Shown: piece after piece, positions 1 to 64,000 of the stretch | How positions within the stretch are numbered: position 1 is the first letter of the stretch | Layout of the letters: each line of letters starts with the position of its first letter | NCBI RefSeq assembly: GCF_030384885.1 | Contig: NZ_CP128613.1 | Origin: Escherichia coli | GTDB taxonomy: Bacteria; Pseudomonadota; Gammaproteobacteria; Enterobacterales; Enterobacteriaceae | DNA length: 64,000 nucleotides | Strand: one strand, 5' to 3' | Translations under genes and position numbers: made by a program | The notes under the pieces: generated by a model | What the model was told of the DNA's origin: nothing | What the model saw: only the letters and a program-made list of their open reading frames with translations | The model's database searches: none

Positions 1-603
1 ACCCAGGCCGATGCAGCAGAGCAAGGAGTTGTGATCAAGCCTGCACAAAATTCCACCGTTGCTGTTGCGTCGCAACCGACAATTACGTATTCTGAGTCTT
101 CGGGTGAACAGAGTGCTAACAAAATGTTGCCGAACAACAAGCCAACTGGGACCACGGTCACAGCGCCTGTAACGGTACCAACAGCAAGCACAACCGAGCC
201 GACTGTCAGCAGTACATCAACCAGTGCGCCTATCTCCACCTGGCGCTGGCCGACTGAGGGCAAAGTGATCGAAACCTTTGGTGCTTCTGAGGGGGGCAAC
301 AAGGGGATTGATATCGCAGGCAGCAAAGGACAGGCAATTATCGCGACCGCAGATGGCCGCGTTGTTTATGCCGGTAACGCGCTGCGCGGCTACGGTAATC
401 TGATTATCATCAAACATAATGATGATTACCTGAGTGCCTACGCCCATAACGACACAATGCTGGTCCGGGAACAACAAGAAGTGAAGGCGGGGCAAAAAAT
501 AGCAACCATGGGTAGCACCGGAACCAGTTCAACACGCTTGCATTTTGAAATTCGTTACAAGGGGAAATCCGTAAACCCGCTGCGTTATTTGCCGCAGCGA
601 TAA
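1..603 (+). CDS. nlpD: NlpD lipoprotein (LysM/M23 peptidase-like), C-terminal part; 5' end lies outside the window
   Basis: ORF runs to window edge; M23 peptidase-like C-terminus; immediately upstream of rpoS as in E. coli. Confidence 0.85.
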
Positions 604-665
604 ATCGGCGGAACCAGGCTTTTGCTTGAATGTTCCGTCAAGGGATCACGGGTAGGAGCCACCTT

Positions 666-1658
666 ATGAGTCAGAATACGCTGAAAGTTCATGATTTAAA
701 TGAAGATGCGGAATTTGATGAGAACGGAGTTGAGGTTTTTGACGAAAAGGCCTTAGTAGAAGAGGAACCCAGTGATAACGATTTGGCCGAAGAGGAACTG
801 TTATCGCAAGGGGCCACACAGCGTGTGTTGGACGCGACTCAGCTTTACCTTGGTGAGATTGGTTATTCACCACTGTTAACGGCCGAAGAAGAAGTTTATT
901 TTGCGCGTCGCGCACTGCGAGGAGATGTTGCCTCCCGCCGCCGGATGATCGAGAGTAACTTGCGTCTGGTGGTAAAAATTGCCCGCCGTTATGGCAATCG
1001 TGGTCTGGCTTTGCTGGATCTTATCGAAGAGGGCAACCTGGGGCTGATCCGCGCGGTAGAGAAGTTTGACCCGGAACGTGGTTTCCGCTTCTCAACATAC
1101 GCAACCTGGTGGATTCGCCAGACGATCGAACGGGCGATTATGAACCAAACCCGTACTATTCGTTTGCCGATTCACATCGTAAAGGAGCTGAACGTTTACC
1201 TGCGAACCGCACGTGAGTTGTCCCATAAGCTGGACCACGAACCAAGTGCGGAAGAGATCGCAGAGCAGCTGGATAAGCCAGTTGATGACGTCAGCCGTAT
1301 GCTTCGTCTTAACGAGCGCATTACCTCGGTAGACACCCCGCTGGGTGGAGATTCCGAAAAAGCGTTGCTGGACATCCTGGCCGATGAAAAAGAAAACGGC
1401 CCGGAAGACACCACGCAAGATGACGATATGAAACAAAGCATCGTCAAATGGCTGTTCGAACTGAACGCCAAGCAGCGTGAAGTGCTGGCACGTCGATTCG
1501 GTTTGCTGGGATACGAAGCGGCAACACTGGAAGATGTAGGTCGTGAAATTGGCCTCACCCGTGAACGTGTTCGCCAGATTCAGGTTGAAGGCCTGCGCCG
1601 TTTGCGCGAAATCCTGCAAACGCAGGGGCTGAATATCGAAGCGCTGTTCCGCGAATAA
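666..1658 (+). CDS. rpoS: RNA polymerase sigma factor RpoS (sigma-38), 330 aa, full length
   Basis: Protein begins [21 protein letters not shown], recognisable as RpoS; start taken at internal ATG of the longer track ORF (630..1658). Confidence 0.95.
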
Positions 1659-1674
1659 GTAAGCATCTGTCAGA

Positions 1675-1708
1675 AAGGCCAGTCTCTTATGAGGCTGGCC
1701 TTTTTCTT
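1675..1708 (+). terminator. Rho-independent terminator after rpoS
   Basis: GC-rich hairpin ggccagtctc/gaggctggcc (1677..1700) followed by TTTTTCTTTT. Confidence 0.7.
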
Positions 1709-1778
1709 TTGTATGGGGAGTTGGTGTGTTTCGTCGCCTGGATAAGACACGTCAGCGTCCCATCCGGCAATCAACATC

Positions 1779-2186
1779 CTATTTGCTCATCATCTTGCGC
1801 ACCAGCTGCATAAACAGCTCCTGCTCTTCTCCACTCAAACGCCCCAAAAATTCCTCATCCACACTGTCGCCAATCGGTATCGCCGCAGCAAGTACCTTTT
1901 CTCCTTCGGCAGTCAGCCAGACAAAGCGTCGCCGCTTATCAGCGGTGTCATGTTCACGTCTGACTAAGCCACGATTTTCCATTCTTGCCAACATTTCTGC
2001 CAGCGTTGCTTTGGTGCTGACGGCTGCTTCCATCAGTGCCACCTGTTCGATACCAGGTTTATCAGCAATGGCGCGCATCACCGCGTACTGTGGTTTGGTC
2101 AGGTCAGGTAACTCGTGCTGCCAGCGGGCCGTATGCTGCTGAAAAAGCTGTCGTAACTGATGGAACGCTTTATTTCGTAACGCCAT
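1779..2186 (-). CDS. MarR/SlyA-family transcriptional regulator, 135 aa
   Basis: Size and winged-helix region typical of MarR family; divergent from the decarboxylase genes. Confidence 0.75.
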   Translation of the reverse strand: MALRNKAFHQLRQLFQQHTARWQHELPDLTKPQYAVMRAIADKPGIEQVALMEAAVSTKATLAEMLARMENRGLVRREHDTADKRRRFVWLTAEGEKVLAAAIPIGDSVDEEFLGRLSGEEQELFMQLVRKMMSK

Positions 2187-2301
2187 GTAAACTCCGGGCT
2201 AATTCTCTGTCGCTATCATAGCGGTTTTTCAGTGACGAAGAAGATGTTGTTACTTTTCAATCCTTGCCGCTGTGGAAATGAAGGAGTATGTTAATAATAA
2301 C

Positions 2302-2315
2302 GTTCGTATACGAAC
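2302..2315. promoter_or_regulatory. Perfect 14-bp palindrome GTTCGTATACGAAC, candidate MarR-type operator upstream of ecdB
   Basis: Read directly; lies 18 bp upstream of the ecdB ATG in the divergent intergenic region. Confidence 0.4.
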
Positions 2316-2332
2316 AATTAAGAGAGTAAGCA

Positions 2333-2926
2333 ATGAAACTGATCGTCGGGATGACAGGGGCTACCGGTGCGCCTCTTGGTGTGGCATTACTGCAAGCGCT
2401 GCGGGAGATGCCGAATGTCGAGACTCATCTGGTGATGTCGAAGTGGGCGAAAACCACTATTGAACTGGAAACGCCTTACAGCGCTCGCGATGTTGCCGCC
2501 CTCGCTGACTTCAGCCATAACCCGGCAGATCAGGCTGCGACCATCTCTTCCGGCTCCTTTCGTACCGACGGCATGATCGTTATTCCATGCAGTATGAAAA
2601 CGCTCGCCGGTATCCGCGCTGGTTACGCCGATGGTCTCGTAGGGCGCGCGGCGGACGTCGTGCTCAAAGAAGGCCGCAAACTGGTGCTGGTGCCGCGTGA
2701 AATGCCGCTTAGCACCATCCATCTCGAAAATATGCTCGCACTTTCGCGCATGGGCGTGGCGATGGTGCCGCCGATGCCTGCCTTTTATAACCATCCCGAA
2801 ACGGTAGATGACATTGTCCACCACGTGGTAGCCCGCGTGCTGGATCAATTTGGCCTCGAACATCCTCACGCCAGGCGCTGGCAAGGGTTGCCGCAGGCCC
2901 GGAATTTTTCTCAGGAGAATGAATAA
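2333..2926 (+). CDS. ecdB: UbiX-like flavin prenyltransferase (phenolic acid decarboxylase subunit B), 197 aa
   Basis: N-terminal MKLIVGMTGATGA flavoprotein motif and UbiX/Pad1 length; first gene of a B-C-D operon. Confidence 0.8.
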   Translation: MKLIVGMTGATGAPLGVALLQALREMPNVETHLVMSKWAKTTIELETPYSARDVAALADFSHNPADQAATISSGSFRTDGMIVIPCSMKTLAGIRAGYADGLVGRAADVVLKEGRKLVLVPREMPLSTIHLENMLALSRMGVAMVPPMPAFYNHPETVDDIVHHVVARVLDQFGLEHPHARRWQGLPQARNFSQENE

Positions 2927-4353
2927 TGGCATTTGATGATTTACGCAGCTTCTTACAGGCGCTTGATGACCACGGCCAGTTACTGAAAATCAGCGAAGAG
3001 GTGAACGCGGAACCGGATCTGGCAGCCGCTGCCAACGCCACCGGGCGTATCGGCGACGGCGCGCCCGCGCTGTGGTTTGATAATATTCGCGGCTTTATCG
3101 ATGCCCGCGTTGCAATGAACACCATCGGTTCTTGGCAGAACCACGCAATTTCTCTCGGTCTGCCGCCAAACACCCCGGTTAAAAAACAGATTGATGAGTT
3201 TATCCGCCGCTGGGATAACTTCCCGATAGCCCCGGAGCGCCGTGCGAATCCTGCCTGGGCGCAGAACACCGTCGATGGCGACGAGATCAATTTGTTCAAT
3301 ATCCTGCCGCTGTTTCGTTTAAACGATGGCGATGGCGGTTTCTATCTCGACAAAGCGTGCGTGGTTTCCCGCGATCCGCTCGATCCGGATAACTTCGGCA
3401 AGCAGAACGTCGGCATCTATCGCATGGAAGTGAAGGGTAAGCGTAAGCTCGGCCTGCAACCGGTGCCGATGCACGATATCGCCCTGCATCTGCATAAAGC
3501 GGAAGAACGTGGTGAAGATTTGCCAATTGCCATCACGCTGGGTAACGATCCGATCATCACCCTGATGGGCGCCACCCCGCTGAAATATGATCAATCGGAG
3601 TACGAAATGGCGGGCGCGCTACGCGAAAGCCCGTACCCGATCGCCACCGCCCCGCTGACCGGTTTTGATGTGCCGTGGGGTTCAGAAGTGATCCTCGAAG
3701 GGGTTATCGAAAGCCGCAAACGTGAAATCGAAGGGCCGTTCGGTGAGTTTACCGGGCACTACTCCGGTGGGCGCAACATGACCGTAGTGCGCATCGATAA
3801 AGTCTCTTACCGCACCAAACCGATTTTTGAATCGCTCTATCTCGGCATGCCGTGGACCGAAATCGACTACCTGATGGGGCCTGCCACCTGCGTGCCGCTT
3901 TACCAGCAGTTGAAAGCCGAGTTCCCGGAAGTGCAGGCGGTGAACGCTATGTACACCCACGGCCTGCTGGCGATTATCTCCACCAAAAAACGCTATGGCG
4001 GCTTTGCCCGCGCAGTGGGCCTGCGTGCGATGACCACGCCGCACGGTCTGGGTTATGTGAAGATGGTGATTATGGTCGATGAAGACGTTGACCCGTTCAA
4101 CCTGCCGCAGGTGATGTGGGCGCTCTCGTCGAAAGTGAACCCGGCAGGCGATCTGGTGCAACTGCCAAATATGTCCGTGCTGGAACTCGACCCAGGCTCA
4201 AGCCCGGCGGGGATCACCGATAAGCTGATTATCGACGCCACCACGCCTGTCGCCCCGGACAACCGTGGTCACTACAGCCAGCCGGTGGTGGACTTACCGG
4301 AAACCAAAGCCTGGGCTGAAAAACTGACCGCTATGCTGGCCGCACGTAAATAA
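2926..4353 (+). CDS. ecdC: UbiD-family phenolic acid (4-hydroxybenzoate/vanillate-type) decarboxylase subunit C, 475 aa
   Basis: UbiD-family size and sequence character; start overlaps ecdB stop (translational coupling). Confidence 0.8.
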   Translation: MAFDDLRSFLQALDDHGQLLKISEEVNAEPDLAAAANATGRIGDGAPALWFDNIRGFIDARVAMNTIGSWQNHAISLGLPPNTPVKKQIDEFIRRWDNFPIAPERRANPAWAQNTVDGDEINLFNILPLFRLNDGDGGFYLDKACVVSRDPLDPDNFGKQNVGIYRMEVKGKRKLGLQPVPMHDIALHLHKAEERGEDLPIAITLGNDPIITLMGATPLKYDQSEYEMAGALRESPYPIATAPLTGFDVPWGSEVILEGVIESRKREIEGPFGEFTGHYSGGRNMTVVRIDKVSYRTKPIFESLYLGMPWTEIDYLMGPATCVPLYQQLKAEFPEVQAVNAMYTHGLLAIISTKKRYGGFARAVGLRAMTTPHGLGYVKMVIMVDEDVDPFNLPQVMWALSSKVNPAGDLVQLPNMSVLELDPGSSPAGITDKLIIDATTPVAPDNRGHYSQPVVDLPETKAWAEKLTAMLAARK

Positions 4354-4363
4354 GGAGAACAAG

Positions 4364-4600
4364 ATGATTTGTCCACGTTGTGCCGATGAACAGATTGAAG
4401 TGATGGCGAAATCGCCGGTGAAAAATGTCTGGACGGTCTACCAGTGCCAGCATTGCCTTTATACATGGCGCGATACTGAACCGCTACGTCGCACCAGCCG
4501 CGAACATTATCCCGAAGCCTTCCGTATGACGCAGAAAGATATTGATGACGCACCGATGGTGCCGAGCATTCCGCCGCTGCTGGCGGAAGGTAAGCGCTAA
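4364..4600 (+). CDS. ecdD: Small decarboxylase subunit D (BsdD/YclD-like), 78 aa, Cys-rich
   Basis: Small ORF with CPRC ... CQHC motifs immediately after the UbiD gene, as in bsdBCD-type operons. Confidence 0.65.
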   Translation: MICPRCADEQIEVMAKSPVKNVWTVYQCQHCLYTWRDTEPLRRTSREHYPEAFRMTQKDIDDAPMVPSIPPLLAEGKR

Positions 4601-4602
4601 AT

Positions 4603-4631
4603 AAAAGGTCCGATGCCCATCGGACCTTTTT
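4603..4631. terminator. Bidirectional rho-independent terminator between convergent ecdD and ygbN
   Basis: Stem ggtccgat/atcggacc with loop gccc, flanked by AAAA and TTTTT. Confidence 0.7.
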
Positions 4632-4638
4632 ATTAAGG

Positions 4639-6003
4639 TCAAATTACCGCCCATACGCACCAGGTAATTAAGAATCCGGTAAAACCGAGAATGGTCGTTA
4701 ACACTGTCCAGGTTTTCAGACCGTCTGCTACCGACAACCCCAGATATTTGGTCACAATCCAGAACCCTGAGTCATTAATATGTGACGCGCCAAGCCCACC
4801 AAAGCAGGCTGCCAGCGTCACCAATACGCACTGAATCGGATTCAATCCCATCACAGCTTCTGAGAGTAACCCGCCGGTTGTCAGGATTGCTACGGTTGCT
4901 GACCCCTGCGATGCACGCAGCGCCAGTGAAATAATAAATGCGGCTGGTAACAGAGGCAGGTCAATCATTTGTAGCATGTTGGCAAGGGCTTTGCCGACGC
5001 CCGATTCCACCAGCACTTTGCCAAATACCCCTCCAGCACCAGTAACCAAAATCACTACCGCCGCAGTGGGAAGGGCTGAGCCCATAATGTCGCTGGTGTG
5101 TTGTAAGCTCCAGCCGCGACGTAAAGCCAATAACCAGAATGCCAGCACCAGCGCAATCATTAGAGCTACCATTGGTGAGCCGATCAGCTGTAGCGTACCA
5201 AGCAGGGGATGCGAAGGCGGCATCAGTGTTGCGGAAACCGTACCCGCCATGATAATCGCGATAGGAATAACAATTAGCGAGGTGACCAGCGCGACGCCCG
5301 GTGGATTTATTTTATCGCTTAATTTTGTCGCGCCTTCCTCACTGGCCGGAGCCAGTTGCATCTGTTCCAGTACTTCCACCGACATCGCATATTGGCGCTT
5401 ATTGATTATTTTCGCTGCAAAGTAGCCAACAATCCCTACGGGAATAGAAATCGCAATACCGATGATGGTTAGCCAGCCGATGTCTGCGTGGAGTAACCCC
5501 GCTGCGGCGACAGGGCCTGGATGCGGCGGTACCGCCACATGAACAGTTAGCATGATTCCAGCGACAGGCAGGCCAAATTTGAGTGGCGATATTTTGGCAA
5601 CCTTGGCAAAACCGTAAATGATTGGCGCAAGAATAATAAAGCCGACATCAAAGAAGACGGGAATACCGAGGAAGAACGCTGCCAGAGTCAGCGCAGCGAT
5701 AGTTCGTTTGTCACCTAACTTGCGACTGAAATAATTAGCCAGTGACTCTGCACCACCAGAGTGTTCGATCATACGCCCCAGCATAGCGCCCAGACCAATA
5801 ATAATAGTGACGGAACCAAGCACACCGCCCATCCCGGCGATCATCACTTTACCCACTTCGCCCGCCGGTATACCCGCCGCAAGTGCGACTAACAGGCTGA
5901 CGAGGAGCAGAGCAACGAATGGTTGTACCTTTGCCTTGATGACCAGCAGCAACAGCATGATTACGCCAGTTAACGCAATGCATAACAATGTAATTGTGGA
6001 CAT
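4639..6003 (-). CDS. ygbN: GntP-family permease (putative threonate/tetronate transporter), 454 aa
   Basis: Polytopic membrane protein of GntP type; position and length match ygbN. Confidence 0.85.
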   Translation of the reverse strand: MSTITLLCIALTGVIMLLLLVIKAKVQPFVALLLVSLLVALAAGIPAGEVGKVMIAGMGGVLGSVTIIIGLGAMLGRMIEHSGGAESLANYFSRKLGDKRTIAALTLAAFFLGIPVFFDVGFIILAPIIYGFAKVAKISPLKFGLPVAGIMLTVHVAVPPHPGPVAAAGLLHADIGWLTIIGIAISIPVGIVGYFAAKIINKRQYAMSVEVLEQMQLAPASEEGATKLSDKINPPGVALVTSLIVIPIAIIMAGTVSATLMPPSHPLLGTLQLIGSPMVALMIALVLAFWLLALRRGWSLQHTSDIMGSALPTAAVVILVTGAGGVFGKVLVESGVGKALANMLQMIDLPLLPAAFIISLALRASQGSATVAILTTGGLLSEAVMGLNPIQCVLVTLAACFGGLGASHINDSGFWIVTKYLGLSVADGLKTWTVLTTILGFTGFLITWCVWAVI

Positions 6004-6091
6004 GGGAAACCCTGTCTGAAAGTTATAGTTAACCTACCCCATCCGTAGATGGGGGGATGTATGGGTACGTTGTAATTAGGGATTTAACGAA

Positions 6092-6868
6092 TTAGCGCCA
6101 GGCGTCAAACCAGCCAAGCCCTTCTTCGGTGAGGCCACGAGGTTTATATTCACAACCGATCCAGCCCTGATATCCCACCTCATCGAACAGGCGGAACAGC
6201 CACGGATAGTTGATTTCTCCATCGTCCGGTTCATGTCGATCAGGTAGTCCGGCAATTTGTACGTGCGCATATTTCCCGGCGTAATCGCGGATTAAATGTG
6301 TCAGGTTGCCATCTACTTTTTGCGCATGGAAAGTATCTAGTTGAATAAACACGTTATCTCGCGCAACCTCTTCAACAATAGCCAGTGCCTGATACTGGCT
6401 GGAGAAGAGATAATGAGGCTTAACGCCGGGGCTGAGTGCTTCAACCAATATTCGCTTGCCGTGTGGCGCAAAGCGGTCGGCAGCGTAGCGGAGATTATCA
6501 ATAAATACTGCCCGGTACCGTTCAGCATCTTCGCCAGCGGGCACGACGCCTGCCATCACATGGACTTGTTCACAATTGAGCGCCAATGCATATTCCAGTG
6601 CCAGGTCGATGTCTGCGCGTGCTTCGTGCTCACGTCCAGGAAGGGCGGATAATCCCCATTCTCCCGCATTAATATCTCCGGGAGCGGTATTGAACAGCGC
6701 CAGTGTCAGATGGTTTTGCACCAGTTGCTTTTGGATTTGCAGGGGGGAGTAGTCATAGGGAAACAGAAATTCCACAGCATCGAACCCGGCTTTTCGCGCT
6801 GCGGCGAAGCGTTCAATAAAAGGCACTTCGGTGAACATCATGGATAAATTAGCTGCAAAACGAGGCAT
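6092..6868 (-). CDS. ygbM: Hydroxypyruvate-isomerase-like TIM-barrel enzyme (2-oxo-tetronate isomerase), 258 aa
   Basis: Xylose-isomerase-like fold protein in the ygbJKLMN operon position. Confidence 0.85.
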
Positions 6869-6872
6869 TGCA

Positions 6873-7511
6873 TTAACTCCTTAATTCCGCAATTTCACCT
6901 GCGGTCAGATAACGGATCGGGCGGTCACCGAGAATAAAAATCAGCTTTGCCGTTTCCTCCAGCTCTTCCATATTGTTGGCGGCTTCTTGCAGGCTTTCAC
7001 CGCAAACCACTGGGCCATGATTTGCCAGTAAAAAAGCCTGATTGTCTGCTGCCAGTTCCGCCAGATCCTGTGCGATGCGTTTATCGCCCGGTCGGTAATA
7101 GGGCACCAGCGGGACATTACCCATCCGCATCACCACGTATGGTGTGAACGGCCGAATAACGTTATTGCTGTCCAGCCCTTCCAGGCAGGAAAGCGCCGTC
7201 GACCACGTACTGTGCAAATGCACTACCGCTTTACAGCGCGGATTGTTGCGATACAGCGCCAGATGAAAGAGCACCTCTTTCGAGGGTTTGTCACCACTTA
7301 ACCATTCGCCATCCACGGCGACTTTGGAAAGCCGCTGCGGATCGAGATTGCCCAGGCATGAACCTGTCGGTGTCGCCAGTAAATTCCCATCAGGTAAAAG
7401 CAGCGACAGATTGCCAGCCGAACCGGTTGCATAGCCGCGCTGAAAGAATGAACTGGCAATCCGCGTCATCTCCTCTCGCAAAGACTGCTCTACTTTTGCG
7501 AAATCGCTCAT
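6873..7511 (-). CDS. ygbL: Class II aldolase/adducin-family protein (3-oxo-tetronate 4-phosphate decarboxylase), 212 aa
   Basis: Class II aldolase-like sequence; operon position. Confidence 0.85.
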
Positions 7512-8770
7512 GATAAAAACTCTCTTTGGGCTCGTGAAAAAAAGGCTTCATCACCGAAGTTGCCAGATTTAAGGGCGAGTGAGACAGGCTTATCCAGTGC
7601 GTTTACCCACGGCACGCCGGGGGAAATGGTTGGGCCAATATGAAACCCTTTTATTCCCAGGCTCTGTGTGACTACGCCGGAGGTCTCACCGCCTGCGACA
7701 ATAAAGCGTGTCACGCCTTCCGCTGCTAACTGCGCCGCTAGTTGAGAAAACAGTGTTTCTACTGCCTGACTGGCTTTTTGTGCACCGTATTGCTGTTGAA
7801 TTGCTGCCAATGCGTCAGTGCTGGCGGTGGCAAAAACCAGTGGAGCAAGTACACTTTCCTGGCCCAGAACCCACTCTGCCAGCTCGTGTGCATAAGCGGC
7901 CAGAGTTTCAATTGAGAGGCAGCGTGCAACATCAACTTCACGGGCTGGTGCAATTTGACGGTAATGTGCCACCTGGCGGTTGGTCATTTGAGAGCATGAA
8001 CCGGAGAGCACTACGCCGCGCCCTGCGAGCGGACGCCCTGCTTCGCGAGCCTGGTTACCATTTTCTTGCGCCCACTGCCGGGCCAGGCCAATTGCCAGAC
8101 CAGAACCGCCCGTTACCAGTGGGGCATCGCGCAAGGCTTCCCCCTGAATTTCCAGATGGTGTTCGGTCAGCGCATCAAGCACCGCGTAGCGATAGCCCTC
8201 TTGCTGTAAGCGAGCCAGCTCCTGACGAACGGCTTTCACACCTTGTTCGAAAACATGTGCTGAAACGACGCCGCAGCGCCCTGTGGATTGCGCTTCAACC
8301 AGACGGGGAAGATAGCTGTCGGTCATGGGATTTACCGGGTGATGGCGCATCCCGGATTCGGCCAGCAGTTGATTCATTACGAACAAATACCCCTGATAAA
8401 CCGTACGTCCGTTGACCGGCAGGGCCGGAGAGAAGACCGTAAACGGCGTGTCGAGAGCATCCATTAATGCATCGGTAACCGGGCCGATATTACCTTTCGC
8501 CGTACTGTCGAAAGTAGAGCAGTATTTGAAATAGATCTGTTTGCAACCTTGCTGTTGCAACCAGCTCAGAGCCGCCAGCGATTGCTGTGTGGCTTCAACC
8601 ACCGGACAGGAGCGCGTTTTCAGGCTGATCACCAGTGCGTCGATTGCTTCCGGCATTTTACCTGTTGGAACACCGTTAATTTGTACCGTTGGTAGACCGT
8701 TTTCCACCAGAAAACTGGCGATATCCGTCGCGCCGGTAAAATCATCGGCGATAACGCCAATCTTGATCAT
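7508..8770 (-). CDS. ygbK: Four-carbon acid sugar kinase (3-oxo-tetronate kinase), 420 aa as read
   Basis: N-terminal IADDFTGATD motif typical of this kinase family; start not verified against K-12 length. Confidence 0.8.
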   Translation of the reverse strand: MIKIGVIADDFTGATDIASFLVENGLPTVQINGVPTGKMPEAIDALVISLKTRSCPVVEATQQSLAALSWLQQQGCKQIYFKYCSTFDSTAKGNIGPVTDALMDALDTPFTVFSPALPVNGRTVYQGYLFVMNQLLAESGMRHHPVNPMTDSYLPRLVEAQSTGRCGVVSAHVFEQGVKAVRQELARLQQEGYRYAVLDALTEHHLEIQGEALRDAPLVTGGSGLAIGLARQWAQENGNQAREAGRPLAGRGVVLSGSCSQMTNRQVAHYRQIAPAREVDVARCLSIETLAAYAHELAEWVLGQESVLAPLVFATASTDALAAIQQQYGAQKASQAVETLFSQLAAQLAAEGVTRFIVAGGETSGVVTQSLGIKGFHIGPTISPGVPWVNALDKPVSLALKSGNFGDEAFFSRAQREFLS

Positions 8771-9675
8771 GATTTCGCTCCCGGTAGAGTGATGCCAGAG
8801 AAAATCTTGATAACTGCGCTATCGTCTTCTTTCCCGTAACCCGCGTTACTGGCGCTGGTGAACATATTCAATGCTGTTGAGGCCAATGGCAGCGGAAAGT
8901 GCAGGGCTTTGGCTGTATCGGCAACCAGACCAAGATCCTTAACAAAAATATCGACGGCTGAATGCGGGGTGTAATCGCCATCCACCACATGACGCATCCG
9001 GTTTTCGAACATCCAGGAATTTCCGGCGGCATTGGTCACGACGTCATACATCACATCCAGCGGGATCCCCGCACGGGCTGCAAGTGCCATCGCTTCGGCT
9101 CCGGCAGCAATATGTACGCCCGCTAACAACTGGTGAATAATTTTTACGGTCGAACCTAGTCCCGGTTCTGCACCTATGCGATAAACTTTTCCGGCAACGG
9201 CTTCCAGCACGGGTGCCAGTCGTTCAAAGGCAATATCGCTACCGGAGGCCATGACAGTCATTTCACCGTTAGCGGCTTTTACTGCACCACCAGAAACTGG
9301 CGCATCCAGCATTTCCAGATCGAATCCAGCCAGAGCGGTAGCAATTTCTTGCGCATCAGCACTGGCGATAGTGGAAGAAACCATTACTGCCGTACCGGGT
9401 TTCAGATGTTGTGCAACGCCTGTTTCACCAAACAGCACCTGTTTAACCTGGGCCGCATTGACCACCAGCACCAGCAGAGCGTCCAGTTTTTCGGCAAACG
9501 TCGCGGCGTTATCAGAAACCCCGCAAGCACCTGCCTCTTTCAACGTAGCGCAGGCATTGCTGTTTAGGTCTGCGCCCCAGGTAGAAAGACCTGCGCGGAC
9601 ACATGACAGTGCTGCTCCCATTCCCATTGACCCTAAGCCAACGATACCGACATGAAACTCAGATCCCGTTTTCAT
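8767..9675 (-). CDS. ygbJ: NAD-dependent 3-hydroxyisobutyrate-dehydrogenase-like enzyme (L-threonate dehydrogenase), 302 aa
   Basis: N-terminal GxxGxxG Rossmann motif (VGIVGLGSMG); operon position. Confidence 0.85.
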   Translation of the reverse strand: MKTGSEFHVGIVGLGSMGMGAALSCVRAGLSTWGADLNSNACATLKEAGACGVSDNAATFAEKLDALLVLVVNAAQVKQVLFGETGVAQHLKPGTAVMVSSTIASADAQEIATALAGFDLEMLDAPVSGGAVKAANGEMTVMASGSDIAFERLAPVLEAVAGKVYRIGAEPGLGSTVKIIHQLLAGVHIAAGAEAMALAARAGIPLDVMYDVVTNAAGNSWMFENRMRHVVDGDYTPHSAVDIFVKDLGLVADTAKALHFPLPLASTALNMFTSASNAGYGKEDDSAVIKIFSGITLPGAKS

Positions 9676-9870
9676 CTGCTCTCCTTGTTAATTTAAGTGA
9701 TATTTTGTTTGATAATGTGAATATAAGCGCTGGAAGATAACGATATGGTGAGCTGATTCACAAAAATTAACATTGTGTGTTATTTTATGTGAACTAAGCG
9801 TTAGTTGCGCCGCGCACGTTTCGCAGGCAAATAGCGTAGAATGTCAGCAGGACAAAGGAAGGAGCAAAAG

Positions 9871-10638
9871 TTGATACCCGTAGAGCGTCGCCAAATCATC
9901 CTTGAGATGGTAGCTGAAAAAGGCATTGTCAGTATTGCTGAACTAACGGACAGAATGAATGTGTCACATATGACCATTCGTCGGGATTTACAAAAACTGG
10001 AGCAGCAGGGAGCCGTTGTGCTGGTGTCCGGAGGCGTCCAGTCTCCGGGACGCGTGGCGCATGAACCTTCTCATCAGGTAAAAACTGCGCTGGCAATGAC
10101 GCAAAAAGCGGCTATTGGCAAGCTGGCGGCAAGTCTTGTTCAGCCGGGAAGTTGTATCTATCTGGATGCGGGAACGACCACGCTAGCGATAGCACAGCAT
10201 CTGATTCACATGGAGTCACTGACTGTGGTCACAAACGATTTCGTTATTGCGGACTACTTGCTCGACAACAGTAATTGCACAATTATTCACACTGGCGGTG
10301 CAGTATGTCGGGAAAACCGTTCCTGTGTCGGGGAAGCCGCTGCGACCATGCTGCGCAGCCTGATGATTGATCAGGCTTTTATTTCTGCATCGTCATGGAG
10401 TGTGCGGGGGATTTCTACGCCAGCGGAAGATAAAGTCACGGTGAAACGGGCGATTGCCAGTGCCAGCCGCCAGCGAGTTTTGGTCTGTGATGCGACGAAA
10501 TATGGTCAGGTGGCGACATGGCTGGCGTTACCATTAAGCGAGTTTGATCAGATTATTACAGACGACGGTTTGCCGGAGAGTGCCAGTCGCGCGCTGGCGA
10601 AGCAGGATCTCTCTTTGCTGGTAGCGAAAAATGAATAA
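9871..10638 (+). CDS. ygbI: DeoR-family transcriptional regulator, 255 aa from a TTG start
   Basis: DeoR HTH N-terminus; AAGGAAGGA RBS upstream of TTG at 9871; the longer track ORF starts at 9841. Confidence 0.75.
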   Translation: MIPVERRQIILEMVAEKGIVSIAELTDRMNVSHMTIRRDLQKLEQQGAVVLVSGGVQSPGRVAHEPSHQVKTALAMTQKAAIGKLAASLVQPGSCIYLDAGTTTLAIAQHLIHMESLTVVTNDFVIADYLLDNSNCTIIHTGGAVCRENRSCVGEAAATMLRSLMIDQAFISASSWSVRGISTPAEDKVTVKRAIASASRQRVLVCDATKYGQVATWLALPLSEFDQIITDDGLPESASRALAKQDLSLLVAKNE

Positions 10639-10688
10639 TGGCCTGCAATAACACCGGGTTACTCATGCTTCACAGAAGAAGCATGAGA

Positions 10689-11345
10689 CTACTTTATTTT
10701 ATAAAATGACAGGCGCCCACTTTCCGGCGAACCGGTATCAATATAAACCTGGTTGGCGAATGTCTGGATGTTATCAAACATCATATGTCCGAAGATAAAG
10801 CAGTCGGCGCCGTTTATTTCCTGTAACTCGCCTTTGAGCGATTTCAGTACGCGATCAACAGGCCAGAGCAATTCTCTCTCCGCTATTTCTTTGCCAAAGA
10901 GATATTCATTCCCCGGATAATCTGCATGCGCGATGACATATTTTATTATGTCGTTAGTGATTTAAACAATATGCGGAAGATTATGAAAACGTAGCAACAG
11001 GTCTATTGCTTCTTTTTGTTCCGTATCACTTAACTCAAAGAACCAGTCGCCACCACTGGCAAGCCACATATTGCCATCGCCGGTCGCGAACGCATCCAAT
11101 GCCATCGCTTCATGGTTGCCTTTGACCGATGTAAACCAGGGCTGGTTTAGCAGGCGCAGCACGTTAAGACTCTCCGGCCCACGATCAATATTATCGCCGA
11201 CAGAAATAAGTAAGTCGGTTTCAGGGCAAAAAGAGAGTTGATGTAAGCGGGATTGTAATAATTGATAGTCACCATGAATATCACCAACGGCCCATATATG
11301 GCGATAGTGATGGGCATTAATTTTTTGATAGCGTGTAGATGGCAT
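10689..11345 (-). pseudogene. pphB: Serine/threonine protein phosphatase 2 gene interrupted by an in-frame TAA (rc of 10962..10964) at codon 128 of 218
   Basis: Two track ORFs (127 aa and 60 aa) are in the same frame with 30 sense codons between them; GDxHG, GDxxDRG and GNHE motifs lie before the stop, the GH motif after. Confidence 0.7.
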
Positions 11346-11450
11346 GGTTTTACCCTGTAAAATAAGATTTCCTATTATACAGGGTATTTTTATTTGATTC
11401 GTCAGTTGTCGTTAATATTCCCGATAGCAAAAAACTATCGGGAATTGTTA

Positions 11451-14012
11451 TTACACCAGACTCTTCAAGCGATAAATCCATTCCAGCGCCTGACGCGGGG
11501 TAAGTGAATCCGGGTCAAGATTTTCCAGCGCTTCGACCGCTGGCGACGTTTCTTCTGGCACTGAAAGCAAAGACATTTGCGTACCATCCACTTGCGTAGC
11601 GGCGGCGTTCGGCGAAATGCTTTCCAGCTCACGCAGTTTTTGCCGTGCGCGCTTAATAACCTCTTTTGGTACGCCCGCCAGAGCTGCAACCGCCAGACCG
11701 TAGCTTTTGCTCGCCGCGCCATCCTGCACGCTGTGCATAAAGGCAATGGTGTCGCCGTGCTCCAGCGCATCAAGATGCACGTTGGCGACGCCTTCCATTT
11801 TCTCCGGCAGTTGAGTCAGTTCAAAGTAGTGGGTAGCAAACAACGTCAACGCTTTAATCTTATTCGCCAGATTTTCAGCGCACGCCCATGCCAGCGACAG
11901 ACCATCGTAAGTGGACGTTCCGCGCCCAATCTCATCCATCAACACCAGGCTGTACTCCGTGGCGTTATGCAGAATATTGGCGGTTTCGGTCATCTCCACC
12001 ATAAAGGTTGAACGCCCGGATGCCAGATCGTCAGCCGCGCCCACACGGGTAAAGATACGGTCAATCGGGCCAATCTCGACTTTTTGCGCCGGTACGTAGC
12101 TGCCGATATAGGCCATCAGCGCAATCAGTGCGGTCTGGCGCATATAGGTACTTTTACCGCCCATGTTCGGACCGGTGATGATCAACATGCGACGCTGCGG
12201 CGACAGGTTCAGCGGGTTAGCGATAAACGGCTCATTCAGTACCTGTTCAACCACCGGATGGCGACCTTCGGTAATGCGAATGCCCGGTTTATCAATGAAG
12301 GTCGGGCAGGTGTAGTTCAGGGTATAGGCCCGTTCCGCCAGGTTTACCAGTACGTCGAGTTCTGCCAGTGCGCTCGCGCTCTGTTGCAACGCTTCCAGAT
12401 GCGGCAACAGCAGGTCGAACAACTCTTCATAAAGCTGTTTTTCCAGTGCCAGCGCTTTACCTTTCGAGGTGAGTACTTTGTCTTCATACTCTTTTAGCTC
12501 TGGAATAATGTAGCGTTCGGCGTTTTTCAGCGTCTGGCGACGCATATAGTTGATGGGTGCGAGATGGCTTTGTCCACGGCTAATCTGAATGTAATAACCA
12601 TGCACCGCGTTAAAGCCAACTTTCAGCGTGTCCAGGCCGGTACGTTCACGCTCGCGAACTTCCAGACGCTCCAGATAATCTGTCGCGCCGTCAGCCAGCG
12701 CTCGCCACTCATCCAGCTCTTCGTTATAGCCTGATGCGATAACACCACCGTCGCGTACCAGCACCGGCGGTGTGTCGATGATTGCTCGCTCCAGCAGATC
12801 GCGCAGCTCTGCAAACTCGCCCATTTTCTCACGCAGCGCCTGTACCGGTGCACTAGCGACATTTTCTAACTGCGCACGCAGCTCCGGCAGTTGCTGGAAA
12901 GCGTGACGCATACGGGCCAGATCGCGTGGGCGGGCAGTCCGTAAAGCCAGACGTGCCAGAATACGTTCCAGGTCGCCGACCTGACGCAGTACCGGCTGCA
13001 GCTCAGCGGTGAAATCCTGCAATGCGCCAATAGTTTGCTGGCGCTCAAGCAACACGCGGGTATCGCGCACTGGCATATGCAGCCAGCGTTTCAGCATTCG
13101 ACTCCCCATCGGCGTTACAGTGCAATCGAGCACGGAAGCCAGCGTGTTTTCCGCACCGCCCGCCAGGTTCTGGGTAATTTCCAGGTTACGACGCGTCGCG
13201 GCATCCATAATGATGCTGTCCTGCTCACGTTCCATAGTGATAGAACGAATATGCGGCAGAGTCGTACGTTGAGTATCTTTCGCATACTGCAACAGACAAC
13301 CGGCGGCACAAAGTCCGCGCGGCGCGTTCTCGACGCCAAAACCGACCAGATCGCGAGTGCCAAATTGTAGATTCAACTGCTGGCGCGCGGTGTCGATTTC
13401 AAACTCCCACAGCGGGCGACGGCGCAAGCCGCGACGACCTTCAATCAGCGACATTTCAGCAAAATCTTCTGCATACAGCAGTTCCGCCGGATTAGTGCGT
13501 TGCAGTTCTGCCGCCATCGTTTCGCGGTCAGCCGGTTCACTCAGGCGAAAACGACCGGAACTGATATCCAGCGTCGCGTAGCCGAAACCTTTACTGTCCT
13601 GCCAGATAGCCGCCAGCAGGTTGTCCTGACGCTCCTGCAACAGCGCTTCATCGCTGATGGTGCCCGGCGTAACGATACGCACAACTTTGCGCTCAACCGG
13701 ACCTTTGCTGGTCGCCGGATCGCCAATTTGTTCGCAGATGGCAACGGACTCGCCCTGATTCACCAGTTTGGCGAGGTAGTTTTCCACCGCATGGTATGGA
13801 ATCCCCGCCATCGGGATCGGCTCTCCCGCTGAAGCGCCGCGTTTGGTCAGTGAAATATCCAGCAGTTGTGACGCACGTTTTGCGTCGTCATAAAACAGTT
13901 CGTAAAAGTCACCCATCCGGTAGAACAGCAGGATCTCGGGATGCTGGGCTTTCAGCTTGAGATACTGCTGCATCATTGGCGTGTGGGCGTCGAAATTTTC
14001 TATTGCACTCAT
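11451..14012 (-). CDS. mutS: DNA mismatch repair protein MutS, 853 aa
   Basis: Length and Walker A region (GPNMGGKST) typical of MutS. Confidence 0.95.
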
Positions 14013-14298
14013 GGAGTTATGTCCGGTTCCCTGATTTTAAATGGGGTGTGATGATTTTTATTTTCGTTGTAATCACATAAGGCGCACATGATACCGGAGT
14101 TAATCATTTCAGGGGAAGAAGCGAACGGCGAGTTCTTGATGTCGGTTCCGCGAAAAATGCTGCTTTGCAGCTTTTGCGTGATGCTTATGAAGCAAGTACG
14201 CAAAATTGTATCAGTTGGCGAACCCTTCTTCTTCAGAGACATAGTCCCCTTTAAAATTAAGTTGTAATATAAATGCACCTTAAGAGTATGGAGGCAGC

Positions 14299-14652
14299 AT
14301 GTCCGGCAAGCGTACCTCTCGTGAAAAACTGACGATTAAAAAAATGATCGATCTTTATCAAGCGAAATGCCCGCAGGCGTCAGCAGAGCCGGAGCATTAC
14401 GAAGCGCTGTTTGCCTACGCGCAAAAACGGCTGGATAAATGTGTGTTCGGCGAAGACAAACCCGCCTGTAAGCAGTGCCCGGTGCACTGTTACCAGTCTG
14501 CAAAGCGTGAAGAGATGAAACAGATTATGCGTTGGGCCGGGCCGCGCATGCTGTGGCGTCATCCGATCCTAACCGTACGCCATCTCATTGATGACAAGCG
14601 TCCGGTGCCGGAGTTGCCAGAAAAATATCGCCCGAAAAAACCTCGTGAATAG
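14299..14652 (+). CDS. ygbA: Small Cys-rich protein YgbA (nitrosative-stress regulon member), 117 aa
   Basis: Position between mutS and fhlA; recalled as ygbA. Confidence 0.75.
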   Translation: MSGKRTSREKLTIKKMIDLYQAKCPQASAEPEHYEALFAYAQKRLDKCVFGEDKPACKQCPVHCYQSAKREEMKQIMRWAGPRMLWRHPILTVRHLIDDKRPVPELPEKYRPKKPRE

Positions 14653-14690
14653 TATACCGGACAGGCAGATCTGTCCGGCACCTCATGCAG

Positions 14691-16769
14691 TTAAACCAAT
14701 GCCGATTTATCAATCCCCAGTCGTTTCATCCGTGATAGCAGTGTGGTGCGTTTTAGTCCCAGACGTTGCGCCGCGCCTTTCGGCCCGGCAACCACGCCGT
14801 TAGTCTCTTTTAATACACGCACAATTAGCTGATATTCATCTTCGCCCTCCTGAGCGACGACCGTTGCAGTCGGCGGCGTTTTAGGTTCCGGTAAAGCAAT
14901 ATCAGGCAATGACAGCTGCAGCACGTTGCCACGTGTCAGCAATACCGCGCGCTCAATGACGTTTTCCAGCTCGCGTACGTTACCTGGCCACTCCATATTG
15001 CTCAACGCGCGCAACGTTTCGGCAGGAATGCTGTCGATATTACGCCCCAGACGGCGGGCAATTTTAAAAGTAAAGGCTTTCGCCAGCAGCGGAATATCTT
15101 CCGGACGCTCGCGTAGTGGCGGCAGGTGGATCGGGAATACGTTCAGACGGTAATAGAGATCGCTACGGAACTCGCGGTCGGCAACCATTTTTTTCAGATC
15201 GCGGTTAGTCGCGGCAATTAAACGCACGTCCGTCTGTATAATTTTATTACTGCCGAGACGTTCAAACTCCTGTTCCTGTAATACACGCAGCAACTTCGGT
15301 TGTAACTCCAGCGGCATATCACCCACTTCATCGAGGAACAGGGAGCTTTTATCCGCCAGTTCAAAACGACCGATACGCTGGGCGCTGGCTCCGGTAAACG
15401 CACCACGCTCATGACCAAACAGATCGCTTTCTAACAATCCGGCAGGCATCGCCGCGCAGTTCATTTTTACCATGCGGCGATTATTACGCCCACTGAGATT
15501 ATGGATCGCGCGGGCAATCAGCTCTTTACCGGTGCCAGTTTCACCGAGGATCAGAACTGTACTGTCACTTTGTGCCACCATTTCAACTTGTTTAAGCACG
15601 CTGTACATGGCTTCACTGCGACCAATAATCTCTCCAAATTCACTATCAACATTGTTGAGCTGCTCGGTCAGGGCGAGATTTTCATCAACCAGTCGTTCTT
15701 TCAGACGATGAATTTCCTGATAGGCAAGGGCGTTATCGACAGCGATTGCCACACGTTCGGCAATCTGGCGCAGTAAATTCAGATTGGTCGTGGTAAACAC
15801 TTTCTCTTCGCATTGCGCCAGTTTCAGCACGCCCAGCATGGTGTCGCCAGACATCAGCGGTAACAGGCACAAGGTTTGAATCTGGTTGCCCCAGGTGTCG
15901 AACAACATGCGTTCGTAGGGGGCTAAATTATCTCGCTCGTGGAGATTAATCAGCAGCATCTCTTTGCTTTTAAACACGCGTTCGGTGAGGGTTCCAGCTT
16001 CATCGACTTCGCTCTGTTCGTGAGCGGGATGCTGTTTATCAAGATAGTGAGTGGAGTAGATGTTGAGTTTGTTTTTACGGTGGCTGCGTAAGACGATGCT
16101 TATATCGTCAATGTCGAAATAGTAATGGATTTCTTTGGCGACTTCGCTGACCAGTTCGTCCATATCCAGGCGAGAAAGCACCGCGTTGGTGATGGCAACC
16201 AGGATGCGGAAGTTATCGCGTTCCCGGCATAACAACTCATAGTCGACATTATTGACGACGCGGCTCTGGATTTGTTCGGTGACGACAGAAATGATCTGCG
16301 TAAAAGTTTGCAGGCGATTGAACTCTTTTTCACTCCACGGGCGATCGTCATAACGAATAAATTCACAGCCACCAAAAATATGCCCTTCCGCCGCCAGTGG
16401 CATCAGGCAATAGTGACCAAATTTGGGGTATAGCCCACCAGCGGCCAGCTGCGGCCAGGTTTCACAAAATTCTTCGTAACTGCAATGCAGTGTATCAGGG
16501 CGCGACAAAATGCTGCGCACCGGACCGTGTGCCAGAACAGTTTCGTCTTCATAATTTATGGGGGTGTCTTTTTCACGCGACGCGTAATAAGACGCACGTT
16601 GAGTCTGCGCTTGCCACAACACAATAGCTGCATTGTCGGCGAGCGCAGAACGCTTTACCAATTGCGAAAGAGCCTCACACAGCGAGGCCAGATCGGGCTG
16701 CTGCAATAGTGTCCGAGTGATGTCGAACAACCCTTGTTGTCCGAGATCACTCATCGGTGTATATGACAT
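14691..16769 (-). CDS. fhlA: Formate hydrogenlyase transcriptional activator FhlA (sigma54-dependent), 692 aa
   Basis: GAF domains plus sigma54-interaction AAA+ domain ([14 protein letters not shown]); start at internal ATG (MSYTPMSDLGQ). Confidence 0.9.
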   Translation of the reverse strand: MSYTPMSDLGQQGLFDITRTLLQQPDLASLCEALSQLVKRSALADNAAIVLWQAQTQRASYYASREKDTPINYEDETVLAHGPVRSILSRPDTLHCSYEEFCETWPQLAAGGLYPKFGHYCLMPLAAEGHIFGGCEFIRYDDRPWSEKEFNRLQTFTQIISVVTEQIQSRVVNNVDYELLCRERDNFRILVAITNAVLSRLDMDELVSEVAKEIHYYFDIDDISIVLRSHRKNKLNIYSTHYLDKQHPAHEQSEVDEAGTLTERVFKSKEMLLINLHERDNLAPYERMLFDTWGNQIQTLCLLPLMSGDTMLGVLKLAQCEEKVFTTTNLNLLRQIAERVAIAVDNALAYQEIHRLKERLVDENLALTEQLNNVDSEFGEIIGRSEAMYSVLKQVEMVAQSDSTVLILGETGTGKELIARAIHNLSGRNNRRMVKMNCAAMPAGLLESDLFGHERGAFTGASAQRIGRFELADKSSLFLDEVGDMPLELQPKLLRVLQEQEFERLGSNKIIQTDVRLIAATNRDLKKMVADREFRSDLYYRLNVFPIHLPPLRERPEDIPLLAKAFTFKIARRLGRNIDSIPAETLRALSNMEWPGNVRELENVIERAVLLTRGNVLQLSLPDIALPEPKTPPTATVVAQEGEDEYQLIVRVLKETNGVVAGPKGAAQRLGLKRTTLLSRMKRLGIDKSALV

Positions 16770-16842
16770 TTTGTTCTTCCAGGAAAGCACCGCAAAGCGG
16801 TGCAAAAGGTCATTGACTAACTATAGGAGATTTAGAATTTTA

Positions 16843-17853
16843 TTAGCATATACGCGGAAGCGGTTCGGCGTGTGGTAAATCGAGGGTTCGTTTCACGCCA
16901 TACAGACCGGCAAGACGAACACCTTTACGTTCCACCACTTCACCAATCAGCGCCGCGTCTTTCCCCAGTGGATGGGAATGTAACGCCGCCAGCACTTGCT
17001 CTGCTGCGTTGCGTTCAACGGCGATCACCAGTTTGCCTTCGTTGGCAAAGTTAAGGGCGTCCAGCCCCAGCAGTTCGCAAACGCCGCGCACGGCAGGTTT
17101 AACCGGCAGTGCCGCTTCTGAAATTTCAATACCACAACCGCAGGCTGCCGCGAACTCATGAACTACCGCGTTCACTCCACCACGGGTGGCGTCACGCAGT
17201 GCCTTCACACCGGGAATATCACGCAGCGTCTGGATGAGCGGCGTCAGCACTGCGCAGTCGCTGACCAGTTCGCCATCCAGCCCCAGTTGCTCGCGCAGAT
17301 TAAGAATAGTTGCTCCGTGGTCGCCGAGAGTTCCACTCACCAGCAGAACATCGCCTGCGGTTAGCGTCTGTGCGCCCCAGTGAATATTCGCCGGGATCGC
17401 GCCCATGCCAGCGGTGTTGATAAACAGTTTATCTGCCGCGCCGCGTTGCACCACTTTAGTGTCGCCAGTAACGATGGCAATGCCTGCCGCGCGGGCGGTT
17501 TCTGCCATGCTGGTCACCACGGCTTTTAGCGTCTCCATCGGCAATCCCTCTTCGAGGATAAAGCCACAAGAGAGATAGCGCGGAATAGCGCCACTGACCG
17601 CAACGTCATTCGCGGTGCCACAAATCGCCAGCTTGCCAATATTGCCACCAGGAAAGAACAGCGGGTCGATGACGTAGCTGTCGGTGGAGAACGCCAGCCG
17701 GTCGCCTTCTGCCACCAGCTGCGCCAGCTCAAGGCGCGCCTGGTCTTCCTGTTCTGCCAGCCACGGATTGGCAAAGGCTTCCATAAACAGGCTGTTGATT
17801 AATTGCTGCATCGCCTGGCCGCCGCTACCGTGGGCGAGTTGGATATTATTCAC
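16843..17853 (-). CDS. hypE: Hydrogenase maturation protein HypE, 336 aa
   Basis: Recognisable HypE sequence and hyp operon position. Confidence 0.9.
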   Translation of the reverse strand: MNNIQLAHGSGGQAMQQLINSLFMEAFANPWLAEQEDQARLELAQLVAEGDRLAFSTDSYVIDPLFFPGGNIGKLAICGTANDVAVSGAIPRYLSCGFILEEGLPMETLKAVVTSMAETARAAGIAIVTGDTKVVQRGAADKLFINTAGMGAIPANIHWGAQTLTAGDVLLVSGTLGDHGATILNLREQLGLDGELVSDCAVLTPLIQTLRDIPGVKALRDATRGGVNAVVHEFAAACGCGIEISEAALPVKPAVRGVCELLGLDALNFANEGKLVIAVERNAAEQVLAALHSHPLGKDAALIGEVVERKGVRLAGLYGVKRTLDLPHAEPLPRIC

Positions 17854-18971
17854 GCTTCACTCTCCTGCTGACGATACTGATACCACGCGGCGCACGCTCC
17901 TTCGGAGGAAACCATCAGCGCACCAAACGCGGTTTGAGGATTACAGGTGTTACCAAACAGCGGGCATTGATGCGGCTTACATTTGCCCGTCAAGACTTCG
18001 CCACAACGCGCGCGCGGGTCATCGCAGACCTGCTGCGGTGCCGGGCGGAAATGCGCTTCGGCGTCAAATCGTTGATAATCCGGCGTCAGGTGTACACCAG
18101 AAGATTCAATCACGCCTAAGCCGCGCCATTCGCTGTCGCCGTTGACGCAGAAGACATCCGCAATCGCCTGTTGCGCCAGCAGGTTACCGGCATCCGGCAC
18201 CACCCGACGATACTGATTCTCCACCTTGCTGTGGGCCGCTATTTTCTGCTCCACCAGCATGACCACGCCTTGTAGTAGATCAAGCGGTTCGAATCCAGCA
18301 ACCACCAGAGGACGATGAAAATCACTGGCGATAAAATTATAGGCGTCGGTGCCGATAACCATACTGACGTGGCCCGGCGCGAGGAACGCATCGATACCGT
18401 TATCCGGCTGTTCCAGCAAACTGCGTAGCGTTGGGATCAGCGTAATATGCTGGCAGAAAAAGTAAAAATTTTGCACATCGCGGGCTTTCGCCTGTTGCAG
18501 AGTGATGGCCGTCGTCGGCATGGTGGTTTCAAACCCTAAGCCGAAGAACACCACTTTACGAGTTGGATTCTCCTGCGCCAGTTTTAACGCATCCATTGGC
18601 GAGTAAACGATGCGAACATCGGCACCGCGCGCTTTTGCCTGTAACAGCGACCCCTGTTTCCCCGGCACGCGCATGGCGTCGCCAAAGGTACAGAAGATGA
18701 CTTCCGGATGGCTGGCAATCTCCACGCAGGTGTCGATTCTTCCCATCGGCAGTACACATACCGGGCAACCCGGACCGTGGATAAACTCAACGTTTTCCGG
18801 CAGTAACTGGTCGAGGCCGAATTTAAAAATGGCGTGGGTATGACCGCCGCACACTTCCATAATCCGCAGAGGGCGTTCAGCGGTGTAAGAGAGATGTGAA
18901 GCACGTTCGCGTAGATGCTCAATTAACTGCATCACCTGTTCCGGCGCGCGATATTCATCAACAAAACGCAT
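17850..18971 (-). CDS. hypD: Hydrogenase maturation protein HypD, 373 aa
   Basis: Cys-rich HypD; operon position. Confidence 0.9.
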   Translation of the reverse strand: MRFVDEYRAPEQVMQLIEHLRERASHLSYTAERPLRIMEVCGGHTHAIFKFGLDQLLPENVEFIHGPGCPVCVLPMGRIDTCVEIASHPEVIFCTFGDAMRVPGKQGSLLQAKARGADVRIVYSPMDALKLAQENPTRKVVFFGLGFETTMPTTAITLQQAKARDVQNFYFFCQHITLIPTLRSLLEQPDNGIDAFLAPGHVSMVIGTDAYNFIASDFHRPLVVAGFEPLDLLQGVVMLVEQKIAAHSKVENQYRRVVPDAGNLLAQQAIADVFCVNGDSEWRGLGVIESSGVHLTPDYQRFDAEAHFRPAPQQVCDDPRARCGEVLTGKCKPHQCPLFGNTCNPQTAFGALMVSSEGACAAWYQYRQQESEA

Positions 18972-19243
18972 TATTTTTCCTCGCCATACAACAGCGCGCC
19001 GACATCCGGCTCAACGTCAAACATGTTTTGTAAGGCGTCGAGGGTGTCGCGCGCTTCGGCTTCATTAATTACGCTCATGGCAAAGCCAACGTGAACCAGT
19101 ACCCACTGGCCCACGCGTGGCTGACCGTTTTCATCGCAGCTGCCGACTAACGTTAGATCGACGTCGCGCTGAATACCGCAGACGTCGACTTTCGCCTGGT
19201 TGCCGTCAATGGTGCGGATCTGGCCGGGAACGCCTATACACAT
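18971..19243 (-). CDS. hypC: Hydrogenase maturation chaperone HypC, 90 aa
   Basis: Begins MCIGVPG; overlaps the hypB stop. Confidence 0.9.
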
Positions 19244-20106
19244 CGCTGTGTCTCCAGCCAGTTCAGCCACTGGTCCATCCCTTCGCCGCTGGTGGCGGAA
19301 ATAAGGATGATTTCAATTTCTGGATTGACTTCGCGGGCGCAGGCGATGCACTTCTCAACGTCGAAATTGAGATACGGTAGCAGGTCAACTTTGTTGAGCA
19401 GCATCAGTGAGGCGGCGGCAAACATATGTGGATATTTCAGCGGTTTGTCTTCACCTTCGGTAACGGAAAGCACCGCCACTTTGTGTTTTTCACCAAGATC
19501 GAAGCTCGCCGGACATACGAGGTTGCCAACGTTTTCGATAAACAGAATACCGTTATCGTCCAGTGGCAGGCGCGGCGCGGCGTCGGCAATCATCTGTGCG
19601 TCAAGATGGCAACCTTTACCGGTATTCACCTGAATCGCTGGCGTGCCGGTAGCGCGAATGCGCGCGGCATCGTTCACGGTTTGCTGGTCACCTTCAATAA
19701 CTGCGCACGGAACGCTGTCTTTCAGGCGCATCAAGGTTTCCGTCAGCAGGGTGGTTTTACCGGAACCAGGGCTGGAAACCAGGTTGAGTACCAACTGATT
19801 GCGGGCAGCAAAGCGCGCTCGGTTGCGTTCAGCCAGACGGTTGTTTTTGTCTAGCACGTCAATTTCGACTTCCAGCATCCGACGCTGGCTCATGCCCGGC
19901 GCGTGAGTGCCCGCTTCGCCATGACCGTAATGCAGGTCGCCTTCTTCAGTCTGGCTGGGGGTAAATTCAGGCGCTTTAATGCCGGTGATTTTCATCTTCG
20001 GGCGTGCCGCCGGGGCAAATGGCGCGCTACGAAACGCGGAATGAGGGTTATGTTCATCACCCTCGATATACAGGTTGCCTTCACCGCAACCGCATGTTGT
20101 ACACAT
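19234..20106 (-). CDS. hypB: Hydrogenase nickel-incorporation GTPase HypB, 290 aa
   Basis: His-rich N-terminus and GSGKTT P-loop. Confidence 0.9.
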
Positions 20107-20109
20107 CGC

Positions 20110-20460
20110 TCACTCCTGGTCTATTTCTATCCGCCGAATCTGTAAACCGTCGTCTGCCACAATTTGTAGCATGTCGCCATGACACTGTGGACAGCGCCGG
20201 ACGCGCTGGGTTAATAGCGTCACATATTGTTGGCATGTTTCGCACCAGCATTCGGCCTCTTGTTCTTCGAGGTGCAGTTTACAACCTTCCGCTACGCTGC
20301 CGCGGCAAACCAGATCAAAACAAAAGGCAAGAGAGCTGGTTTCGACACAAGAAAATGCGCCAATTTTGAGCCAGACCCCAGTTACGCGTTTTGCACCGTG
20401 TTTTGCGGCCTGCTGTTCGATCAATTCCAGTGCCCGTTGGCAGAGGGTTATTTCGTGCAT
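20110..20460 (-). CDS. hypA: Hydrogenase nickel-insertion protein HypA, 116 aa
   Basis: Begins MHEITLCQ; CxxC ... CxxC zinc motifs. Confidence 0.9.
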   Translation of the reverse strand: MHEITLCQRALELIEQQAAKHGAKRVTGVWLKIGAFSCVETSSLAFCFDLVCRGSVAEGCKLHLEEQEAECWCETCQQYVTLLTQRVRRCPQCHGDMLQIVADDGLQIRRIEIDQE

Positions 20461-20489
20461 ATCGCCTCCCATTAACTATTGCCAGCTAT

Positions 20490-20507
20490 AAGCAATAATT
20501 GTGCCAG
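20490..20507 (-). promoter_or_regulatory. Sigma54 (-24/-12) promoter of the hyp operon
   Basis: Minus-strand CTGGCACAATTATTGC, GG-N10-GC spacing. Confidence 0.65.
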
Positions 20508-20532
20508 TGTTGATTATCCCTAAAGTGAATAA

Positions 20533-20562
20533 TGTCGATGATGTCGAAATGACACGTCGACA
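20533..20562. promoter_or_regulatory. Candidate FhlA upstream activating sequence between hyp and hyc
   Basis: TGTCGATGATGTCGAAATGACACGTCGACA, repeated TGTCG/CGACA half sites; FhlA binding inferred. Confidence 0.45.
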
Positions 20563-20618
20563 CGGCGACGAAATTCACCAGAATCATAAAAATCTCTTTT
20601 ATAACAATAAATTAAAAG

Positions 20619-20636
20619 TTGGCACAAAAAATGCTT
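20619..20636 (+). promoter_or_regulatory. Sigma54 (-24/-12) promoter of the hyc operon
   Basis: TTGGCACAAAAAATGCTT, GG-N10-GC spacing. Confidence 0.65.
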
Positions 20637-20671
20637 AAAGCTGGCATCTCTGTTAAACGGGTAACCTGACA

Positions 20672-21133
20672 ATGACTATTTGGGAAATAAGCGAGAAAGC
20701 CGATTACATCGCACAGCGGCATCGTCGCCTACAGGACCAGTGGCATCTCTACTGCAATTCGCTGGTTCAGGGGATCACGTTATCGAAAGCGCGCCTGCAT
20801 CACGCCATGAGCTGTGCGCCAGACAAAGAACTCTGTTTCGTCCTTTTTGAACATTTTCGCATTTACGTCACCCTGGCGGATGGCTTTAACAGCCACACCA
20901 TCGAGTATTACGTCGAAACGAAAGAGGGTGAAGAAAAACAGCGGATTGCGCAGGCACAATTGAGCATTGACGGAATGATAGATGGCAAGGTCAACATCCG
21001 CGATCGCGAACAGGTACTGGAACACTATCTCGAAAAAATCGCTGGCGTTTACGACAGCTTATACACCGCCATTGAAAACAATGTACCGGTGAATTTAAGC
21101 CAACTGGTAAAGGGACAAAGCCCGGCGGCATGA
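20672..21133 (+). CDS. hycA: Formate hydrogenlyase regulatory protein HycA, 153 aa
   Basis: First gene of hyc operon; length match. Confidence 0.9.
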   Translation: MTIWEISEKADYIAQRHRRLQDQWHLYCNSLVQGITLSKARLHHAMSCAPDKELCFVLFEHFRIYVTLADGFNSHTIEYYVETKEGEEKQRIAQAQLSIDGMIDGKVNIRDREQVLEHYLEKIAGVYDSLYTAIENNVPVNLSQLVKGQSPAA

Positions 21134-21257
21134 GCTGAGGCTTTGCCCGTTTTGCAGGCGTTACGCCTGTTTGGGGATGGGCGTGTCGATGAGTGTCGAA
21201 AATAACATTTCATCGGCATGTTTTCGTCAAAAATGACAATCACCTGAGGAATGCCTG

Positions 21258-21869
21258 GTGAATCGTTTTGTAATTGCTGACTCCACGCTCTGTATCGGCT
21301 GCCACACCTGTGAGGCCGCCTGTTCAGAGACGCATCGCCAGCACGGCCTGCAATCAATGCCGCGCCTGCGAGTGATGCTAAATGAAAAAGAATCTGCGCC
21401 GCAGCTCTGTCACCACTGTGAAGATGCACCCTGTGCGGTGGTCTGCCCGGTTAACGCTATCACCCGCGTTGATGGGGCAGTGCAGCTGAATGAAAGCCTG
21501 TGCGTAAGCTGCAAACTGTGCGGCATCGCCTGCCCGTTTGGCGCAATCGAATTTTCCGGCAGCCGTCCGCTGGATATTCCGGCAAACGCCAATACCCCGA
21601 AAGCACCACCGGCACCGCCTGCTCCGGCGCGTGTCAGCACGTTGCTTGACTGGGTGCCGGGTATTCGCGCGATCGCCGTCAAATGTGACCTCTGTAGCTT
21701 TGATGAACAAGGTCCAGCCTGCGTGCGGATGTGCCCAACCAAAGCCCTGCATCTGGTGGATAACACCGATATCGCCCGCGTCAGCAAGCGTAAGCGTGAG
21801 CTGACCTTTAACACGGACTTTGGCGATCTCACCTTGTTTCAGCAGGCTCAAAGTGGAGAGGCTAAATGA
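21258..21869 (+). CDS. hycB: Formate hydrogenlyase subunit 2, 4Fe-4S ferredoxin HycB, 203 aa
   Basis: Multiple CxxCxxCxxxCP motifs. Confidence 0.9.
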   Translation: MNRFVIADSTLCIGCHTCEAACSETHRQHGLQSMPRLRVMLNEKESAPQLCHHCEDAPCAVVCPVNAITRVDGAVQLNESLCVSCKLCGIACPFGAIEFSGSRPLDIPANANTPKAPPAPPAPARVSTLLDWVPGIRAIAVKCDLCSFDEQGPACVRMCPTKALHLVDNTDIARVSKRKRELTFNTDFGDLTLFQQAQSGEAK

Positions 21870-23692
21870 GCGCAATTTCCCTGATCAATAGCGGCGTGGC
21901 GTGGTTTGTTGCCGCCGCTGTTCTGGCATTTCTCTTTTCTTTTCAAAAGGCGTTAAGCGGCTGGATTGCCGGAATTGGCGGCGCGGTGGGTAGCCTGTAT
22001 ACGGCAGCCGCAGGCTTCACTGTGCTGACTGGCGCGGTTGGCGTGAGCGGCGCGTTGTCGCTGGTAAGCTACAATGTGCAAATCTCTCCGCTTAATGCGA
22101 TTTGGCTGATTACCCTCGGCCTGTGCGGTCTGTTTGTCAGCCTTTACAACATTGACTGGCATCGCCATGCGCAGGTGAAATGCAACGGTTTGCAAATCAA
22201 TATGTTGATGGCTGCTGCCGTCTGTGCCGTCATTGCCAGCAATCTGGGCATGTTCGTAGTAATGGCAGAAATCATGGCCCTGTGTGCGGTGTTCCTCACC
22301 AGCAACAGCAAAGAGGGCAAACTGTGGTTTGCGCTGGGGCGTCTTGGCACTTTGCTGCTGGCGATTGCTTGCTGGCTGCTGTGGCAACGTTACGGCACGC
22401 TGGATCTGCGCCTGCTGGATATGCGCATGCAACAGCTGCCGCTTGGTTCCGATATCTGGCTGCTCGGTGTGATTGGTTTTGGCCTGCTGGCCGGGATTAT
22501 CCCGCTGCACGGCTGGGTGCCACAGGCTCATGCTAACGCCTCTGCGCCAGCTGCCGCGCTGTTTTCCACGGTGGTGATGAAAATTGGCCTGCTGGGTATT
22601 TTAACCCTGTCTCTGCTGGGCGGTAATGCGCCGCTGTGGTGGGGAATTGCACTTCTGGTACTCGGCATGATCACCGCGTTCGTCGGCGGTCTGTATGCGC
22701 TGATGGAGCACAACATTCAGCGTTTGCTGGCTTACCACACTCTGGAAAATATCGGCATCATCCTGCTGGGGCTGGGCGCTGGCGTAACGGGTATCGCGCT
22801 TGAACAACCGGCGCTGATTGCCCTTGGCCTGGTCGGTGGTCTGTACCATCTGCTTAACCATAGCCTGTTCAAGAGCGTACTGTTCCTCGGGGCTGGGAGC
22901 GTCTGGTTCCGTACCGGTCATCGCGATATCGAAAAACTCGGCGGTATTGGCAAAAAAATGCCGGTTATCTCCATCGCCATGTTGGTCGGTCTGATGGCAA
23001 TGGCTGCGCTGCCACCGCTGAACGGTTTTGCCGGGGAATGGGTTATCTATCAATCCTTCTTCAAACTGAGCAATAGTGGCGCGTTTGTTGCTCGTCTTCT
23101 CGGGCCGCTGCTCGCCGTGGGGCTGGCAATTACCGGTGCGCTGGCAGTGATGTGTATGGCGAAAGTTTATGGCGTTACTTTCCTTGGCGCGCCGCGTACC
23201 AAAGAAGCCGAAAACGCCACCTGTGCGCCGCTCCTGATGAGCGTAAGCGTAGTGGCACTGGCGATTTGCTGCGTGATTGGCGGTGTTGCTGCGCCGTGGC
23301 TGCTGCCGATGTTGTCTGCTGCCGTACCTCTGCCGCTGGAGCCTGCTAATACAACCGTTTCTCAACCAATGATCACGTTGCTGCTGATTGCCTGCCCGCT
23401 TCTGCCATTCATCATTATGGCGATTTGCAAAGGCGACCGTCTGCCGTCGCGTTCCCGCGGCGCTGCCTGGGTATGTGGCTACGACCATGAAAAATCAATG
23501 GTGATTACCGCTCACGGTTTTGCCATGCCGGTGAAACAGGCATTTGCGCCAGTGCTGAAACTGCGCAAATGGCTGAATCCGGTGTCGCTGGTACCAGGCT
23601 GGCAGTGCGAGGGGAGTGCGTTGCTGTTCCGCCGGATGGCGCTGGTTGAACTGGCGGTACTGGTGGTGATTATTGTTTCACGAGGAGCCTGA
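21866..23692 (+). CDS. hycC: Formate hydrogenlyase subunit 3, membrane antiporter-like HycC, 608 aa
   Basis: Polytopic membrane protein; operon position. Confidence 0.9.
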   Translation: MSAISLINSGVAWFVAAAVLAFLFSFQKALSGWIAGIGGAVGSLYTAAAGFTVLTGAVGVSGALSLVSYNVQISPLNAIWLITLGLCGLFVSLYNIDWHRHAQVKCNGLQINMLMAAAVCAVIASNLGMFVVMAEIMALCAVFLTSNSKEGKLWFALGRLGTLLLAIACWLLWQRYGTLDLRLLDMRMQQLPLGSDIWLLGVIGFGLLAGIIPLHGWVPQAHANASAPAAALFSTVVMKIGLLGILTLSLLGGNAPLWWGIALLVLGMITAFVGGLYALMEHNIQRLLAYHTLENIGIILLGLGAGVTGIALEQPALIALGLVGGLYHLLNHSLFKSVLFLGAGSVWFRTGHRDIEKLGGIGKKMPVISIAMLVGLMAMAALPPLNGFAGEWVIYQSFFKLSNSGAFVARLLGPLLAVGLAITGALAVMCMAKVYGVTFLGAPRTKEAENATCAPLLMSVSVVALAICCVIGGVAAPWLLPMLSAAVPLPLEPANTTVSQPMITLLLIACPLLPFIIMAICKGDRLPSRSRGAAWVCGYDHEKSMVITAHGFAMPVKQAFAPVLKLRKWLNPVSLVPGWQCEGSALLFRRMALVELAVLVVIIVSRGA

Positions 23693-23694
23693 GA

Positions 23695-24618
23695 ATGAGT
23701 GTTTTATATCCGTTAATTCAGGCGCTGGTGTTATTTGCCGTTGCGCCGCTGCTCTCCGGTATTACCCGCGTGGCGCGCGCCCGCTTGCATAACCGTCGCG
23801 GTCCGGGCGTGTTGCAGGAGTATCGCGACATTATCAAACTGCTGGGTCGTCAGAGCGTTGGTCCCGATGCCTCCGGCTGGGTGTTCCGCCTGACACCGTA
23901 CGTAATGGTTGGCGTCATGTTGACTATCGCTACCGCGCTGCCGGTAGTGACTGTCGGTTCTCCGCTGCCGCAACTGGGGGATTTGATCACTTTACTGTAT
24001 CTCTTCGCCATTGCGCGTTTCTTCTTTGCCATTTCTGGTCTGGATACCGGTAGTCCGTTTACTGCTATTGGCGCGAGCCGTGAAGCGATGCTGGGCGTGC
24101 TGGTTGAACCGATGCTGCTGCTTGGTCTGTGGGTCGCCGCGCAGGTGGCCGGTTCCACCAACATCAGCAACATCACCGACACCGTTTATCACTGGCCGCT
24201 GAGCCAGAGCATTCCGCTGGTGCTGGCGCTCTGTGCCTGCGCATTCGCCACCTTTATCGAAATGGGCAAACTGCCGTTCGACCTGGCGGAAGCCGAGCAG
24301 GAGCTGCAGGAAGGTCCGCTCTCTGAGTACAGCGGCAGCGGCTTTGGCGTCATGAAATGGGGTATCAGCCTGAAACAGCTGGTGGTGTTACAGATGTTCG
24401 TCGGGGTGTTTATTCCGTGGGGACAAATGGAAACCTTCACTGCCGGTGGGCTGCTGCTGGCGCTGGTGATTGCCATCGTCAAACTGGTGGTCGGCGTACT
24501 GGTTATCGCGCTGTTCGAAAACAGCATGGCCCGTCTGCGTCTTGATATTACACCACGCATTACCTGGGCTGGTTTTGGCTTTGCATTTTTAGCGTTCGTC
24601 TCCTTGCTGGCGGCGTGA
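23695..24618 (+). CDS. hycD: Formate hydrogenlyase subunit 4, NuoH-like membrane protein HycD, 307 aa
   Basis: Membrane protein; operon position. Confidence 0.9.
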   Translation: MSVLYPLIQALVLFAVAPLLSGITRVARARLHNRRGPGVLQEYRDIIKLLGRQSVGPDASGWVFRLTPYVMVGVMLTIATALPVVTVGSPLPQLGDLITLLYLFAIARFFFAISGLDTGSPFTAIGASREAMLGVLVEPMLLLGLWVAAQVAGSTNISNITDTVYHWPLSQSIPLVLALCACAFATFIEMGKLPFDLAEAEQELQEGPLSEYSGSGFGVMKWGISLKQLVVLQMFVGVFIPWGQMETFTAGGLLLALVIAIVKLVVGVLVIALFENSMARLRLDITPRITWAGFGFAFLAFVSLLAA

Positions 24619-24635
24619 TTAAAGAGAGTTTGAGC

Positions 24636-26345
24636 ATGTCTGAAGAAAAATTAGGTCAACATTATCTCGCCGCGCTGAATGAGGCATTTCCGGGCGTCGT
24701 GCTGGACCACGCCTGGCAGACCAAAGATCAGCTGACTGTCACCGTGAAGGTGAACTATCTGCCGGAAGTGGTGGAGTTCCTCTACTACAAGCAGGGGGGC
24801 TGGCTGTCGGTGCTGTTTGGTAACGACGAACGCAAACTGAATGGTCATTACGCCGTTTATTACGTGCTGTCGATGGAGAAGGGCACCAAGTGTTGGATTA
24901 CGGTTCGCGTCGAAGTTGACGCCAACAAACCAGAATATCCGTCCGTGACGCCGCGCGTTCCGGCGGCGGTGTGGGGCGAGCGTGAAGTGCGCGATATGTA
25001 CGGTTTGATTCCGGTAGGGCTTCCGGATGAACGCCGTCTGGTGCTGCCGGATGACTGGCCGGATGAACTCTACCCGCTGCGTAAAGACAGCATGGATTAT
25101 CGTCAACGTCCGGCACCAACTACTGATGCTGAAACCTACGAGTTCATCAACGAACTGGGCGACAAGAAAAACAACGTCGTGCCGATTGGTCCACTGCACG
25201 TCACTTCTGATGAACCGGGCCACTTCCGTCTGTTCGTTGATGGCGAAAACATTATCGACGCCGACTACCGCCTGTTCTATGTCCATCGCGGCATGGAAAA
25301 ACTGGCGGAAACCCGCATGGGTTACAACGAAGTGACCTTCCTCTCTGACCGAGTTTGTGGGATCTGCGGCTTTGCCCACAGCACCGCTTACACCACGTCG
25401 GTGGAAAACGCGATGGGTATTCAGGTGCCAGAACGTGCGCAGATGATTCGCGCCATTTTGCTGGAAGTGGAACGCCTGCACTCGCATCTGCTCAACCTTG
25501 GCCTTGCCTGCCACTTCACTGGCTTTGACTCCGGTTTTATGCAGTTCTTCCGCGTGCGTGAAACCTCCATGAAAATGGCGGAGATCCTTACCGGTGCGCG
25601 TAAAACCTACGGCCTGAACCTGATCGGCGGGATTCGTCGCGATCTGCTGAAAGATGACATGATCCAGACCCGTCAACTGGCGCAGCAGATGCGTCGTGAA
25701 GTGCAGGAGCTGGTGGATGTGCTGCTGAGCACACCGAACATGGAACAGCGCACTGTCGGCATTGGTCGTCTGGACCCGGAAATTGCCCGCGACTTCAGTA
25801 ACGTCGGCCCGATGGTCCGCGCCAGCGGTCACGCCCGCGATACCCGTGCCGATCACCCGTTTGTTGGTTATGGCCTGCTGCCAATGGAAGTCCACAGCGA
25901 GCAGGGCTGCGACGTGATTTCCCGTCTGAAAGTGCGTATCAACGAAGTCTATACCGCGCTGAACATGATCGACTACGGTCTGGATAACCTGCCGGGTGGC
26001 CCGCTGATGGTGGAAGGCTTTACCTACATTCCGCACCGTTTTGCGCTGGGCTTTGCCGAAGCGCCGCGCGGTGATGATATTCACTGGAGCATGACCGGCG
26101 ACAACCAGAAGCTGTACCGCTGGCGCTGCCGTGCCGCGACCTACGCGAACTGGCCGACCTTGCGCTACATGCTGCGCGGCAACACCGTTTCTGATGCGCC
26201 GCTGATTATTGGTAGCCTGGACCCTTGCTACTCCTGTACCGACCGCATGACCGTGGTCGATGTGCGTAAGAAGAAGAGCAAAGTGGTGCCGTACAAAGAA
26301 CTTGAGCGCTACAGCATTGAGCGTAAAAACTCGCCGCTGAAATAA
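24636..26345 (+). CDS. hycE: Hydrogenase 3 large subunit HycE, 569 aa
   Basis: Begins MSEEKLGQHYL; NiFe large-subunit motifs (RVCGICG); start at internal ATG of the track ORF. Confidence 0.9.
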   Translation: MSEEKLGQHYLAALNEAFPGVVLDHAWQTKDQLTVTVKVNYLPEVVEFLYYKQGGWLSVLFGNDERKLNGHYAVYYVLSMEKGTKCWITVRVEVDANKPEYPSVTPRVPAAVWGEREVRDMYGLIPVGLPDERRLVLPDDWPDELYPLRKDSMDYRQRPAPTTDAETYEFINELGDKKNNVVPIGPLHVTSDEPGHFRLFVDGENIIDADYRLFYVHRGMEKLAETRMGYNEVTFLSDRVCGICGFAHSTAYTTSVENAMGIQVPERAQMIRAILLEVERLHSHLLNLGLACHFTGFDSGFMQFFRVRETSMKMAEILTGARKTYGLNLIGGIRRDLLKDDMIQTRQLAQQMRREVQELVDVLLSTPNMEQRTVGIGRLDPEIARDFSNVGPMVRASGHARDTRADHPFVGYGLLPMEVHSEQGCDVISRLKVRINEVYTALNMIDYGLDNLPGGPLMVEGFTYIPHRFALGFAEAPRGDDIHWSMTGDNQKLYRWRCRAATYANWPTLRYMLRGNTVSDAPLIIGSLDPCYSCTDRMTVVDVRKKKSKVVPYKELERYSIERKNSPLK

Positions 26346-26354
26346 GGAATCGCC

Positions 26355-26897
26355 ATGTTTACCTTTATCAAAAAAGTCATCAAAACCGGCACGGCGACCT
26401 CGTCTTACCCGCTGGAGCCGATTGCGGTTGATAAAAACTTCCGTGGTAAGCCAGAGCAGAACCCGCAGCAGTGCATCGGCTGTGCAGCCTGCGTCAATGC
26501 CTGCCCGTCAAACGCCTTAACGGTTGAAACTGACCTCGCCACCGGTGAGCTGGCGTGGGAGTTCAATCTTGGACGCTGCATCTTCTGTGGACGCTGCGAA
26601 GAAGTCTGCCCGACGGCGGCAATCAAACTGTCGCAAGAGTACGAACTGGCGGTGTGGAAGAAAGAAGATTTCCTGCAACAGTCCCGCTTCGCGCTGTGCA
26701 ACTGCCGCGTCTGCAATCGTCCTTTCGCCGTCCAGAAAGAGATCGACTACGCCATTGCGCTGCTTAAGCACAATGGTGACAACCGTGCGGAAAACCACCG
26801 CGAAAGCTTTGAGACTTGCCCGGAATGTAAGCGCCAGAAATGCCTGGTGCCGTCTGACCGTATTGAACTGACTCGCCATATGAAAGAGGCCATCTGA
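26355..26897 (+). CDS. hycF: Formate hydrogenlyase subunit 6, Fe-S protein HycF, 180 aa
   Basis: Ferredoxin-like Cys motifs. Confidence 0.9.
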
Positions 26898-27664
26898 TGA
26901 GCAATTTATTAGGCCCCCGTGACGCCAACGGCATTCCGGTCCCGATGACGGTGGATGAATCCATCGCCAGTATGAAGGCGTCGTTACTGAAAAAAATCAA
27001 ACGTTCTGCCTACGTTTACCGCGTGGACTGCGGCGGCTGCAACGGCTGCGAAATTGAAATTTTCGCTACCTTATCGCCGCTGTTCGATGCAGAACGCTTC
27101 GGCATTAAAGTTGTGCCGTCTCCGCGTCATGCGGATATTTTACTGTTTACCGGCGCGGTCACCCGTGCAATGCGATCCCCTGCGCTGCGTGCGTGGCAGT
27201 CTGCGCCGGACCCGAAAATCTGTATCTCCTACGGCGCCTGCGGTAACAGCGGCGGGATCTTCCACGATCTCTACTGCGTGTGGGGTGGTACGGATAAAAT
27301 CGTCCCGGTGGATGTCTACATTCCGGGGTGCCCGCCAACGCCTGCCGCCACGCTGTACGGCTTTGCAATGGCGCTTGGCCTGCTGGAGCAGAAAATTCAC
27401 GCCCGTGGGCCGGGTGAACTGGATGAACAACCAGCAGAGATCCTGCATGGCGATATGGTGCAGCCGCTGCGTGTAAAAGTAGATCGCGAAGCACGCCGCC
27501 TGGCGGGTTATCGTTACGGTCGCCAGATTGCCGATGATTTCCTGACGCAGTTAGGGCAGGGTGAAGAGCAGGTTGCACGCTGGCTGGAAGCGGAAAACGA
27601 TCCGCGTCTGAACGAGATTGTCAGCCATCTGAATCATGTTGTTGAAGAGGCGCGTATTCGATGA
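26897..27664 (+). CDS. hycG: Hydrogenase 3 small subunit HycG, 255 aa
   Basis: NuoB-like small subunit; operon position. Confidence 0.9.
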
Positions 27665-28071
27665 GTGAAAAGGTGGTGTTCAGTCAACTGAGCCGTAAAT
27701 TTATTGATGAGAACGATGCCACGCCCGCCGAGGCGCAGCAGGTGGTCTATTACAGCCTGGCGATTGGTCACCACCTTGGGGTTATCGATTGCCTGGAAGC
27801 CGCGCTCACCTGCCCGTGGGATGAATATCTGGCATGGATTGCCACTCTGGAGGCGGGCAGTGAAGCCCGCCGTAAAATGGAAGGCGTGCCGAAATATGGT
27901 GAGATCGTTATCGACATTAACCATGTGCCGATGCTGGCCAACGCATTCGATAAAGCCCGGGCAACGCAAACTTCGCAGCAGAAAGAATGGAGTACCATGC
28001 TGTTAAGTATGCTGCATGATATTTATCAGGAAAATGCCATCTATTTGATGGTGAGGAGACTGCGTGACTGA
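27661..28071 (+). CDS. hycH: Formate hydrogenlyase maturation protein HycH, 136 aa
   Basis: Operon position and size. Confidence 0.85.
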
Positions 28072-28534
28072 CGTTTTACTCTGTGTTGGCAATAGCATGA
28101 TGGGCGATGATGGCGCAGGTCCGCTGCTGGCGGAAAAGTGCGCCGCCGCGCCGAAAGGTAACTGGGTGGTGATTGACGGCGGTAGCGCACCGGAAAACGA
28201 CATTGTCGCCATCCGCGAACTGCGCCCGACGCGACTGCTGATTGTCGACGCCACGGATATGGGGCTAAACCCCGGCGAGATCCGCATCATCGACCCGGAT
28301 GACATCGCTGAGATGTTTATGATGACTACCCATAACATGCCGCTGAACTACCTTATCGACCAGTTGAAAGAAGATATTGGTGAAGTGATTTTCCTCGGTA
28401 TCCAGCCGGATATCGTCGGTTTTTACTACCCGATGACCCAGCCGATTAAAGATGCGGTAGAAACCGTTTATCAACGACTTGAAGGCTGGGAAGGGAATGG
28501 TGGATTTGCGCAGTTAGCGGTGGAAGAAGAGTAG
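28064..28534 (+). CDS. hycI: Hydrogenase 3 maturation endopeptidase HycI, 156 aa
   Basis: Operon position and size. Confidence 0.9.
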   Translation: MTDVLLCVGNSMMGDDGAGPLLAEKCAAAPKGNWVVIDGGSAPENDIVAIRELRPTRLLIVDATDMGLNPGEIRIIDPDDIAEMFMMTTHNMPLNYLIDQLKEDIGEVIFLGIQPDIVGFYYPMTQPIKDAVETVYQRLEGWEGNGGFAQLAVEEE

Positions 28535-28701
28535 TTCGTAGACAAACATATTCACGTTTTTGAATCTGGACGTGCTATTGTGACGTTTAGACGGGTGTTT
28601 ACATATTGTGAATACTCGTGTGATCAACTACTATAGAAAAATAAAACCGAAGGAACGGGTAGTCCAGGCTTAGTCATTCAGGCGCTGATAAGGAAGTTAA
28701 A

Positions 28702-29013
28702 ATGCACATCATTTCGAAAGCGCCATTTGAAGAGTGCGCGCGCAAATATCCTAACGACGCTCTGGCTTTACACTCATTGTATCGGGTTATTAAGGAAACG
28801 GATTTTTCTACGCCAGAAGAAATGCGAACGGCGTTTCCCAACCTCGACAATTTTAAATATCGTAACAAATGGTACGTTCTGGATGTAGGCGGGAACAATC
28901 TTAGGGTTATTGCCTACATAAACTTTGTTAATAAGCGGTTCTTTGTGAAGCACATAACGAATCATGCCGAGTATGACAAACTGACACGTTACTACAGAGA
29001 GAACAGAGAATGA
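28702..29013 (+). CDS. HigB-like type II toxin (RelE/ParE-superfamily mRNA interferase), 103 aa
   Basis: Close architectural and sequence resemblance to K-12 HigB/YgjN (VFPNLDNFKY, VGGNNLRV); AAGGAAG RBS; not placed here in K-12 as I recall. Confidence 0.75.
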   Translation: MHIISKAPFEECARKYPNDALALHSLYRVIKETDFSTPEEMRTAFPNLDNFKYRNKWYVLDVGGNNLRVIAYINFVNKRFFVKHITNHAEYDKLTRYYRENRE

Positions 29014-29429
29014 CTGCTAATGCTGCACGCGCTGTTAAAGCAACAAGAGAACTGGTCAATGCAGTCCCCTTTCTGGGAGGCAGTGACTCAGAAGATGATT
29101 ATCGTGAAGCACTGGAACTGGTCGAATATTTGATTGAAGAAGATGACACCAATCCACTTATCGACTTTCTGGCGAGCCGCATTGCAGAGTATGAAAACAA
29201 CCACGAAAAGTTTGCAGAGTTCGACAAAGCCGTTGCTGCAATGCCGGTTGGCGTGGCGTTACTTCGCACGTTGATTGATCAACATAATCTGACCTATGCG
29301 GATTTGAAGAACGAAATCGGCTCTAAATCCCTGGTCAGTCAGATTTTGTCTGGACAAAGATCCCTGACGATATCCCACATTAAGGCACTTTCAGCCCGAT
29401 TTGGCGTTAAGCCGGAATGGTTTCTTTGA
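29010..29429 (+). CDS. HigA-like antitoxin with C-terminal XRE-type HTH, 139 aa
   Basis: 4-bp ATGA overlap with the toxin gene; C-terminal HTH (SLVSQILSGQRSLTISHIKALSARFGV). Confidence 0.75.
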   Translation: MTANAARAVKATRELVNAVPFLGGSDSEDDYREALELVEYLIEEDDTNPLIDFLASRIAEYENNHEKFAEFDKAVAAMPVGVALLRTLIDQHNLTYADLKNEIGSKSLVSQILSGQRSLTISHIKALSARFGVKPEWFL

Positions 29430-29440
29430 TTTTTGACAGA

Positions 29441-29540
29441 TGCCAAACGCCAGATTGCCCGATGTGCTGCGCTTATCGGGCCTACATGTCGCACGAACTA
29501 TGTAGGCCGGATAAGGCGTTCACGCCGCATCCGGCACGTT
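29441..29540. repeat. REP/BIME element cluster
   Basis: Two inverted REP-like palindromes (gccggataaggcgttcacgccgcatccggc type). Confidence 0.7.
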
Positions 29541-29543
29541 TGC

Positions 29544-32434
<2,891 letters not shown>

Positions 32435-32519
32435 CGGATTTTATCCTGTTATCAGTAGGGTAGAGGTAGTTGTTATCAGTCGACGTGACGGGAAATTGCC
32501 GATGCTGAAACGGAATTAA

Positions 32520-32607
32520 GAAACCGGTTTCACAAAATCATGAATAGTTGATACTGATTAAGCAAGAGGGTTAATTGCTCATTTTTTATATTTGTGAAAC
32601 CGGTCAC
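32520..32607. promoter_or_regulatory. Two LacI/GalR-type operator palindromes in the ascF-ascG divergent region (candidate AscG operators)
   Basis: Perfect 12-bp palindrome GAAACCGGTTTC at 32520..32531 and related GTGAAACCGGTCAC at 32594..32607. Confidence 0.55.
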
Positions 32608-32693
32608 CTGAATATTTTTCCCGCTGCTTGCGCAAGGACAATCAGCCAACGGTGCAGTACACTGCGTTGATTGCGTGTTAAGGGATGAAAATG

Positions 32694-33704
32694 ATGACGA
32701 CAATGCTGGAAGTGGCGAAGCGCGCCGGGGTTTCAAAAGCGACCGTTTCCCGCGTGCTTTCAGGTAATGGCTACGTCAGCCAGGAAACTAAAGATCGCGT
32801 GTTTCAGGCGGTGGAAGAGAGCGGCTACCGCCCAAATTTGCTGGCGCGCAATCTGTCAGCGAAGAGTACCCAGACGCTGGGGCTGGTAGTGACCAACACG
32901 CTTTACCACGGCATTTATTTTAGTGAATTACTGTTTCATACCGCGAGAATGGCGGAAGAGAAAGGGCGTCAGCTGCTATTGGCAGATGGCAAACATAGCG
33001 CCGAAGAAGAACGCCAGGCGATTCAGTATCTACTGGATCTGCGCTGCGACGCCATTATGATTTACCCGCGCTTTTTAAGCGTGGATGAGATTGATGACAT
33101 CATTGATGCGCACAGTCAGCCGATAATGGTGCTCAATCGACGCCTGCGCAAAAACAGCAGCCATAGTGTCTGGTGCGATCATAAACAGACCAGCTTTAAC
33201 GCCGTGGCAGAGTTGATAAACGCCGGACATCAGGAGATTGCTTTCCTTACCGGTTCGATGGATTCCCCCACCAGCATTGAACGCCTTGCCGGATATAAAG
33301 ACGCGCTGGCGCAGCATAGTATTGCACTCAATGAAAAACTTATCGTCAACGGTAAATGGACGCCTGCCAGCGGGGCCGAAGGGGTAGAAACGTTGCTCGA
33401 ACGTGGGGCTAAATTTAGCGCGTTAGTTGCCAGTAACGACGATATGGCGATAGGTGCGATGAAAGCGTTGCATGACCGTGGTGTAGCGGTGCCGGGGCAA
33501 GTATCGGTTATTGGATTTGATGATATCGCAATTGCCCCCTACACCGTTCCGGCGCTCTCCAGCGTAAAAATTCCGGTGACTGAGATGATTCAGGAAATAA
33601 TTGGGCGGCTGATATTTATGCTCGATGGTGGTGCTTATACACCGCCGAAAACCTTCAGCGGAAAACTGATCCGCCGCGACTCCCTCATTGCTCTTTCGCG
33701 ATAA
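32694..33704 (+). CDS. ascG: LacI-family repressor AscG, uninterrupted
   Basis: LacI-type HTH N-terminus (MLEVAKRAGVSKATVSRVL); exact start among three clustered ATGs is uncertain. Confidence 0.85.
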   Translation: MTTMLEVAKRAGVSKATVSRVLSGNGYVSQETKDRVFQAVEESGYRPNLLARNLSAKSTQTLGLVVTNTLYHGIYFSELLFHTARMAEEKGRQLLLADGKHSAEEERQAIQYLLDLRCDAIMIYPRFLSVDEIDDIIDAHSQPIMVLNRRLRKNSSHSVWCDHKQTSFNAVAELINAGHQEIAFLTGSMDSPTSIERLAGYKDALAQHSIALNEKLIVNGKWTPASGAEGVETLLERGAKFSALVASNDDMAIGAMKALHDRGVAVPGQVSVIGFDDIAIAPYTVPALSSVKIPVTEMIQEIIGRLIFMLDGGAYTPPKTFSGKLIRRDSLIALSR

Positions 33705-33717
33705 GCATTGTCATCAC

Positions 33718-33745
33718 ATGTCATCGTCACTAGTGTCGATGACAT
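33718..33745. promoter_or_regulatory. Dyad ATGTCATCG-N10-CGATGACAT, candidate FhlA UAS upstream of hydN
   Basis: Perfect 9-bp inverted arms read directly; FhlA binding inferred from operon context. Confidence 0.4.
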
Positions 33746-33780
33746 CGTTTATTCTGCATTGCAGAATTTAATTTCTTTAA

Positions 33781-33818
33781 ATAACAATCAATTAAAAGTT
33801 GGCATGATTTGTGAATGT
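33781..33818 (+). promoter_or_regulatory. Putative sigma54-type promoter region of hydN-hypF
   Basis: ATAACAATCAATTAAAAGTTGGCA matches the hycA promoter -24 region at 23 of 24 positions; the -12 GC is not at canonical spacing. Confidence 0.4.
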
Positions 33819-33852
33819 ATCGGCGCATTAACTGTCATTGCTGGAGAATTTG

Positions 33853-34380
33853 ATGAACCGTTTCATCATTGCTGACGCGAGTAAATGTATTGGTTGTCGT
33901 ACCTGTGAAGTGGCGTGCGTGGTTTCTCATCAGGAGAATCAGGACTGTGCATCGCTGACCCCGGAAACTTTTTTACCGCGAATCCATGTCATTAAAGGTG
34001 TGAACATTTCCACGGCGACAGTCTGCCGTCAGTGTGAAGATGCACCGTGCGCTAACGTCTGCCCGAATGGTGCTATCAGCCGTGATAAAGGGTTTGTTCA
34101 TGTCATGCAGGAACGTTGCATTGGTTGCAAAACCTGCGTTGTGGCTTGCCCGTATGGTGCGATGGAAGTGGTAGTGCGTCCGGTGATTCGCAACAGCGGC
34201 GCAGGGCTTAACGTACGCGCTGACAAAGCCGAAGCTAATAAATGCGACCTCTGTAACCATCGTGAAGACGGCCCGGCCTGTATGGCTGCTTGCCCGACCC
34301 ATGCGCTGATTTGTGTCGATCGTAATAAACTTGAACAACTGAGCGCAGAAAAACGCCGCCGCACGGCGCTGATGTTCTAA
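33853..34380 (+). CDS. hydN: 4Fe-4S ferredoxin-type electron transport protein HydN, 175 aa
   Basis: Begins [22 protein letters not shown]; several Cys clusters. Confidence 0.9.
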
Positions 34381-34532
34381 AAATCTTACAGAACTGTTCT
34401 GGCATCAAAGGAATTCCCGGAAATATTCGTAGAATACGGAGCGGGCGGTATCGCCAACCTGTGACTACCGGATGCGACGCGGTCGTGTCCGGCTGGGCGG
34501 GTTACGCAATTCATGATGGCGGGAATAACTCA

Positions 34533-36785
34533 ATGGCAAAAAACACATCTTGCGGTGTCCAACTGCGTATTCGTGGCAAAGTGCAGGGCGTCGGTTTTCG
34601 TCCATTTGTCTGGCAACTGGCACAGCAATTAAATCTTCACGGCGATGTCTGTAATGACGGCGATGGCGTGGAAGTCCGGTTGCTGGAAGATCCGGAAACG
34701 TTTCTTGTTCAATTGCATCAGGATTGTCCGCCGCTGGCGCGTATTGATAGCGTCGAATGTGAGCCGTTTATCTGGATGCAGCCGCCCACTGAGTTCACCA
34801 TCCGCCAGAGCGCGGGCGGCGTCATGAATACGCAAATTGTTCCCGATGCCGCGACTTGTCCTGCCTGTCTTGCCGAAATGAATACCCCAGGCGAACGGCG
34901 TTATCGTTATCCGTTTATCAACTGTACCCACTGCGGCCCGCGTTTCACCATTATTCGCGCGATGCCTTACGACCGTCCGTTTACCGTGATGGCGGCGTTT
35001 CCGCTATGTCCGGCCTGCGATAAAGAATATCGCGACCCGCTCGATCGTCGCTTTCACGCCCAGCCGGTGGCCTGCCCGGAGTGTGGCCCACATCTTGAAT
35101 GGCTAAGTCATGGTGAACATGCGAAACAAGAGGCGGCATTACAGGCGGCTATCGCTCAGTTAAAAATGGGCAACATTGTCGCTATCAAAGGGATTGGCGG
35201 ATTTCATCTCGCCTGCGATGCGCGTAACAGTAACGCGGTGGCGACACTACGGGCGCGCAAACATCGCCCGGCGAAACCGCTGGCGGTTATGTTGCCAACG
35301 GCAGAAGGTTTGCCCGACGCTGCCCGTCAGTTGCTCACCACGCCCGCCGCGCCGATTGTACTGGTGGATAAAATATATGTTCCGGAACTTTGTGACGATA
35401 TCGCCCCTGGCCTTAACGAAGTCGGGGTGATGTTGCCTGCGAATCCGCTCCAGCATTTGCTGTTACAGGAACTGCAATGCCCGCTGGTGATGACCTCCGG
35501 CAACCTGAGCGGTAAACCACCGGCTATCAGCAACGAACAGGCGCTGGAGGACTTGCAGGACATTGCCGACGGATTCTTGATTCATAACCGCGACATCGTG
35601 CAGCGGATGGATGATTCAGTGGTGCGCGAAAGTGGCGAAATGTTGCGCCGCTCGCGGGGGTATGTACCGGATGCGCTGGCTTTGCCTCTGGGCTTTAAAA
35701 ATATTCCTCCTGTGCTGTGTCTCGGTGCGGATCTGAAAAATACCTTCTGTCTGGTGCGTGGTGAACAGGCGGTGTTGAGTCAACATTTGGGCGATTTAAG
35801 TGACGATGGCATTCAGATGCAGTGGCGCGAAGCGTTGCGCCTGATGCAAAACATCTACGATTTTACTCCACAGTTTGTGGTGCATGATGCGCATCCGGGC
35901 TATGTCTCCAGCCAGTGGGCGCGTGAAATGAATCTGCCGACGCAAACGGTGCTGCATCACCATGCCCACGCGGCGGCGTGTCTGGCAGAACATCACTGGC
36001 CGCTGGATGGCGGTGATGTCATTGCGTTGACGCTCGACGGTATTGGTATGGGGGAGAACAGCGCTTTATGGGGCGGCGAGTGCCTGCGGGTGAACTATCG
36101 CGAATGCCAGCACCTGGGCGGCTTGCCAGCGGTGGCGCTTGCTGGGGGCGATTTGGCGGCGAAGCAGCCGTGGCGTAACCTGCTGGCGCAGTGCCTGCGC
36201 TTTGTGCCGGAGTGGCAGAATTACCCTGAAACGGTAAGTGTGCAACAGCAAAACTGGAGCGTGCTGGCGCGGGCCATTGAGCGTGGAATTAACGCGCCGC
36301 TGGCGTCATCGTGTGGGCGTTTGTTCGATGCTGTGGCGGCGGCACTGGGCTGTGCGCCAGCCACGTTAAGTTATGAAGGTGAAGCGGCTTGCGCCCTTGA
36401 GGCGCTGGCGGCTTCGTGCCAGGGAGTGACGCATCCGGTGACGATGCCGCTGGTGGACAATCAACTGGATCTCGCCACTTTCTGGCAGCAGTGGCTGAAC
36501 TGGCAGGCTCCGGTTAATCAACGCGCGTGGGCATTTCATGATGCGCTGGCGCAGGGTTTTGCCGCGTTGATGCGTGAGCAGGCCACGATGCGTGGTATCA
36601 CTACGCTGGTATTTAGCGGCGGGGTTATTCATAACCGTTTGCTGCGTGCACGTCTGGCGCATTATCTTGCTGATTTTACGTTGCTCTTCCCGCAGAGTTT
36701 ACCTGCGGGGGATGGCGGGTTGTCTCTGGGGCAGGGGGTTATTGTTGCGGCCCGTTGGGTGGCGGGTGAAGTCCAGAATGGATAA
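34533..36785 (+). CDS. hypF: Carbamoyltransferase HypF (hydrogenase maturation), 750 aa
   Basis: Acylphosphatase-like N-terminus, zinc-finger CxxC pairs, YrdC and Kae1-like domains; start at internal ATG ([10 protein letters not shown]). Confidence 0.9.
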
Positions 36786-36805
36786 ACGTGTTGCATTTGG
36801 GCGCA

Positions 36806-36892
36806 GTGCCGGATGCGGCGTGAACGCCTTATCCGGCCTACACATGCGCTCCCCGTAGGTCGGATAAGACGCGCCAGCGTCGCATCCGACAT
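36806..36892. repeat. REP/BIME element pair after hypF
   Basis: gccggatgcggcgtgaacgccttatccggcctaca and gtaggtcggataagacgcgccagcgtcgcatccgacat. Confidence 0.7.
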
Positions 36893-36911
36893 TTTGGGCA
36901 CAGTAGTCCGC

Positions 36912-38045
36912 CTACATCGGCAAGGTTTTCAATAATCCAAACGCCTCTTTCATCCGATCCTCACTGACTACAAAGGCGCGAAGCTGGTCGGCATCGTCAA
37001 CGCCGCGCGCCACCATTCCCTGGCTTTCGGTACAAATCTGCCAGCGCAAATCCCGACGCTGGGTTTCCCCTGCCAGATGCAGCGGTAATTCCGGCGTTTT
37101 GATTTTCACCAGCATCGCCGGTAGTTTCAGCGGTGCGTTTCCACCGAGCAAGTTCTTCGCCAGCACCATCGCGCTAAGTTGAATCGGCTGCAGGAACGGC
37201 AATACCTGACCATTAATTTCTGCGCAATCGCCCAGCGCGTAAATATCGGCATTACTGGTTTGCAGATAACTATCGACGCAAACGCCGCGATTAATCGTCA
37301 GCCCGGCGCGTCGTGCCAGGGCGGTTTCCGGGCGCAGTCCGGTGGCGGCAATTACCGCATCCACTTCGGTGCTGCGCTGGCGGTCCAGCGTTGCCAGAAT
37401 GCCAGAATTCGTTTTTTCCAGCCCCTGCAACTGAGATTTCAACAGCAGATGAACGCCCATCTCCGTCAACCGATGCTGTAAGCGACTGCTTACTTCCGGT
37501 GGCATTAACGACGCCAGAATACTGGCAGCGTTGTCGATTAGCGTGACCGCTTTGCCTGCCCGACAAAAATCCATCGCCAGTTCGCTACCAATCAAACCAC
37601 CGCCTACAATCAACACCCGTCGGGCATCCCGCAGTTGTGTTTCACAGGCGCGATACTCTTGCTGACTATTTAACGTCAGCATTAACTCACGCCCAGGCAC
37701 CGGCGGGACAAAGGCGTTGGCACCGGTTGCCAGCACTAGCTTGTCGTATTGCCACTGATTATTCTGGCTTTTCACCACATGGGCTTCGGCATCGATATCC
37801 GTCACCCAGGTGTGCGGAAACAGGCGCAGATTAAACTGCTCGGCAAATTCACCCGCCGTCTGGCGGGTAAGGTCGTCGGCACGTTGCCCCTGACTGATCA
37901 CATGGCTAAGATCAGGTTTGTTGTACTCATCCATGCTGTCGGCGGCAATCAGGGTCAATGGAATACCGGTATCCTGTTTACGAATATTTTTCACCAGTTG
38001 GCGGGCGGCGAAGCCTGAACCAATGATCACAATGCCGTTGCTCAT
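36912..38045 (-). CDS. norW: NADH:flavorubredoxin reductase NorW, 377 aa
   Basis: FAD/NAD-binding GxGxxG motifs; follows norV. Confidence 0.9.
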
Positions 38046-39481
38046 TTTGCCTCCGATGCCAGTTCGTCAAAGACGTCTTTGCCGATGGAGCATTCCGGGC
38101 ACAGGAAGTTATCCGGGACTTCACTCCACGGCGTGCCTGGCGCAACGTCCTGCATTGGCTCGCCTTTTGCCGGATCGTAAATCCACTGGCAGACACTGCA
38201 CTGCATCCGCGGACCGAGATCAGCCGTCGTGGCGGCACAGGTTTCTTCTTTAACCACCGTATTCACCGTGCTTTGCGGCAGCGGCGAAAGCGCCCACTGA
38301 CGGGCAATTTCACGACCGTGTTCACGGCATAACTCCAGCGCGTCCTGGTCCGGTCGCCATTTGGCTTTCAGGCTAAGCGACATTTCGAAACCTGCATCCT
38401 GCAGGCGTGTGGAAAGACGATCCACCGCACCGCCGCTCCAGCCGTGAGAGCCGAAAGCACTGGCGCGTTTGTTACGGAAGCGTAATCCGGTCATCTCCTC
38501 CACCAGCCCGGCGATTTTCGGCATCATCACGTTATTCATCGTCGAAGTGCCAACCAGCACGCCTTTTGAGCGGAAGACATTGGTCAGGATTTCGTTTTTA
38601 TCGCTTCGGGCGACGTTGAAAATTTTCACCGCTACGCGCGGGTCGGTTTCCGCAATCCCCTGGGCGATAGCGTCAGCCATCATGCGGGTGTTATTCGACA
38701 TGGTGTCGTAGAAAATGGTGATTCTGTCTTCCTGATAATCCGCCGCCCATTTCAGGTACAGCTCGACAATTTGCGTCGGGTTATCGCGCCACACCACACC
38801 GTGAGAGGTGGCAATCATATCGACCGGCAAGTTAAAGCCCAGGATCTCGGTGATTTTCGGCGTTACCAGGCGGCTGAACGGTGTCAGGATATTGGCGTAG
38901 TAACGCTGGCACTGCTCGAAAAGCTCGGTCTGATCCACTTCATCGTTGAACAGATGCTCGTCGCAGTAGTGCTGACCGAAAGCATCGTTACTGAACAGCA
39001 CCGCGTCGCCCGTCAGGTAAGTCATCATGCTGTCCGGCCAGTGCAGCATTGGCGTTTCGACAAAAATGAGCTGTTTGCCGTTGCCGATATCCAGCGTGTC
39101 GCCGGTTTTCACCACGTTGAAATTCCACTCTGGATGATGGTGATGACCATTTATTGAGTCGATAGCGTTGGCAGTACAATAGATCGGCGTATCGGGAATT
39201 TGCGCCATCAGTTCGGTCAGCGCCCCGGCGTGGTCCTCTTCAGCATGGTTAATCACGATGTAATCGATATCCGCCAGATCGATTTCATTACGCAGGTTCT
39301 GCACAAATTCGCGGCTGAATTTATGGTCGACGGTGTCGATCAGCACGTTTTTTTCTTCGCGAATGAGGTAGCTGTTGTAGCTGCTGCCGCGCAGCGTTTT
39401 ATATTCTGTACCGTGAAAATCACGCACTTCCCAGTCACGTTGACCAACCCAATGAATGTTATTTTTCACCACAATAGACAT
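38042..39481 (-). CDS. norV: Anaerobic nitric oxide reductase flavorubredoxin NorV, 479 aa
   Basis: Metallo-beta-lactamase-like, flavodoxin and C-terminal rubredoxin (CxxC) modules. Confidence 0.9.
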
Positions 39482-39527
39482 AGCAACCTCAATTTATTCA
39501 GCGTGTTCTAAAAAGATGTCTTGTTAA

Positions 39528-39546
39528 TTGCAGATTGCGTGCCAGT
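39528..39546 (-). promoter_or_regulatory. Sigma54 (-24/-12) promoter of norVW
   Basis: Minus-strand CTGGCACGCAATCTGCAA. Confidence 0.7.
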
Positions 39547-39599
39547 TTTTTATCTAATTGTTTTTAATATATAAATTAATTTATGCTCATTAATGAGTA

Positions 39600-39655
39600 G
39601 TCAAAATGACTATCAATCAAATGGTCGATATGACAATATCTATAGTCAAATTGAC
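39600..39655. promoter_or_regulatory. Three NorR enhancer sites (GT-N7-AC)
   Basis: GTCAAAATGAC (39600..39610), GTCGATATGAC (39624..39634), GTCAAATTGAC (39645..39655). Confidence 0.75.
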
Positions 39656-39667
39656 AGTGAGGCAAAG

Positions 39668-41182
39668 ATGAGTTTTTCCGTTGATGTGCTGGCGAATATC
39701 GCCATCGAATTGCAGCGTGGGATTGGTCATCAGGATCGTTTTCAGCGCCTGATCACCACGTTGCGTCAGGTGCTGGAGTGCGATGCGTCTGCGTTGCTAC
39801 GTTACGACTCGCGGCAGTTTATTCCGCTTGCCATCGACGGACTGGCGAAGGATGTACTCGGTAGACGCTTTGCCCTGGAAGGGCATCCGCGGCTGGAAGC
39901 GATAGCCCGCGCCGGGGACGTGGTGCGTTTTCCCGCAGACAGCGAATTGCCCGATCCCTATGACGGTTTGATTCCAGGGCAGGAGAGTCTGAAGGTTCAC
40001 GCCTGCGTTGGTCTGCCGTTATTTGCCGGACAAAACCTGATCGGTGCATTGACACTCGACGGGATGCAGCCCGATCAGTTCGATGTTTTCAGCGACGAAG
40101 AGTTACGGCTGATTGCCGCGCTGGCGGCGGGAGCGTTAAGCAATGCGTTGCTGATTGAACAGCTGGAAAGTCAGAATATGCTGCCGGGCGATGCCGCGCC
40201 GTTTGAAGCGCTGAAAGAGACGCAGATGATCGGCCTGTCGCCAGGCATGACGCAATTGAAAAAAGAGATTGAGATTGTGGCGGCGTCCGATCTCAACGTC
40301 CTAATCAGTGGTGAGACGGGAACGGGTAAGGAGCTGGTGGCGAAAGCGATTCATGAAGCCTCGCCACGGGCGGTGAATCCGTTAGTCTATCTCAACTGTG
40401 CCGCACTGCCGGAAAGTGTGGCGGAAAGTGAGTTGTTTGGGCATGTGAAAGGGGCGTTTACTGGCGCTATCAGTAACCGCAGTGGGAAGTTTGAAATGGC
40501 GGATAACGGCACGCTGTTTCTGGATGAGATCGGCGAGTTGTCGTTGGCATTGCAGGCCAAGCTGCTGAGGGTATTGCAGTATGGCGATATTCAGCGCGTT
40601 GGCGATGACCGTAGTTTGCGGGTCGATGTGCGCGTGCTGGCGGCGACTAACCGCGACTTGCGCGAAGAGGTGCTGGCAGGGCGATTTCGTGCCGACTTGT
40701 TTCATCGCCTGAGTGTGTTTCCGCTTTCGGTGCCGCCGCTGCGTGAGCGGGGTGATGACGTCATTCTGCTGGCGGGGTATTACTGCGAACAGTGCCGCCT
40801 GCGGTTGGGGCTTTCCCGCGTGGTGTTAAGTTCCGGGGCGCGGAATTTATTGCAACATTATAGTTTTCCGGGAAACGTGCGTGAACTGGAACATGCTATT
40901 CACCGGGCGGTAGTGCTGGCGAGAGCGACCCGCAGCGGCGATGAAGTGATTCTTGAGGCGCAACATTTTGCTTTTCCTGAGGTGACGTTGCCGCCGCCAG
41001 AAGCGGCGGCGGTGCCTATTGTTAAGCAAAACCTGCGTGAAGCGACAGAAGCGTTCCAGCGTAAAACCATTCGCCAGGCACTGGCACAAAATCATCACAA
41101 CTGGGCTGCCAGCGCACGGATGCTGGAAACCGACGTCGCCAACTTGCATCGGTTGGCGAAACGTCTGGGGCTGAAAGATTAA
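39668..41182 (+). CDS. norR: NO-responsive sigma54-dependent regulator NorR, 504 aa
   Basis: GAF domain plus sigma54 AAA+ domain ([14 protein letters not shown]); start at internal ATG ([11 protein letters not shown]). Confidence 0.9.
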
Positions 41183-42144
41183 ATAATCCCGGCCTGATAG
41201 AAATCCTGCAGGTTAATCGCGCCGACGAGTTTGCCGTTTTCATCTACCACCGGTGCGGCGGTGATTTTGCGTTTCATCAGAACTTCTTTGGCGTCGATGG
41301 CGCGGCTTTGCGCCTGTAATGTGGTGCCGCCTGTCGTCATCGCTTCATTAACTGGCGTGGTGAGTGCGCCGCCGCCAACCAGCCAGCGACGTAAATCCCC
41401 GTCGGTAAAGACGCCTTTCACCAGCCGTTGATCGTCGCACACGGCTACCAGTCCCAGACCGGTGCGACTAAGTTCCAGCATCGCATCCATCACGCTGGCG
41501 GTTAACGCCACCTGCGGGATGGCGTCATCACGGCGCATCAGATGATGCACTTTGTTCAGCAAGCGAGCGCCCAGAGCCCCAGCTGGGTGGGAGCGGGCAA
41601 AATCTTCTTCATTAAATCCGCGCGCCTGCATGACCGCCATCGCCAGCGCGTCGCCCATCATCAGGGTATTGACGGTGCTGGAGGTCGGCGCAAGATGCAT
41701 CGGGCAGGCTTCGCGTTCTACAGAGATATCCAGCACCGCTTTCGCCGCCAGGCCCAGCGGTGATGTCGGTTTACCGGTCATCGCCAGCAGCGCGATAGAT
41801 TTGTCTTCTAGACGCGGAATAATCAGATCCAGTTCCTTTGCGCCACCGGAGTAAGAGATAAACAGCATCACATCGCGGCTTTCAATCATCCCCAGATCGC
41901 CGTGCAGTGCTTCTGCCGGATGGACAAAAAAAGCAGGCGTGCCGGTACTGGCAAGCGTTGCGGCGATTTTCTTACCAATGTGGCCCGATTTGCCAATTCC
42001 CGAAACCACCACTTTGCCTTCGCAGTGCAGGATGATATTGGCGGCGCGAACAAAATCATCGCCCAGACGTTCTGGTAAACGGCTTGCTTCCTGCAACTCC
42101 AGCATTAACGTCTGACGTCCCGCGTTCAGTAGTGCTTCACTCAT
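41179..42144 (-). CDS. gutQ: Arabinose-5-phosphate isomerase GutQ (SIS + CBS domains), 321 aa
   Basis: SIS-domain sequence; last gene of the srl/gut operon. Confidence 0.9.
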
Positions 42145-42910
42145 TGCTCTCTCCGGTTATGATCACATCGATCCCTTTCTCTTCCAGCGCCTGACGAAAC
42201 GCCGGATCGATACCTGCGTCGGTAATTAGCTTATCGACGCTTTCAAGACTGCAAACTACGTTGGGGCTTTTACGGCCAAACTTTGATGAGTCCGCCATCA
42301 AAATCACTTCGCGCGCGGCATTACACATCGCTTTACTGACGGTATAGACCTCGTTGAAGGTGGTTACGCCTGCATTGAGATCGATGCCATCGGTGCCCAT
42401 AAACAATTTATCGAAGCTGAAATGTTCGAAGGCGTTCTCTGCCAGCTGCCCGTGAAATGAGGCCGATTTTTTACGAAATGTGCCGCCTGGCATCAGGATA
42501 GTTTGTTCGTTATCCAGTTCGGATAGCGCATTGACGATGTGCAGGCTGTTGGTCATCACCGTGATGTTATTAAAGCGCGAGAGCAGAGGCACCATCTGTA
42601 ATACGGTACTGCCAGCATCAAGAATGATTGAATCGCCATCATGAATAAAACTGACGGCAGCTTCTGCAATCAGCTCTTTCTTGTGGGTGTTGATGAGCGT
42701 TTTATGATCGATAGGTGGATCGGATTCCTCTTTATTTAACACCACGCCGCCATAGGTACGAATGACGGTTCCAGCATGTTCCAGAATGACCAGATCTTTG
42801 CGAATGGTTGTGCCTGTGGTGTCAAAGTATTGCGCCAATTCTTCAACCGAGCATTTCCCCTGCTTTTGCAGATACTCCAGAATGGCGGCCTGACGCTGAC
42901 GAGGTTTCAT
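42137..42910 (-). CDS. srlR: DeoR-family glucitol operon repressor SrlR/GutR, 257 aa
   Basis: DeoR HTH; operon position. Confidence 0.9.
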
Positions 42911-42976
42911 GGGCGTGATTACCTGATTTAGGTTTCAAAATGATAACTTCGCAAGCTAGTAACATTCACAACGAAA

Positions 42977-43336
42977 TTATCCACGTTTCAGTTTAAGCGC
43001 CAATGATAGAGCATTCTGTGATAGTGGATCATGGGGAAAGATCACATCGGGCTGTAAATCAGCAGAATGCATGCCTGTAATTGCGGGAATTTTTTGCGGT
43101 CGGGCGAAGACGGTCAGTCCTTTCATAAACAAGGTGTCGACGATGCGTTGCTGATCGTCCAGCGCGATGGCGACCACGACCCGCGGTTTAAAGCGCCCGC
43201 TGGAACGGCCCACGCCAACCCGCCCTTGCTGGCATAGTGTGTCGAAGGCACGGTTAAAACGAGAAATTTGCCAACCGCCTAAGGCCAGTTGCGCACACCA
43301 GGCGATAACGGCGACGGTGATGAGTGCGGATACCAT
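42977..43336 (-). CDS. gutM: Glucitol operon activator GutM, 119 aa
   Basis: Operon position and size. Confidence 0.85.
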   Translation of the reverse strand: MVSALITVAVIAWCAQLALGGWQISRFNRAFDTLCQQGRVGVGRSSGRFKPRVVVAIALDDQQRIVDTLFMKGLTVFARPQKIPAITGMHSADLQPDVIFPHDPLSQNALSLALKLKRG

Positions 43337-43370
43337 AACTTTTCCTTAATGTAGTGGCGGAAGTCCTGTA

Positions 43371-43435
43371 TGCCTGATGAGCGTAGCGCATCAGGCATTT
43401 TATTAGTCTCGCGGAGATCCTTAACGGATCTCCGC
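43371..43435. repeat. REP-like palindrome plus perfect 10-bp-stem hairpin between srlD and gutM
   Basis: tgcctgatgagcgtagcgcatcaggca; gcggagatcc-ttaac-ggatctccgc. Confidence 0.6.
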
Positions 43436-43441
43436 TGTTAA

Positions 43442-44596
<1,155 letters not shown>

Positions 44597-44606
44597 GTTT
44601 CAGCCT

Positions 44607-46144
<1,538 letters not shown>

Positions 46145-46185
46145 TTATTGTTTTATTACCAAACGGCAACCTAATCTAATCAGAT

Positions 46186-46258
46186 TGAAAGATTTAAAAG
46201 TGTTATTTTGATCGCAAAATGAAAGATAAATATTTTAACTTGAAAGTTTAAATGAAAG
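46186..46258. promoter_or_regulatory. Four direct TGAAAG repeats in the srlA upstream region (candidate operator/activator sites)
   Basis: TGAAAG at 46186, 46220, 46241 and 46253 in AT-rich context. Confidence 0.4.
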
Positions 46259-46381
46259 GATAGCGAGGAGAATGAGTTGAGTTATGTAAAGTCCGTATCG
46301 GGCGGTGACTACCGCTTCCTTGTGCGGGGCGTGATGCTTTACCATACTTGCCCCTGGTTGAATCTGTTAAATGGACCCCTC

Positions 46382-47467
46382 ATGTTCAAGCGTCGTTATG
46401 TAACATTGCTTCCCCTTTTTGTGTTGCTTGCCGCCTGTAGCAGCAAGCCAAAACCTACTGAGACTGAAACGACCACCGGAACGCCGTCTGGCGGCTTCCT
46501 GCTTGAGCCGCAGCACAATGTGATGCAGATGGGCGGTGACTTCGCTAACAACCCGAATGCCCAGCAGTTCATCGACAAAATGGTGAGCAAACACGGTTTC
46601 AATCGTCAGCAGTTGCAGGAAATTCTCTCCCAGGCGAAACGTCTGGATTCGGTATTGCGGCTGATGGATAACCAGGCACCAACCACATCGGTGAAGCCGC
46701 CATCAGGTCCGAACGGCGCATGGCTGCGTTATCGCAAAAAATTTATTACGCCGGACAACGTGCAAAACGGCGTGGTTTTCTGGAATCAGTATGAAGATGC
46801 GCTGAATCGTGCGTGGCAAGTGTATGGCGTACCGCCAGAAATTATCGTCGGGATTATCGGCGTTGAAACCCGTTGGGGGCGCGTGATGGGGAAAACCCGT
46901 ATCCTCGATGCGCTGGCAACGTTGTCATTTAACTACCCACGCCGCGCGGAGTATTTCTCTGGTGAGCTGGAAACCTTCTTGCTGATGGCGCGCGACGAGC
47001 AGGACGATCCGCTCAATCTGAAAGGCTCGTTTGCCGGTGCGATGGGCTACGGTCAGTTTATGCCATCGTCTTATAAACAATATGCAGTGGATTTTAGCGG
47101 CGACGGGCATATCAACCTGTGGGATCCGGTTGATGCCATCGGTAGTGTGGCGAACTATTTTAAAGCGCACGGCTGGGTGAAAGGTGATCAGGTTGCGGTG
47201 ATGGCAAACGGTCAGGCTCCAGGCTTACCGAATGGCTTCAAAACCAAGTACAGCATTTCACAACTTGCTGCAGCTGGACTAACGCCACAGCAGCCGCTGG
47301 GCAATCATCAGCAGGCCAGCTTACTGCGCCTGGATGTTGGCACCGGTTACCAGTACTGGTACGGTTTGCCGAACTTCTACACTATCACCCGTTACAATCA
47401 CAGCACCCATTACGCAATGGCCGTCTGGCAGTTAGGACAAGCCGTGGCACTGGCGCGCGTTCAGTAA
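46382..47467 (+). CDS. mltB: Membrane-bound lytic murein transglycosylase B, 361 aa lipoprotein
   Basis: Lipobox LLAACSS after signal peptide; start at internal ATG (MFKRRYVTLL). Confidence 0.9.
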   Translation: MFKRRYVTLLPLFVLLAACSSKPKPTETETTTGTPSGGFLLEPQHNVMQMGGDFANNPNAQQFIDKMVSKHGFNRQQLQEILSQAKRLDSVLRLMDNQAPTTSVKPPSGPNGAWLRYRKKFITPDNVQNGVVFWNQYEDALNRAWQVYGVPPEIIVGIIGVETRWGRVMGKTRILDALATLSFNYPRRAEYFSGELETFLLMARDEQDDPLNLKGSFAGAMGYGQFMPSSYKQYAVDFSGDGHINLWDPVDAIGSVANYFKAHGWVKGDQVAVMANGQAPGLPNGFKTKYSISQLAAAGLTPQQPLGNHQQASLLRLDVGTGYQYWYGLPNFYTITRYNHSTHYAMAVWQLGQAVALARVQ

Positions 47468-47611
47468 CTCTTTGCAAGAGGGGGGCGTGAGCTTCCCTCT
47501 GGCTAATCAGCTTTTTTCTGAATCCTCCTCGTAAAATTGCAACGCCAACACCATCTTCCTGACGAAAGTGCTATCTTGTCCGGCATAAATTTTTGACTGA
47601 CAGAGGTTGTG

Positions 47612-48105
47612 ATGACTGACAGTGAACTGATGCAGTTAAGCGAACAGGTTGGGCAGGCGCTGAAAGCCCGTGGCGCAACCGTAACAACTGCTGAGTCTTG
47701 TACCGGCGGTTGGGTAGCGAAAGTGATTACCGATATTGCCGGTAGCTCCGCCTGGTTTGAACGCGGATTTGTCACCTACAGTAACGAAGCGAAAGCGCAA
47801 ATGATCGGTGTACGCGAAGAGACGCTGGCGCAGCATGGCGCGGTGAGCGAGCCTGTCGTGGTGGAAATGGCGATAGGCGCACTGAAAGCGGCTCGTGCTG
47901 ATTATGCCGTGTCTATTAGTGGTATCGCCGGGCCGGATGGCGGCAGTGAAGAGAAGCCTGTCGGCACCGTCTGGTTTGCTTTTGCCACTGCCCGTGGTGA
48001 AGGCATTACCCGGCGGGAATGCTTCAGCGGTGACCGTGATGCGGTGCGTCGTCAGGCTACTGCGTATGCATTGCAAACCTTGTGGCAACAATTTCTACAA
48101 AACAC

Positions 48106-48109
<4 letters not shown>
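47612..48109 (+). CDS. pncC: NMN amidohydrolase PncC (CinA-like C-terminal domain protein, YgaD), 165 aa
   Basis: Position upstream of recA and size. Confidence 0.85.
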
Positions 48110-49250
<1,141 letters not shown>

Positions 49251-49270
49251 TCGTCTTGTTTGATACACAA

Positions 49271-49298
49271 GGGTCGCATCTGCGGCCCTTTTGCTTTT
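49271..49298 (+). terminator. Putative terminator/attenuator hairpin between recA and recX
   Basis: gggtcgca-tc-tgcggccc followed by TTTTGCTTTTT. Confidence 0.6.
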
Positions 49299-49317
49299 TA
49301 AGTTGTAAGGATATGCC

Positions 49318-49818
49318 ATGACAGAATCAACGTCCCGTCGCCCGGCATATGCTCGCCTGTTGGATCGTGCGGTACGCATTCTGGCGGTGCGCGATCACAG
49401 TGAGCAAGAACTGCGACGTAAACTCGCGGCACCGATTATGGGCAAAAATGGCCCGGAAGAGATTGATGCCACGGCAGAAGATTACGAGCGCGTTATCGCC
49501 TGGTGCCATGAACATGGCTATCTCGATGACAGCCGATTTGTTGCGCGCTTTATCGCCAGCCGTAGCCGCAAAGGTTATGGTCCTGCGCGTATTCGTCAGG
49601 AACTGAATCAGAAAGGTATTTCCCGCGAAGCGACAGAAAAAGCGATGCGTGAATGTGACATCGACTGGTGCGCACTGGCGCGCGATCAGGCGACGCGAAA
49701 ATATGGCGAACCTTTGCCAACTGTCTTTTCAGAAAAAGTTAAGATCCAGCGTTTTCTGCTCTATCGCGGCTATCTGATGGAGGATATCCAGGATATTTGG
49801 CGAAATTTTGCCGACTGA
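49318..49818 (+). CDS. recX: RecA regulator RecX, 166 aa
   Basis: Position directly after recA and size. Confidence 0.9.
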
Positions 49819-49945
49819 ACGCATACGGTATTTTACTTCCCAGTCAAGAAAACTTATCTTATTCCCACTTTTCAGTTACCAGCCCAGCGGTTAAGACACG
49901 CTGTCGCTGGTGGCGATATTTCGTTAGCTTGATTTCAGGATAATT

Positions 49946-52576
49946 ATGAGCAAGAGCACCGCTGAGATCCGTCAGGCGTTTCTCGACTTTTTCCATAGTA
50001 AGGGACATCAGGTAGTTGCCAGCAGCTCCCTGGTACCCCATAACGACCCAACTTTGTTGTTTACCAACGCCGGGATGAACCAGTTCAAGGATGTGTTCCT
50101 TGGGCTCGACAAGCGTAATTATTCCCGCGCTACCACTTCCCAACGCTGCGTGCGTGCGGGTGGTAAACACAACGACCTGGAAAACGTCGGTTACACCGCG
50201 CGTCACCATACCTTCTTCGAAATGCTGGGCAACTTCAGCTTCGGCGACTATTTCAAACACGATGCTATTCAGTTTGCATGGGAACTGCTGACCAGCGAAA
50301 AATGGTTTGCCCTGCCGAAAGAGCGTCTGTGGGTTACCGTCTATGAAAGCGACGACGAAGCCTACGAAATCTGGGAAAAAGAAGTAGGGATCCCGCGCGA
50401 ACGTATTATTCGCATCGGCGATAACAAAGGTGCACCATACGCATCTGACAACTTCTGGCAGATGGGTGACACTGGTCCGTGTGGCCCGTGCACCGAAATC
50501 TTTTACGATCACGGCGACCACATTTGGGGTGGCCCTCCGGGAAGTCCGGAAGAAGACGGCGACCGTTACATTGAGATTTGGAACATCGTCTTCATGCAGT
50601 TCAACCGCCAGGCAGATGGCACGATGGAACCGCTGCCGAAGCCGTCTGTAGATACCGGTATGGGTCTGGAGCGTATTGCTGCGGTGCTGCAACACGTTAA
50701 CTCTAACTATGACATCGACCTGTTCCGCACGCTGATCCAGGCGGTAGCGAAAGTCACTGGCGCGACCGATCTGAGCAATAAATCGCTGCGCGTAATCGCT
50801 GACCACATTCGTTCTTGTGCGTTCCTGATCGCGGATGGCGTAATGCCGTCCAATGAAAACCGTGGTTATGTACTGCGTCGTATCATTCGTCGCGCAGTGC
50901 GTCACGGTAATATGCTGGGCGCGAAAGAAACCTTCTTCTACAAACTGGTTGGTCCGCTGATCGACGTTATGGGCTCTGCGGGTGAAGACCTGAAACGCCA
51001 GCAGGCACAGGTTGAGCAGGTGCTGAAGACTGAAGAAGAACAGTTTGCCCGCACTCTGGAGCGCGGTCTGGCGCTGCTGGACGAAGAGCTGGCGAAACTT
51101 TCTGGCGATACGCTGGATGGCGAAACTGCTTTCCGTCTGTACGACACCTACGGTTTCCCGGTTGACCTGACGGCTGATGTTTGTCGTGAACGCAACATCA
51201 AAGTTGACGAAGCTGGTTTTGAAGCAGCAATGGAAGAGCAGCGTCGTCGTGCGCGCGAAGCCAGCGGCTTTGGTGCCGATTACAACGCAATGATCCGTGT
51301 TGACAGTGCATCTGAATTTAAAGGCTATGACCATCTGGAACTGAACGGCAAAGTGACCGCGCTGTTTGTTGATGGTAAAGCGGTTGATGCCATTAATGCA
51401 GGCCAGGAAGCGGTAGTCGTGCTGGATCAAACGCCATTCTATGCGGAATCTGGCGGTCAGGTTGGCGATAAAGGCGAACTGAAAGGCGTTAACTTCTCCT
51501 TTGCGGTGGAAGATACGCAGAAATACGGCCAGGCGATTGGTCACATCGGTAAACTTGCTGCGGGTTCTCTGAAAGTGGGCGACGCGGTGCAGGCTGATGT
51601 TGATGAGGCTCGTCGCGCTCGTATTCGTCTGAATCACTCCGCAACGCACCTGATGCACGCTGCGCTGCGCCAGGTTCTGGGTACTCATGTATCGCAGAAA
51701 GGTTCATTGGTTAACGACAAAGTGCTGCGCTTCGACTTTTCACACAACGAAGCGATGAAACCAGAAGAGATTCGTGCAGTCGAAGACCTGGTGAACGCGC
51801 AGATTCGCCGTAACTTGCCGATCGAAACCAACATCATGGATCTCGAAGCGGCGAAAGCGAAAGGTGCGATGGCGCTGTTTGGCGAGAAGTATGATGAGCG
51901 CGTACGCGTGCTGAGCATGGGCGATTTCTCCACCGAGCTGTGTGGCGGTACTCACGCAAGCCGCACCGGTGATATTGGTCTGTTCCGCATCATCTCTGAA
52001 TCGGGTACTGCTGCAGGTGTTCGTCGTATCGAAGCGGTAACCGGAGAAGGCGCTATCGCCACCGTTCATGCAGACAGCGATCGCTTAAGCGAAGTCGCAC
52101 ATCTGTTGAAAGGCGATAGCAATAATCTGGCTGATAAAGTGCGCTCAGTACTGGAGCGTACGCGTCAGCTGGAAAAAGAGTTACAACAGCTTAAAGAACA
52201 AGCTGCCGCACAGGAGAGCGCAAATCTTTCCAGTAAGGCAATTGATGTTAATGGTGTTAAGCTGTTGGTTAGCAAGCTTAGCGGTGTTGAGCCGAAAATG
52301 TTGCGTACCATGGTTGACGATTTAAAAAATCAGCTGGGGTCGACAATTATCGTGCTGGCAACGGTAGCCGAAGGTAAGGTTTCTCTGATTGCAGGCGTAT
52401 CTAAGGACGTCACAGATCGTGTGAAAGCAGGGGAACTGATTGGTATGGTCGCTCAGCAGGTGGGCGGCAAGGGTGGTGGACGTCCTGACATGGCGCAAGC
52501 CGGTGGTACGGATGCTGCGGCCTTACCTGCAGCGTTAGCCAGTGTGAAAGGCTGGGTCAGCGCGAAATTGCAATAA
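49946..52576 (+). CDS. alaS: Alanine--tRNA ligase AlaS, 876 aa
   Basis: Begins [24 protein letters not shown]; length match. Confidence 0.97.
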
Positions 52577-52810
52577 TATAAGCGTCAGGCAATGCCGTGG
52601 ACTCGCTTCACGGCATTCGCATTAACGCTATCGACAACGATAAAGTCAGGTTGAAGTTGTGTATATCGGCTAAACTTAGGTTTAACAGAATGTAATGCCA
52701 TGACTGCTTACATGTAATGTGTTTGTCATTGCTTACTTTTTGGCGTTATATGATGGATAATGCCGGGATACAGAGAGACCCGACTCTTTTAATCTTTCAA
52801 GGAGCAAAGA

Positions 52811-52996
52811 ATGCTGATTCTGACTCGTCGAGTTGGTGAGACCCTCATGATTGGGGATGAGGTCACCGTGACAGTTTTAGGGGTAAAGGGCAACCAGGTA
52901 CGTATTGGCGTAAATGCCCCGAAGGAAGTTTCTGTTCACCGTGAAGAGATCTACCAGCGTATCCAGGCTGAAAAATCCCAGCAGTCCAGTTACTAA
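52811..52996 (+). CDS. csrA: Carbon storage regulator CsrA, 61 aa
   Basis: [48 protein letters not shown]. Confidence 0.97.
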
Positions 52997-53002
52997 TCTT
53001 TC

Positions 53003-53028
53003 CGCGTCTCATCTTTATCGGTGAGACG
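53003..53028 (+). terminator. Stem-loop after csrA (putative terminator)
   Basis: gcgtctca-tctttatcgg-tgagacgc; weak U-tract. Confidence 0.5.
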
Positions 53029-53310
53029 CACCCTCAAAATTCCTCCTTCACTCCATTGTTTTTTCGCTTTACTCCCGTTCATTCAACTTTAGTCTCCATT
53101 TTTTGCATTACTGCTATCTGTCAGACCTCCGTTTTTCTGTTGATAAAACACTCTTTTTGACGTTTTTACAGACTAATTGAGCGTGAAGTGTGCAAGCGAT
53201 AAAAGTGTGGGAAAAATTGTTTGACTTATAAGTCTCAGAAAGTAATATGTGCGCCACGCAGCGACGATGAGCGATAAACAAGTTCTTCGAAGCACTCGTA
53301 AGAGGCGTGT

Positions 53311-53403
53311 GGTGAGGTGGCCGAGAGGCTGAAGGCGCTCCCCTGCTAAGGGAGTATGCGGTCAAAAGCTGCATCCGGGGTTCGAATCCCCGCCTCACCG
53401 CCA
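53311..53403 (+). tRNA. serV: tRNA-Ser (anticodon GCU)
   Basis: Cloverleaf with long variable arm, anticodon loop cuGCUaa, 3' CCA; read directly. Confidence 0.9.
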
Positions 53404-53406
53404 TTT

Positions 53407-53483
53407 GCATCCGTAGCTCAGCTGGATAGAGTACTCGGCTACGAACCGAGCGGTCGGAGGTTCGAATCCTCCCGGATGCACCA
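53407..53483 (+). tRNA. argV: tRNA-Arg (anticodon ACG), copy 1
   Basis: GCATCCG acceptor stem, anticodon loop ctACGaa, CCA end. Confidence 0.9.
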
Positions 53484-53682
53484 TATTCTCCGAAATCTTC
53501 AGCGATGAAGGTGTCGAAGAGGTGGCGGTACTAACCGCAAGCACCAGGGAGGATAACGTTGCTTTAGCAACGGGCCGAAGGGCGAGCCGTAAGGCGAGTA
53601 ATCCTCCCGGATGCACCATCTCTTACTTGATACGGCTTTAGTAGCGGTATCAAAAAATCTGCAGTAAAGTAAGTTTCCCGAT

Positions 53683-53759
53683 GCATCCGTAGCTCAGCTG
53701 GATAGAGTACTCGGCTACGAACCGAGCGGTCGGAGGTTCGAATCCTCCCGGATGCACCA
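53683..53759 (+). tRNA. argY: tRNA-Arg (ACG), copy 2
   Basis: Identical 77-nt sequence to copy 1. Confidence 0.9.
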
Positions 53760-53955
53760 TATTCTACGAAATCTTCAGCGATGAAGGTGTCGAAGAGGTG
53801 GCGGTACTAACCGCAAGCACTAGGGAGGATAACGTTGCTTTAGCAACGGCCAGAAGGGCGAGCCGCAAGGCGAGTAATCCTCCCGGATGCACCATCTCTT
53901 ACTTGATATGGCTTTAGTAGCGATATCAATATCAGCAGTAAAATAAATTTCCCGA

Positions 53956-54032
53956 TGCATCCGTAGCTCAGCTGGATAGAGTACTCGGCTACGAACCGAG
54001 CGGTCGGAGGTTCGAATCCTCCCGGATGCACC
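53956..54032 (+). tRNA. argZ: tRNA-Arg (ACG), copy 3
   Basis: Identical 77-nt sequence to copy 1. Confidence 0.9.
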
Positions 54033-54231
54033 ATATTCTACGAAATCTTCAGCAATGAAGATATCGAAGAGGTAGCGGAATTAACCGCAAGCACCAGGAA
54101 GGATAACGTTGCTTTAGCAACGGCCCGAAGGGCGAGCCGCAAGGCGAGTAATCCTCCCGGATGCACCATCTCTTATTTGATATGGCTTTAGTAGCGGTAT
54201 CAATATCAGCAATAAAGTAAGTTCTCCCGAT

Positions 54232-54308
54232 GCATCCGTAGCTCAGCTGGATAGAGTACTCGGCTACGAACCGAGCGGTCGGAGGTTCGAATCCTCCCGG
54301 ATGCACCA
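54232..54308 (+). tRNA. argQ: tRNA-Arg (ACG), copy 4
   Basis: Identical 77-nt sequence to copy 1. Confidence 0.9.
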
Positions 54309-54588
54309 TATTCTCCGTAATCTTCAGCGATGATGGCATGGAAGAGGCGATGGTAATCACCGTCTGCTCCAGGGAGGATAACGTTGCGGCAGCAACGGCC
54401 CGAAGGGCGAACGCCAGTGAGTCATCCTCCCGGATGCACCATCTTCTCCAAAAAATCCCCTTCAAAAATATTTCATTTCTAAATAACTATTTTATCCATT
54501 TCCTGAATATTCTTCTCCTTCGCCATCAGCGACAAAATCAAGCAATTACGCTAAAGTAGCGTCATATTTTTCGACTTGCGAGAAGACC

Positions 54589-55155
54589 ATGTACGAGCGT
54601 TATGCAGGTTTAATTTTTGATATGGATGGCACAATCCTGGATACGGAGCCTACGCACCGTAAAGCGTGGCGCGAAGTATTAGGGCACTACGGTCTTCAAT
54701 ACGATGTTCAGGCGATGATTGCGCTTAATGGCTCGCCCACGTGGCGCATTGCTCAGGCGATTATTGAGCTTAATCAGGCCGATCTCGATCCCCATGCATT
54801 AGCCCGCGAGAAAACCGATGCCGTAAGAAGCATGTTGCTCGATAGCGTCGAACCACTCCCCCTTGTTGAAGTGGTGAAAAGCTGGCACGGACGTCGACCA
54901 ATGGCTGTAGGAACGGGGAGTGAAAGCGCCATCGCTGAGGCACTGCTAACGCACCTGGGATTACGCCGTTATTTTGACGCCGTCGTTGCTGCCGATCACG
55001 TCAAACATCATAAACCTGCGCCAGACACATTTTTGTTGTGCGCGCAGCGTATGGGCGTGCAACCAACGCAGTGTGTGGTCTTTGAAGATGCCGATTTCGG
55101 TATTCAGGCGGCCCGTGCTGCAGGCATGGACGCTGTGGATGTTCGCTTGCTGTGA
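54589..55155 (+). CDS. yqaB: HAD-family sugar phosphatase YqaB, 188 aa
   Basis: HAD motif I (IFDMDGTILDTE); position after the tRNA cluster. Confidence 0.85.
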   Translation: MYERYAGLIFDMDGTILDTEPTHRKAWREVLGHYGLQYDVQAMIALNGSPTWRIAQAIIELNQADLDPHALAREKTDAVRSMLLDSVEPLPLVEVVKSWHGRRPMAVGTGSESAIAEALLTHLGLRRYFDAVVAADHVKHHKPAPDTFLLCAQRMGVQPTQCVVFEDADFGIQAARAAGMDAVDVRLL

Positions 55156-55580
55156 GTGAAGCTTTATCGCTTTTCTCGTTGTTTGCCAGTAGTTTCCTCA
55201 GCGCTACACTATTACCCGGTAATTCCGAAGTCGTGCTGGTTGCAATGTTGCTTTCCGGGGTAAGTCATCCCTGGGTTTTAGTTTTAACAGCAACAATGGG
55301 TAATAGCCTTGGAGGGTTAACTAACGTTATCCTTGGGCGTTTCTTTCCATTGCGTAAAACATCGCGCTGGCAAGAGAAAGCTACTGGTTGGCTGAAACGC
55401 TATGGTGCAGTCACGCTATTATTAAGCTGGATGCCCGTGGTTGGCGATTTACTGTGTCTGTTAGCGGGATGGATGCGCATCTCCTGGGGGCCAGTAATCT
55501 TTTTTTTGTGCCTTGGTAAAGCGTTACGTTATGTTGCAGTTGCAGCAGCGACCGTTCAGGGCATGATATGGTGGCACTAA
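55152..55580 (+). CDS. yqaA: DedA/SNARE-associated-family inner membrane protein YqaA, 142 aa
   Basis: Small membrane protein; position. Confidence 0.8.
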   Translation: MSEALSLFSLFASSFLSATLLPGNSEVVLVAMLLSGVSHPWVLVLTATMGNSLGGLTNVILGRFFPLRKTSRWQEKATGWLKRYGAVTLLLSWMPVVGDLLCLLAGWMRISWGPVIFFLCLGKALRYVAVAAATVQGMIWWH

Positions 55581-55625
55581 TTGTAGGCCTGCACACATGG
55601 TCACCATTACAGTTATGCTAATTAA

Positions 55626-57209
<1,584 letters not shown>

Positions 57210-57217
57210 CAGAAAAG

Positions 57218-57290
57218 AAAAAGGCCACTCGTGAGTGGCCAAAATTTCATCTCTGAATTCAGGGATGATGATAACAAATGCGCGTCTTTC
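57218..57290 (-). ncRNA. micA: MicA (SraD) small regulatory RNA
   Basis: Minus-strand sequence gaaagacgcgcatttgttatcatcatccctgaattcagagatgaaattttggccactcacgagtggccttttt matches MicA as I recall it; 3' hairpin plus U-tract. Confidence 0.85.
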
Positions 57291-57323
57291 ATATACTCAG
57301 ACTCGCCTGGGAAGAAAGAGTTC
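57291..57323 (-). promoter_or_regulatory. SigmaE-type promoter of micA
   Basis: Minus-strand GAACTC-N16-TCTGA immediately upstream of the MicA 5' end. Confidence 0.6.
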
Positions 57324-57358
57324 AGAAAATTTTTAAAAAAATTACCGGAGGTGGCTAA

Positions 57359-57874
57359 ATGCCGTTGTTAGATAGCTTCACAGTCGATCATACCCGGATG
57401 GAAGCGCCTGCAGTTCGGGTGGCGAAAACAATGAACACCCCGCATGGCGACGCAATCACCGTGTTCGATCTGCGCTTCTGCGTGCCGAACAAAGAAGTGA
57501 TGCCAGAAAGAGGGATCCATACCCTGGAGCACCTGTTTGCTGGTTTTATGCGTAACCATCTGAACGGTAATGGCGTTGAGATTATCGATATCTCGCCAAT
57601 GGGCTGCCGCACCGGTTTTTATATGAGTCTGATTGGTACGCCAGATGAGCAGCGTGTCGCTGATGCCTGGAAAGCGGCAATGGAGGACGTGCTGAAAGTG
57701 CAGGATCAGAATCAGATCCCGGAACTGAACGTCTACCAGTGTGGTACTTATCAGATGCATTCGTTGCAGGAAGCGCAGGATATTGCGCGTAATATCCTGG
57801 AACGTGACGTACGCATCAACAGCAACGAAGAGTTGGCGCTGCCGAAAGAAAAGTTGCAGGAATTGCACATCTAG
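57359..57874 (+). CDS. luxS: S-ribosylhomocysteine lyase LuxS, 171 aa
   Basis: [23 protein letters not shown] ... HTLEHL metal motif. Confidence 0.95.
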
Positions 57875-57887
57875 TCAATTGAAGAGG

Positions 57888-57917
57888 CCGGGCAGGTGAT
57901 ATCACCGCCCGGTTTTT
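57888..57917 (+). terminator. Rho-independent terminator after luxS
   Basis: Hairpin ccgggcaggtgatatcaccgcccgg followed by TTTTT; abuts the stop of the convergent gene at 57919. Confidence 0.75.
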
Positions 57918-57918
57918 A

Positions 57919-59031
57919 TTACCTGTCAGTCACCCGATATTCCACGCTATGTGCTTCATCAGGTTGAGGAACTTCCAGCCTTGAGGCCATCCGCATCACG
58001 ACCGCTTCAGGAACGGCATACTCGCGCCTGGCATTTTGCTGCTTCCATTGCGCCCATGGCACTTCCAGATAAACGATTTTTACTCGTGCGCCGTAAGCCG
58101 TAAACAGACTGATGAGCTGGCTACGCAGTTGGCGGGTAATGTTCGTTGCATTCCAGATGAACGGCTTTTTCTGGCGTAAAAAAACGCGCGCCTCTTCTTT
58201 TGCCTGTTGCACAATACGCCCGGTCGCGGTTTTGTCGTCCGGGCTGGCATTGATTCGCCGCCGCATATCATCAAGGCTGATAACGTCCATTCCCTGGCAC
58301 TGTTCACTGATATAGCGATCTTTGCCCATACCCGGTAAGCCACACAGCAAAATGACCTCAAAAGGTTCAGCCTCCCAGGGAACAAAATCAGGAGAACTTT
58401 GTTCATGGGTCAGATAATGCCAGCGTGCGGAATCAGACACGAACGAGCGCACTTTTCCCCAACACTGTTGCTCCTGGCAAAATAGCTCGAACAGATCGAT
58501 GCGTTCCAGCATTGATTGCTGATCATGACAATGGCGACCAAGCAGATCGGCACGAGCAAGCAAAGCGAGCAGACGCGTGTCGATACGCATTGCAGCCGTG
58601 AGCAGCAAACGCTCCGGTTCCGGACGTTCTAGTAACCATAGCGGTAACCCATGCAGACGCACCAGTGCAACAATTTGCTCGCGTAGCACGAACGGCGTCG
58701 GGATATCGCGCCATAAAATTTGTCGGGCCGTCAATTCACCCCGACGAGCATGACCAGGAGACTGAATACGTCCGTTTTCCTGCACGGTAGTACTGCGCTT
58801 TTCAACGTCATGCAATAACGCCGCCGCCCATAAAATTTCCTGCTGCTGAGCGGGGAGTTGCTGGAACTCTGGCAGAGCCACGAGTGCATTCAGCACCATT
58901 TCAGTATGCACACCAACGTCGCCTTCACCATGATGCTCCGGGTCTTGCGGCGTATTATGCATATCCTCAACCCAGCTAAAACGCTGGCGTAGCGTCGACC
59001 AGCGTTTGTCGTCGGTAAGTTGCCAAATCAT
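57919..59031 (-). CDS. HD-domain phosphohydrolase fused to a P-loop polynucleotide-kinase-like domain, 370 aa
   Basis: N-terminal HD signature ([10 protein letters not shown] ... LLHDVEK); C-terminal Walker-A-like GLPGMGKD and DVISLDD; not present between luxS and emrB in K-12 as I recall. Confidence 0.6.
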
Positions 59032-59735
59032 GACTGTTCTCCATAAGCGAACTCATGGGCCATCCGCGCCCGTCGCCAGTGGCGTTTCCAGTGCTCGGTG
59101 GTTTTGACATGATTTTTGCGTACATACTTGAAGACGTTATGCGAAAAGTCAGCGACGGAAAACGCATCACTATTCCGGCTGACAATGCCTTCCAGCGTAC
59201 AGGGTTGTCCGGTTTGCGTATCCCAGGGATCGAACGCACCGCGCGCATTGGTCAGCGCCAGAAAATCACGTTGCCAGCTTTTTTCATCATTCCCCGGCTG
59301 CGGGCCGGAGATTTCGGGAACGCAGGGGAAATCAAACAGAGCGGCGTAAAACTGCACCTCTTCCCAGCTCAGCCACATATCCTGGCAGCGAACGGCAAAC
59401 AGATAAAAATCCTGCTCCAGGGCGCGATATTCAATCGAATGAACGGCATAAAGATTTTCACCAAACAACTCCAGATCGCCGAGATCGTTTTTCAGCAGTT
59501 GCCAGCGTTGGCGAATTTTATAGGTCCATGCCGATTGTGTAGGCGCGGCATGGGAACGGGCAAACACGCCGTAGCGGTTAAGGCAGTTATTTTCACCGTC
59601 GAGTTTTTCAGTATGTACCAACTGCGAAATTGCCTGCATATCTTGCCAGTAACTGGCGTTAATGCGGTCATCGCTGGTGGTGCCAGGGGAGAAGGGGTAA
59701 TGCCAGGTTCTCCCGTATTTACGTTGGGTATTCAT
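59028..59735 (-). CDS. Small ATP-dependent nucleic-acid (RNA) ligase-like nucleotidyltransferase, 235 aa
   Basis: Covalent nucleotidyltransferase motifs in order: [41 protein letters not shown]; 4-bp overlap with the downstream gene. Confidence 0.6.
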
Positions 59736-59954
59736 AATAATCCATTATTTTTTGTGTAATAAACGTACGCCCGCGAGGGTGCGAGTTATGGGGTTAAAAA
59801 AAATGTGAGTATCACCCGCGAAAGCGAGGGCGAAGAAAAAAGAGAATTAACAACCTGAGCGAATGCTCAGAACCGGTTAATGGTGAATGGAAGAGTTTGG
59901 AGCGGCGAAAAGATACACCGTTTGAGATGATAAAACAACCGTTTACAGAATGAG

Positions 59955-59980
59955 CAAATAAAAAGGGAGCCGCAGCTCCC
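59955..59980 (-). terminator. Rho-independent terminator after emrB
   Basis: Hairpin gggagc-cgca-gctccc with U-tract on the minus strand. Confidence 0.7.
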
Positions 59981-59990
59981 TTTAACAACC

Positions 59991-61529
59991 TTAGTGCGCA
60001 CCGCCTCCGCCGCCACCTGCGCCAAATGGCGGTTTAGCAAACCACACCAGCCCCAGCAGGACGAGGAATATCCCGGCTGACATCCAGAAGATCTCATTGG
60101 CGGAAATAATCAGCCCCTGATTAGTGATCTGCTGGGCAATCCAGCCTGATGCCTGTTGTTGCGTCATCCCCAGCCCTTCCAGTTGGCTGTACATCGCCTG
60201 AGCGTTCGGGTTAAACGGGTTTACCGACTCGGTTAACTGTGCGTGGTGCATCGACTCGCGGTTAGTCCACATGGTGGTGGTGATGGATGTGCCGATAGAC
60301 CCCGCCAGCGTTCGCGTAAAGTTAGAGAGGCTCGATGCCGCCGCCAGTCGCTCCGGTGGCAAACCAGACAGCGTAATGGTGGTCAGCGGCATAAAGAAGC
60401 AGGCCACCGCGAAGCCCTGGATAAACTGCGGCCAGGCCGACGCGCCAAAATCCATCCCCGGTTCAAAGGTATAAGCACGCCAGTAGAAGCAGACGGCATA
60501 CATGATAAAGCTGAAGGTTACCAGTCGCCGCATATCCAGTTTATGCGCGAAGCGGCCGATAATCGGCGACAGGATCACCGGAATAATCCCTACCGGCGCA
60601 GAGGCAAGCCCCGCCCAGGTTGCTGTATAGCCGTAGACTTCTTGCAATAACTGCGGCAGCAGAACAATCGCGCCGAAGTAGAGCATATACGCGAGGCTGA
60701 TACACAAGCAGCCGATGGTGAAGTTGCGCGATTTAAACAACGACAGATCCACTATCGGATTATCGTCGGTCAGCTCCCAGACAATCAGGAAGCAGATAGC
60801 CACCACCGCCACCACGGTGAGGATGATTATTTCCTGCGATGAGAACCAGTCCAGCTCTTTACCGCGGTCGAGCATAATCTGCAGGCTGCCGATACCAATC
60901 ACCAGCAGTGCCAGCCCCACGGCATCAATCCGCCGCCGTTCGGTGCGGGTTTCGCGTCCGCGCAGGGTTTGCAGTGTCATCAACACCACCGCCACGCCAA
61001 TCGGCACGTTGATGAAGAATATCCAGCCCCAGTGGTAATTATCGCTGATATAACCGCCGAGGATCGGGCCGCAAATTGGCGCGACAATCACCGTCATCGA
61101 CCACAACGCCAGCGCGATCGAGCGTTTTGCTGGCGGGTAGTTATTCAGCAATAGACTTTGCGAAAGCGGGATCAACGGCCCGGCGACAATTCCCTGAATC
61201 ACGCGGAAGAAGATCAGCATATTCAGGCTGCTGGAGACACCACACGCCCACGACGCAATAGCAAAGGCGATGGTCGACCAGAGGAACAGCTTCACTTCCC
61301 CAACGCGCTTTGCCAGCCAGCCGGTAAGCGGGATCGAGATGGCATTCGCCACCCCGAAAGAAGTGATTACCCACGTTCCCTGGCTGAGCGATGAGCCCAG
61401 ATTCCCGGCGATAGTGGGGATCGCCACGTTAGCAATGGTGGAGTCCAGCACCTGCATGAATGTCGCCAGTGACAGCGCAATCGTCATAATGACCAGTTGC
61501 GCGCCTTCCAGCGGTTTTTGCTGTTGCAT
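59991..61529 (-). CDS. emrB: Multidrug efflux MFS transporter EmrB, 512 aa
   Basis: 14-TMS MFS protein beginning MQQQKPLEGAQLVIMTIALSLATF. Confidence 0.92.
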   Translation of the reverse strand: MQQQKPLEGAQLVIMTIALSLATFMQVLDSTIANVAIPTIAGNLGSSLSQGTWVITSFGVANAISIPLTGWLAKRVGEVKLFLWSTIAFAIASWACGVSSSLNMLIFFRVIQGIVAGPLIPLSQSLLLNNYPPAKRSIALALWSMTVIVAPICGPILGGYISDNYHWGWIFFINVPIGVAVVLMTLQTLRGRETRTERRRIDAVGLALLVIGIGSLQIMLDRGKELDWFSSQEIIILTVVAVVAICFLIVWELTDDNPIVDLSLFKSRNFTIGCLCISLAYMLYFGAIVLLPQLLQEVYGYTATWAGLASAPVGIIPVILSPIIGRFAHKLDMRRLVTFSFIMYAVCFYWRAYTFEPGMDFGASAWPQFIQGFAVACFFMPLTTITLSGLPPERLAAASSLSNFTRTLAGSIGTSITTTMWTNRESMHHAQLTESVNPFNPNAQAMYSQLEGLGMTQQQASGWIAQQITNQGLIISANEIFWMSAGIFLVLLGLVWFAKPPFGAGGGGGGAH

Positions 61530-61545
61530 CACACGCACCTCTGGA

Positions 61546-62718
61546 TTAGCCAGCGTTAGCTTTTACGATATCGTCGATCAGTTTATTGACAGGTGCCAGG
61601 CTGATTTCACGCGCGGTGCTTACCGCGACCGGTGTGGAACGTACTTTATTTGCCAGTACCTGACCGTCACGGTTAGTGGTATTGACGCTCACCAGCGTGG
61701 ATAAACCGATACGCAGCGGGTATTGCTCCAGCTGTTTCTGGTCCAGTTCAATACGAACAGGCAGACGCTGAACGACTTTGATCCAGTTACCGGTGGCGTT
61801 TTGCGCCGGAAGCAGCGAGAACGCGCTACCTGTGCCCATATCCAGACCAACCACTTTACCGGTGTATTTCACATCATCGCCGTAAATATCGGTGGTGATG
61901 GTGACCGGCTGACCGATGCGCATATTGGCAATCTGCGTTTCTTTAAAGTTGGCATCCACCCACATATTGGTGGCTGGAACGACCGCCATCAGCGGCGTCG
62001 TTGGGCTAATTTGCGCGCCAGGCTGTACTGCGCGGCGGGAGACATAACCGGTCATCGGACTGACAATACGGGTACGCTCCAGCGCCAGCCAGGCGTTACG
62101 TACTTCGGTGGCAGCCTGTTGCACGGCAGGCTGATCTTCCAGTTTAGTCCCCAGAATCATCGCCTGATTGGCATTGTATTGTTGAATGGCGACATCCAGT
62201 TGCGCCTGGGCACTGGTCACCGCGTCGCGGGCGTGTTGCAGCTCTTCGCGACCAATCAGGTTGGCATTGCCCAGCGGCACACGGCGGTTGTAGTCGCTTT
62301 GTGCTTTCGCGAGGGCGATTTTCTGCACCTCAATATTCGCCTGCAACTGTTTGCTGTTAATCATCAGCTGGTGGGTTTGGCGCACGCTGGAAGCCAGTGC
62401 CGTTTTGGCTTTTTCAAACGCCTGGCGAGCATCTGTCGGGTCGAGAGTGACCAGCACATCGCCTTCTTTTACAAAATCGGTGTTATCGGCCCAGACTTTC
62501 GTCACGCTGCCAGACACCTGAGACATAATTTGAATCTGATTCCCTGCCACATATGCGTCATCGGTTTCTTCGAAATGACGCAGTACCAAAAACCAATAAA
62601 TCCCTATCGCTACGGCAATAATTATAAAGAGCAAGGTGAGAAGGAGGAGCAGACGCTTACGTTTGCCGCTCTTCTTTACCGGTTGCTGCGGGGTTTGAGT
62701 CTCCGCATTTGCGCTCAT
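61546..62718 (-). CDS. emrA: Multidrug efflux membrane fusion protein EmrA, 390 aa
   Basis: Begins MSANAETQTPQQPVKK; HlyD-family periplasmic adaptor. Confidence 0.92.
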   Translation of the reverse strand: MSANAETQTPQQPVKKSGKRKRLLLLLTLLFIIIAVAIGIYWFLVLRHFEETDDAYVAGNQIQIMSQVSGSVTKVWADNTDFVKEGDVLVTLDPTDARQAFEKAKTALASSVRQTHQLMINSKQLQANIEVQKIALAKAQSDYNRRVPLGNANLIGREELQHARDAVTSAQAQLDVAIQQYNANQAMILGTKLEDQPAVQQAATEVRNAWLALERTRIVSPMTGYVSRRAVQPGAQISPTTPLMAVVPATNMWVDANFKETQIANMRIGQPVTITTDIYGDDVKYTGKVVGLDMGTGSAFSLLPAQNATGNWIKVVQRLPVRIELDQKQLEQYPLRIGLSTLVSVNTTNRDGQVLANKVRSTPVAVSTAREISLAPVNKLIDDIVKANAG

Positions 62719-62844
62719 ATTGTTCTCCACGATCTTCTTAACTCATCGGCTGAGCCGACCTGCTTGCCAAAAAGGCCAGCATGTTGCGATGCTGGCCAGT
62801 CATTTTTTCTTTTATAAATCTGGATTTTTGAGCGAGATGACGCG

Positions 62845-63375
62845 TTAGCTCATCGCTTCGAGAACCACACCGTCTTGTTCCATCTGGTCGAGACGGGAGA
62901 GCAATTTGCGGGTGATTTGCTCGAGCTGATCTTTTTCTGTTGTGCTGAGCGCGGACCAGAGTTGATGCAGGCAGTTATGCTGCGGTGGTAAAACCTCGCG
63001 CAAAAACTCGTGACCTTTTTCCGTTAATTGCAGATGCAGGCAGCGGCGATCGTTATCGCTTTCACGACGTTCGATCCAACCGCGTTTTTCCAGTTCATCG
63101 GCAATACGCGTCGCGTTGGTACGGGATGATCCAAGAGCACAACTCAATTCAGAAGGCTGAATACTGTGGTTTTCCTGAGACTCCAGCGTAATCAACGCCA
63201 TAAACAACGTCTCGTTAATCCCCTGAGCCTTCAGCATTTTATTGCGGTTCTCCAGCAGCTTGCTTTGCATGTGCATGCAAAGACGAGTCAGAAGGATCTC
63301 CTGATAAGGAAAATCTTCGTGGCGGCTGGCGCGAAATTTTAGCATTTGTTCAATGGGCGTAAACGAACTATCCAT
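62845..63375 (-). CDS. mprA: MarR-family repressor MprA/EmrR, 176 aa
   Basis: Upstream of emrAB; MarR-type sequence. Confidence 0.9.
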
Positions 63376-63465
63376 TTGGGTATGACCTCATTAATTTCAG
63401 CCGATATAGTAACGACAGTGACAAATAAAGTAAATGTATTGTTTTAGAAAAATGATTCTTGTGGG

Positions 63466-63801
63466 TTATATAATCGCCATCACTTTCCAGGCGAGCCCAT
63501 AGGCCAGCGCACTAAGCAGTGTTGGGATGATAATGCTGCGTGTTTTATAGAAACTGGCACCCAGTACCGCGAAGCCGACCAGAGTGGGCACGAAACGGCG
63601 TGTATCGTGCATCACTTCTGGTGCGGTAGAGACAACCAGCAGAGCGCATATCGAGGCGATGCCAATGGTGTCGAGCAAAATACCTACCGCGCCACGTTTG
63701 GTTGGGCGGGCATTACCCACACGCAGGCGCAGCGGCAAATAGCGGAAGCAATAATTCGCCGCGCCAACCAGTAACCCAAGCAGCAGAACCTCATAGCTCA
63801 T
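63466..63801 (-). CDS. ygaH: Branched-chain amino acid exporter small subunit YgaH (AzlD-like), 111 aa
   Basis: Small membrane protein; position. Confidence 0.8.
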
Positions 63802-64000
63802 CGGGCGCTCCTTGCCAGAATGCCTGGATTAACGCAGTGAGGCAGCCACAGACAATGCCTGCCAGAATGGCGACGGGAATAGAAAATAGCGTTACGCCTG
63901 CAAGGGCACCAACTAACGCTGCGGTAACGCAAAGAGATTGTTTGCGCTGGAAAGAGGCGAGCAGGAAACTCATAAAGAGTGCCGGAAGCATAAAACCTAA
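63791..64000 (-). CDS. ygaZ: YgaZ (AzlC-like) exporter subunit, C-terminal part; 5' end beyond window
   Basis: Membrane ORF running to the window edge; overlaps ygaH start. Confidence 0.7.

Follow-up and report, generated by a model that had tools for sequence, protein, structure and literature searches.

The window, as the whole 64,000-nucleotide stretch of DNA that was analysed is called here, opens with the 3' part of nlpD, followed on the same strand by rpoS, the gene for the general stress sigma factor sigma-S. nlpD ends at 603 and rpoS begins at 666. This order, which is conserved in enterobacteria, was the same in K-12 and in each of the records retrieved. The features of the locus are the following.

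1 to 603, plus strand: nlpD (murein hydrolase activator), 3' part only, truncated by the window boundary; the rpoS promoter and most of the leader lie within this gene
99 to 665, plus strand: predicted 567-nt 5' leader of rpoS, its start obtained by arithmetic from the published distance (666 minus 567 = 99)
470 to 499, plus strand: Hfq-binding motifs in the rpoS leader, read from the sequence; (AAN)4, AACAACAAGAAG, at 470-481 and A6 at 494-499
550 to 572, plus strand: upstream arm of the inhibitory stem (cis antisense element), overlapping the DsrA/RprA/ArcZ pairing site; same in K-12
654 to 658, plus strand: Shine-Dalgarno sequence AGGAG, read from the sequence, 7 nt 5' of the ATG at 666; same in K-12
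666 to 1658, plus strand: rpoS coding sequence (sigma-S, general stress / stationary-phase sigma factor), 330 codons and TAA, supported by the ORF list, the translation, the family profile and the match to WP_000081550.1
762 to 764, plus strand: codon 33, GAG (Glu), the natural E. coli state; CAG in K-12 MG1655 and TAG in W3110-type strains
1511, plus strand: synonymous SNP in codon 282 of rpoS, GGG to GGA (Gly), private with respect to E. coli 2013C-4282 and the only rpoS difference from that strain
1672 to 1705, plus strand: intrinsic terminator 3' of rpoS, a 15-bp stem followed by a T run

Both the ORF list and direct translation gave 330 sense codons between the ATG at 666 and the TAA at 1656-1658, with no internal stops. 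Positions 666-1658 are the exact rpoS coding sequence, stop codon included, and coincide with the RefSeq annotation in the near-identical record NZ_CP027579.1. A previous sequence-only reading had described a full-length rpoS of 330 aa, and this was confirmed, the frame being uninterrupted up to its terminal TAA.

In the mechanical ORF list the rpoS frame opens 12 codons earlier, at ATG 630, which would yield a product of 342 residues. The appearance of this start in the list is what speaks for it. On the other hand, positions 1-329 of the RpoS equivalog profile aligned to residues 1-329 counted from ATG 666, the PDB constructs and the RefSeq annotation both begin with MSQNT (666), the AGGAG at 654-658 sits downstream of 630, and the K-12 sequence is identical over the ATG 630 region. 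The 342-residue product was rejected on the profile, on the PDB and RefSeq starts and on the position of AGGAG, and initiation at 630 is hardly credible. Since the family profile and both of these starts agree with an AGGAG placed 7 nt before 666, the 330-residue protein was taken as the right product. Three minus-strand ORFs within rpoS (1092-1619, 1196-1558 and 664-915) were also discarded. They are mechanical frames opposite a strongly conserved gene, without annotation or family support.

Identity and conservation of the RpoS protein

The translated protein scored 604.6 bits against the NCBIfam equivalog NF004207 (cut-off 394), with residues 1-329 aligned over the 329-position profile, and 480.7 bits against TIGR02394 (cut-off 378.7). 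The whole-protein score is above both curated cut-offs, which places the protein in the RpoS equivalog, while the RpoD and RpoH models scored below their own cut-offs on the same sequence. Four Pfam regions were found, all above the gathering score: Sigma70_r1_2 at residues 56-88, r2 at 94-163, r3 at 174-248 and r4 at 262-315. This is the architecture of a group 2 sigma-70 factor, with regions 1.2, 2, 3 and 4 and without the long region 1.1 and the non-conserved insert of RpoD.

Alignment to solved E. coli RpoS chains was end to end (E = 2e-211). Together with the NF004207 score, this leaves chance as no serious alternative for the identity of the gene. Chain F of PDB 5ipl (sigma-S holoenzyme) carries E33 and is identical to the window protein over residues 3-328; its G2, L329 and short tail are features of the construct and not of the biology. 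The sole difference from chain 6kj6_F is residue 33, which is Q in the structure and E in the window.

Residues I128, K173 and E243, checked singly, are wild type. K173 lies in the motif HIVKELNVY and was invariant in the alignment of cluster members. Located in region 2.5/3.0, this lysine is presumably required both for recognition by RssB and for the preference of sigma-S for C at promoter position -13. With respect to the other two positions, the hydrophobicity of I128 is reported to be critical (PMC5405132), and codon 243 is the site of a stop in the rpoS of VTEC strain N99-4390 (PMC2700278).

In comparison with K-12 MG1655 RpoS (NP_417221.1, b2741), 329 of 330 residues are the same and the only change is Q33E, K-12 having Gln33 (CAG). 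At the nucleotide level 21 differences were counted, 20 of them synonymous and one non-synonymous (CAG to GAG, codon 33), with Nei-Gojobori values of dS 0.091, dN 0.0013 and omega (dN/dS) 0.015. For a wider comparison, seven E. coli genomes were picked at regular intervals along the whole BLAST similarity ranking (pig, dog, cattle O157:H7, human blood isolate, O26:H11, TUM13867 and urine isolate). Over 1658 nt they showed 25-47 differences from the window, and the rpoS translation was identical to that of the window in all seven, each annotated as WP_000081550.1. With this Glu33 protein the window shares all 330 residues, and with the genomes that carry it also the nlpD-rpoS arrangement, the start codon and the terminator stem arms; such genomes differ from the window only by silent or non-coding nucleotides, among them the synonymous SNP at 1511. 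The exact protein has been recorded on at least 1000 contigs.

The sequence-only reading had allowed for inactivating substitutions elsewhere in RpoS. These were sought in the alignment against K-12 and the seven genomes, and none was present. No substitution separates the protein from its wild-type counterparts in the sampled genomes, and, codon 33 relative to K-12 excepted, all coding divergence of rpoS from the sampled E. coli is synonymous.

The proposed Glu at residue 33 was likewise found, encoded by GAG at 762-764, so that the allele combines an uninterrupted frame with a sense codon at this position. The distribution of codon 33 was evaluated by a census of 41-mers centred on its first base, in which exact matches were counted among 5426 complete E. 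coli genomes. As megablast requires a 28-base exact word, a central mismatch abolishes the match. The GAG (Glu) 41-mer was present in 4833 genomes, against 173 for CAG (Gln) and 121 for TAG (amber); the remaining genomes, about 300, had other variation within the 41-mer or no match. Among the matches listed, all CAG examples were K-12 or laboratory derivatives, and the 12 TAG matches listed were all laboratory strains, including W3110, J53, HMS174, AG100 and BLR(DE3). The W3110-type rpoS(Am) has the same gene and the same surrounding 41-mer as the window, but with a TAG stop where the window has a sense codon.

These counts are in line with published observations. Codon 33 is amber, Gln or Tyr in some K-12 strains; natural non-K-12 isolates commonly have GAG, as did all VTEC strains tested (PMC2700278). 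Glu33 was also seen in E. albertii, Klebsiella pneumoniae and Leclercia, in the small sample provided by the alignment of cluster members. Based on the genome counts, the literature and the occurrence of Glu33 in other species, Glu is the ancestral residue at codon 33, and Gln and amber are derived oddities of K-12. The single non-synonymous difference is a change on the K-12 side, both derived codons are peculiar to the K-12 laboratory lineage, and Glu33 is the species default and no special feature of this strain.

Leader, control elements and terminator

The main rpoS transcription start lies 567 nt 5' of the start codon, inside nlpD (PMC10948607). A consensus promoter scan of positions 1-2400 detected no sigma-70 site; P_rpoS was therefore placed by homology and by the published distance. 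The stretch 13-148, which includes the expected P_rpoS region, is identical to K-12. Over the whole of 1-665 seven differences from K-12 were found (12, 149, 226, 282, 372, 483 and 504), all of them in the nlpD frame; five are synonymous and two alter residues of the NlpD linker (A to G at 149, T to A at 226). With regard to nlpD itself, the gene is annotated with 1095 nt in many records and with 1140 nt in K-12, which reflects either a differing annotated start or a true difference in length.

The minimum-free-energy fold of 466-700 pairs 550-572 with 648-671, spanning the Shine-Dalgarno sequence and the rpoS ATG, and this pairing matches the published inhibitory stem. The pairing site of DsrA, RprA and ArcZ overlaps the upstream arm, 550-572. 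The predicted fold was no more stable than that of shuffled sequence (z = -0.59), and for this reason it is consistent with the published stem without being independent evidence of it. In the literature, the leader stem-loop keeps ribosomes from binding until it is opened by small RNAs (PMC10948607, PMC3783183), and an (AAN)4 and an A6 motif for Hfq are located in the leader 60-80 nt upstream of the small-RNA site (PMC3458560, PMC3783183). In the window the distance from the two motifs to the pairing site downstream is about 66-77 nt, which falls in the published range. A scan of the whole window with Rfam at gathering thresholds returned only MicA and five tRNAs, and no family over the rpoS leader.

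The 161 nt that precede the ATG (505-665) are identical to K-12. The translational control region is unaltered: the Shine-Dalgarno sequence, the inhibitory stem, the small-RNA pairing site and the Hfq motifs are the same as in K-12. Both Hfq motifs are unchanged, and the nearest differences, at 483 and 504, flank them without touching them.

An intact coding sequence could still be accompanied by an attenuated level or activity of RpoS, through leader or nlpD SNPs near the Hfq motifs or through changes in trans-acting factors. The seven differences from K-12 within 1-504, including the two that flank (AAN)4 and A6, could be read in this sense, and RpoS levels have been measured across ECOR strains to assess strain variation, according to PMC3074542. 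However, the Hfq motifs and the entire 161 nt before the ATG are unchanged, and the changes at 483 and 504 are synonymous, at third codon positions of nlpD. Both sites also vary within a nine-sequence set made up of the window, K-12 and the seven sampled genomes. The trans-acting regulators (rssB, hfq, dsrA, rprA, arcZ and the anti-adaptors) are encoded outside the window. No observation in the window points to attenuation of RpoS, and this explanation is regarded as very unlikely.

Between the window and K-12 no natural difference occurs over 505-806, that is, the leader and the first 47 codons of rpoS. Constraint at the RNA level over this interval was considered and rejected, since variable sites appeared at 591, 604, 629-631, 707, 746, 749, 758, 788 and 797 once the seven genomes were added. 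At the other end of the gene, both arms of the terminator stem match K-12 and the loop alone differs. Similarity to K-12 stops just past the terminator.

Lineage of the strain and interpretation

Over its whole length the window is collinear with the genome of E. coli 2013C-4282 (NZ_CP027579.1, 4694628-4758627), with 10 differences in 64,000 positions. That strain is a completely sequenced, stx1-positive member of Escherichia cryptic clade I (PMC10100065). About 99% identity over the first 25 kb was reached by only about 5 of the 5426 complete genomes, all others being at 96.4% or lower, and over rpoS only 18 of 5414 genomes reached 99%. The small number of genomes at this level over rpoS follows from an origin in cryptic clade I. 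By sequence, the window belongs to this clade and is very closely related to 2013C-4282. Despite the divergence of the clade, its RpoS protein is unchanged.

The ten differences from NZ_CP027579.1 are located at 1511, 7959, 8896, 10002, 10964, 19238, 28613, 32384, 38086 and 53196. Those in rpoS, ltnD, ygbI and ascF are synonymous and two are intergenic. The others are P271R in otnK, L466I in norV, A290V in hypB (silent in the overlapping hypC) and a nonsense change in pphB. In the latter gene (10689-11345, minus strand) a private plus-strand C-to-A change at 10964 turns codon 128 from GAA into TAA, which cuts serine/threonine phosphatase 2 to 127 of its 218 residues. The 41-mer around 10964 occurs in none of the complete E. 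coli genomes, 2013C-4282 included; that around 1511 was also found in 0 complete E. coli genomes. The ten differences may reflect a sister isolate or errors of sequence.

The latter possibility bears on rpoS, where an intact frame could misrepresent the living culture, through assembly errors or as the consensus of a mixed population in which loss mutants, known to arise readily, are present. Poor carbon sources efficiently select rpoS mutants (PMC2700278), and the differences from 2013C-4282, with two tested 41-mers (1511 and 10964) matched by no complete E. coli genome and a nonsense codon among them, could be seen as signs of such an artefact. Against this, the sole difference inside rpoS is synonymous. 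The near-identical record of 2013C-4282, which is independent, carries the same intact RpoS, and on this ground heterogeneity of the culture or an assembly error is considered highly improbable.

The preferred reading, to which a probability of about 0.93 is assigned, is that 666-1658 represents the intact wild-type chromosomal rpoS of a cryptic clade I strain near 2013C-4282, coding for the canonical 330-residue Glu33 sigma-S. The function of a stress sigma factor, suggested by the sequence-only reading, is supported as far as sequence can tell by the intact ORF, the match to WP_000081550.1 and the K-12-identical control region.

From established knowledge of the system, rpoS would be transcribed mainly from P_rpoS within nlpD, giving an mRNA with a 567-nt leader, and this leader would fold so as to cover the ribosome-binding site with its upstream arm. 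Under stress, DsrA, RprA and ArcZ would open the stem together with Hfq, while RssB and ClpXP would turn over sigma-S. The accumulated sigma factor would then steer RNA polymerase to the genes of the general stress regulon, such as katE and the glg genes. Clade I may have its own set-point of sigma-S expression, brought about by private synonymous and leader substitutions such as those at 483 and 504 with the protein unchanged, although this is judged very unlikely.

Unlike in amber K-12 stocks, the general stress response to acid, oxidative stress and starvation would be expected to be normal in this strain. This is modestly relevant to predicting how well a potential pathogen resists acid and persists in the environment, the closest relative of the strain, 2013C-4282, being stx1-positive. 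An intact Glu33 rpoS is already known and is the default state of the species. The observation is real but ordinary, given that the same protein was present in seven strains sampled across E. coli, and it raises no further question, since Glu33 is that default and not an informative marker. The intact gene matters only as a routine annotation or quality note.

Other features of the window

Downstream of rpoS, the interval 1779-4600 between rpoS and ygbN contains a MarR/SlyA-like regulator on the minus strand and the hydroxyarylic acid decarboxylase subunits B, C and D. The decarboxylase genes are followed by ygbN through ygbI, pphB and mutS. In K-12 MG1655, by contrast, the rpoS terminator runs straight into ygbN, without the insert of the MarR-type regulator and decarboxylase BCD. 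The arrangement in the window corresponds to the known pattern IV of the polymorphic o454-nlpD (mutS-rpoS) region (PMC4209514).

Between luxS/MicA and emrB, at 57919-59735 on the minus strand, two genes encode an AAA_33 kinase-like ATPase of 370 aa and a 235-aa protein of the RNA ligase family (PF09414). The pair looks like an RNA-repair cassette. It gave no match in the PADLOC comparison. Of the 5426 complete E. coli genomes, 999 contained it, mostly at 90-95% identity. Between hycI and ascB, at 28702-29429, lies a second pair, made up of a HigB-type toxin and an HTH antitoxin. Its PADLOC matches to PD-Lambda-2 A and B were weak, that to B covering only 9-115 of a 402-position profile, so it is probably a plain toxin-antitoxin pair.

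Ordinary E. coli features were also observed. At 53311-54308 a tRNA-Ser is followed by four tRNA-Arg about 275 nt apart with equal Rfam scores (67.1 bits), and the small RNA MicA adjoins luxS at 57219-57290 on the minus strand.

Follow-up and report, generated by a model that had tools for sequence, protein, structure and literature searches.

What is the segment that lies between rpoS and ygbN in the window, i.e. the whole 64-kb stretch of DNA analysed here, and is its presence beside a complete ygb block unusual? The mutS-rpoS interval is known to be polymorphic, as a sequence-only reading of this DNA had stated, and its patterns are published. Our analysis indicates, with a probability of about 90%, that window 1705-4599 carries the HosA/EcdBCD locus of the chromosome, an operon for the non-oxidative decarboxylation of hydroxyarylic acids, in the already-known long form of the interval. 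The gene identities, motifs, operator, hairpin, distribution and synteny reported below come from our own analysis, and what is said on substrates, on the ligand of HosA and on how EcdD works is taken from the literature on orthologues.

Gene content of the interval

All the open reading frames described in the sequence-only reading are present, the complete ygbI-N block included (Table 1). The segment absent from K-12, 1705-4599, was delimited by BLAST breakpoints, with the K-12 homology stopping at 1704, at the rpoS terminator; the range given earlier, 1710-4635, is off by no more than a few bases from these limits, once the hairpin that follows ecdD is added to them. At the two ends of the interval, the rpoS translation is identical to that of strain 2013C-4282, and pphB carries a nonsense codon (TAA at 10962-10964) owing to one C-to-A difference at 10964 from the intact 2013C-4282 gene. 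The RefSeq names agree with our assignments for the five genes from ygbN through ygbM, ygbL and ygbK to ygbJ (4639-9675, minus strand), which by these assignments are a predicted four-carbon sugar-acid (L-threonate/tetronate) catabolic operon, a unit apart from the decarboxylase. An Rfam search over window 1-14000 with gathering thresholds gave no match, and PADLOC assigned the accessory gene pair at luxS-emrB to no known defence family.

Table 1. Features from rpoS to mutS, with window coordinates
Feature	Position	Strand	Description and evidence
rpoS	666-1658	+	intact, 330 aa; left anchor of the variable interval; RefSeq annotation of a near-identical record
rpoS intrinsic terminator hairpin	1672-1705	+	terminator scan, 15 pairs; inverted repeat 1674-1703
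hosA	1779-2186	-	MarR/SlyA family; divergent from ecdB; Pfam MarR and PDB 8AGA match
HosA operator	2302-2315		perfect 14-bp palindrome; matches published probe
ecdB (vdcB/pad1)	2333-2926	+	UbiX-family flavin prenyltransferase; NCBIfam VdcB
ecdC (vdcC/yclC)	2926-4353	+	UbiD-family catalytic subunit; NCBIfam VdcC
ecdD (vdcD)	4364-4600	+	zinc-ribbon activator subunit, 78 aa; NCBIfam VdcD
ecdD/ygbN hairpin	4598-4635		bidirectional terminator-like, between convergent genes; folding
ygbN	4639-6003	-	GntP-family transporter; above NCBIfam equivalog cut-off
ygbM	6092-6868	-	OtnI; above NCBIfam equivalog cut-off
ygbL	6873-7511	-	OtnC; above NCBIfam equivalog cut-off
ygbK	7508-8770	-	OtnK; above NCBIfam equivalog cut-off
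ygbJ	8767-9675	-	LtnD; above NCBIfam equivalog cut-off
ygbI	9871-10638	+	DeoR family, repressor of the ygb operon; NCBIfam YgbI, 482 bits (cut-off 400)
ygbI/pphB hairpin	10662-10687		right edge of the ygb cassette; fold -21 kcal/mol, z = -5.9
pphB (Ser/Thr phosphatase 2)	10689-11345	-	interrupted here; ORF split
mutS	11451-14012	-	right anchor of the variable interval

The decarboxylase operon and its control

The identities proposed earlier, a MarR regulator with a UbiX/UbiD/small-subunit trio, hold throughout, with the Pfam MarR domain found and the VdcB, VdcC and VdcD cut-offs all passed. EcdB scores 312 bits against NCBIfam VdcB (cut-off 290), carries the Pfam Flavoprotein domain and matches PDB 1SBZ (Pad1) with 432 bits. 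EcdC scores 788 bits against VdcC (cut-off 650), has all three of the Pfam domains UbiD_N, UbiD and UbiD_C, and matches ShVdcC (7AE4) with 536 bits. Its R166 lies within the motif NVGIYR, and E269 and E274 lie within EGPFGE; we take these, by analogy with Fdc1, to be the Glu-Arg-Glu catalytic residues. EcdD scores 120 bits against VdcD (cut-off 30), matches chain a of 7AE4 with 44 bits, and has cysteines at positions 3, 6, 28 and 31, i.e. two CXXC knuckles; the zinc ligands of ShVdcD are the cysteines at the same four positions (PMC8379154). The three genes are tightly packed, the ecdB stop overlapping the ecdC start (ATGA) and a gap of 10 nt separating ecdC from ecdD, with a GGAG ribosome-binding site ahead of the latter.

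Three known systems can be compared with this operon. EcdBCD of E. coli O157:H7 (Pad1/YclC/small subunit; 1SBZ) has the same genes, order, lengths, rpoS-adjacent site and divergent MarR-family gene, and is orthologous with about 94-97% DNA identity to the window; it differs downstream of ecdD, where another hairpin and then directly pphB follow, without the ygb cassette. VdcCD/ShdCD of Sedimentibacter hydroxybenzoicus and BsdBCD of Bacillus subtilis (7AE4, 7AE5, 7AE7) show the same UbiD-type C, zinc-ribbon D and dependence on a UbiX-type B, and share with the window proteins the four cysteines and the motifs EGPFGE and GxYR, but they are distant orthologues (by the C and D scores against 7AE4 given above) with another host, regulator and genomic context. 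UbiX and UbiD of ubiquinone synthesis belong to the same two enzyme families and use the same chemistry of prenylated FMN (prFMN) as EcdB and EcdC; however they are paralogues rather than orthologues, and UbiD has no D subunit and a polyprenylated substrate.

By analogy with these relatives, EcdB as a UbiX-type flavin prenyltransferase would make prFMN, with which EcdC may convert 4-hydroxybenzoate to phenol and vanillate to guaiacol in reversible reactions. The small zinc-ribbon protein EcdD would bind EcdC and hold its catalytic Glu-Arg-Glu loops in position. In a review table, recombinant EcdCD of O157:H7 stands with the 4-hydroxybenzoate decarboxylases and is given two accepted substrates, which we read, judging by the table headings, as 4-hydroxybenzoate and vanillate; protocatechuate is absent from the accepted ones. 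Could the operon serve another role, i.e. have protocatechuate or gallate as its substrate, carboxylate phenol, or supply EcdB as a backup of UbiX in ubiquinone synthesis? The UbiD family is indeed described as having broad substrate ranges and reversible reactions (literature on relatives, including PMC8379154), and EcdB is a bona fide UbiX-family prenyltransferase. Such a role is nevertheless quite improbable in our judgment: against its VdcC score, EcdC reaches only 174 bits with the UbiD model for 4-hydroxy-3-polyprenylbenzoate (cut-off 788) and also falls far lower with the phenylphosphate carboxylase models, the O157:H7 orthologue is the 4-hydroxybenzoate decarboxylase just described, and the cognate regulator HosA responds to 4-hydroxybenzoate according to the literature.

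HosA matches Pfam MarR with 48 bits and PDB 8AGA ('Transcriptional regulator HosA') with 276 bits over residues 1-134, being near-identical to it. The palindrome GTTCGTATACGAAC between hosA and ecdB lies 18 bp upstream of the ecdB ATG, and the 25 nt at window 2294-2318 match the reverse complement of the HosA-site oligo T_H (supplement of PMC6261655). HosA of EPEC E2348/69 and UPEC UMN026 (8AGA and related entries) is a near-identical protein with the same divergent arrangement and the same palindrome, and a comparison with the window HosA found no notable difference; a motility phenotype has also been reported for HosA. The published ligand and repression data describe HosA as binding 4-hydroxybenzoate and repressing. 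By this analogy, HosA at the palindrome would repress ecdBCD and 4-hydroxybenzoate would release it. A sigma-70 consensus promoter scan of the hosA-ecdB control region (2187-2332) gave nothing above threshold; the best candidate by eye is TTGCCG, 17 nt, TATGTT at 2265-2293, matching at 8 of 12 positions.

The bidirectional terminator that the sequence-only reading placed between the two blocks is real as a hairpin by folding and terminator-like on both strands. It is symmetric, flanked by an A-tract and, on the opposite side, a T-tract, and its folding energies for the two strands are -17.7 and -17.3 kcal/mol (z-scores -5.1 and -4.3). A simple terminator scan did not call it, the probable reason being that its stem continues into the A/T tracts. 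The convergent ecdBCD and ygb units share this one hairpin, a putative two-way intrinsic terminator.

Distribution of the two blocks

The combined layout is common and published. The decarboxylase segment is found in 2380 of the 5426 complete E. coli genomes and the whole long interval with both blocks in 1568 of them (~29%), with zero plasmid copies. The genome comparison bears out the expectation that K-12 has the ygb genes only and the O157 type the decarboxylase segment without ygb; B2 strains are without the decarboxylase segment. Ewers 2014 took E2348/69 as the reference for pattern IV of the mutS-rpoS region and found this pattern in 94 of 510 strains (PMC4209514), and Herbelin 2000 is cited in PMC5491219 for the same segment of 2.9 kb. 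The pattern IV reference (o454-nlpD region) has the identical order, i.e. rpoS, slyA/hosA, kpdBCD/ecdBCD, o454/ygbN ... mutS, from which the window differs by its clade I alleles and the nonsense codon in pphB.

The window also has close relatives with the same arrangement. It differs by 10 SNPs in 64 kb from NZ_CP027579.1 of strain 2013C-4282, a stx1-positive member of Escherichia cryptic clade I, and for this reason we rejected the idea that it is a new recombinant. The layout recurs in EC42405, another cryptic clade I genome. Given this second genome and the 1568 genomes above, the arrangement is therefore ordinary for the source lineage: the layout with both blocks corresponds to the published long form, also called pattern IV, and is standard for cryptic clade I, and the earlier implication that carrying both is noteworthy is not borne out.

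The decarboxylase block also adjoins rpoS outside Escherichia. Among 96 species loci compared across genera, rpoS lies beside the cluster in 41 (median gap 111 bp), and both rpoS and mutS do in 24, some of which have only ~2.4-3.1 kb between rpoS and mutS. The rpoS-hosA-ecdBCD adjacency was found in Citrobacter, Enterobacter, Klebsiella, Kluyvera, Salmonella, Leclercia, Atlantibacter and other genera. As so many Enterobacteriaceae genera share it, the block is probably ancestral there and is no pathogen-specific insertion. The segment, which the sequence-only reading linked to some pathogenic lineages, is present in the O157 type but is not specific to pathogens.

The same synteny bears on a view in which the segment is a horizontally acquired, pathogen-associated islet whose co-occurrence with ygb is unusual and lineage-specific. 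The absence of the segment from K-12 and B2 strains, the frequent description of hosA as 'horizontally acquired' in the literature and the stx1-positive source strain would fit this view. But the conserved adjacency across genera contradicts it, as do the lack of an integrase, IS element, tRNA or flanking direct repeat, a GC content of 0.50-0.58 like that of the neighbouring DNA, a 94-97% identity to the sensu stricto alleles that equals the clade baseline of ~95%, and the number of genomes with the combined layout, and we consider it extremely improbable. We looked for direct or inverted repeats of at least 8 bp bounding the decarboxylase segment or the ygb cassette and found none, i.e. no transposition signature. 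A mobile element or genomic island was likewise rejected as a candidate, there being no mobility ORFs or end repeats, unremarkable GC, conserved synteny and no plasmid copies.

A mosaic in the ygb part of the interval

The ygb cassette, which extends from 4598 to ~10653 (6.06 kb, hairpin included), has a history different in appearance from that of its surroundings. It is 98.2-99.6% (about 99%) identical to the alleles of E. coli sensu stricto, whereas its flanks and the adjacent 25-kb core are about 94-95.5% identical to theirs. The identity switches sharply at the cassette edges, on the right-hand side at ~10654-10713. The hairpin at 4598-4635 is unchanged in K-12, which is without ecdBCD, and in strain EH031 it is 100% identical to the window with ecdD only 93% identical; on these alignments, the hairpin belongs by descent to the ygb cassette. 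The ecdD-pphB junction of the O157 type has a different 26-bp hairpin (CCGGGTAG...TACCCGG), which the long-form loci do not have; Escherichia sp. E1V33, Escherichia sp. MOD1-EC7003, one Pseudocitrobacter and two Citrobacter species carry it in the corresponding place. In Salmonella the ygb genes are also in the interval, in the other orientation.

The 99% cassette within 94-95% flanks, together with an O157-type hairpin common to Citrobacter, suggests that the ygb cassette is the later part. The decarboxylase block would then be the ancestral occupant beside rpoS, and the cassette with its hairpin a later arrival that is still recombining, an order made less certain by the ygb genes in Salmonella. 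The long form is reportedly ancestral and the short forms derived from it by deletion, in a model that Herbelin is said to have put forward in 2000, with which a later cassette conflicts.

On such a model, the long form would be ancestral to all E. coli, simple deletion would have given the other forms, the O157 type included, and both blocks would be strictly vertical here. The presence of the long form in the deep-branching clade I and in several phylogroups agrees with this, in addition to that publication. However a deletion cannot recreate the O157-type junction hairpin, which the long-form loci do not have, and strict vertical descent does not agree with the sharp change of identity at the cassette edges; we regard the model as rather unlikely. 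Our tentative proposal, to which we give somewhat less than an even chance, is that the hairpin-bounded ygb cassette is a discrete unit which replaced the ancestral ecdD terminator and was then exchanged by recombination between sensu stricto and clade I, the O157-type junction being the pre-insertion state shared with Citrobacter. If true, it would revise the model of an ancestral long form with two deletions giving the short forms, and would account for three independent rearrangement endpoints (K-12, O157 and B2 types) within ~50 bp of the hairpin.

With the combined layout being common, published and the norm for cryptic clade I, there is no reason to flag it as unusual; the variable mutS-rpoS interval is in use for typing E. 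coli lineages, and the mosaic pattern adds a little to the evolutionary history of this recombination hotspot. For the strain itself, the locus would by orthology mean the conversion of 4-hydroxybenzoate and vanillate, which come from parabens, plant phenolics and lignin breakdown, to phenol and guaiacol.

Decarboxylase operon and its control region

The layout of the rpoS-mutS interval, as mapped from open reading frames, agrees in genes and coordinates with the sequence-only reading, which had described a MarR regulator and an ecdBCD-like decarboxylase operon between rpoS and the ygb genes. The GC content of the decarboxylase segment is 0.50-0.58, similar to that of the neighbouring DNA.

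Features of the rpoS-mutS interval (genes and spacer from the ORF map; window positions)
Feature	Position	Strand	Remark
nlpD, 3' part	left of rpoS
rpoS	666-1658
hosA	1779-2186	minus	135 aa
Candidate promoter	2265-2293		by eye
Palindrome	2302-2315
ecdB	2333-2926	plus	197 aa
ecdC	2926-4353	plus	475 aa
ecdD	4364-4600	plus	78 aa
Spacer	between ecdD and ygbN		38 bp
Inverted repeat	4598-4635		18-nt arms
ygbN, ygbM, ygbL, ygbK, ygbJ	4639-9675	minus
ygbI	right of ygbJ	plus
pphB	10689-11345	minus	after ygbI
mutS	11451-14012	minus	after pphB

Judged by curated protein models, the assignment as a phenolic acid decarboxylase operon is also correct: subunits B, C and D score 312, 788 and 120 bits against NCBIfam cut-offs of 290, 650 and 30 for the non-oxidative hydroxyarylic acid decarboxylase models. 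The Pfam domains are Flavoprotein in EcdB and UbiD_N, UbiD and UbiD_C in EcdC. EcdB resembles Pad1 of E. coli O157:H7 (PDB 1SBZ, 432 bits), and EcdC and EcdD have their counterparts in both chains of 7AE4, the VdcCD complex of Sedimentibacter. EcdC retains the motifs NVGIYR and EGPFGE, which by analogy with other UbiD enzymes would contain the catalytic residues, one Arg and two Glu, and cysteines 3, 6, 28 and 31 of EcdD occupy the same positions as the zinc ligands reported for ShVdcD. According to the literature on orthologues, VdcC-type enzymes require prFMN from a UbiX-type subunit and show no activity when the D subunit, which keeps the catalytic loops stable, is missing. A review table groups recombinant O157:H7 EcdCD with the 4-hydroxybenzoate decarboxylases, and the same table has it also taking the substrate assigned to vanillate decarboxylase.

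The regulator belongs to the MarR family (Pfam) and is near-identical to the crystallised HosA (8AGA, 276 bits). In the literature, HosA of UMN026 and EPEC is reported to repress its own gene and the decarboxylase operon and to bind a palindromic site 3' of the transcription start, from which 4-hydroxybenzoate releases it. The window has a perfect palindrome, GTTCGTATACGAAC, 18 bp 5' of the ecdB start codon, which together with its flanks gives a 25-nt match to a published HosA-site oligonucleotide. A sigma-70 consensus scan of the hosA-ecdB control region found no site above threshold; by eye, TTGCCG-17 nt-TATGTT is a candidate promoter, whose start would fall just upstream of the operator.

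Distribution of the combined arrangement

The joint presence of hosA-ecdBCD and the ygb block had been implied to be special, which our data do not support. The decarboxylase segment is present, at a coverage of at least 80%, in 2380 of 5426 complete E. coli genomes, and the whole rpoS-mutS interval has this long form in 1568 of them. Comparison with other strains gave three further layouts: K-12 is without window positions 1705-4599, the O157 type is without 4608-10689, and B2 strains have flavodoxin and MBL-fold genes in place of 1712-4650. These four are exactly the published mutS-rpoS patterns, with the window being pattern IV, for which E2348/69 is the reference (PMC4209514). In each of its three best matches, the decarboxylase segment runs on into ygbN. 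The arrangement is also standard in the source lineage: the window differs by 10 single bases in 64 kb from strain 2013C-4282 (NZ_CP027579.1), a stx1-positive member of Escherichia cryptic clade I (PMC10100065), and a second clade I genome, EC42405, has the same layout. The combined arrangement is hence not unusual, and both it and the operon are already known.

One of the 10 differences, a C-to-A at 10964, gives pphB a premature TAA (10962-10964, Glu-to-stop at codon 128); in 2013C-4282 the gene is intact. pphB is hyperdivergent: its identity to all strains compared, EC42405 included (87.4%), is 87-90%, well under the clade baseline of about 95%; mutS is at the baseline (94-95%). In EC42405, rpoS is annotated as a pseudogene with an internal stop (L103 8508-9500), and an extra tetratricopeptide-repeat gene, not in the window, lies between pphB and mutS (L103 19210-20064). 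Between mutS and ygbA, the window has a RefSeq-annotated hypothetical ORF of 59 aa with no Pfam match (14088-14267, plus).

Two further gene pairs lie elsewhere in the window. One, a HigB-family toxin with an HTH antitoxin, is inserted between hycI and ascB in the core hyc-asc interval (28702-29429, plus). The other, an accessory pair between luxS and emrB (57919-59735, minus), combines a member of the RNA ligase family (Pfam RNA_ligase) with an AAA_33 kinase-like ATP-binding protein of 370 aa and looks like an RNA-repair pair; this pair occurs in 999 of the 5426 genomes, the window copy being only about 94% identical to most, and a PADLOC scan of it gave no hit.

Origins of the ygb cassette and the decarboxylase block

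The inverted repeat between ecdD and ygbN is flanked by an A-tract and, at its opposite end, by a T-tract. Its folding energy is -17.7 kcal/mol for one strand and -17.3 kcal/mol for the other, and all shuffled sequences were weaker. The hairpin is symmetric, and the earlier reading of it as a two-way intrinsic terminator, for the convergent ecdD and ygbN, is plausible. An identical hairpin lies 3' of ygbN in K-12, which is without ecdBCD, and the ygb cassette is bounded on each side by a terminator-like hairpin.

Over the adjacent 25-kb core, identity between the clade I strain and E. coli sensu stricto is about 95.2-95.5%. Against EH031, a long-form strain, the flanking genes are near or below this baseline (hosA 96.1%, ecdB 97.3%, ecdC 94.1% and ecdD 93.2% on the left; mutS 94.5% and pphB 89.7% on the right), whereas identity is 100% for the hairpin and 98.2-99.6% for the genes from ygbN to ygbI. 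The boundaries are sharp: as far as 4597 there is a mismatch roughly every 15 bp, the next one comes only at 4855, and mismatches are dense again at 10654-10713. The low-divergence tract (4598-10653) coincides with the segment absent from O157-type strains, and the rearrangement endpoints of the K-12, O157-type and B2-type layouts (4600, 4607 and 4651) all lie no more than about 50 bp from the hairpin. We looked for direct repeats flanking the decarboxylase segment or the ygb cassette and found none. The O157-type junction has another hairpin, CCGGGTAG...TACCCGG, not seen in long-form loci, which lies directly 3' of ecdD in two other Escherichia species, two Citrobacter species and one Pseudocitrobacter.

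Our analysis suggests that the ygb cassette, with its end hairpins, may have taken the place of the ancestral ecdD terminator and later been passed from lineage to lineage through homologous recombination, and that the O157-type junction is probably not a simple deletion product. A published model reportedly takes the long form as ancestral, at odds with such a replacement, and Salmonella also has ygb genes in the interval, in a different orientation; we therefore hold the replacement reading with moderate confidence only. In E. albertii NBRC 107761 (L007 1-218), the window-type hairpin AAGGTCCGATGTCCATCGGAC lies directly 3' of ecdD and is followed by a REP-like sequence instead of ygbN, where the contig ends; this may be what a lost ygb cassette has left behind.

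For the decarboxylase block, we scanned a collection of species-representative genomes with a degenerate pattern for a VdcC peptide, and searched the neighbours of the 96 resulting loci by tblastn with the window proteins. rpoS adjoins the cluster in 41 loci (median gap 111 bp), mutS is found in 40, and both are found in 24. The hosA-ecdBCD genes alone fill an rpoS-mutS interval of 2.4-3.1 kb in several genera. Genera with the cluster at this site include Citrobacter, Enterobacter, Klebsiella, Kluyvera, Leclercia, Lelliottia, Atlantibacter, Pseudocitrobacter, Phytobacter, Cedecea, Pluralibacter and Franconibacter, as well as Salmonella, with the cluster inverted, and other Escherichia species. 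The module is also known from sites not next to rpoS, in Rahnella, Pantoea, Erwinia, Vibrio and Shewanella. A pathogen-specific insertion of the block is in essence refuted by the rpoS adjacency across many genera. Since the rpoS-hosA-ecdBCD order recurs across genera, the decarboxylase block is an old resident beside rpoS, which the K-12 and B2 strains have lost.

Follow-up and report, generated by a model that had tools for sequence, protein, structure and literature searches.

The 14-bp dyad between hosA and hadBCD of Escherichia coli is the published operator of HosA

What is a perfect 14-bp palindrome doing between two divergent genes? The window analysed here is a whole stretch of 64,000 nucleotides of Escherichia coli DNA (contig NZ_CP128613.1). 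At 2302-2315 it reads GTTCGTATACGAAC, which is its own reverse complement. The dyad cannot be extended because the next bases out, C2301 and A2316, are not complementary. It is contained in a spacer of 146 bp (2187-2332) between a minus-strand gene of the MarR family and the plus-strand gene hadB, also called ecdB, and 17 bases (2316-2332) separate it from the hadB ATG at 2333. An earlier note on this DNA drew attention to the palindrome and proposed it as a candidate phenolic-acid-responsive operator of the divergent MarR-type regulator. Its description of the sequence as a perfect palindrome in the shared intergenic region is accurate, and the 18 bp it gave for the distance to the ATG agrees with ours to within one base, depending on how one counts.

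The palindrome alone is little proof of anything. Perfect palindromes of at least 14 bp are not unusual in this window: there are 4 of them, and 200 first-order Markov randomisations of the window give an expectation of 5.4 +/- 2.5. The other three are at 38068-38081, 39571-39584 and 47348-47361 (CAAAGACGTCTTTG, ATAAATTAATTTAT and TACCAGTACTGGTA), and their number is what chance would give. The same randomisation rate corresponds to about 0.012 perfect palindromes in a 146-bp spacer that has been specified beforehand. Across the 64-kb window there are no further copies of the dyad with 0 or 1 mismatch, and the three matches with 2-3 mismatches are no more than expected by chance. The significance of this dyad comes from its conservation across genera and from the published binding of the identical sequence.

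It is worth considering the genes before the site. The locus belongs to the rpoS-mutS variable region, with nlpD and rpoS upstream, and the order is rpoS, hosA (minus strand), dyad, hadB, hadC, hadD, ygbN. The MarR-family gene occupies 1779-2186 on the minus strand and encodes 135 aa. Its product is identical to PDB 8aga, 'Transcriptional regulator HosA', at 130 of 134 aligned residues (E = 2e-82), and six further PDB entries of HosA were matched as well. The divergent MarR gene is therefore hosA, which encodes a repressor sensing 4-hydroxybenzoate. For EPEC, fliC is a reported HosA target. RefSeq calls it only a MarR-family winged-helix regulator and annotates no binding site at the dyad. The MarR and SlyA family models match it weakly, with 27 bits against cut-offs of 240 and 120. 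A preprint on the structure of HosA puts His9, Phe15 and His18 at the 4-hydroxybenzoate pocket and hinge. All three residues are found in the translated hosA of the window.

On the plus strand, the had genes encode subunits B, C and D of a non-oxidative hydroxyarylic acid decarboxylase, each of them scoring above its curated cut-off. Subunit B is a UbiX-type flavin prenyltransferase encoded by hadB (2333-2926; NCBIfam NF041206 VdcB, 312 bits, cut-off 290), and RefSeq agrees with this assignment. The UbiD-type decarboxylase, subunit C, is encoded by hadC, or ecdC (2926-4353; NF041204 VdcC, 788 bits, cut-off 650), and the small subunit D by hadD, or ecdD (4364-4600; NF041205 VdcD, 120 bits, cut-off 30). 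The stop codon of hadB overlaps the start codon of hadC (TAATG), which fits a single operon. The RefSeq annotation of the hosA-had region is consistent with these model matches. Strain 2013C-4282 matches window positions 1700-4700 with 100% identity. Among 5426 complete E. coli genomes, 2379 have the locus at a coverage of at least 80%, and it is always chromosomal.

With the regulator named, the dyad can be compared with what has been published on HosA. PMC6261655 describes a '14-bp TFBS of HosA' from E. coli UMN026 and calls it palindromic. HosA binding was demonstrated there by EMSA, and 4-hydroxybenzoic acid (4-HBA) led to dissociation. The oligonucleotides of that paper, TAATAATAAC-GTTCGTATACGAAC-AATTAAGAGA, are the same as window positions 2292-2325, and in 2380 complete E. 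coli genomes its probe maps to the locus described here. The supplementary oligonucleotides run ...TAATAATAAC-motif-AATTAAGAGAATAAACAATGAG, and the one named T_H has exactly GTTCGTATACGAAC. It must be noted that the machine-read supplement gives the bold motif as GTTTCGTATACGAAC, which has 15 nt, on both complementary strands. We treat the extra T as a text-extraction error, because a 15-mer cannot be self-complementary while the paper states 14 bp, and because the T_H oligonucleotide and PMC6694116 both give GTTCGTATACGAAC. In PMC6694116 (Nat Commun 2019) the uppercase motif of dsDNA(HosA)-F is CGTTCGTATACGAACA, which is the window at 2301-2316, that is, the dyad with one flanking base on each side. 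This motif alone was set into unrelated flanking DNA and HosA bound to it. There p-hydroxybenzoate released the protein, and the release by structural analogues was negligible.

Both of these are biosensor papers, and for the site both refer back to Roy & Ranjan 2016 (Biochemistry 55:1120, PMID 26818787). As that study is summarised in the HosA structure preprint, the palindrome lies downstream of the transcription start of the operon, HosA represses both itself and the HAD operon, and 4-HBA disrupts DNA binding and induces the operon. The dyad is the HosA operator itself, already published, and we claim no novelty for it. Binding of HosA, its release by 4-HBA and repression of the operon have been published for identical DNA from another E. 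coli strain. The proposal of a phenolic-acid-responsive operator was correct, with HosA as the MarR-type regulator and 4-HBA as the phenolic acid. Even the EMSA with and without phenolic acid that had been suggested as a check is already in print for this sequence (PMC6261655), again from the other strain.

Conservation is the other line of reasoning. Taking one genome per species gave 80 hosA loci, with HosA identities of 58-99%, from more than 20 genera including Escherichia, Citrobacter, Salmonella, Klebsiella, Enterobacter, Kluyvera, Kosakonia, Leclercia, Lelliottia, Pseudocitrobacter, Phytobacter, Pluralibacter, Atlantibacter, Superficieibacter, Cedecea, Rahnella, Erwinia, Leminorella and Mangrovibacter. 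A dyad of the type GTTCG-yryr-CGAAC is present in 79 of the 80 loci. In 78 it has 0-2 mismatches and is within 260 nt upstream of hosA. These 78 loci and the window make up 79 tabulated sequences, in which dyad positions 2-5 (TTCG) and 10-14 (CGAAC) never vary and 74 of which have G at position 1. The variation is in the central four positions, which are T/c, A/g, T/c and A/g. The table thus tells us that the central yryr tolerates change and GTTCG/CGAAC does not. The spacer around the dyad is otherwise poorly conserved and diverges freely. Divergent lineages of E. coli, O157:H7 among them, retain the dyad, and one isolate reads GTTCGTGTACGAAC.

The position of the dyad is also informative. 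In most loci 15-19 nt separate it from the hadB ATG, and its distance to the hosA ATG varies between about 110 and about 570 nt. In Enterobacteriaceae bacterium LSJC7 (L066) a perfect dyad has kept a distance of 17 nt to the hadB ATG despite an insertion of 430 bp. The insert itself (~1935-2430 in that locus, ~430 bp) is AT-rich and separates the hosA-proximal element from the had promoter. Eight loci have no hadB (L046, L061, L062, L065, L071, L076, L078 and L080), and there the dyad is directly before hadC. Such hadB-less operons are found in Pluralibacter, Superficieibacter, Cedecea, Erwinia, Mangrovibacter and some Rahnella. Since hadB is missing from these operons, the supplier of the prenylated flavin must be encoded elsewhere.

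The one exception acts as a natural control. In Rahnella perminowiae (L077, 1-5393) there is no recognisable dyad and there are no had genes beside the hosA homologue, which has 63% identity, so the site and the had genes are absent together. A divergent ORF of 496 aa takes the place of the had genes in this locus. Another locus deserves a comment for a different reason. L001 is on a contig labelled as a Citrobacter sp. MAG (DXKH01000072.1), its HosA is 99% identical and its hosA-hadB spacer is identical to that of the window. The same MAG also holds a typical Citrobacter-type hosA locus (L014). The L001 contig is probably E. coli sequence that was binned into the wrong genome.

Where is the dyad relative to the promoter? 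A generic sigma-70 scan of 1600-2500 reported no promoter at its threshold, and phylogenetic footprinting across species was used instead. From it we infer the exact hadBCD promoter and start site in the window strain. Of 81 sequences, 79 have the pattern TTGnnn-17-TAnnnT upstream of the dyad, 77 of them with a spacer of 17 nt. In the window the predicted -35 box is TTGCCG (2264-2269, plus strand), whose TTG is conserved in ~90-99% of aligned sequences, and the predicted -10 box is TATGTT (2287-2292, plus strand), conserved as TAnnTT. From the end of the predicted -10 to the dyad there are 7-10 nt in 76 of 79 sequences, and 9 nt in the window. If transcription starts about 7 nt beyond the -10, the start would be near 2299 and the dyad would cover about +3 to +16. 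This predicted start would agree with the literature, as summarised in the preprint, that puts the site downstream of the start. The ribosome-binding site of hadB is GAGAG (2322-2326, plus strand), 6 nt before the ATG, and GAGG is conserved here in most other genera. The dyad overlaps neither the predicted -35 nor the predicted -10. The earlier note's general remark that MarR-family proteins bind palindromes overlapping promoters is refined by this placement, in which the dyad would be beyond both boxes and just downstream of the predicted start.

The hosA promoter can be approached in the same way. In 59 of 81 sequences the hosA ATG is preceded, at a distance of 25-30 nt, by an element yTATsATAr, and still more of them have its ATsATAG core. 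In the window this conserved element is CTATCATAG (2214-2222), within an inverted repeat at 2209-2225, and the hosA strand reads TATGAT or TATCAT across genera. It is probably the -10 box of hosA, with TATGAT at 2215-2220 on the minus strand. We also considered CTATCATAG as a second HosA site and rejected it, since it has no CGAAC half-site. The likely hosA -10 is about 90 bp from the dyad, and this leaves the reported autorepression of hosA unexplained.

A different second site is seen in other genera. In 37 of the 80 hosA loci there is a HosA-like site of the GATCGTGTACGAAC type, with an intact right arm CGAAC and a degenerate left arm (L006, L008, L016-L019, L024, L026, L029-L032, L034-L037, L039-L056, L059, L060 and L063). 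Its distance upstream of the main dyad is 56-57 bp, and about 4 nt lie between its end and the -35 TTG of the had promoter. The genera are Klebsiella, Enterobacter, Kluyvera, Leclercia, Lelliottia, Pseudocitrobacter, Phytobacter, Pluralibacter and a few others. The site is absent from the Escherichia (including the window), Salmonella, Citrobacter and Rahnella loci of the scan. At its place in the window, about 2245-2258, Escherichia matches 3 of 14 bases by eye, and the Escherichia spacer is ~25 bp shorter there. The pattern suggests a two-operator design in the group of Klebsiella, Enterobacter and Kluyvera, of which the Escherichia lineage would have lost one site together with the ~25 bp of spacer, a reading that we regard as less likely than not. 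Escherichia, Salmonella and Citrobacter would accordingly work with one HosA site, at about +3 to +16. If the reading were true, it could account for differences between genera in the tightness of repression of the operon or in hosA autoregulation. The many genera with both sites offer a natural two-site variant.

We argue that the dyad is the operator of the divergent HosA, that HosA bound there represses hadBCD and that 4-HBA releases it. We give this reading a probability of roughly 0.93. One winged-helix dimer of HosA would sit on the two half-sites GTTCG and CGAAC, and the 9 bp between their centres suits a single dimer of this kind. Bound at about +3 to +16, just downstream of the start, HosA would block either open-complex formation or promoter escape. 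The 4-hydroxybenzoate decarboxylase operon would stay off for as long as HosA is bound. When 4-hydroxybenzoic acid, the substrate of the enzyme, enters the cell, it would bind HosA and HosA would leave the DNA. Its release would allow transcription of the operon that decarboxylates 4-hydroxybenzoic acid. The site has the features one would look for in a HosA operator, namely the published motif, the cognate HosA, the architecture of the locus and conservation across genera. It also resembles MarR operators in general, being a dyad in the upstream region of its regulator with half-sites about one helical turn apart. The overlap with -35 and -10 boxes that is usual in MarR operators is not seen here with the predicted boxes, which bears on the detail of the mechanism and not on the identity of the site. 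Sequence identity with the published site, the regulator being HosA and conservation of the site across genera are the direct observations of this analysis.

There are other ways to read the dyad. The simplest is that it is a functionless chance palindrome, which the unremarkable number of such palindromes in the window (4 against 5.4) would allow. This does not fit a dyad found in 79 of 80 loci whose arms are conserved while the flanking intergenic sequence diverges, nor its loss together with the had genes in L077, nor the published binding of HosA to the identical sequence. Conservation and published binding have already refuted it, and we give it next to no weight. One can also imagine that the dyad works as RNA. 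It would then form a hairpin, in the 5' leader of hadB or as a terminator read from the other strand, through which translation, the stability of the mRNA or termination is controlled. The dyad is within the predicted leader, folding of the leader gives a 5-bp stem with a 4-nt loop at the dyad, and a terminator scan flags the minus strand, where a 6-pair stem is followed by TTATTATTAA. However, the leader fold has only -6.5 kcal/mol (z = 0.07), and 99 of 200 shuffled sequences fold at least as well. The arms are fixed in more than 20 genera without compensatory changes, which is the signature of protein recognition and not of a pairing constraint. The hairpin also stops short of the ribosome-binding site, and naked duplex DNA binds HosA in vitro (PMC6261655, PMC6694116). 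We reject the RNA hairpin or terminator as very improbable, since the fold is no better than shuffled and the arms do not covary.

A further reading is that the dyad serves mainly for autoregulation of hosA, or for another paralogue of MarR or SlyA, with control of hadBCD being secondary. Autorepression by HosA is reported in the preprint's account of Roy & Ranjan 2016, MarR proteins commonly regulate both divergent genes, and the minus strand has a -10-like TATTAT (2299-2294) immediately next to the dyad. Against this, the distance of the dyad is fixed to the first had gene and not to hosA. The conserved hosA -10-like element is about 90 bp away, and the literature, as the preprint presents it, reports that the HAD operon is repressed through this site. 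We think it highly unlikely that hosA or a paralogue is the main business of this dyad. Our preferred reading remains HosA acting here on hadBCD. In practical terms, the dyad can be labelled as the HosA operator in the annotation and the MarR gene can be named hosA. The pair of HosA and its operator is already in use as a biosensor for 4-hydroxybenzoate, a breakdown product of parabens.

How does this site compare with known systems? The bsdBCD/vdcBCD operons of Bacillus and Streptomyces encode subunits B, C and D that are homologous to the hadBCD products. The Bacillus decarboxylase operon has a LysR-type activator, BsdA, and not a MarR repressor. These systems do not imply an operator of the GTTCGTATACGAAC type. 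PcaV of Streptomyces coelicolor is a protocatechuate-responsive MarR repressor of an operon for the catabolism of aromatic acids, and it is released by a hydroxybenzoate-type ligand. It is the next-best solved homologue of HosA (PDB 4fht, 4g9y; E = 5e-16). It is a distant one, and its operator sequence, target operon and organism differ from those of HosA.

The classical MarR/marO operator and the SlyA-type operators are like this dyad in that they are short, located in divergent intergenic regions, bound by a winged-helix dimer and relieved by a phenolic ligand. MarR sites usually overlap the -35 and -10 boxes. The dyad of the window is unlike them in this respect, since it would be just downstream of the predicted start. 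The HosA operator of hosA-hadBCD in E. coli UMN026 has the same dyad and immediate flanks (2292-2325 in the window), the same locus, the same regulator and the same divergent arrangement. The two strains differ only outside the dyad, where the window has GGAGTATGTT against GGCGTATTTT upstream and GAGAGTAAGCAATG against GAGAATAAACAATG downstream.

Follow-up and report, generated by a model that had tools for sequence, protein, structure and literature searches.

Comparison with related sequences indicates that the gap between ygbM (otnI) and ygbN of Escherichia coli encodes a real, evolutionarily conserved RNA hairpin, here called H1. We see about an even chance that this hairpin, carried on the ltnD-otnK-otnC-otnI-ygbN transcript, is a barrier to RNA decay which uncouples transporter mRNA from enzyme mRNA; in the same reading, H1 would mark the 5' edge of the ygbN translation-initiation region. 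The analysis was made on a stretch of 64,000 nt of contig NZ_CP128613.1, referred to as the window, and its features are listed in Table 1.

Table 1. Features of the ygb/otn cluster around hairpin H1 in the window
Feature	Position	Strand	Basis or remark
ygbI, divergent from the ltnD cluster	9841-10638		ORF; K-12-like record annotation
ltnD	8767-9675	-	ORF; K-12-like record annotation
otnK	7508-8770	-	ORF; K-12-like record annotation
otnC	6873-7511	-	ORF; K-12-like record annotation
ygbM = otnI, 2-oxo-tetronate isomerase	6092-6868	-	ORF; K-12-like record annotation; PF01261; NF043033 above cut-off
ygbM-ygbN (otnI-ygbN) gap	6004-6091	-	88 nt between ORFs
5' part of gap, fast-evolving, straight after ygbM stop	6058-6091	-	variable sites and comparison with Citrobacter plasmid
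hairpin H1	6037-6054	-	sequence; 3' foot at -34 from ygbN AUG
ygbN leader, 33 nt, AU-rich, hairpin foot to AUG	6004-6036	-	comparison with Citrobacter plasmid
small leader hairpin GACAGGG-UUU-CCC(A)UGUC	5999-6016	-	MFE fold; pair probabilities 0.92-0.99 in 288-nt context
ygbN, GntP-family transporter (permease), downstream cistron	4639-6003	-	ORF; NF007332, PF02447
bidirectional intrinsic terminator AAAAGGTCCGA-TGCCCA-TCGGACCTTTTT, between convergent vdcD/ecdD and ygbN	4603-4631	.	sequence; among perfect hairpins

An earlier note had placed an inverted repeat at 6037-6054 in this gap, and the sequence reads exactly so, with CCCCATC (6037-6043), cgta (6044-6047) and GATGGGG (6048-6054) on the plus strand forming a perfect 7-bp repeat. 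The loop given there, cgta, is correct for the plus strand and not for the mRNA: because ygbM and ygbN both lie on the minus strand, the transcript carries CCCCAUC (6054-6048), UACG (6047-6044) and GAUGGGG (6043-6037), and thus an UNCG-type tetraloop closed by a C-G pair. The description of H1 as a GC-rich hairpin without a U-tract is equally apt, with five of the seven pairs being G-C and no U-tract on either strand. In the mRNA, H1 is followed by UAGGUUAACU, with no run of U (at least five of eight) 3' of the stem, and a promoter and terminator scan of 4400-10200 gave no promoter-like or terminator-like site within 6004-6091.

The otnI gene closes a run of four tightly packed enzyme genes (ltnD, otnK, otnC and otnI). 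Its product YgbM is a xylose-isomerase-like TIM barrel protein that passes the 2-oxo-tetronate isomerase model, scoring 395.9 bits against the equivalog NF043033 (cut-off 325). The RefSeq/PGAP label for YgbM is 'HPr family phosphocarrier protein', assigned via NCBIfam NF007441, which looks like a systematic misnomer that has spread to thousands of genomes and plasmids. Downstream of ygbN, the 38-nt gap to vdcD/ecdD is filled by an A-tract, an 8-bp stem (AGGTCCGA/TCGGACCT) and a T-tract, and in contrast to H1 this terminator is predicted from its sequence to be the true 3' end of the ygb transcript. H1 itself has the G-C-rich stem-loop of an intrinsic terminator and, because it lacks the U-tract, was rejected as one. 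In the strain analysed here, rpoS and ygbN are separated by vdcB/vdcC/vdcD (ecdBCD, encoding a UbiX/UbiD-type hydroxyarylic acid decarboxylase) at 630-4600 (+); the two genes adjoin each other in K-12-like genomes, and the region is the known polymorphic mutS-rpoS region.

Both the MFE and the centroid folds contain H1 (RNAfold), with a pair probability of about 0.71 in a 288-nt context. The hairpin alone folds with -12.7 kcal/mol, and the 45 nt ending at its foot with -11.2 to -12.3 kcal/mol. An alternative E. coli fold found in some MFE structures (UACCC/GGGUA with CAUCC/GGAUG) was discarded, as conservation of its upstream arm does not extend to the Citrobacter copy of the cluster. Judged by the window alone, H1 does not go beyond chance. 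The fold of the whole gap has a z-score of -1.18 and its best local fold a p of 0.10 against 300 shuffles, while the window holds 51 perfect hairpins of at least 7 bp with loops of 3-8 nt (29 ± 6 in dinucleotide shuffles), 20 of which have at least five G-C pairs (9.7 in shuffles). The only match of the gap in an Rfam 15 scan (E ≤ 10) was SAM-Chlorobi at 16.8 bits versus a gathering score of 35, which at E = 2.5 is a chance match.

The evidence that sets H1 apart comes from related sequences, among them a set of intermediate lineages. As the top 120 matches in a protein search with E. coli YgbN were all near-identical E. coli entries, the lineages L092-L096 and L098 were those found by a protein search with Entomohabitans YgbN, followed by their encoding contigs; L093-L098 are contigs from public read-set assemblies. 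Their YgbN proteins are 78-88% identical to that of E. coli and all of them have the otnI-ygbN junction, with the cluster adjoining rpoS-nlpD in L094/L095. L094, L093 and L098 carry 4-nt loops at the same place as E. coli on stems of different sequence, namely CCUCAUC/GGUGAGG (loop UCAC) in L094, GCCCUGUG/CACAGGGC (loop UUCG) in L093 and CCCUGUC/GAC(C)GGG (loop GGAU) in L098. The C(UACG)G loop of E. coli, the C(UCCG)G loop of the Citrobacter plasmid copy and the UUCG loop of L093 belong to the UNCG tetraloop hairpins (cUNCGg), unlike the loops of L094 and L098, so that the conserved feature is the stem and its position rather than the tetraloop class.

These sequences were combined by plain MAFFT in an alignment (A4) of seven rows, of which four are near-identical and three come from read-set assemblies, and the E. 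coli helix was used to score it. All 49 of the 49 cells are paired, and four of the seven pairs show compensatory changes, with double changes from C-G to U-A (two pairs), from A-U to G-C (two sequences) and from C-G to G-C. The covariation score of 0.449 compares with 0.231 ± 0.049 in shuffles, none of 500 of which reached it, these being controls rather than probabilities. When the 3' partners were slid by one to three columns, pairing fell to 33-70% of cells, and RNAalifold returned the H1 helix independently and unprompted. Two G.U cells of the alignment would be A.C mismatches on the opposite strand, which points to the sense transcript as the strand that folds. The comparison indicates that H1 is under selection as an RNA structure.

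Further lineages have unrelated stems at the place of H1: UCUUUGCC-CGGGA-GGCGAAGA in Entomohabitans, a variant of it in L092, 14 bp in L096, a bulged 13-bp stem in Serratia and 12-13 bp in Gallibacterium. With the sequences aligned on the ygbN AUG, the 3' foot lies at -34 in E. coli, E. marmotae, E. albertii, the Citrobacter plasmid, L094, Entomohabitans and L092, at -33 in L093 and the inner helix of L098, at -31 in Serratia and Gallibacterium and at -28 in L096. The distance from foot to AUG thus spans 28-34 nt, and that from the ygbM stop to the hairpin 29-169 nt. A strict detector (contiguous stem of at least 6 bp, loop of 3-6 nt, -6 kcal/mol or lower, foot between -26 and -36) found a hairpin in 6 of 11 lineages versus 0.2 expected from shuffles, at a nominal P of 6e-9 which is overstated owing to common ancestry among some of the lineages; the bulged hairpins of L098 and Serratia escape this detector. 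This hairpin-to-start-codon distance, kept while the stem sequence turned over completely, is the one mildly unusual feature of H1.

The hairpin is not universal in such clusters. The K. pneumoniae-type cluster has a 57-nt gap without a hairpin and Pantoea sp. A4 has one 78 nt upstream, followed by a weak U-run, so that H1 is dispensable in some lineages. Actinobacillus has a genuine U-tract terminator at the otnI-ygbN junction, 20 nt ahead of the AUG. A ygbN-like gene of Pantoea SOD02 (L091), which lies outside the cluster, showed no hairpin at -34 and is uninformative. The otnI-ygbN gap of L092 is 223 nt long (L092:2278-2500) and includes a decayed gene start, ATGCACATCATCATCACCGGCGGGGGCGGCTGA, resembling an epimerase-like ORF located immediately after otnI in Salmonella enterica subsp. 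diarizonae (L006); this insertion lies upstream of the hairpin, and the distance between hairpin and AUG is unchanged.

Complete ygbI-ltnD-otnK-otnC-otnI-ygbN clusters are also found on IncF plasmids of Citrobacter, Enterobacter and Klebsiella. Such plasmid clusters (L088, NZ_CP055091.1; L089, NZ_CP022350.1, pK516_NDM1) adjoin an integrase gene and ccdAB, and about 88 plasmid records were counted; on many resistance plasmids just a 5'-truncated ygbN is left, and the annotation places a copy of ISSen4 about 0.9 kb ahead of it. At synonymous sites, E. coli and the Citrobacter plasmid differ by about 0.55, with values of 0.51-0.61 at the 4-fold degenerate sites of all five genes, from which we conclude an old divergence and not a recent transfer. 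Across this divergence, the C-run with H1 is identical at 20 of 21 positions, the only change being UACG to UCCG at the free position of the tetraloop. The ygbN leader is identical at 31 of 33 positions, as against 56% identity and three alignment gaps in the 5' part of the gap. Over the 6.2 kb of the cluster, conservation peaks in the 60 nt at 5971-6030, and the conserved block around them extends from H1 to about codon 26 of ygbN and not into otnI. Recent horizontal transfer or a gene-conversion tract was rejected as the source of this block: a 4-fold divergence of 0.53 already in the opening quarter of ygbN makes transfer unlikely, although a conversion tract of very short length is formally possible.

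Within E. coli, the gap with H1 was found in about 4,590 (4,589-4,591) of 5,426 complete genomes, once per genome. With a 42-nt query (word size 11, E ≤ 10), H1 mapped to exactly one place in each of 4,591 genomes, 22 of which have one or two mismatches in the 42-nt window around it, and within the window of this study the motif is unique at up to three mismatches. H1 is therefore not a member of a repeat family, and a REP/BIME or other repeat element was rejected on the same grounds. Among the Escherichia variants sampled (the phylogroup B2 type, the ST38/KKa019 type, E. albertii and E. marmotae), all six variable sites upstream of H1 fall within 34 nt of the ygbM stop, H1 has none, and the sole change in the ygbN leader is at -3 in E. 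marmotae. A 201-nt region around the gap is split in only 2 of the 4,591 genomes. In strain OkiPb01711 (L004:2135-3057), the end of a Mu-like prophage (com/mom genes) is inserted at about 6035-6036, directly 3' of the H1 foot, which leaves H1 with ygbM and cuts it off from ygbN.

The ygbN leader contains an SD-like AGGG at 6010-6013 and a weak second hairpin (AGGUUA-ACUA-UAACUU, 6020-6035), a helix also present in the alifold consensus. The small hairpin at 5999-6016 is predicted to sequester both the AGGG and the ygbN AUG; in the Citrobacter copy its CCC is replaced by CUC, with the pairing kept as G.U. In the folding model, ygbN translation may therefore be intrinsically weak. The 3' arm of H1 also holds a mini-ORF, AUG GGG UAG (6034-6042, -), in frame with ygbN; in the Citrobacter plasmid copy (L088:4963-5003) UAG is changed to CAG, which creates an in-frame upstream AUG 13 codons ahead of the annotated ygbN start. 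Without an SD and buried in the stem, this AUG is probably unused. Upstream of the hairpin, the stretch between the ygbM stop and the H1 stem (6055-6091, -) is C-rich and G-poor (16 C and 2 G counted over 41 nt) and hence rut-like, a composition that is an E. coli trait and is not kept in other lineages. A CsrA site, with GGA across the loop and 3' arm of H1 and another GGA in the Entomohabitans loop, was dismissed because GGA is too frequent and its placement inconsistent.

Published expression data bear on the junction. The genes of the cluster are derepressed together via a single YgbI site, with a ChIP-exo peak between ygbI and ygbJ (PMC8464067). The earlier description of ygbM and ygbN as co-oriented operon genes holds in that both are on the minus strand and co-derepressed from one YgbI-controlled promoter (PMC8464067), their operon status being judged by co-derepression and not by a mapped transcript. 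Since the operator is single and distant, this co-derepression points to read-through transcription into ygbN. On deletion of ygbI, the log2 fold-changes are 5.55 (ygbJ), 5.15 (ygbK), 5.09 (ygbL), 4.62 (ygbM) and 3.95 (ygbN), at baseMean values of 842, 927, 284, 306 and 176, respectively (PMC8464067, supplement file 7). Recalculated per kb from these per-gene counts of one study, baseMean is 926, 734, 444, 394 and 129. The ygbN/ygbM ratio per kb is 0.33, or about 0.32 when corrected for the wild-type share, and this roughly 3-fold drop is the largest step in the cluster. The step-down is consistent with a discontinuity at the hairpin, of which H1 would be the cause in the favoured reading. The earlier proposal of a transcript-stabilising or processing element that could give differential expression of the transporter gene is partly supported, by the selected structure (alignment A4) and by the per-kb step of 0.32-0.33 at the junction, while the link between H1 and the step is one that we infer.

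Other published resources were consulted for the junction. Term-seq (Adams 2021, PMC7815308) gives, near ygbN, only the rpoS terminator on the antisense strand; the gap shows no RNA end in those media, under which the operon is silent. The ygb genes are absent from the tables of Dar & Sorek (PLoS Genet, PMC5927463), the supplements of Guzman 2019 have no ygb rows, and the ROSE supplement of in vitro TSS has no ygb entry. Among the papers found to mention both ygbM and ygbN, none concerns the gap or describes a hairpin there. In the window, the ygbI-ygbJ control region (9740-9800, -) contains inverted and direct TTCACA/TGTGAA repeats (GTTCACATAAAA...TTTTTGTGAATC, then TATATTCACATTATC). These repeats are a plausible candidate for the operator of YgbI (DeoR family), matching the single ChIP-exo peak (PMC8464067). 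H1 as a YgbI operator was rejected, as the sole ChIP-exo site lies at ygbI/ygbJ (PMC8464067) and the TTCACA/TGTGAA repeats there have nothing like CCCCATC.

A decay barrier would act as follows, with the nucleases, the order of events and the role of H1 as the cause of the step all put forward here as a proposal. Transcription from the YgbI-controlled ygbJ promoter would run through the gap. With its SD and AUG in the small hairpin, ygbN translation would start poorly, leaving the cistron poorly shielded by ribosomes and open to RNase E cleavage and/or Rho termination. PNPase and RNase II would then trim the upstream fragment to the H1 foot, such that the stable ltnD-otnI enzyme message would end just 3' of GAUGGGG, and any ygbN fragment released by a cut upstream of H1 would carry the hairpin at its 5' end or close to it. 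One promoter would in this way yield less transporter mRNA than enzyme mRNA. Stem-loops lacking a U-tract are known to stop PNPase and RNase II and to define steady-state 3' ends (PMC6061677), and the protective hairpins within differentially decaying operons are often conserved between species (PMC5927463).

The closest known relatives of such an element are the protective 3' stem-loops of the malE-malF type, described for 26 gene pairs (Dar & Sorek 2018, PMC5927463). Like these, H1 is G-C-rich and has no U-tract, lies where the per-kb counts suggest a boundary between an abundant upstream segment and a scarcer downstream membrane-protein cistron, with neither a promoter nor an intrinsic terminator signature at the junction, and is conserved in related bacteria. 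This conservation of structure extends to orthologous operons (alignment A4, with positional analogues in five more lineages) and excludes the Klebsiella-type cluster. Unlike them, H1 is short and weak (7 bp and about -12 kcal/mol versus a median of -18.9), is not a REP element and is known here from its sequence and predicted fold, and keeps its position with respect to the downstream AUG, a trait not described for that class. The folding energies of the 26 protective hairpins mapped there span -8.9 to -30.7 kcal/mol with a median of -18.9 kcal/mol (PMC5927463), and 24 of these hairpins are stronger than H1 with its -11.2 to -12.3 kcal/mol. Several points speak against the barrier: H1 is weak for a protective hairpin, the K. 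pneumoniae-type cluster and Pantoea sp. A4 show that some lineages can dispense with it, alignment A4 is small, its spacing is fixed to the ygbN AUG and not to the ygbM stop, which would suit a function in the ygbN leader no less well, and the RNA-seq step could equally reflect Rho polarity or a short ygbN half-life without any part for H1.

It is this spacing which leads us to keep as the main rival, though an unlikely one, a role of H1 as 5' stabiliser or initiation module of ygbN. Following an RNase E cut within the variable AU-rich or C-rich stretch upstream, H1 would cap a separate ygbN mRNA, block 5'-end-dependent entry of RNase E and frame a single-stranded 30S standby zone before the structured RBS. 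The foot-to-AUG distance is constant at 28-34 nt while that from stop to hairpin varies (29-169 nt), and the conserved block comprises H1, the leader and the first 26 or so codons of ygbN, and not otnI. Position -34 also coincides roughly with the 5' boundary of the mRNA segment covered by the 30S subunit, and the ygbN SD and AUG are predicted to be sequestered. The class of element is documented, with the papB-papA intercistronic hairpin and the ompA 5' stem-loop acting as 5' stabilisers that are made or exposed by RNase E processing (PMC5927463); like the former, H1 is intercistronic, sits just upstream of the downstream RBS and could cap a processed 5' end. In contrast to both, the downstream cistron is here the scarcer one: ygbN is less abundant per kb, opposite to the effect expected of a dominant downstream stabiliser. 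By eye, moreover, no RN|WUU motif for RNase E is evident upstream of H1 in E. coli, with only an AC|UUU downstream. The roles as 3' barrier and as 5' cap are not mutually exclusive.

The step-down at the ygbM-ygbN junction would also be explained by a transcriptional attenuator, H1 causing RNA polymerase to pause or to terminate in part (weakly intrinsic or assisted by Rho/NusG) before ygbN, and both the rut-like 41 nt upstream of H1 in E. coli (16 C, 2 G) and the U-tract terminator of Actinobacillus at the same junction point in this direction. The gntK-gntU stem-loop of the E. coli gntRKU operon is a reported, terminator-like attenuator. That operon resembles the present one in that a gene for a GntP-family transporter comes after an enzyme gene, with an intervening hairpin and reduced expression of the transporter; it differs in that H1 has no U-tract. 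We rate attenuation as distinctly improbable, as no enterobacterial lineage examined has a U-tract after the hairpin, the C-rich stretch is not conserved and a stem of 7 bp that lacks a U-tract should not terminate by itself; furthermore, loss of control at the distant YgbI site still raises ygbN expression 15-fold, and most of its control therefore comes from read-through. Still less probable, to a degree that makes it nearly negligible, is a chance hairpin or REP/BIME-like remnant without function: H1 is unremarkable in the window alone (p about 0.1; 20 similar hairpins) and absent from the Klebsiella-type cluster, but its occurrence once per genome in 4,591 E. coli genomes excludes a repeat family, it has no Rfam match, and covariation and conservation speak against neutrality. 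The least probable reading, to which we give hardly any weight, is that the repeat acts on DNA as the palindromic operator of a dimeric regulator over a weak internal ygbN promoter (TATAAC, 18 bp downstream). Both half-sites are identical between E. coli and the Citrobacter plasmid with only the central spacer differing, the smaller fold-change of ygbN than of the enzyme genes hints at some YgbI-independent expression, and databases give ygbN its own transcription unit (as cited in PMC8464067). Against this, the half-sites are wholly different in L093, L094, L098, Entomohabitans, Serratia and Gallibacterium while pairing is kept, G.U pairs included, which argues against a generic DNA palindrome bound by a protein; the gap has no sigma-70-like promoter, the YgbI ChIP-exo signal is a single site at ygbI/ygbJ (PMC8464067) and the motif is unique in the window. 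Covariation in the compared sequences already largely refutes a DNA site.

The ygb/otn cluster serves the catabolism of L-threonate and D-erythronate and is linked to growth on tartrate. In laboratory E. coli it is cryptic, and its genes are assigned in databases to three units, ygbJK, ygbLM and ygbN. We consider it doubtful, if worth stating, that H1 is one half of a spacing-dependent initiation module, with its foot about 28-34 nt ahead of the AUG, where the 30S footprint has its 5' limit, a leader that is always covered either by structure or by the initiating ribosome, and ygbN ribosome occupancy deciding whether the transporter cistron is cut off from the enzyme message by RNase E. Were this true, it would provide a general rule by which catabolic operons set the ratio of enzyme to transporter, and further cases could be sought genome-wide. 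Most likely, H1 is an ordinary decay-barrier or processing hairpin of an already known class, its function being predicted from sequence, and no general concept is changed. In the favoured reading as a decay barrier, H1 would add a non-REP, intergenic example to the elements of differential decay. It is a concrete candidate for the cis-element by which transporter message is kept lower than enzyme message from a single YgbI-controlled promoter, and may be useful for operon engineering and for the annotation of transcription units.

Follow-up and report, generated by a model that had tools for sequence, protein, structure and literature searches.

Gene content and reading frame of the mutS–ygbI interval

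The window, that is, the whole 64,000-base stretch of Escherichia coli DNA analysed here, carries on its minus strand between mutS and ygbI a phosphatase gene, pphB, whose translation over 10689..11345 runs in a single frame and meets its sole internal stop after ...NLPHIV. The features of this interval are as follows.

10662..10687, no strand assigned: terminator-like hairpin (stem 10 bp) separating the 3' ends of pphB and ygbI, which converge (consensus scan only)
10689..11345, minus strand: coding region of pphB (prpB, serine/threonine phosphatase 2), 218 codons plus a terminal TAG, interrupted at codon 128
10689..10871, minus strand: putative 60-aa ORF with a TTG start at codon 159, in frame, with a Shine–Dalgarno-like GGAG 6 nt upstream
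10692..10961, minus strand: remnant past the stop, codons 129-218, encoding H140, G186-H187 and IDTG 202-205
10962..10964, minus strand: premature stop, codon 128 changed from GAA (Glu) to TAA, read as the reverse complement of the window letters
10965..11345, minus strand: N-terminal fragment of 127 aa, with GDIHG, GDNIDRG and GNHE present
11417..11445, no strand assigned: terminator-like hairpin with an 11 bp stem, in the mutS–pphB spacer after mutS (consensus scan only)

In the list of open reading frames the gene appears as a 127-aa ORF (10962..11345) and a 60-aa ORF (10689..10871, TTG start) that share a frame and are separated by 90 bases, or 30 sense codons; the codon sum is 127 + 1 + 30 + 60 = 218. 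This is the length of the NCBIfam PphB model (218 positions), and K-12, like all other genomes inspected, has a coding sequence of 657 bp. Upstream and on the same strand lies mutS, intact at 853 aa, and downstream lies the convergent ygbI; the order mutS–pphB–ygbI is identical in the annotated E. coli genomes inspected, and the gene between mutS and ygbI is annotated as pphB, protein-serine/threonine phosphatase, in every one of them.

We scored the locus against the PphB equivalog model (NCBIfam NF007425, 218 positions, curated cutoff 332 bits). The repaired ORF, in which GAA is restored and which equals the allele of E. coli 2013C-4282, reached 458.7 bits over positions 1-218, whereas the actual 127-aa product reached 266.7 bits over positions 1-127 only, below the cutoff; the DNA is therefore the pphB gene, while its encoded product is not a full PphB member. 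The gene shares with E. coli PphB/PrpB (P55799; NF007425) both the conserved position between mutS and the convergent ygbI and the 218-codon length, and the repaired protein shares 88% amino-acid identity with K-12 PphB; it differs in the stop at codon 128 and the resulting 127-aa product, which has no full-length match to the model above the cutoff. A preliminary description of this DNA had named the gene pphB and read it as two ORFs in one frame, 30 sense codons apart and 218 codons in total, broken by a single TAA after ...LPHIV (reverse complement of 10962..10964). Translation and ORF list agree on the frame and on codon 128 as the sole internal stop, and both the model match of the repaired ORF and the mutS–pphB–ygbI arrangement bear out the name; the description had allowed that PphB itself might be only about 127 aa long, but its length is 218 aa.

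The stop codon is a derived single-base substitution

Among complete genomes the nearest is E. coli 2013C-4282 (NZ_CP027579.1), which is separated from the window by 10 substitutions, without any indel, over 64,000 bases (99.98% identity over 64 kb). Its pphB (allele WP_046081189.1) is intact and encodes 218 aa, and the sole difference between the two pphB genes is the change from GAA (Glu128) to TAA, in which G is replaced by T on the coding strand, corresponding to C-to-A at window position 10964 on the plus strand. The outgroups N96 and MFDS1022581 both have C at this position, as 2013C-4282 does, and the TAA is therefore the derived state. In the comparison with other alleles, which had been proposed earlier as a check, Glu is found at codon 128 in all seven of the other alleles compared, including those of K-12, O157 and ST131.

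Codons 129-218 show no further change and keep 100% identity with the intact allele. Because both sides of the stop match that allele except at one base, the split frame is not a chance arrangement of ORFs; because the 90 codons 3' of the stop have gathered no extra changes, the stop is recent. It removes 91 of the 218 residues (42%) of a gene that has an intact orthologue in a close relative, the pattern by which a nonsense pseudogene is recognized.

By polarity, six of the 10 differences from 2013C-4282 are derived in the window lineage and three in that of 2013C-4282, with one not polarised. The six comprise two synonymous changes, one intergenic change, hypB A290V, norV L466I and the pphB nonsense mutation. 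All six window-lineage substitutions (at 1511, 8896, 10964, 19238, 28613 and 38086) are G:C to A:T or G:C to T:A; six is too small a sample for inferring a mutational defect, and mutS is intact. The substitution at 19238 falls in the hypC/hypB overlap, where it is synonymous in hypC codon 2 and alters the last HypB residue (the A290V change).

Residues kept and lost by the truncated product

The 127-residue fragment contains the three N-terminal motifs of the PPP (lambda-phosphatase-like) family, GDxHG, GDxxDRG and GNHE, in the form of GDIHG at residues 21-25 (with D22 and H24), GDNIDRG at 50-56 (D51, D54 and R55) and GNHE at 76-79 (N77 and H78). The C-terminal ligands of the family and its (I/L/V)D(S/T)G motif, which is conserved in all bacterial PPPs (PPP motif definitions, PMC535813), are absent from the polypeptide and encoded only 3' of the TAA. 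The Pfam Metallophos match of the 127-aa product covers profile positions 2-97 of 191 only.

The closest solved structure is that of the bacteriophage lambda Ser/Thr phosphatase (PDB 1G5B; E = 7.5e-57, residues 6-216 aligned), and we read the residue losses from this alignment, mapped onto pphB residue numbers. The metal-ligand positions of the lambda enzyme discussed here are all conserved in the intact pphB allele; the truncated product, in contrast, stops short of the equivalents of His139 and His186, which are H140 and H187 (the latter in G186-H187), respectively. We take lambda His139 to be a ligand of the same metal site as His186. Loss of 42% of the chain together with two metal ligands should abolish activity, and we predict from the sequence that the fragment is almost certainly inactive. 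The preliminary description had likewise proposed that the product keeps GDxHG, GDxxDRG and GNHE, loses C-terminal catalytic His residues and is probably inactive; the placement of H140 and H187 after the stop agrees with the first two points and lends support to the third.

pphB is widely maintained and occasionally disrupted in E. coli

Across 5,426 complete genomes, pphB was matched in 5,405 and at a coverage of at least 80% in 5,364, which makes it close to a core gene. Intact alleles have dN/dS values of 0.10-0.21; intact pphB is thus under purifying selection, and the protein is normally maintained. The gene is non-essential.

At the nucleotide level pphB is hyper-polymorphic in E. coli. 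Between the window allele and those of K-12 and ST131, identity is 88.6% (loci L019, L020 and L021 were compared), an unusual divergence in DNA that corresponds to a dS of 0.44 against K-12 and of up to 0.49 among the compared alleles, and 4,755 of 5,406 pphB records fall in the 80-90% identity band. In contrast, positions 1..20000 of the window, which include pphB, are 96-99% identical to the matching genomes listed. This divergence is suggestive of old lineages of alleles, or of recombination within the mutS–rpoS variable region. Large deletions removing mutS and pphB have been described during acute infections (PMC7845604).

pphB is also lost independently in other E. coli, in which we found the following disrupted alleles (coordinates are those of each extracted locus).

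L009 1501-1959 (ERR12735846): nonsense, E153 GAA to TAA at codon 153, ST131-like allele
L012 1501-2902: insertion of a Mu-like prophage (Mom/Com genes) after codon 158
L015 1501-2293: insertion of IS1 after codon 174
L022 3001-4209: IS1 insertion plus internal deletion, strain 1506, annotated as a pseudogene

Like the window allele, these lose the C-terminal part of the protein, and that of ERR12735846 does so by the same GAA-to-TAA change; their positions, mechanisms and allele backgrounds, however, differ from those of E128*. A search of the literature for reports of pphB pseudogenes returned nothing on the E128* allele.

Recurrent loss raises the question of whether inactivation is selected in some niches, or whether the 127-aa fragment itself acts as a metal- or substrate-binding decoy. 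The independent hits (E128*, E153*, IS1 twice and one Mu-like prophage) speak for this, as do mobile-element insertion hotspots reported near pphA and pphB (bioRxiv 10.1101/527788). Against it, gross loss is rare, as the coverage among complete genomes indicates, intact alleles evolve under the purifying selection described above, and the nonsense allele is found on 3 contigs as against 198 for its intact parent (WP_046081189.1); moreover, in our judgement, which is not a calculation, a few disruptions among many thousand genomes are what any non-essential gene would display. We therefore regard adaptive loss, or an adaptive role of the fragment, as very improbable, and think it just as improbable that recurrent inactivation reflects niche selection for loss with the window allele as one adaptive case as opposed to neutral decay.

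Were such selection real, it might act via altered Cpx/HtrA envelope-stress signalling. Passages in PMC6610125 and PMC6213207 attribute to Missiakas and Raina (1997) the description of PrpA and PrpB as phosphatases that act in the cell's response to misfolding of extracytoplasmic proteins, and a passage in the former describes PphA (PrpA) as a positive modulator of CpxR/CpxA and of htrA transcription; an equivalent Cpx/htrA statement for PrpB itself was not found in the literature searched.

The premature stop recurs in other read sets

The exact 127-aa product is also encoded on contigs of three SRA-run assemblies (SRR34489103, SRR35948513 and SRR35967224). At 11.5, 7.8 and 1.1 kb, these contigs match the window with 100% identity, including the TAA and the other window-specific substitutions that they cover; the three runs may all come from one strain sequenced repeatedly, or may even be the source reads of this assembly, and are not necessarily independent strains. 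A resequencing of the stop position, as the first description of the locus had proposed, is thus partly supplied by public data, and it returns TAA again.

These contigs bear on the reading that the TAA arose by mistake in sequencing or assembly and that the pphB of this strain is truly intact. Such an error would account for a window that differs from the intact allele by a single base, and for the 5,426 complete RefSeq E. coli genomes, none of which has the identical (TAA) allele and among which the only pphB that is at least 99% identical, that of 2013C-4282, has GAA. A one-off base-calling error is unlikely, however, because the truncated product and its surrounding DNA recur in assemblies from three different accessions, which, even if they represent one strain re-sequenced, weigh strongly against it; the change is also a substitution, not the homopolymer indel that is typical of long-read errors. 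We consider an error very improbable.

Readthrough and reinitiation

It is barely credible that useful amounts of full-length PphB are made despite the stop, whether through readthrough or with the help of an ochre suppressor tRNA encoded elsewhere: the 90 downstream codons are perfectly preserved, as expected if they were still translated, but their preservation fits a recent origin equally well given only six derived substitutions in 64 kb, none of the seven ARAGORN calls within the window (Ser-gct, Arg-acg and Arg-tcg) is a suppressor tRNA, and inspection by eye of the bases right after the stop (TAA ATCACTAACGAC) brought no suggestive recoding signal to notice. Both release factors, RF1 and RF2, recognise UAA, which is the least leaky of the E. 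coli stop codons and is not a codon for selenocysteine or pyrrolysine.

We also considered reconstitution of the enzyme from two fragments, the second initiated at the TTG of codon 159. Residues 128-158, including His140, would be absent from both fragments, and reconstitution was therefore rejected.

A probable recent null allele of pphB

Taken with the recurrence of the TAA in other read sets, the comparison with 2013C-4282 makes it very probable that the window holds a recent, lineage-specific pphB null allele (E128*), created by one transversion, with an inactive product and with no downstream gene affected. We propose that a single G-to-T transversion turned Glu128 (GAA) into an ochre TAA, so that translation would end after residue 127 with the three N-terminal metal- and phosphate-binding motifs in place. 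Because 42% of the fold would be missing from the fragment, and with it His140 and His187, two ligands of the second metal site, the binuclear active site could not form, which would make pphB functionally a pseudogene. We infer that the loss is neutral and without polar effects. Indeed, no gene downstream of pphB is transcribed in the same direction, ygbI converges on it and terminator-like hairpins bracket it, so a polar effect on its neighbours is not expected from this arrangement.

On this account a known, dispensable phosphatase gene has become an ordinary pseudogene, and its correct annotation would be pphB pseudogene (E128*), rather than either two small ORFs or an intact phosphatase. 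This strain and its close relatives would be natural pphB nulls, for which 2013C-4282 offers an almost isogenic intact comparator; such a null/intact pair could suit the study of the poorly defined physiological role of PphB/PrpB.

Other features of the window

Between luxS and emrB, at 57919..59735 on the minus strand, lies a two-gene cassette. One gene encodes a 370-aa protein whose C-terminal domain is AAA_33 kinase-like, the other a 235-aa protein of the RNA_ligase family (PF09414). From its domains the cassette looks like an RNA-repair pair; it had no match among PADLOC defence systems. At 28702..29429 on the plus strand, between hycI and ascB, the annotation of the near-identical 2013C-4282 places a toxin gene of the HigB family and an antitoxin-like helix-turn-helix gene. 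Finally, the ARAGORN calls of tRNA-Arg(tcg) at 53703..53774 and 53977..54048 on the minus strand are antisense to, and overlap, the plus-strand tRNA-Arg(acg) repeats; the near-palindromic tRNA sequence probably gives rise to them as artefacts.

Follow-up and report, generated by a model that had tools for sequence, protein, structure and literature searches.

The segment at 20490-20636 of the window (the whole stretch of DNA analysed here, 64,000 nucleotides) is the hypA/hycA intergenic region of the E. coli chromosome. According to the RefSeq annotation of an identical record (L001, whose coordinates become window coordinates by adding 299), hypA lies on the minus strand and is followed by hypBCDE and fhlA, while hycA lies on the plus strand and is followed by hycB-I. 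The hydN-hypF and norR/norVW genes are also annotated inside the window. The features on which the analysis is built are as follows.

14691-16769, minus strand: fhlA, annotated by RefSeq as the last gene of the hyp operon, encoding the formate-responsive enhancer-binding protein.
20110-20460, minus strand: hypA coding sequence by annotation, with its ATG at 20460 (Pfam HypA, 7.6e-31).
20491-20506, minus strand: hyp sigma-54 promoter TGGCACAATTATTGCT, with the -24 GG at 20505-20504 and the -12 GC at 20493-20492.
20527-20562, no strand assigned: UAS1, a predicted FhlA-type enhancer block GAATAATGTCGATGATGTCGAAATGACACGTCGACA, with a TGTCG...CGACA core at 20533-20562.
20566-20575, no strand assigned: CGACGAAATT, a possible additional FhlA half-site and a weak one, in which ACGAAATT matches 7/8 positions of ACGAAATG.
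20598-20618, plus strand: A/T-rich tract with an IHF-like box, a conserved island abutting the hyc -24 element.
20620-20635, plus strand: hyc sigma-54 promoter TGGCACAAAAAATGCT, with the -24 GG at 20621-20622 and the -12 GC at 20633-20634.
20672-21133, plus strand: hycA, the first gene of the hyc operon by annotation, encoding the FhlA anti-activator (Pfam HycA_repressor, 1.2e-89), with its ATG at 20672.
21183-21238, no strand assigned: UAS2, GTGTCGATGAGTGTCGAAAATAACA-(17 nt)-CGTCAAAAATGACA, a second predicted FhlA-type block, in the hycA-hycB spacer.

The product of fhlA carries Sigma54_activat (1.1e-72), GAF (1.9e-18) and HTH_8 domains in Pfam, and thus the cognate activator of the candidate upstream activating sequence is encoded in the same genome. 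The RefSeq record (L001 14392-16470) spells this gene as 'flhA' and its product as 'FlhA', which is a typo; flhA is a flagellar gene. Inside hypA (20110-20460), a search for the FNR box TTGAT-N4-ATCAA with up to two mismatches found none; the literature describes an FNR-dependent promoter internal to hyp.

Of 5,426 complete E. coli genomes, all except one contain a match to the 601 bases surrounding the intergenic region. They are 100% identical to those of strain 2013C-4282 and 95-99% identical to those of nearly all other E. coli genomes. Identity of at least 99% was reached in only 5 of the 5,426 genomes, the remainder falling at 95-99%, which places the source strain in a divergent Escherichia lineage. 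The locus is the same as hyc/hyp of K-12, from which the window strain differs by strain-level substitutions only. Within the intergenic spacer these substitutions are found at 20489, 20523-20525, 20578-20586 and 20600, all in non-conserved stretches, and both promoters, UAS1 and the hycA leader are base-identical in the window and in K-12. Since the promoters and UAS1 are identical, the published K-12 experiments are directly applicable to this strain. For K-12, the work of Lutz (1990), Schlensog (1994), Hopper (1994) and Leonhartsberger (2000) is said to have described divergent NtrA promoters of hyc and hyp, an FhlA upstream activating sequence and an IHF site.

The sequence-only reading from which we started had placed back-to-back -24/-12 elements at 20490-20507 on the minus strand and at 20619-20636 on the plus strand, and these coordinates proved exact: the reverse complement of 20490-20507 reads CTGGCACAATTATTGCTT, and 20619-20636 reads TTGGCACAAAAAATGCTT. 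In both elements the GG and GC doublets are exactly 10 bp apart within TGGCAC-N5-TTGCW, to which the hyp element has no mismatch and the hyc element one (A for T at the first T of TTGC). When the transcription start is set 11 nt past the 16-mer, a rule that reproduces the distances of 20 and 26 given by Bonocora et al., the hyp start is predicted at about 20480, 20 nt ahead of the hypA ATG, and the hyc start at about 20646, 26 nt ahead of the hycA ATG.

An RpoN count matrix derived from 186 promoters (PMC7658346 Table 2) was run over the two strands of the window, some 128,000 positions in all. Both calls were upheld by this scoring, the hyp promoter ranking first with 19.0 bits and the hyc promoter third with 15.3 bits. 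Among the known promoters in the window, that of norV (TGGCACGCAATCTGCA, 39529-39544, minus strand) is the second-best RpoN match with 16.4 bits, and that of hydN (TGGCATGATTTGTGAA, 33800-33815) scores 10.9 bits. The matrix by itself has limited selectivity: in Markov-simulated 64-kb sequences, matches of at least 15 bits occurred 1.18 times on average, and 14 of 500 sequences held one that reached 19 bits, so that the hyc site taken singly is within the chance range. From the simulated rates we estimate about 5e-4 occurrences per window for a divergent pair whose members both reach 15 bits at a spacing of 60-250 bp, which puts the observed pair outside that range. A consensus search allowing two mismatches revealed no overall enrichment in the window (40 found versus 47 expected).

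These chance rates leave some room for the reading that the motif matches are coincidental and that the segment is an ordinary sigma-70 intergenic region, which would draw on the roughly 1.2 RpoN matches at or above 15 bits that chance yields in 64 kb and on two weak sigma-70-like matches in the spacer. The latter are not above chance, and the sigma-70 and terminator scans of the hypA-hycA spacer yielded nothing above expectation. Against this reading, published sigma-54 occupancy from ChIP-seq and gSELEX falls at exactly these motifs. The ChIP-seq motifs of Bonocora et al. 2015, TTGGCACAAAAAATGCT for hycA (distance 26, OS27) and CTGGCACAATTATTGCT for hypA (distance 20, OS28), are both flagged there as confirmed in EcoCyc and are letter-identical to the promoter sequences in the window. 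A gSELEX peak was located within the hycA/hypA spacer by Shimada et al. 2021. The orthologous pair in Salmonella was bound by sigma-54 in ChIP-chip, with FhlA named as the activator (Samuels et al. 2013), and microarray comparison of the Salmonella wild type with ΔrpoN showed hyc 26-fold and hyp 5.6-fold up, both strains expressing a constitutively active promiscuous activator (Samuels et al. 2013).

The promoters are also conserved across the family. In our comparative set of 80 hycA loci from Enterobacteriaceae, including Escherichia, Salmonella, Citrobacter, Enterobacter, Klebsiella, Kluyvera, Kosakonia, Lelliottia, Raoultella and others, the best plus-strand RpoN match lies 34-37 nt ahead of the hycA ATG in 80/80 loci (13.4-17.3 bits), and a best minus-strand match lies ahead of hypA, likewise in 80/80 (15.1-19.5 bits). 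The presence of both motifs in every locus at fixed distances from the start codons, together with the published occupancy, already refutes the sigma-70 reading, which we regard as hardly credible. Taken together, the matrix scores, ChIP-seq, gSELEX and conservation show that the hyp and hyc -24/-12 elements are genuine sigma-54 promoters, and it is the identity to the ChIP-seq motifs and the 80/80 conservation, not the statistics, that makes this support decisive.

Two further observations concern sigma-54 motifs at this locus. The promoters are mirrored through their start-site regions in a 27-nt inverted repeat with 85% complementarity (20480-20506 and 20620-20646), which reads TGGCAC-N5-wTGCTTAnAGCTGGCA and whose extension past the -12 element is found in Escherichia only. 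Within hycC, an intragenic motif TGGCGCGTTTGTTGCT at 23077-23092 on the plus strand scores 15.1 bits with the RpoN matrix and corresponds to the weak published ChIP-seq peak IS31, whose K-12 motif is GTGGCGCGTTTGTTGCC; the last position is T in the window strain and C in K-12, T being the better match.

Between the two promoters, UAS1 contains TGTCG pentamers starting at 20533 and 20542, TGACA starting at 20550 and CGACA at 20558-20562. With an FhlA matrix built from 13 characterised sites (PMC7658346 Table 2), the top match of the whole window is 20533-20546, TGTCGATGATGTCG, with 16.0 bits. Among orthologous UAS1 spacers, 53 of 81 hold an FhlA-matrix match of at least 10 bits, versus 3.1% of controls, which were segments taken from these loci. 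The block is conserved, as the promoters are, in all 80 orthologous loci. When 81 unique intergenic sequences were aligned, they gave the UAS1 consensus TGwCGATGwCG..TGwCGAAATGACAyGTCGAC and revealed five conserved islands, namely UAS1, the hypA Shine-Dalgarno sequence (GGAGG at 20465-20469), the two promoters and the A/T tract with the IHF-like box. The half-site TCGAAATG at 20544-20551 agrees with 7/8 positions of the published ACGAAATG, which is exact in most genera. The possible extra half-site at 20566-20575 falls within a segment of one extra helical turn that is present only in Escherichia and Enterobacter-type architectures and gapped in other genera.

Pentamer counts are less telling. 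A count of three strict TGTCG/CGACA pentamers within 45 bp is not significant across the window, as 89 of 200 simulations attain it, and a search for TGTCG-N7-CGACA returned 44 matches, UAS1 being among them with one mismatch. Under the relaxed TGWCR/YGWCA pattern the densest cluster of the window lies upstream of hydN (33705-33749, 8 in 45 bp) and UAS1 comes second, with a count within chance. An idealised FhlA consensus, CATTTCGTACGAAATG, is attributed to Leonhartsberger et al. 2000 in PMC4987338. UAS1 has 7 mismatches to the full consensus, fdhF 7 and hydN 8, all like background, so the consensus does not discriminate; as natural FhlA regions score no better than background, it is unusable as a test.

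The position of UAS1 was then compared with other FhlA-controlled promoters. Relative to the predicted starts, the pentamer cluster spans -113 to -84 at hyc, -117 to -82 at hydN and -116 to -80 at fdhF. Like hyc, fdhF and hydN-hypF thus combine a -24/-12 promoter with TGWCR/YGWCA pentamers at about -117 to -80, and hydN has the ATAACAATnAATTAAAAGTTGGCA box and the TGTCGATGAC module in common with the hyc/hyp region, the same IHF-like box preceding its promoter as well. Because UAS1 lies at the same distance from the hyc start as the blocks of fdhF and hydN from theirs, it is predicted to be a canonical FhlA enhancer for hyc. They differ in layout, fdhF and hydN-hypF being unidirectional with a single upstream block, whereas hyc/hyp has two promoters and two blocks.

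The statistically ordinary pentamer cluster of UAS1 leaves room for another regulator acting at the TGTCG/CGACA block, either one of the GlrR/QseF type, with TGTC-N10-GACA, or ModE/NarL at hyc. Indeed, TGTC/GACA half-sites are common to UAS1 and the GlrR enhancer consensus TGTC(N)10GACA (PMC4987338). The spacings in UAS1 are N5 and N13, however, versus N10 for GlrR. [quoted passage not shown] 2013; PMC4987338). We therefore consider another regulator very improbable. Our data support UAS1 as a predicted FhlA-type upstream activating sequence, and the proposal of the block at 20533-20562 as a candidate FhlA site stands by its top matrix match, its conservation and its fdhF/hydN-like position.

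Between UAS1 and the hyc promoter, the A/T-rich tract contains the IHF-like box TAACAATAAATTA at 20602-20614, which has one mismatch to the IHF consensus WATCAANNNNTTR. Among 81 loci the box is exact in 24 and has one mismatch in 34, and in 51 it begins at one and the same place, -18 from the hyc TGGCA. A putative IHF site is thus present between enhancer and promoter on the hyc side; as viewed from hyp, the box lies beyond UAS1. PMC2636881 Table 1 names IHF as an activator for hyc as well as for hyp.

The sequence-only reading had further suggested that formate- and FhlA-dependent activation of both operons proceeds from this one enhancer. UAS1 fits that claim on the hyc side, where it lies about 80-120 bp upstream of the start, but not on the hyp side, where the same block spans -82 to -53. 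It is thus 30-31 bp, about three helical turns, nearer to hyp than the corresponding blocks are to the three canonical FhlA promoters. Furthermore, UAS1 is not the only activator block available, since a UAS1-like second block, UAS2, which the sequence-only reading had missed, is conserved in all genera.

The FhlA matrix matches UAS2 at 21194-21207 (TGTCGAAAATAACA) and at 21225-21238 (CGTCAAAAATGACA), with 12.2 bits each. In 78 unique hycA-hycB spacers of 70-145 bp, GTGTCGA-nnn-GTGTCGAAAATGACA ... TTTCGTCAAAAATGAC is almost invariant, and the left half of UAS2 aligns with UAS1 through a common TGTCGATGA(G)TGTCGAAA(A)TGACA. FhlA-matrix matches of at least 10 bits were found in 62 of 75 UAS2 segments, compared with the same 3.1% among the controls. 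The conservation pattern is that of DNA-site-like blocks shared with UAS1. Compared with K-12, UAS2 differs by one base, a G-to-A change at 21204 in the GACA half-site, giving TGTCGAAAATaACA; K-12 and most genera have GACA at this half-site.

With its end only 19 nt ahead of the hycB GTG start (21258), UAS2 is too close to hycB to serve it as an upstream enhancer. Relative to the hyp start its position is about -703 to -758, and relative to the hyc start +537 to +592; UAS1 is 0.6 kb away. FhlA footprints are reportedly located at two places, the hyp-hyc intergenic region and the hycA-hycB spacer (Schlensog et al. 1994), and the same study from the Böck laboratory is said to have attributed hyp activation to the distal hycA-hycB block. 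A service of UAS2 to hyp fits the non-canonical distance of UAS1 from hyp. It also fits the listing of IHF as an activator of hyp as well as hyc when the only conserved IHF-like box is situated, from the side of hyp, beyond UAS1. Ahead of UAS2, the end of hycA carries two hairpins (21104-21172), GGGACAAAGCC/GGCTTTGCCC followed by GTTTTG and CAGGCG-TTA-CGCCTG followed by TTT; this spacer segment is confined to Escherichia, Salmonella and Citrobacter, and the hairpins might partially terminate transcription between hycA and hycB.

Arm lengths on either side of UAS1 bear on whether hyp also depends on it. With the conserved GACAyGTC core as reference point in 79 loci, the spacing between the hyp -24 element and the core is confined to 42-44 or 53-55 bp, and the spacing between the core and the hyc -24 element to 58-61 or 69-70 bp. 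Three combinations occur, as follows.

Short hyp arm, long hyc arm: 37 loci, in Escherichia, Salmonella, Enterobacter and Lelliottia.
Long hyp arm, short hyc arm: 23 loci, in Klebsiella, Kluyvera, Raoultella and Pseudocitrobacter.
Both arms short: 19 loci, in the Citrobacter freundii group and Kosakonia.

No locus among the 79 has two long arms. At a period of 10.5, the hyp arm gives a mean resultant length R of 0.87 and the hyc arm one of 0.84, values that come from too small and too closely related a set of lineages for a formal test. Steps of about one helical turn fit a face-of-the-helix constraint on both sides of UAS1; they could equally come from gain or loss of TGWCG repeat modules of roughly 10 bp. 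The helical phase kept between hyp and UAS1 argues against UAS1 being irrelevant to hyp. To our knowledge, this quantised pattern of arm lengths has no published description.

UAS1 might be a single bidirectional enhancer shared by hyc and hyp, with UAS2 dispensable or otherwise used. No other FhlA-type block lies between the promoters, and UAS1 is quasi-palindromic, its pentamers lying at -113/-104/-96/-88 from hyc and -82/-74/-66/-57 from hyp. Since the offset of 30-31 bp is about three helical turns, its rotational register would be equal toward both promoters, and the restriction of the hyp arm to 42-44 or 53-55 bp in 79 loci points the same way. However, the ~10 bp steps may reflect gain or loss of repeat modules instead of phase selection, and UAS2 is a second FhlA-type block that is at least equally conserved. 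The centre of UAS1 lies near -65 from hyp with no bend site between, whereas the blocks of fdhF, hydN and hyc centre at about -100, and the IHF-like box stands on the far side of UAS1 from hyp, although IHF is reported as a hyp activator. In addition, the primary literature reportedly assigns hyp to the distal site. We regard a single shared enhancer as unlikely. That one enhancer serves both operons cannot be taken as established, and the claim is probably incomplete: its hyc half stands, UAS1 being canonical there, and its hyp half is weakened by the existence of UAS2 and by the non-canonical position of UAS1.

A bolder proposal combines the elements into a phase-locked three-element device, in which UAS1 would sit in the same register to both promoters and serve both, only whole-turn insertions and deletions would be tolerated, and UAS2 would act by looping out hycA. 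We put it forward tentatively, as a possibility short of an even chance.

Other sigma-54 systems offer parallels for the arrangement. Like hyc/hyp, zraP/zraSR (hydHG) has back-to-back sigma-54 promoters flanking activator sites. In E. coli, the zraP/zraSR promoters are reportedly divergent, with central ZraR sites taken to serve both (Leonhartsberger et al. 2001). The zra system differs in its activator and site sequence and has central sites only, whereas hyc/hyp has an additional remote block. In Salmonella, the zraP and hydH motifs are about 150 bp apart (Samuels et al. 2013). In the same window, norR-norVW resembles hyc/hyp in having a sigma-54 promoter and an adjacent gene for a GAF-domain enhancer-binding protein. 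It differs in that only norV is sigma-54-dependent, the sites are GT-N7-AC and the signal is NO, not formate. The norR-norVW enhancer comprises three NorR sites (PMC2831303).

Based on these data, we propose, with a probability of roughly 0.88, that the segment is the long-studied control region of hypABCDE-fhlA and hycABCDEFGHI, in which FhlA acts from UAS1 on hyc and the hyp enhancer is most likely not UAS1 alone. In the proposed mechanism, sigma-54 RNA polymerase would wait as a closed complex on each of the back-to-back promoters, whose occupancy is known from published ChIP-seq. Formate, on whose requirement we follow the literature, would activate FhlA, the product of the gene at the end of the hyp operon; formate binding to FhlA is treated in PMC11291172. 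FhlA would then bind the TGWCG/CGWCA-rich UAS1 about 100 bp upstream of the hyc start, and an IHF-type bend at 20598-20618 would bring the FhlA oligomer to the hyc promoter, which would open upon ATP hydrolysis. The hyp promoter, also FhlA-dependent, would be opened from UAS2, about 0.7 kb upstream, probably by long-range looping, and UAS1 may contribute to its activation. We infer the FhlA contacts at UAS1 and UAS2, and likewise the assignment of UAS2 to hyp, from sequence together with the reported literature.

The divergent hyc/hyp sigma-54 promoters and their FhlA enhancer are already known; they have been textbook knowledge since 1990-2000, and the sites appear in genome-wide sigma-54 maps. 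What is added here beyond the known is the quantised arm lengths and the near-invariance of UAS2, and the stepwise arms and the distal block may be of interest for the engineering of formate-inducible promoters and for enhancer geometry. Since the hyp operon ends with fhlA and the hyc operon begins with hycA, activator and antagonist alike are under the control of this region, which is thereby the node of positive and negative feedback in the synthesis of formate hydrogenlyase.

Follow-up and report, generated by a model that had tools for sequence, protein, structure and literature searches.

What fills the gap between hycI and ascB in this Escherichia coli genome, and is it an intact toxin-antitoxin module in its own right? 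In the window, a stretch of 64,000 nucleotides, the open reading frame (ORF) list places a toxin and an antitoxin gene in this gap, toxin first and on the same strand. The left flank, outside the module, is hycI (28064..28534, + strand), which closes the formate hydrogenlyase operon and is present in the ORF list and annotated as hycI in NZ_CP027579.1 (99.9% identical). The right flank, also outside, is the 6-phospho-beta-glucosidase gene ascB (29544..30968, - strand), assigned from the ORF list and from the NZ_CP027579.1 annotation transferred by coordinates. The HigB-family toxin gene (28702..29013, + strand) encodes 103 aa and the HigA-type antitoxin/repressor gene (29010..29429, + strand) 139 aa. 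Both begin with ATG, and they share a 4-bp overlap, ATGA. Lengths, overlap and toxin-first order had been described in a sequence-only reading of the window and were all confirmed. The overlap with the toxin stop codon suggests that translation of the antitoxin is coupled to that of the toxin. Judged by their sequences, the two genes form an intact toxin-antitoxin module, and the original observation holds.

The toxin is assigned to the RelE/BECR-fold mRNA interferase family by Pfam, PDB and K-12 homology. It matches the Pfam family HigB_toxin (PF09907) with 82 bits (cut-off 27, E=3.8e-23) over profile positions 4-73 of 74. In BLASTP, it is 39% identical to K-12 HigB over 99 aa (E=4e-29), and phmmer aligns it with PDB 5IFG_A, the E. 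coli HigB, across residues 1-100 of both proteins (E=7.9e-22). PGAP/RefSeq names it 'type II toxin-antitoxin system HigB family toxin' (WP_000547556.1), and no curated NCBIfam model meaningfully matches either toxin or antitoxin. In an alignment of 19 sequences including K-12 HigB, all 17 family-invariant columns are kept in the toxin (M1, H2, I4, F35, P38, L48, D49, N50, F51, K56, G64, L67, R68, H88, E90, Y91 and D92). Glycine 64 was reported to be conserved in HigB toxins, that of K-12 among them, and G64V inactivates the HigB of IncC plasmids (PMC8265657). Since no definition of the catalytic residues of K-12-type (PF09907) HigB was found in the literature accessible for reading, the intactness of the toxin was judged from conservation only.

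The antitoxin, assigned by the same three lines of homology, has an N-terminal HigA-like domain and a C-terminal XRE HTH, which Pfam places as HTH_3 at residues 85-138 of 139 (E=1.5e-9). It shares 46% identity with K-12 HigA over 134 aa (residues 6-139; BLASTP, E=2e-45) and matches PDB 5IFG_B across residues 9-138 (E=2.3e-35). Across its orthologues and K-12 HigA, 49 columns are invariant, and the protein of the window keeps them. Both proteins are full-length homologues of the solved E. coli HigB-HigA complex (5IFG/6KML/5YCL). That they are HigB/HigA-like and resemble K-12 YgjN/YgjM had been proposed before, and the family and BLASTP alignments agree. The order toxin before antitoxin defines hig loci, and experiments on K-12 demonstrated that HigB (YgjN) cleaves only translated mRNA and that YgjM counteracts it (PMC2814082). 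Among the E. coli alleles, both genes have dN/dS values of 0.03-0.16 at dS values of up to 0.15, which indicates purifying selection on both through considerable divergence.

Upstream of the toxin gene lies the leader and promoter region of a compact, window-type haplotype (28535..28701, + strand). Its 161-bp leader (28538..28698) is confined to 192 of the 5,426 complete E. coli genomes, and 188 of these 192 matches are 90-95% identical to the sequence of the window. The leader of the commoner three-gene haplotype aligns with it loosely: One conserved block excepted, invariant columns make up about 45% of the window sequence. The imperfect 15-bp palindrome TTTACA-TAT-TGTGAA (28598..28612, + strand) does not vary between the two E. 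coli haplotypes and is a candidate antitoxin operator by virtue of its conservation across haplotypes and genera. Its core TTYACA-N3-TGTNAA is kept in the orthologues from Kosakonia, a Salmonella prophage and a K. aerogenes plasmid, the leaders of which are otherwise unalignable. The palindrome has the same 6-3-6 geometry as those of K-12 higBA (TTGCCA-ATC-TGGCAA and TTGCCA-ATT-TGTCAA), and the common frame TTnnCA-N3-TGnnAA yields just four strand-hits across the 64-kb window. It overlaps the putative -35 hexamer TTGTGA (28606..28611, + strand), which forms its right half. The putative -10 hexamer TACTAT follows at 28629..28634 (+ strand) with a spacing that is conserved across orthologues: TTGTNA, a 17-bp spacer and TAnnnT occupy the same aligned position in five of five orthologous leaders, with TATAGT, TATCAT, TATACT and TAGAGT as -10 hexamers. 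A Shine-Dalgarno sequence for the toxin gene, AAGGAAG (28690..28696, + strand), was read from the sequence and is kept in both E. coli haplotypes. Candidate operator and promoter were recognised solely by the cross-haplotype and cross-genus alignment; a generic promoter scan of the leader left the putative promoter uncalled (8 of 12 consensus matches, below threshold), and a generic inverted-repeat scan of the same region returned nothing useful. The E. coli islet has one operator-like site, the upstream one, while the orthologues from other genera have two, 38 bp apart. Regulation in the E. coli islet may for this reason differ from that of its two-site orthologues.

How did the pair come to lie at this position? 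It is contained in an 899-bp low-GC islet (28538..29436, + strand), delimited by GC content and by alignment with the K-12-like site, where a segment of just 51 bp takes its place. This alignment also confirms the earlier statement that the pair occupies another site than K-12 higBA and is absent from K-12. The GC content of the islet is 43.4% compared to 54-55% in the flanks. The earlier term 'inserted' agrees with the foreign composition (43% GC) but is too simple: The 'empty' K-12 site is itself a scar, left by the deletion of a 253-aa ORF which in most carriers lies beside the pair, so that absence in K-12 is not a pristine ancestral state. A REP/BIME cluster had been said to mark the 3' side. 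A REP/BIME pair is indeed present (29472..29535, no strand), with inverted repeats at 29472-29487/29500-29515 and 29506-29519/29522-29535 and an Rfam naRNA4/REP match at 29505..29549 (39.6 bits, under the gathering score). As an islet boundary it was ruled out, because the same REPs occur at the K-12-like site and thus belong to the conserved hycI-ascB intergenic region outside the islet. With the REP stretch included, a query hits a median of 37 sites in each genome.

Relatives that are about 60-80% identical (toxins 56-78%) are common on plasmids of Klebsiella and other enterobacteria and are also found in prophages; homologues are present on 1,041 plasmids. The two-gene unit (103 + 138/139 aa, 4-bp overlap) recurs in several settings: on a K. 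aerogenes plasmid it adjoins an IncFII repA, in P22-like prophages of Salmonella its neighbour is a Cro-like gene, and in Kosakonia an integrase is close by. For the copy of the window, none of 2,508 places was on an E. coli plasmid.

Taken together, the pair very probably constitutes a type II toxin-antitoxin operon that is intact and autonomous and belongs to the K-12 HigBA type, as a distant paralogue of ygjN/ygjM that was acquired horizontally and kept in some E. coli lineages only. This conclusion rests on gene order, HigB/HigA homology, conserved residues, purifying selection, base composition, conservation of palindrome and promoter, and the mobility of close relatives. Homology is the sole basis for predicting a toxic product, its neutralisation, its dependence on the ribosome, operator binding and a labile antitoxin; purifying selection on both genes gives the first two indirect support. 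In the proposed mechanism, a sigma-70 promoter (TTGTGA, 17 bp, TACTAT) would direct synthesis of a bicistronic mRNA on which translation of the antitoxin would be coupled to that of the toxin via the ATGA overlap. The N-terminal domain of the antitoxin would bind the toxin, as K-12 HigA clamps HigB, and an antitoxin dimer would use its C-terminal HTH to bind TTTACA-TAT-TGTGAA over the -35 box and repress the operon. Upon depletion of the antitoxin, free toxin would enter the ribosomal A site and cleave translated mRNA, and growth arrest would ensue.

Both genes are present in 1,091 of the 5,426 complete E. coli genomes (~20%), about 1,400 (~26%) have the antitoxin alone and the remaining ~2,900 have neither gene. 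The toxin gene is deleted in about 57% of the islet-bearing genomes, which shows how often the module is dispensable or in decay. The locus thus offers a clean natural decay series of full pair, antitoxin only and scar. The canonical higBA locus shows a matching stepwise decay, in which the toxin was lost first and the antitoxin kept. A rather unlikely function for the chromosomal pair, and especially for the orphan antitoxin of ~1,400 genomes, would be that of an anti-addiction or exclusion module that neutralises the 56-78% identical toxins of plasmids and prophages; alternatively, the intact pair might act as a stand-alone abortive-infection defence. If the anti-addiction role were true, E. 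coli would be freed from post-segregational killing by plasmids and prophages with a related toxin, and the decay of the canonical locus would reflect selection for antitoxin retention instead of neutral erosion.

The same losses could be taken to mean that the pair has lost its function and is decaying, its toxin inactive or unexpressed, and that it persists only by inertia. The toxin has already gone from ~1,400 genomes and everything from ~2,900, the second operator-like site, retained by orthologues, is gone from the E. coli leader, and the leader allele of the window is rare and diverged. We consider this quite unlikely for the copy studied here. Both ORFs are full-length with every family-invariant residue kept, the dN/dS values given above speak against inertia, and Shine-Dalgarno sequence, translational coupling and promoter elements appear intact.

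The pair could also be a component or a reduced form of a PD-lambda-2-like anti-phage abortive-infection system instead of a plain toxin-antitoxin module. PD-lambda-2 combines a HigB-like protein, a HigA-peptidase and a P4-antitoxin-like protein and defends against lambda-vir (PMC9519451). In PADLOC, the toxin matches PD-Lambda-2_A over residues 1-95 (E=1.2e-15) and the antitoxin the start of PD-Lambda-2_B (E=2.1e-14), and orthologues are located in prophage immunity regions. According to Vassallo et al. (2022), PD-lambda-2 B (~400 aa) joins an HTH to a C-terminal peptidase, and defence requires a third component akin to an antitoxin of phage P4 (PMC9519451). The antitoxin of the window, however, has 139 aa without a peptidase domain and covers only positions 9-115 of the 402-position PD-Lambda-2_B profile. 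A third gene is missing: From the antitoxin stop (29429) to ascB, no ORF but only REP elements were found. Furthermore, in PD-lambda-2 B is toxic and rescued by A, the opposite of K-12 HigBA (PMC9519451). Both systems begin with a HigB-like gene, followed by a gene that opens with a HigA-like HTH region, but they differ in peptidase domain, third gene and direction of toxicity, which makes such a reading of the pair highly improbable.

A third component might instead be sought upstream, in the 253-aa ORF. The counts imply that it directly precedes the pair in ~900 of the 1,091 two-gene genomes, and it still adjoins the antitoxin where the toxin has been deleted. On this basis, the pair could belong to a three-gene unit with a signal-peptide protein, of which the window would contain an incomplete version. 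The chance of this is very slight, and the ORF was rejected as a third component. The 253-aa protein has a signal peptide but no Pfam or PADLOC match, is unrelated to the DUF1266 protein of the canonical locus and shows a deletion history of its own. A form with the 253-aa ORF alone, without toxin or antitoxin, exists, while the orthologous pairs of Kosakonia, Salmonella and K. aerogenes lack this neighbour. In addition, the toxin-antitoxin cassette carries what appears to be its own conserved promoter.

Finally, the canonical K-12 higBA (ygjN/ygjM) seen elsewhere through genome rearrangement, which would share Pfam family, gene order and similar protein lengths (103/139 aa versus 104/138 aa in K-12), has virtually no probability left, as protein identity is just 39% (HigB) and 46% (HigA) whereas DNA identity among the canonical alleles of E. 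coli is 95% or higher, the gene order around the pair from hycE to ascF matches that of K-12, and the closest complete genome (99.9% identical in this region) still has a canonical higA between rlmG and fadH. This rlmG-fadH site contains the DUF1266 protein gene and an orphan higA without higB, and a megablast search with K-12 higBA finds canonical loci only. A canonical higBA in a differently arranged genome, which the sequence-only reading had named as grounds for refutation, is hence not what lies here; the pair is a distant paralogue of ygjN/ygjM and not a relocated locus.

The pair is an ordinary member of a known family, already annotated in databases, and conceptually nothing new. A literature search for hycI-ascB toxin-antitoxin found no experimental study of this paralogue, and a survey of toxin-antitoxin systems in AIEC does not mention hycI or ascB. 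Since lists of E. coli toxin-antitoxin systems were built mostly from K-12, a second HigBA-type module escaped functional study. In CFT073, the primers used for the 'higBA' deletion (Norton and Mulvey) match the canonical locus, and other studies reported the canonical toxin of this strain to be truncated. The 'ΔhigBA' mutation removed the canonical locus and left the intact hycI-ascB paralogue in place. This matters for studies in which 'all' mRNA interferases are deleted, be it in the context of persistence, stress or phage defence.

Among known systems, the type represented by HigB-HigA of Rts1/Proteus vulgaris and the CFT073 'HigA' (PDB 2ICT; PF05015 type) is similar in its toxin-first order, a ribosome-dependent RNase toxin of the RelE superfamily and an XRE-HTH antitoxin (PMC11980606; PMC7781912). 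In contrast, its toxin is of the PF05015 family, while that of the window matches PF09907 only, and its antitoxin has an N-terminal HTH (PMC6987408), whereas the HTH is C-terminal here. The catalytic residues of P. vulgaris HigB (His54, Asp90, Tyr91 and His92) are not directly transferable to the toxin of the window. The higBA of IncC plasmids was rejected as a match: The gene lengths differ (351-bp toxin and 303-bp antitoxin ORFs), and it was described as closest to Acinetobacter pAB120 HigBA (PMC8265657). The 'higB-1/ybaQ' of Rousset et al. is a different locus. The plasmid and prophage orthologues (Klebsiella, Leclercia, Enterobacter and Citrobacter plasmids, Salmonella P22-like prophages and Cronobacter phage JK004) belong to the same subclade as the pair and have the same lengths, overlap and promoter/operator layout. 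They differ in their setting, mobile replicons with repA/finO/traX or a Cro-like gene as neighbours, and in having kept the second operator-like site, whereas the copy of the window is fixed at one chromosomal site. For the mobile orthologues, a role in stabilisation or exclusion is plausible.

Another close counterpart is K-12 HigB-HigA (YgjN/YgjM, b3083/b3082; 5IFG, 5YCL, 6KML). Both systems are toxin-first bicistrons with a 4-bp overlap, a PF09907 toxin of ~103 aa and an antitoxin of ~139 aa with a C-terminal XRE HTH and an N-terminal part for toxin binding and dimerisation, and both have 6-3-6 leader palindromes of the type TTnnCA-N3-TGnnAA. They differ in their sites (fadH-rlmG in K-12, hycI-ascB here), in the number of operator-like sites (two or three versus one), in the half-site core (TTGCCA/TGGCAA versus TTTACA/TGTGAA) and in the C-terminal HTH region of HigA (SRVLSGKRK versus SQILSGQRS). 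Because half-site core and HTH-region residues differ, cross-regulation with K-12 HigA is probably limited. The predicted operator deviates from that of K-12 at defined half-site positions, which provides a simple test of how the HigA paralogues are insulated from each other.

The locus between hycI and ascB appears, by sequence comparison, to be an intact, horizontally acquired and uncharacterised paralogue of K-12 higBA. The sequence-only reading was thus essentially right in observation and interpretation: family, gene layout and non-canonical site hold. The pair comprises a 103 aa toxin ORF (28702..29013) and, on the same strand, a 139 aa antitoxin ORF (29010..29429), both exactly where that reading had placed them. 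They overlap by four bases (ATGA), and a Shine-Dalgarno sequence, AAGGAAG (28690..28696), is located 5' of the toxin ATG. The pair is preceded by hycI, which ends at 28534, and followed by the minus-strand gene ascB, with its end at 29544. Among complete genomes, the closest match to the region is E. coli strain 2013C-4282 (NZ_CP027579.1; 99.9% identical). There, both genes are likewise flanked by hycI and ascB; RefSeq names WP_000547556.1 a 'type II toxin-antitoxin system HigB family toxin' and WP_000126291.1 a 'helix-turn-helix domain-containing protein'. The REP/BIME pair (29472..29535) had been considered a mark of the 3' side of the toxin-antitoxin pair, but it is found in every form of the site including that of K-12. 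On its ascB-side REP, a sub-threshold Rfam match (29505-29549; 39.6 bits, gathering score 59.5) was obtained to naRNA4, a REP-derived nucleoid-associated RNA family.

Pfam, structure and direct K-12 comparisons assign the pair to the K-12 type of HigBA, i.e. a PF09907 toxin and an antitoxin with a C-terminal HTH. The toxin matches PF09907 (HigB_toxin) with 82 bits (gathering score 27), and residues 85-138 of the antitoxin match HTH_3. Among solved structures, only the E. coli K-12 HigB-HigA complexes 5IFG, 5YCL and 6KML yielded significant matches, to HigB with toxin residues 1-100 (E=7.9e-22) and to HigA with antitoxin residues 9-138 (E=2.3e-35). Identity amounts to 39% over 99 aa with b3083 and 46% over 134 aa with b3082, which confirms the proposed likeness to K-12 HigB/HigA. 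K-12 HigB cleaves only translated mRNA and is counteracted by K-12 HigA (YgjM) (PMC2814082). By homology, translation-dependent cleavage by the toxin and its neutralisation by the antitoxin would be expected here, too.

Both genes seem to be intact. In an alignment of the toxin with 18 relatives (E. coli alleles, Klebsiella, Kosakonia, Salmonella, Photorhabdus, Xenorhabdus, Aliivibrio and K-12 HigB), all 17 invariant columns are kept in the window protein: M1, H2, I4, F35, P38, L48, D49, N50, F51, K56, G64, L67, R68, H88, E90, Y91 and D92. Glycine 64 has been reported to be conserved among HigB toxins including that of K-12, and its mutation inactivates an IncC HigB (PMC8265657). No catalytic residues were found in the published literature for this HigB subfamily; judged by residue conservation, the active site is probably intact. 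An alignment of the antitoxin with its orthologues and K-12 HigA has 49 invariant columns. Since both genes show dN/dS values of 0.03-0.16 among E. coli alleles, at dS of up to 0.15, purifying selection across appreciable divergence is indicated.

A relocated canonical locus can be ruled out, as canonical higBA alleles share at least 95% DNA identity with K-12 (4,376 E. coli genomes) and the pair is far more distant. Its non-canonical position, as claimed before, is borne out by the synteny from hycE to ascF, which is the same as in K-12, and by NZ_CP027579.1, where the rlmG-fadH interval (locus L016:13954-15189) still holds an intact orphan higA, preceded by the gene for a DUF1266-domain protein, but no higB. 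If the window genome resembles this strain, the hycI-ascB toxin is its sole HigB of the K-12 type. In the same strain, ygiV and ygiS are adjacent with no mqsR/mqsA annotated between them (locus L015:38382-40580), the position at which K-12 carries this toxin-antitoxin pair. Across E. coli, the canonical locus is found with the full pair in 2,825 genomes and with a truncated toxin and intact antitoxin in about 1,550. This toxin-first decay follows the same pattern as at hycI-ascB.

The locus has probably been acquired horizontally. The GC content of the islet (28538..29436) is 43.4%, that of hyc and asc 54-55%. The toxin subclade is widespread in Enterobacterales (56-77% identity), and the two-gene unit has been found in three unrelated settings: a K. 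aerogenes plasmid, where it adjoins IncFII repA, finO and traX; Salmonella P22-like prophages, where it adjoins a Cro-like gene; and Kosakonia, with an integrase nearby. Using tblastn, homologues were detected on 1,041 plasmids (653 from Klebsiella; 524 with an identity of 60-80%), as well as in 16 phage records. In E. coli, the locus is single-copy and chromosomal in all 2,508 places and never on a plasmid. The 4.9-Mb E. coli PLSDB record NZ_CP134663.1 (hit H81) encodes the islet toxin (99% identity); judging by its size, this record is probably a misfiled chromosome and was therefore not counted as plasmid carriage.

The hycI-ascB site is polymorphic with stepwise decay, and the window represents one of its states. 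Among 5,426 complete E. coli genomes, 2,508 contain some part of the islet and 1,091 both genes (query coverage ≥80%), while about 1,400 have only the second half, in which the toxin is deleted but the antitoxin intact. In most carriers, a 253-aa ORF with the signal peptide MNIRTGMCAFLLSLVLPAQA is located between hycI and the toxin (e.g. L006:460-1221 in BDSF8-3; also L005, L007, L009 and L017). Of the 5,426 genomes, 2,300 have this ORF in some form and 1,463 at full length; neither Pfam nor PADLOC yields a match to it. The window-type haplotype, with no trace of this ORF, is a minority arrangement: its 161-bp leader immediately 3' of hycI was found in 192 genomes. CFT073 has the three-gene form and downstream an additional 142-aa ORF, which is encoded on the minus strand in the antitoxin-ascB interval (L005:1723-2151) and matches DUF4259 below threshold (E=0.011). 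In 2015C-3121 (L007:1899-2858), the hycI-ascB interval is split by an IS621 transposase gene (IS110 family), located about 245 bp 3' of the orphan antitoxin and approximately at the position of the REP region in other strains.

The pair had been described as inserted at a site where K-12 has none. It is indeed absent from K-12, but the K-12 site is not pristine. K-12 carries a 51-bp segment there (L003:1633-1685, corresponding to window 28538..29436), in which the 253-aa ORF has kept its leader and ~20 nt from its start, joined directly to ~25 nt from its end; this end stretch continues beyond the stop codon, and 32/32 of its bases agree with strain WP3-W18-CRE-03. The segment is a deletion scar of the ORF, apparently generated via GGGATGT microhomology. 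A further form consists of the 253-aa ORF alone and shares with K-12 the junction ...ACCAGCTCTGA|TGCCAAA. In carrier strains, the toxin-antitoxin cassette is flanked precisely at the ACCAGCTCTGA|TGCCAAA junction by two CTGA repeats, which fit both an insertion with a 4-bp duplication and a precise deletion by microhomology.

Generic inverted-repeat and promoter scans of the leader yielded nothing useful. The two E. coli leader haplotypes resemble each other only loosely (~45% of the window sequence falls in invariant columns), but share the invariant block GTGTTTACATATTGTGAA. Its core, TTYACA-N3-TGTNAA, is kept in the otherwise unalignable leaders from a Kosakonia chromosome, a Salmonella prophage and a K. 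aerogenes plasmid, with a TAnnnT hexamer at a fixed 17-bp spacing 3' of it. This cross-haplotype and cross-genus comparison defines a candidate operator palindrome (28598..28612), a putative -35 box TTGTGA (28606..28611) and a putative -10 box TACTAT (28629..28634). The antitoxin is predicted to bind the palindrome as a dimer and would thereby occlude the -35 box. The TTnnCA-N3-TGnnAA frame yields four strand-hits in the 64-kb window, which correspond to two sites because the pattern is self-complementary; one of them is the palindrome. In other genera, the orthologous leaders contain a further such site, 38 bp 3' of the first (L011:3967-3981, L012:3973-3987, L014:3967-3981). The E. coli islet lacks it; both haplotypes have a degenerate version (window ~28636-28650) and a 5' leader that is ~30 nt longer. 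In the three-gene haplotype, an 8-bp insertion, CTTAAAAA, between Shine-Dalgarno sequence and toxin ATG (L006:1375-1397 vs. window 28690-28704) extends their spacing by 8 nt, which could reduce toxin translation.

No published study of the hycI-ascB paralogue and no literature on hycI, ascB and toxin-antitoxin together was found; literature coverage was incomplete, so absence is unproven. The primers for the CFT073 ΔhigBA mutant (Norton and Mulvey) match the canonical locus, and a survey of AIEC/CFT073 toxin-antitoxin systems does not mention hycI or ascB.

Among known systems, the Rts1/Proteus type of HigBA is ruled out: its toxin belongs to PF05015 and its antitoxin HTH is N-terminal, whereas the toxin of the window pair belongs to PF09907 and the antitoxin HTH is C-terminal. 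PADLOC relates both proteins to PD-lambda-2 components: the toxin to PD-Lambda-2_A (1.2e-15), and the antitoxin to PD-Lambda-2_B (2.1e-14), in the latter case over the first 115 of the 402 profile positions. In PD-lambda-2, which contains an HTH-peptidase fusion, defence requires a third gene and the toxic component is B (PMC9519451). Because the window pair has neither peptidase domain nor third gene, membership is ruled out; a role of the pair in defence on its own is a less likely reading. The K-12 higBA leader contains TTGCCA-ATC-TGGCAA and TTGCCA-ATT-TGTCAA, with the same 6-3-6 geometry as the window palindrome. However, the half-site core is TTTACA in the window and TTGCCA in K-12, and the antitoxin C-terminal HTH region reads SQILSGQRS compared to SRVLSGKRK in K-12 HigA. 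These differences predict that the pair would be insulated from K-12 HigA. To the already known HigBA family, this paralogue adds one uncharacterised member.
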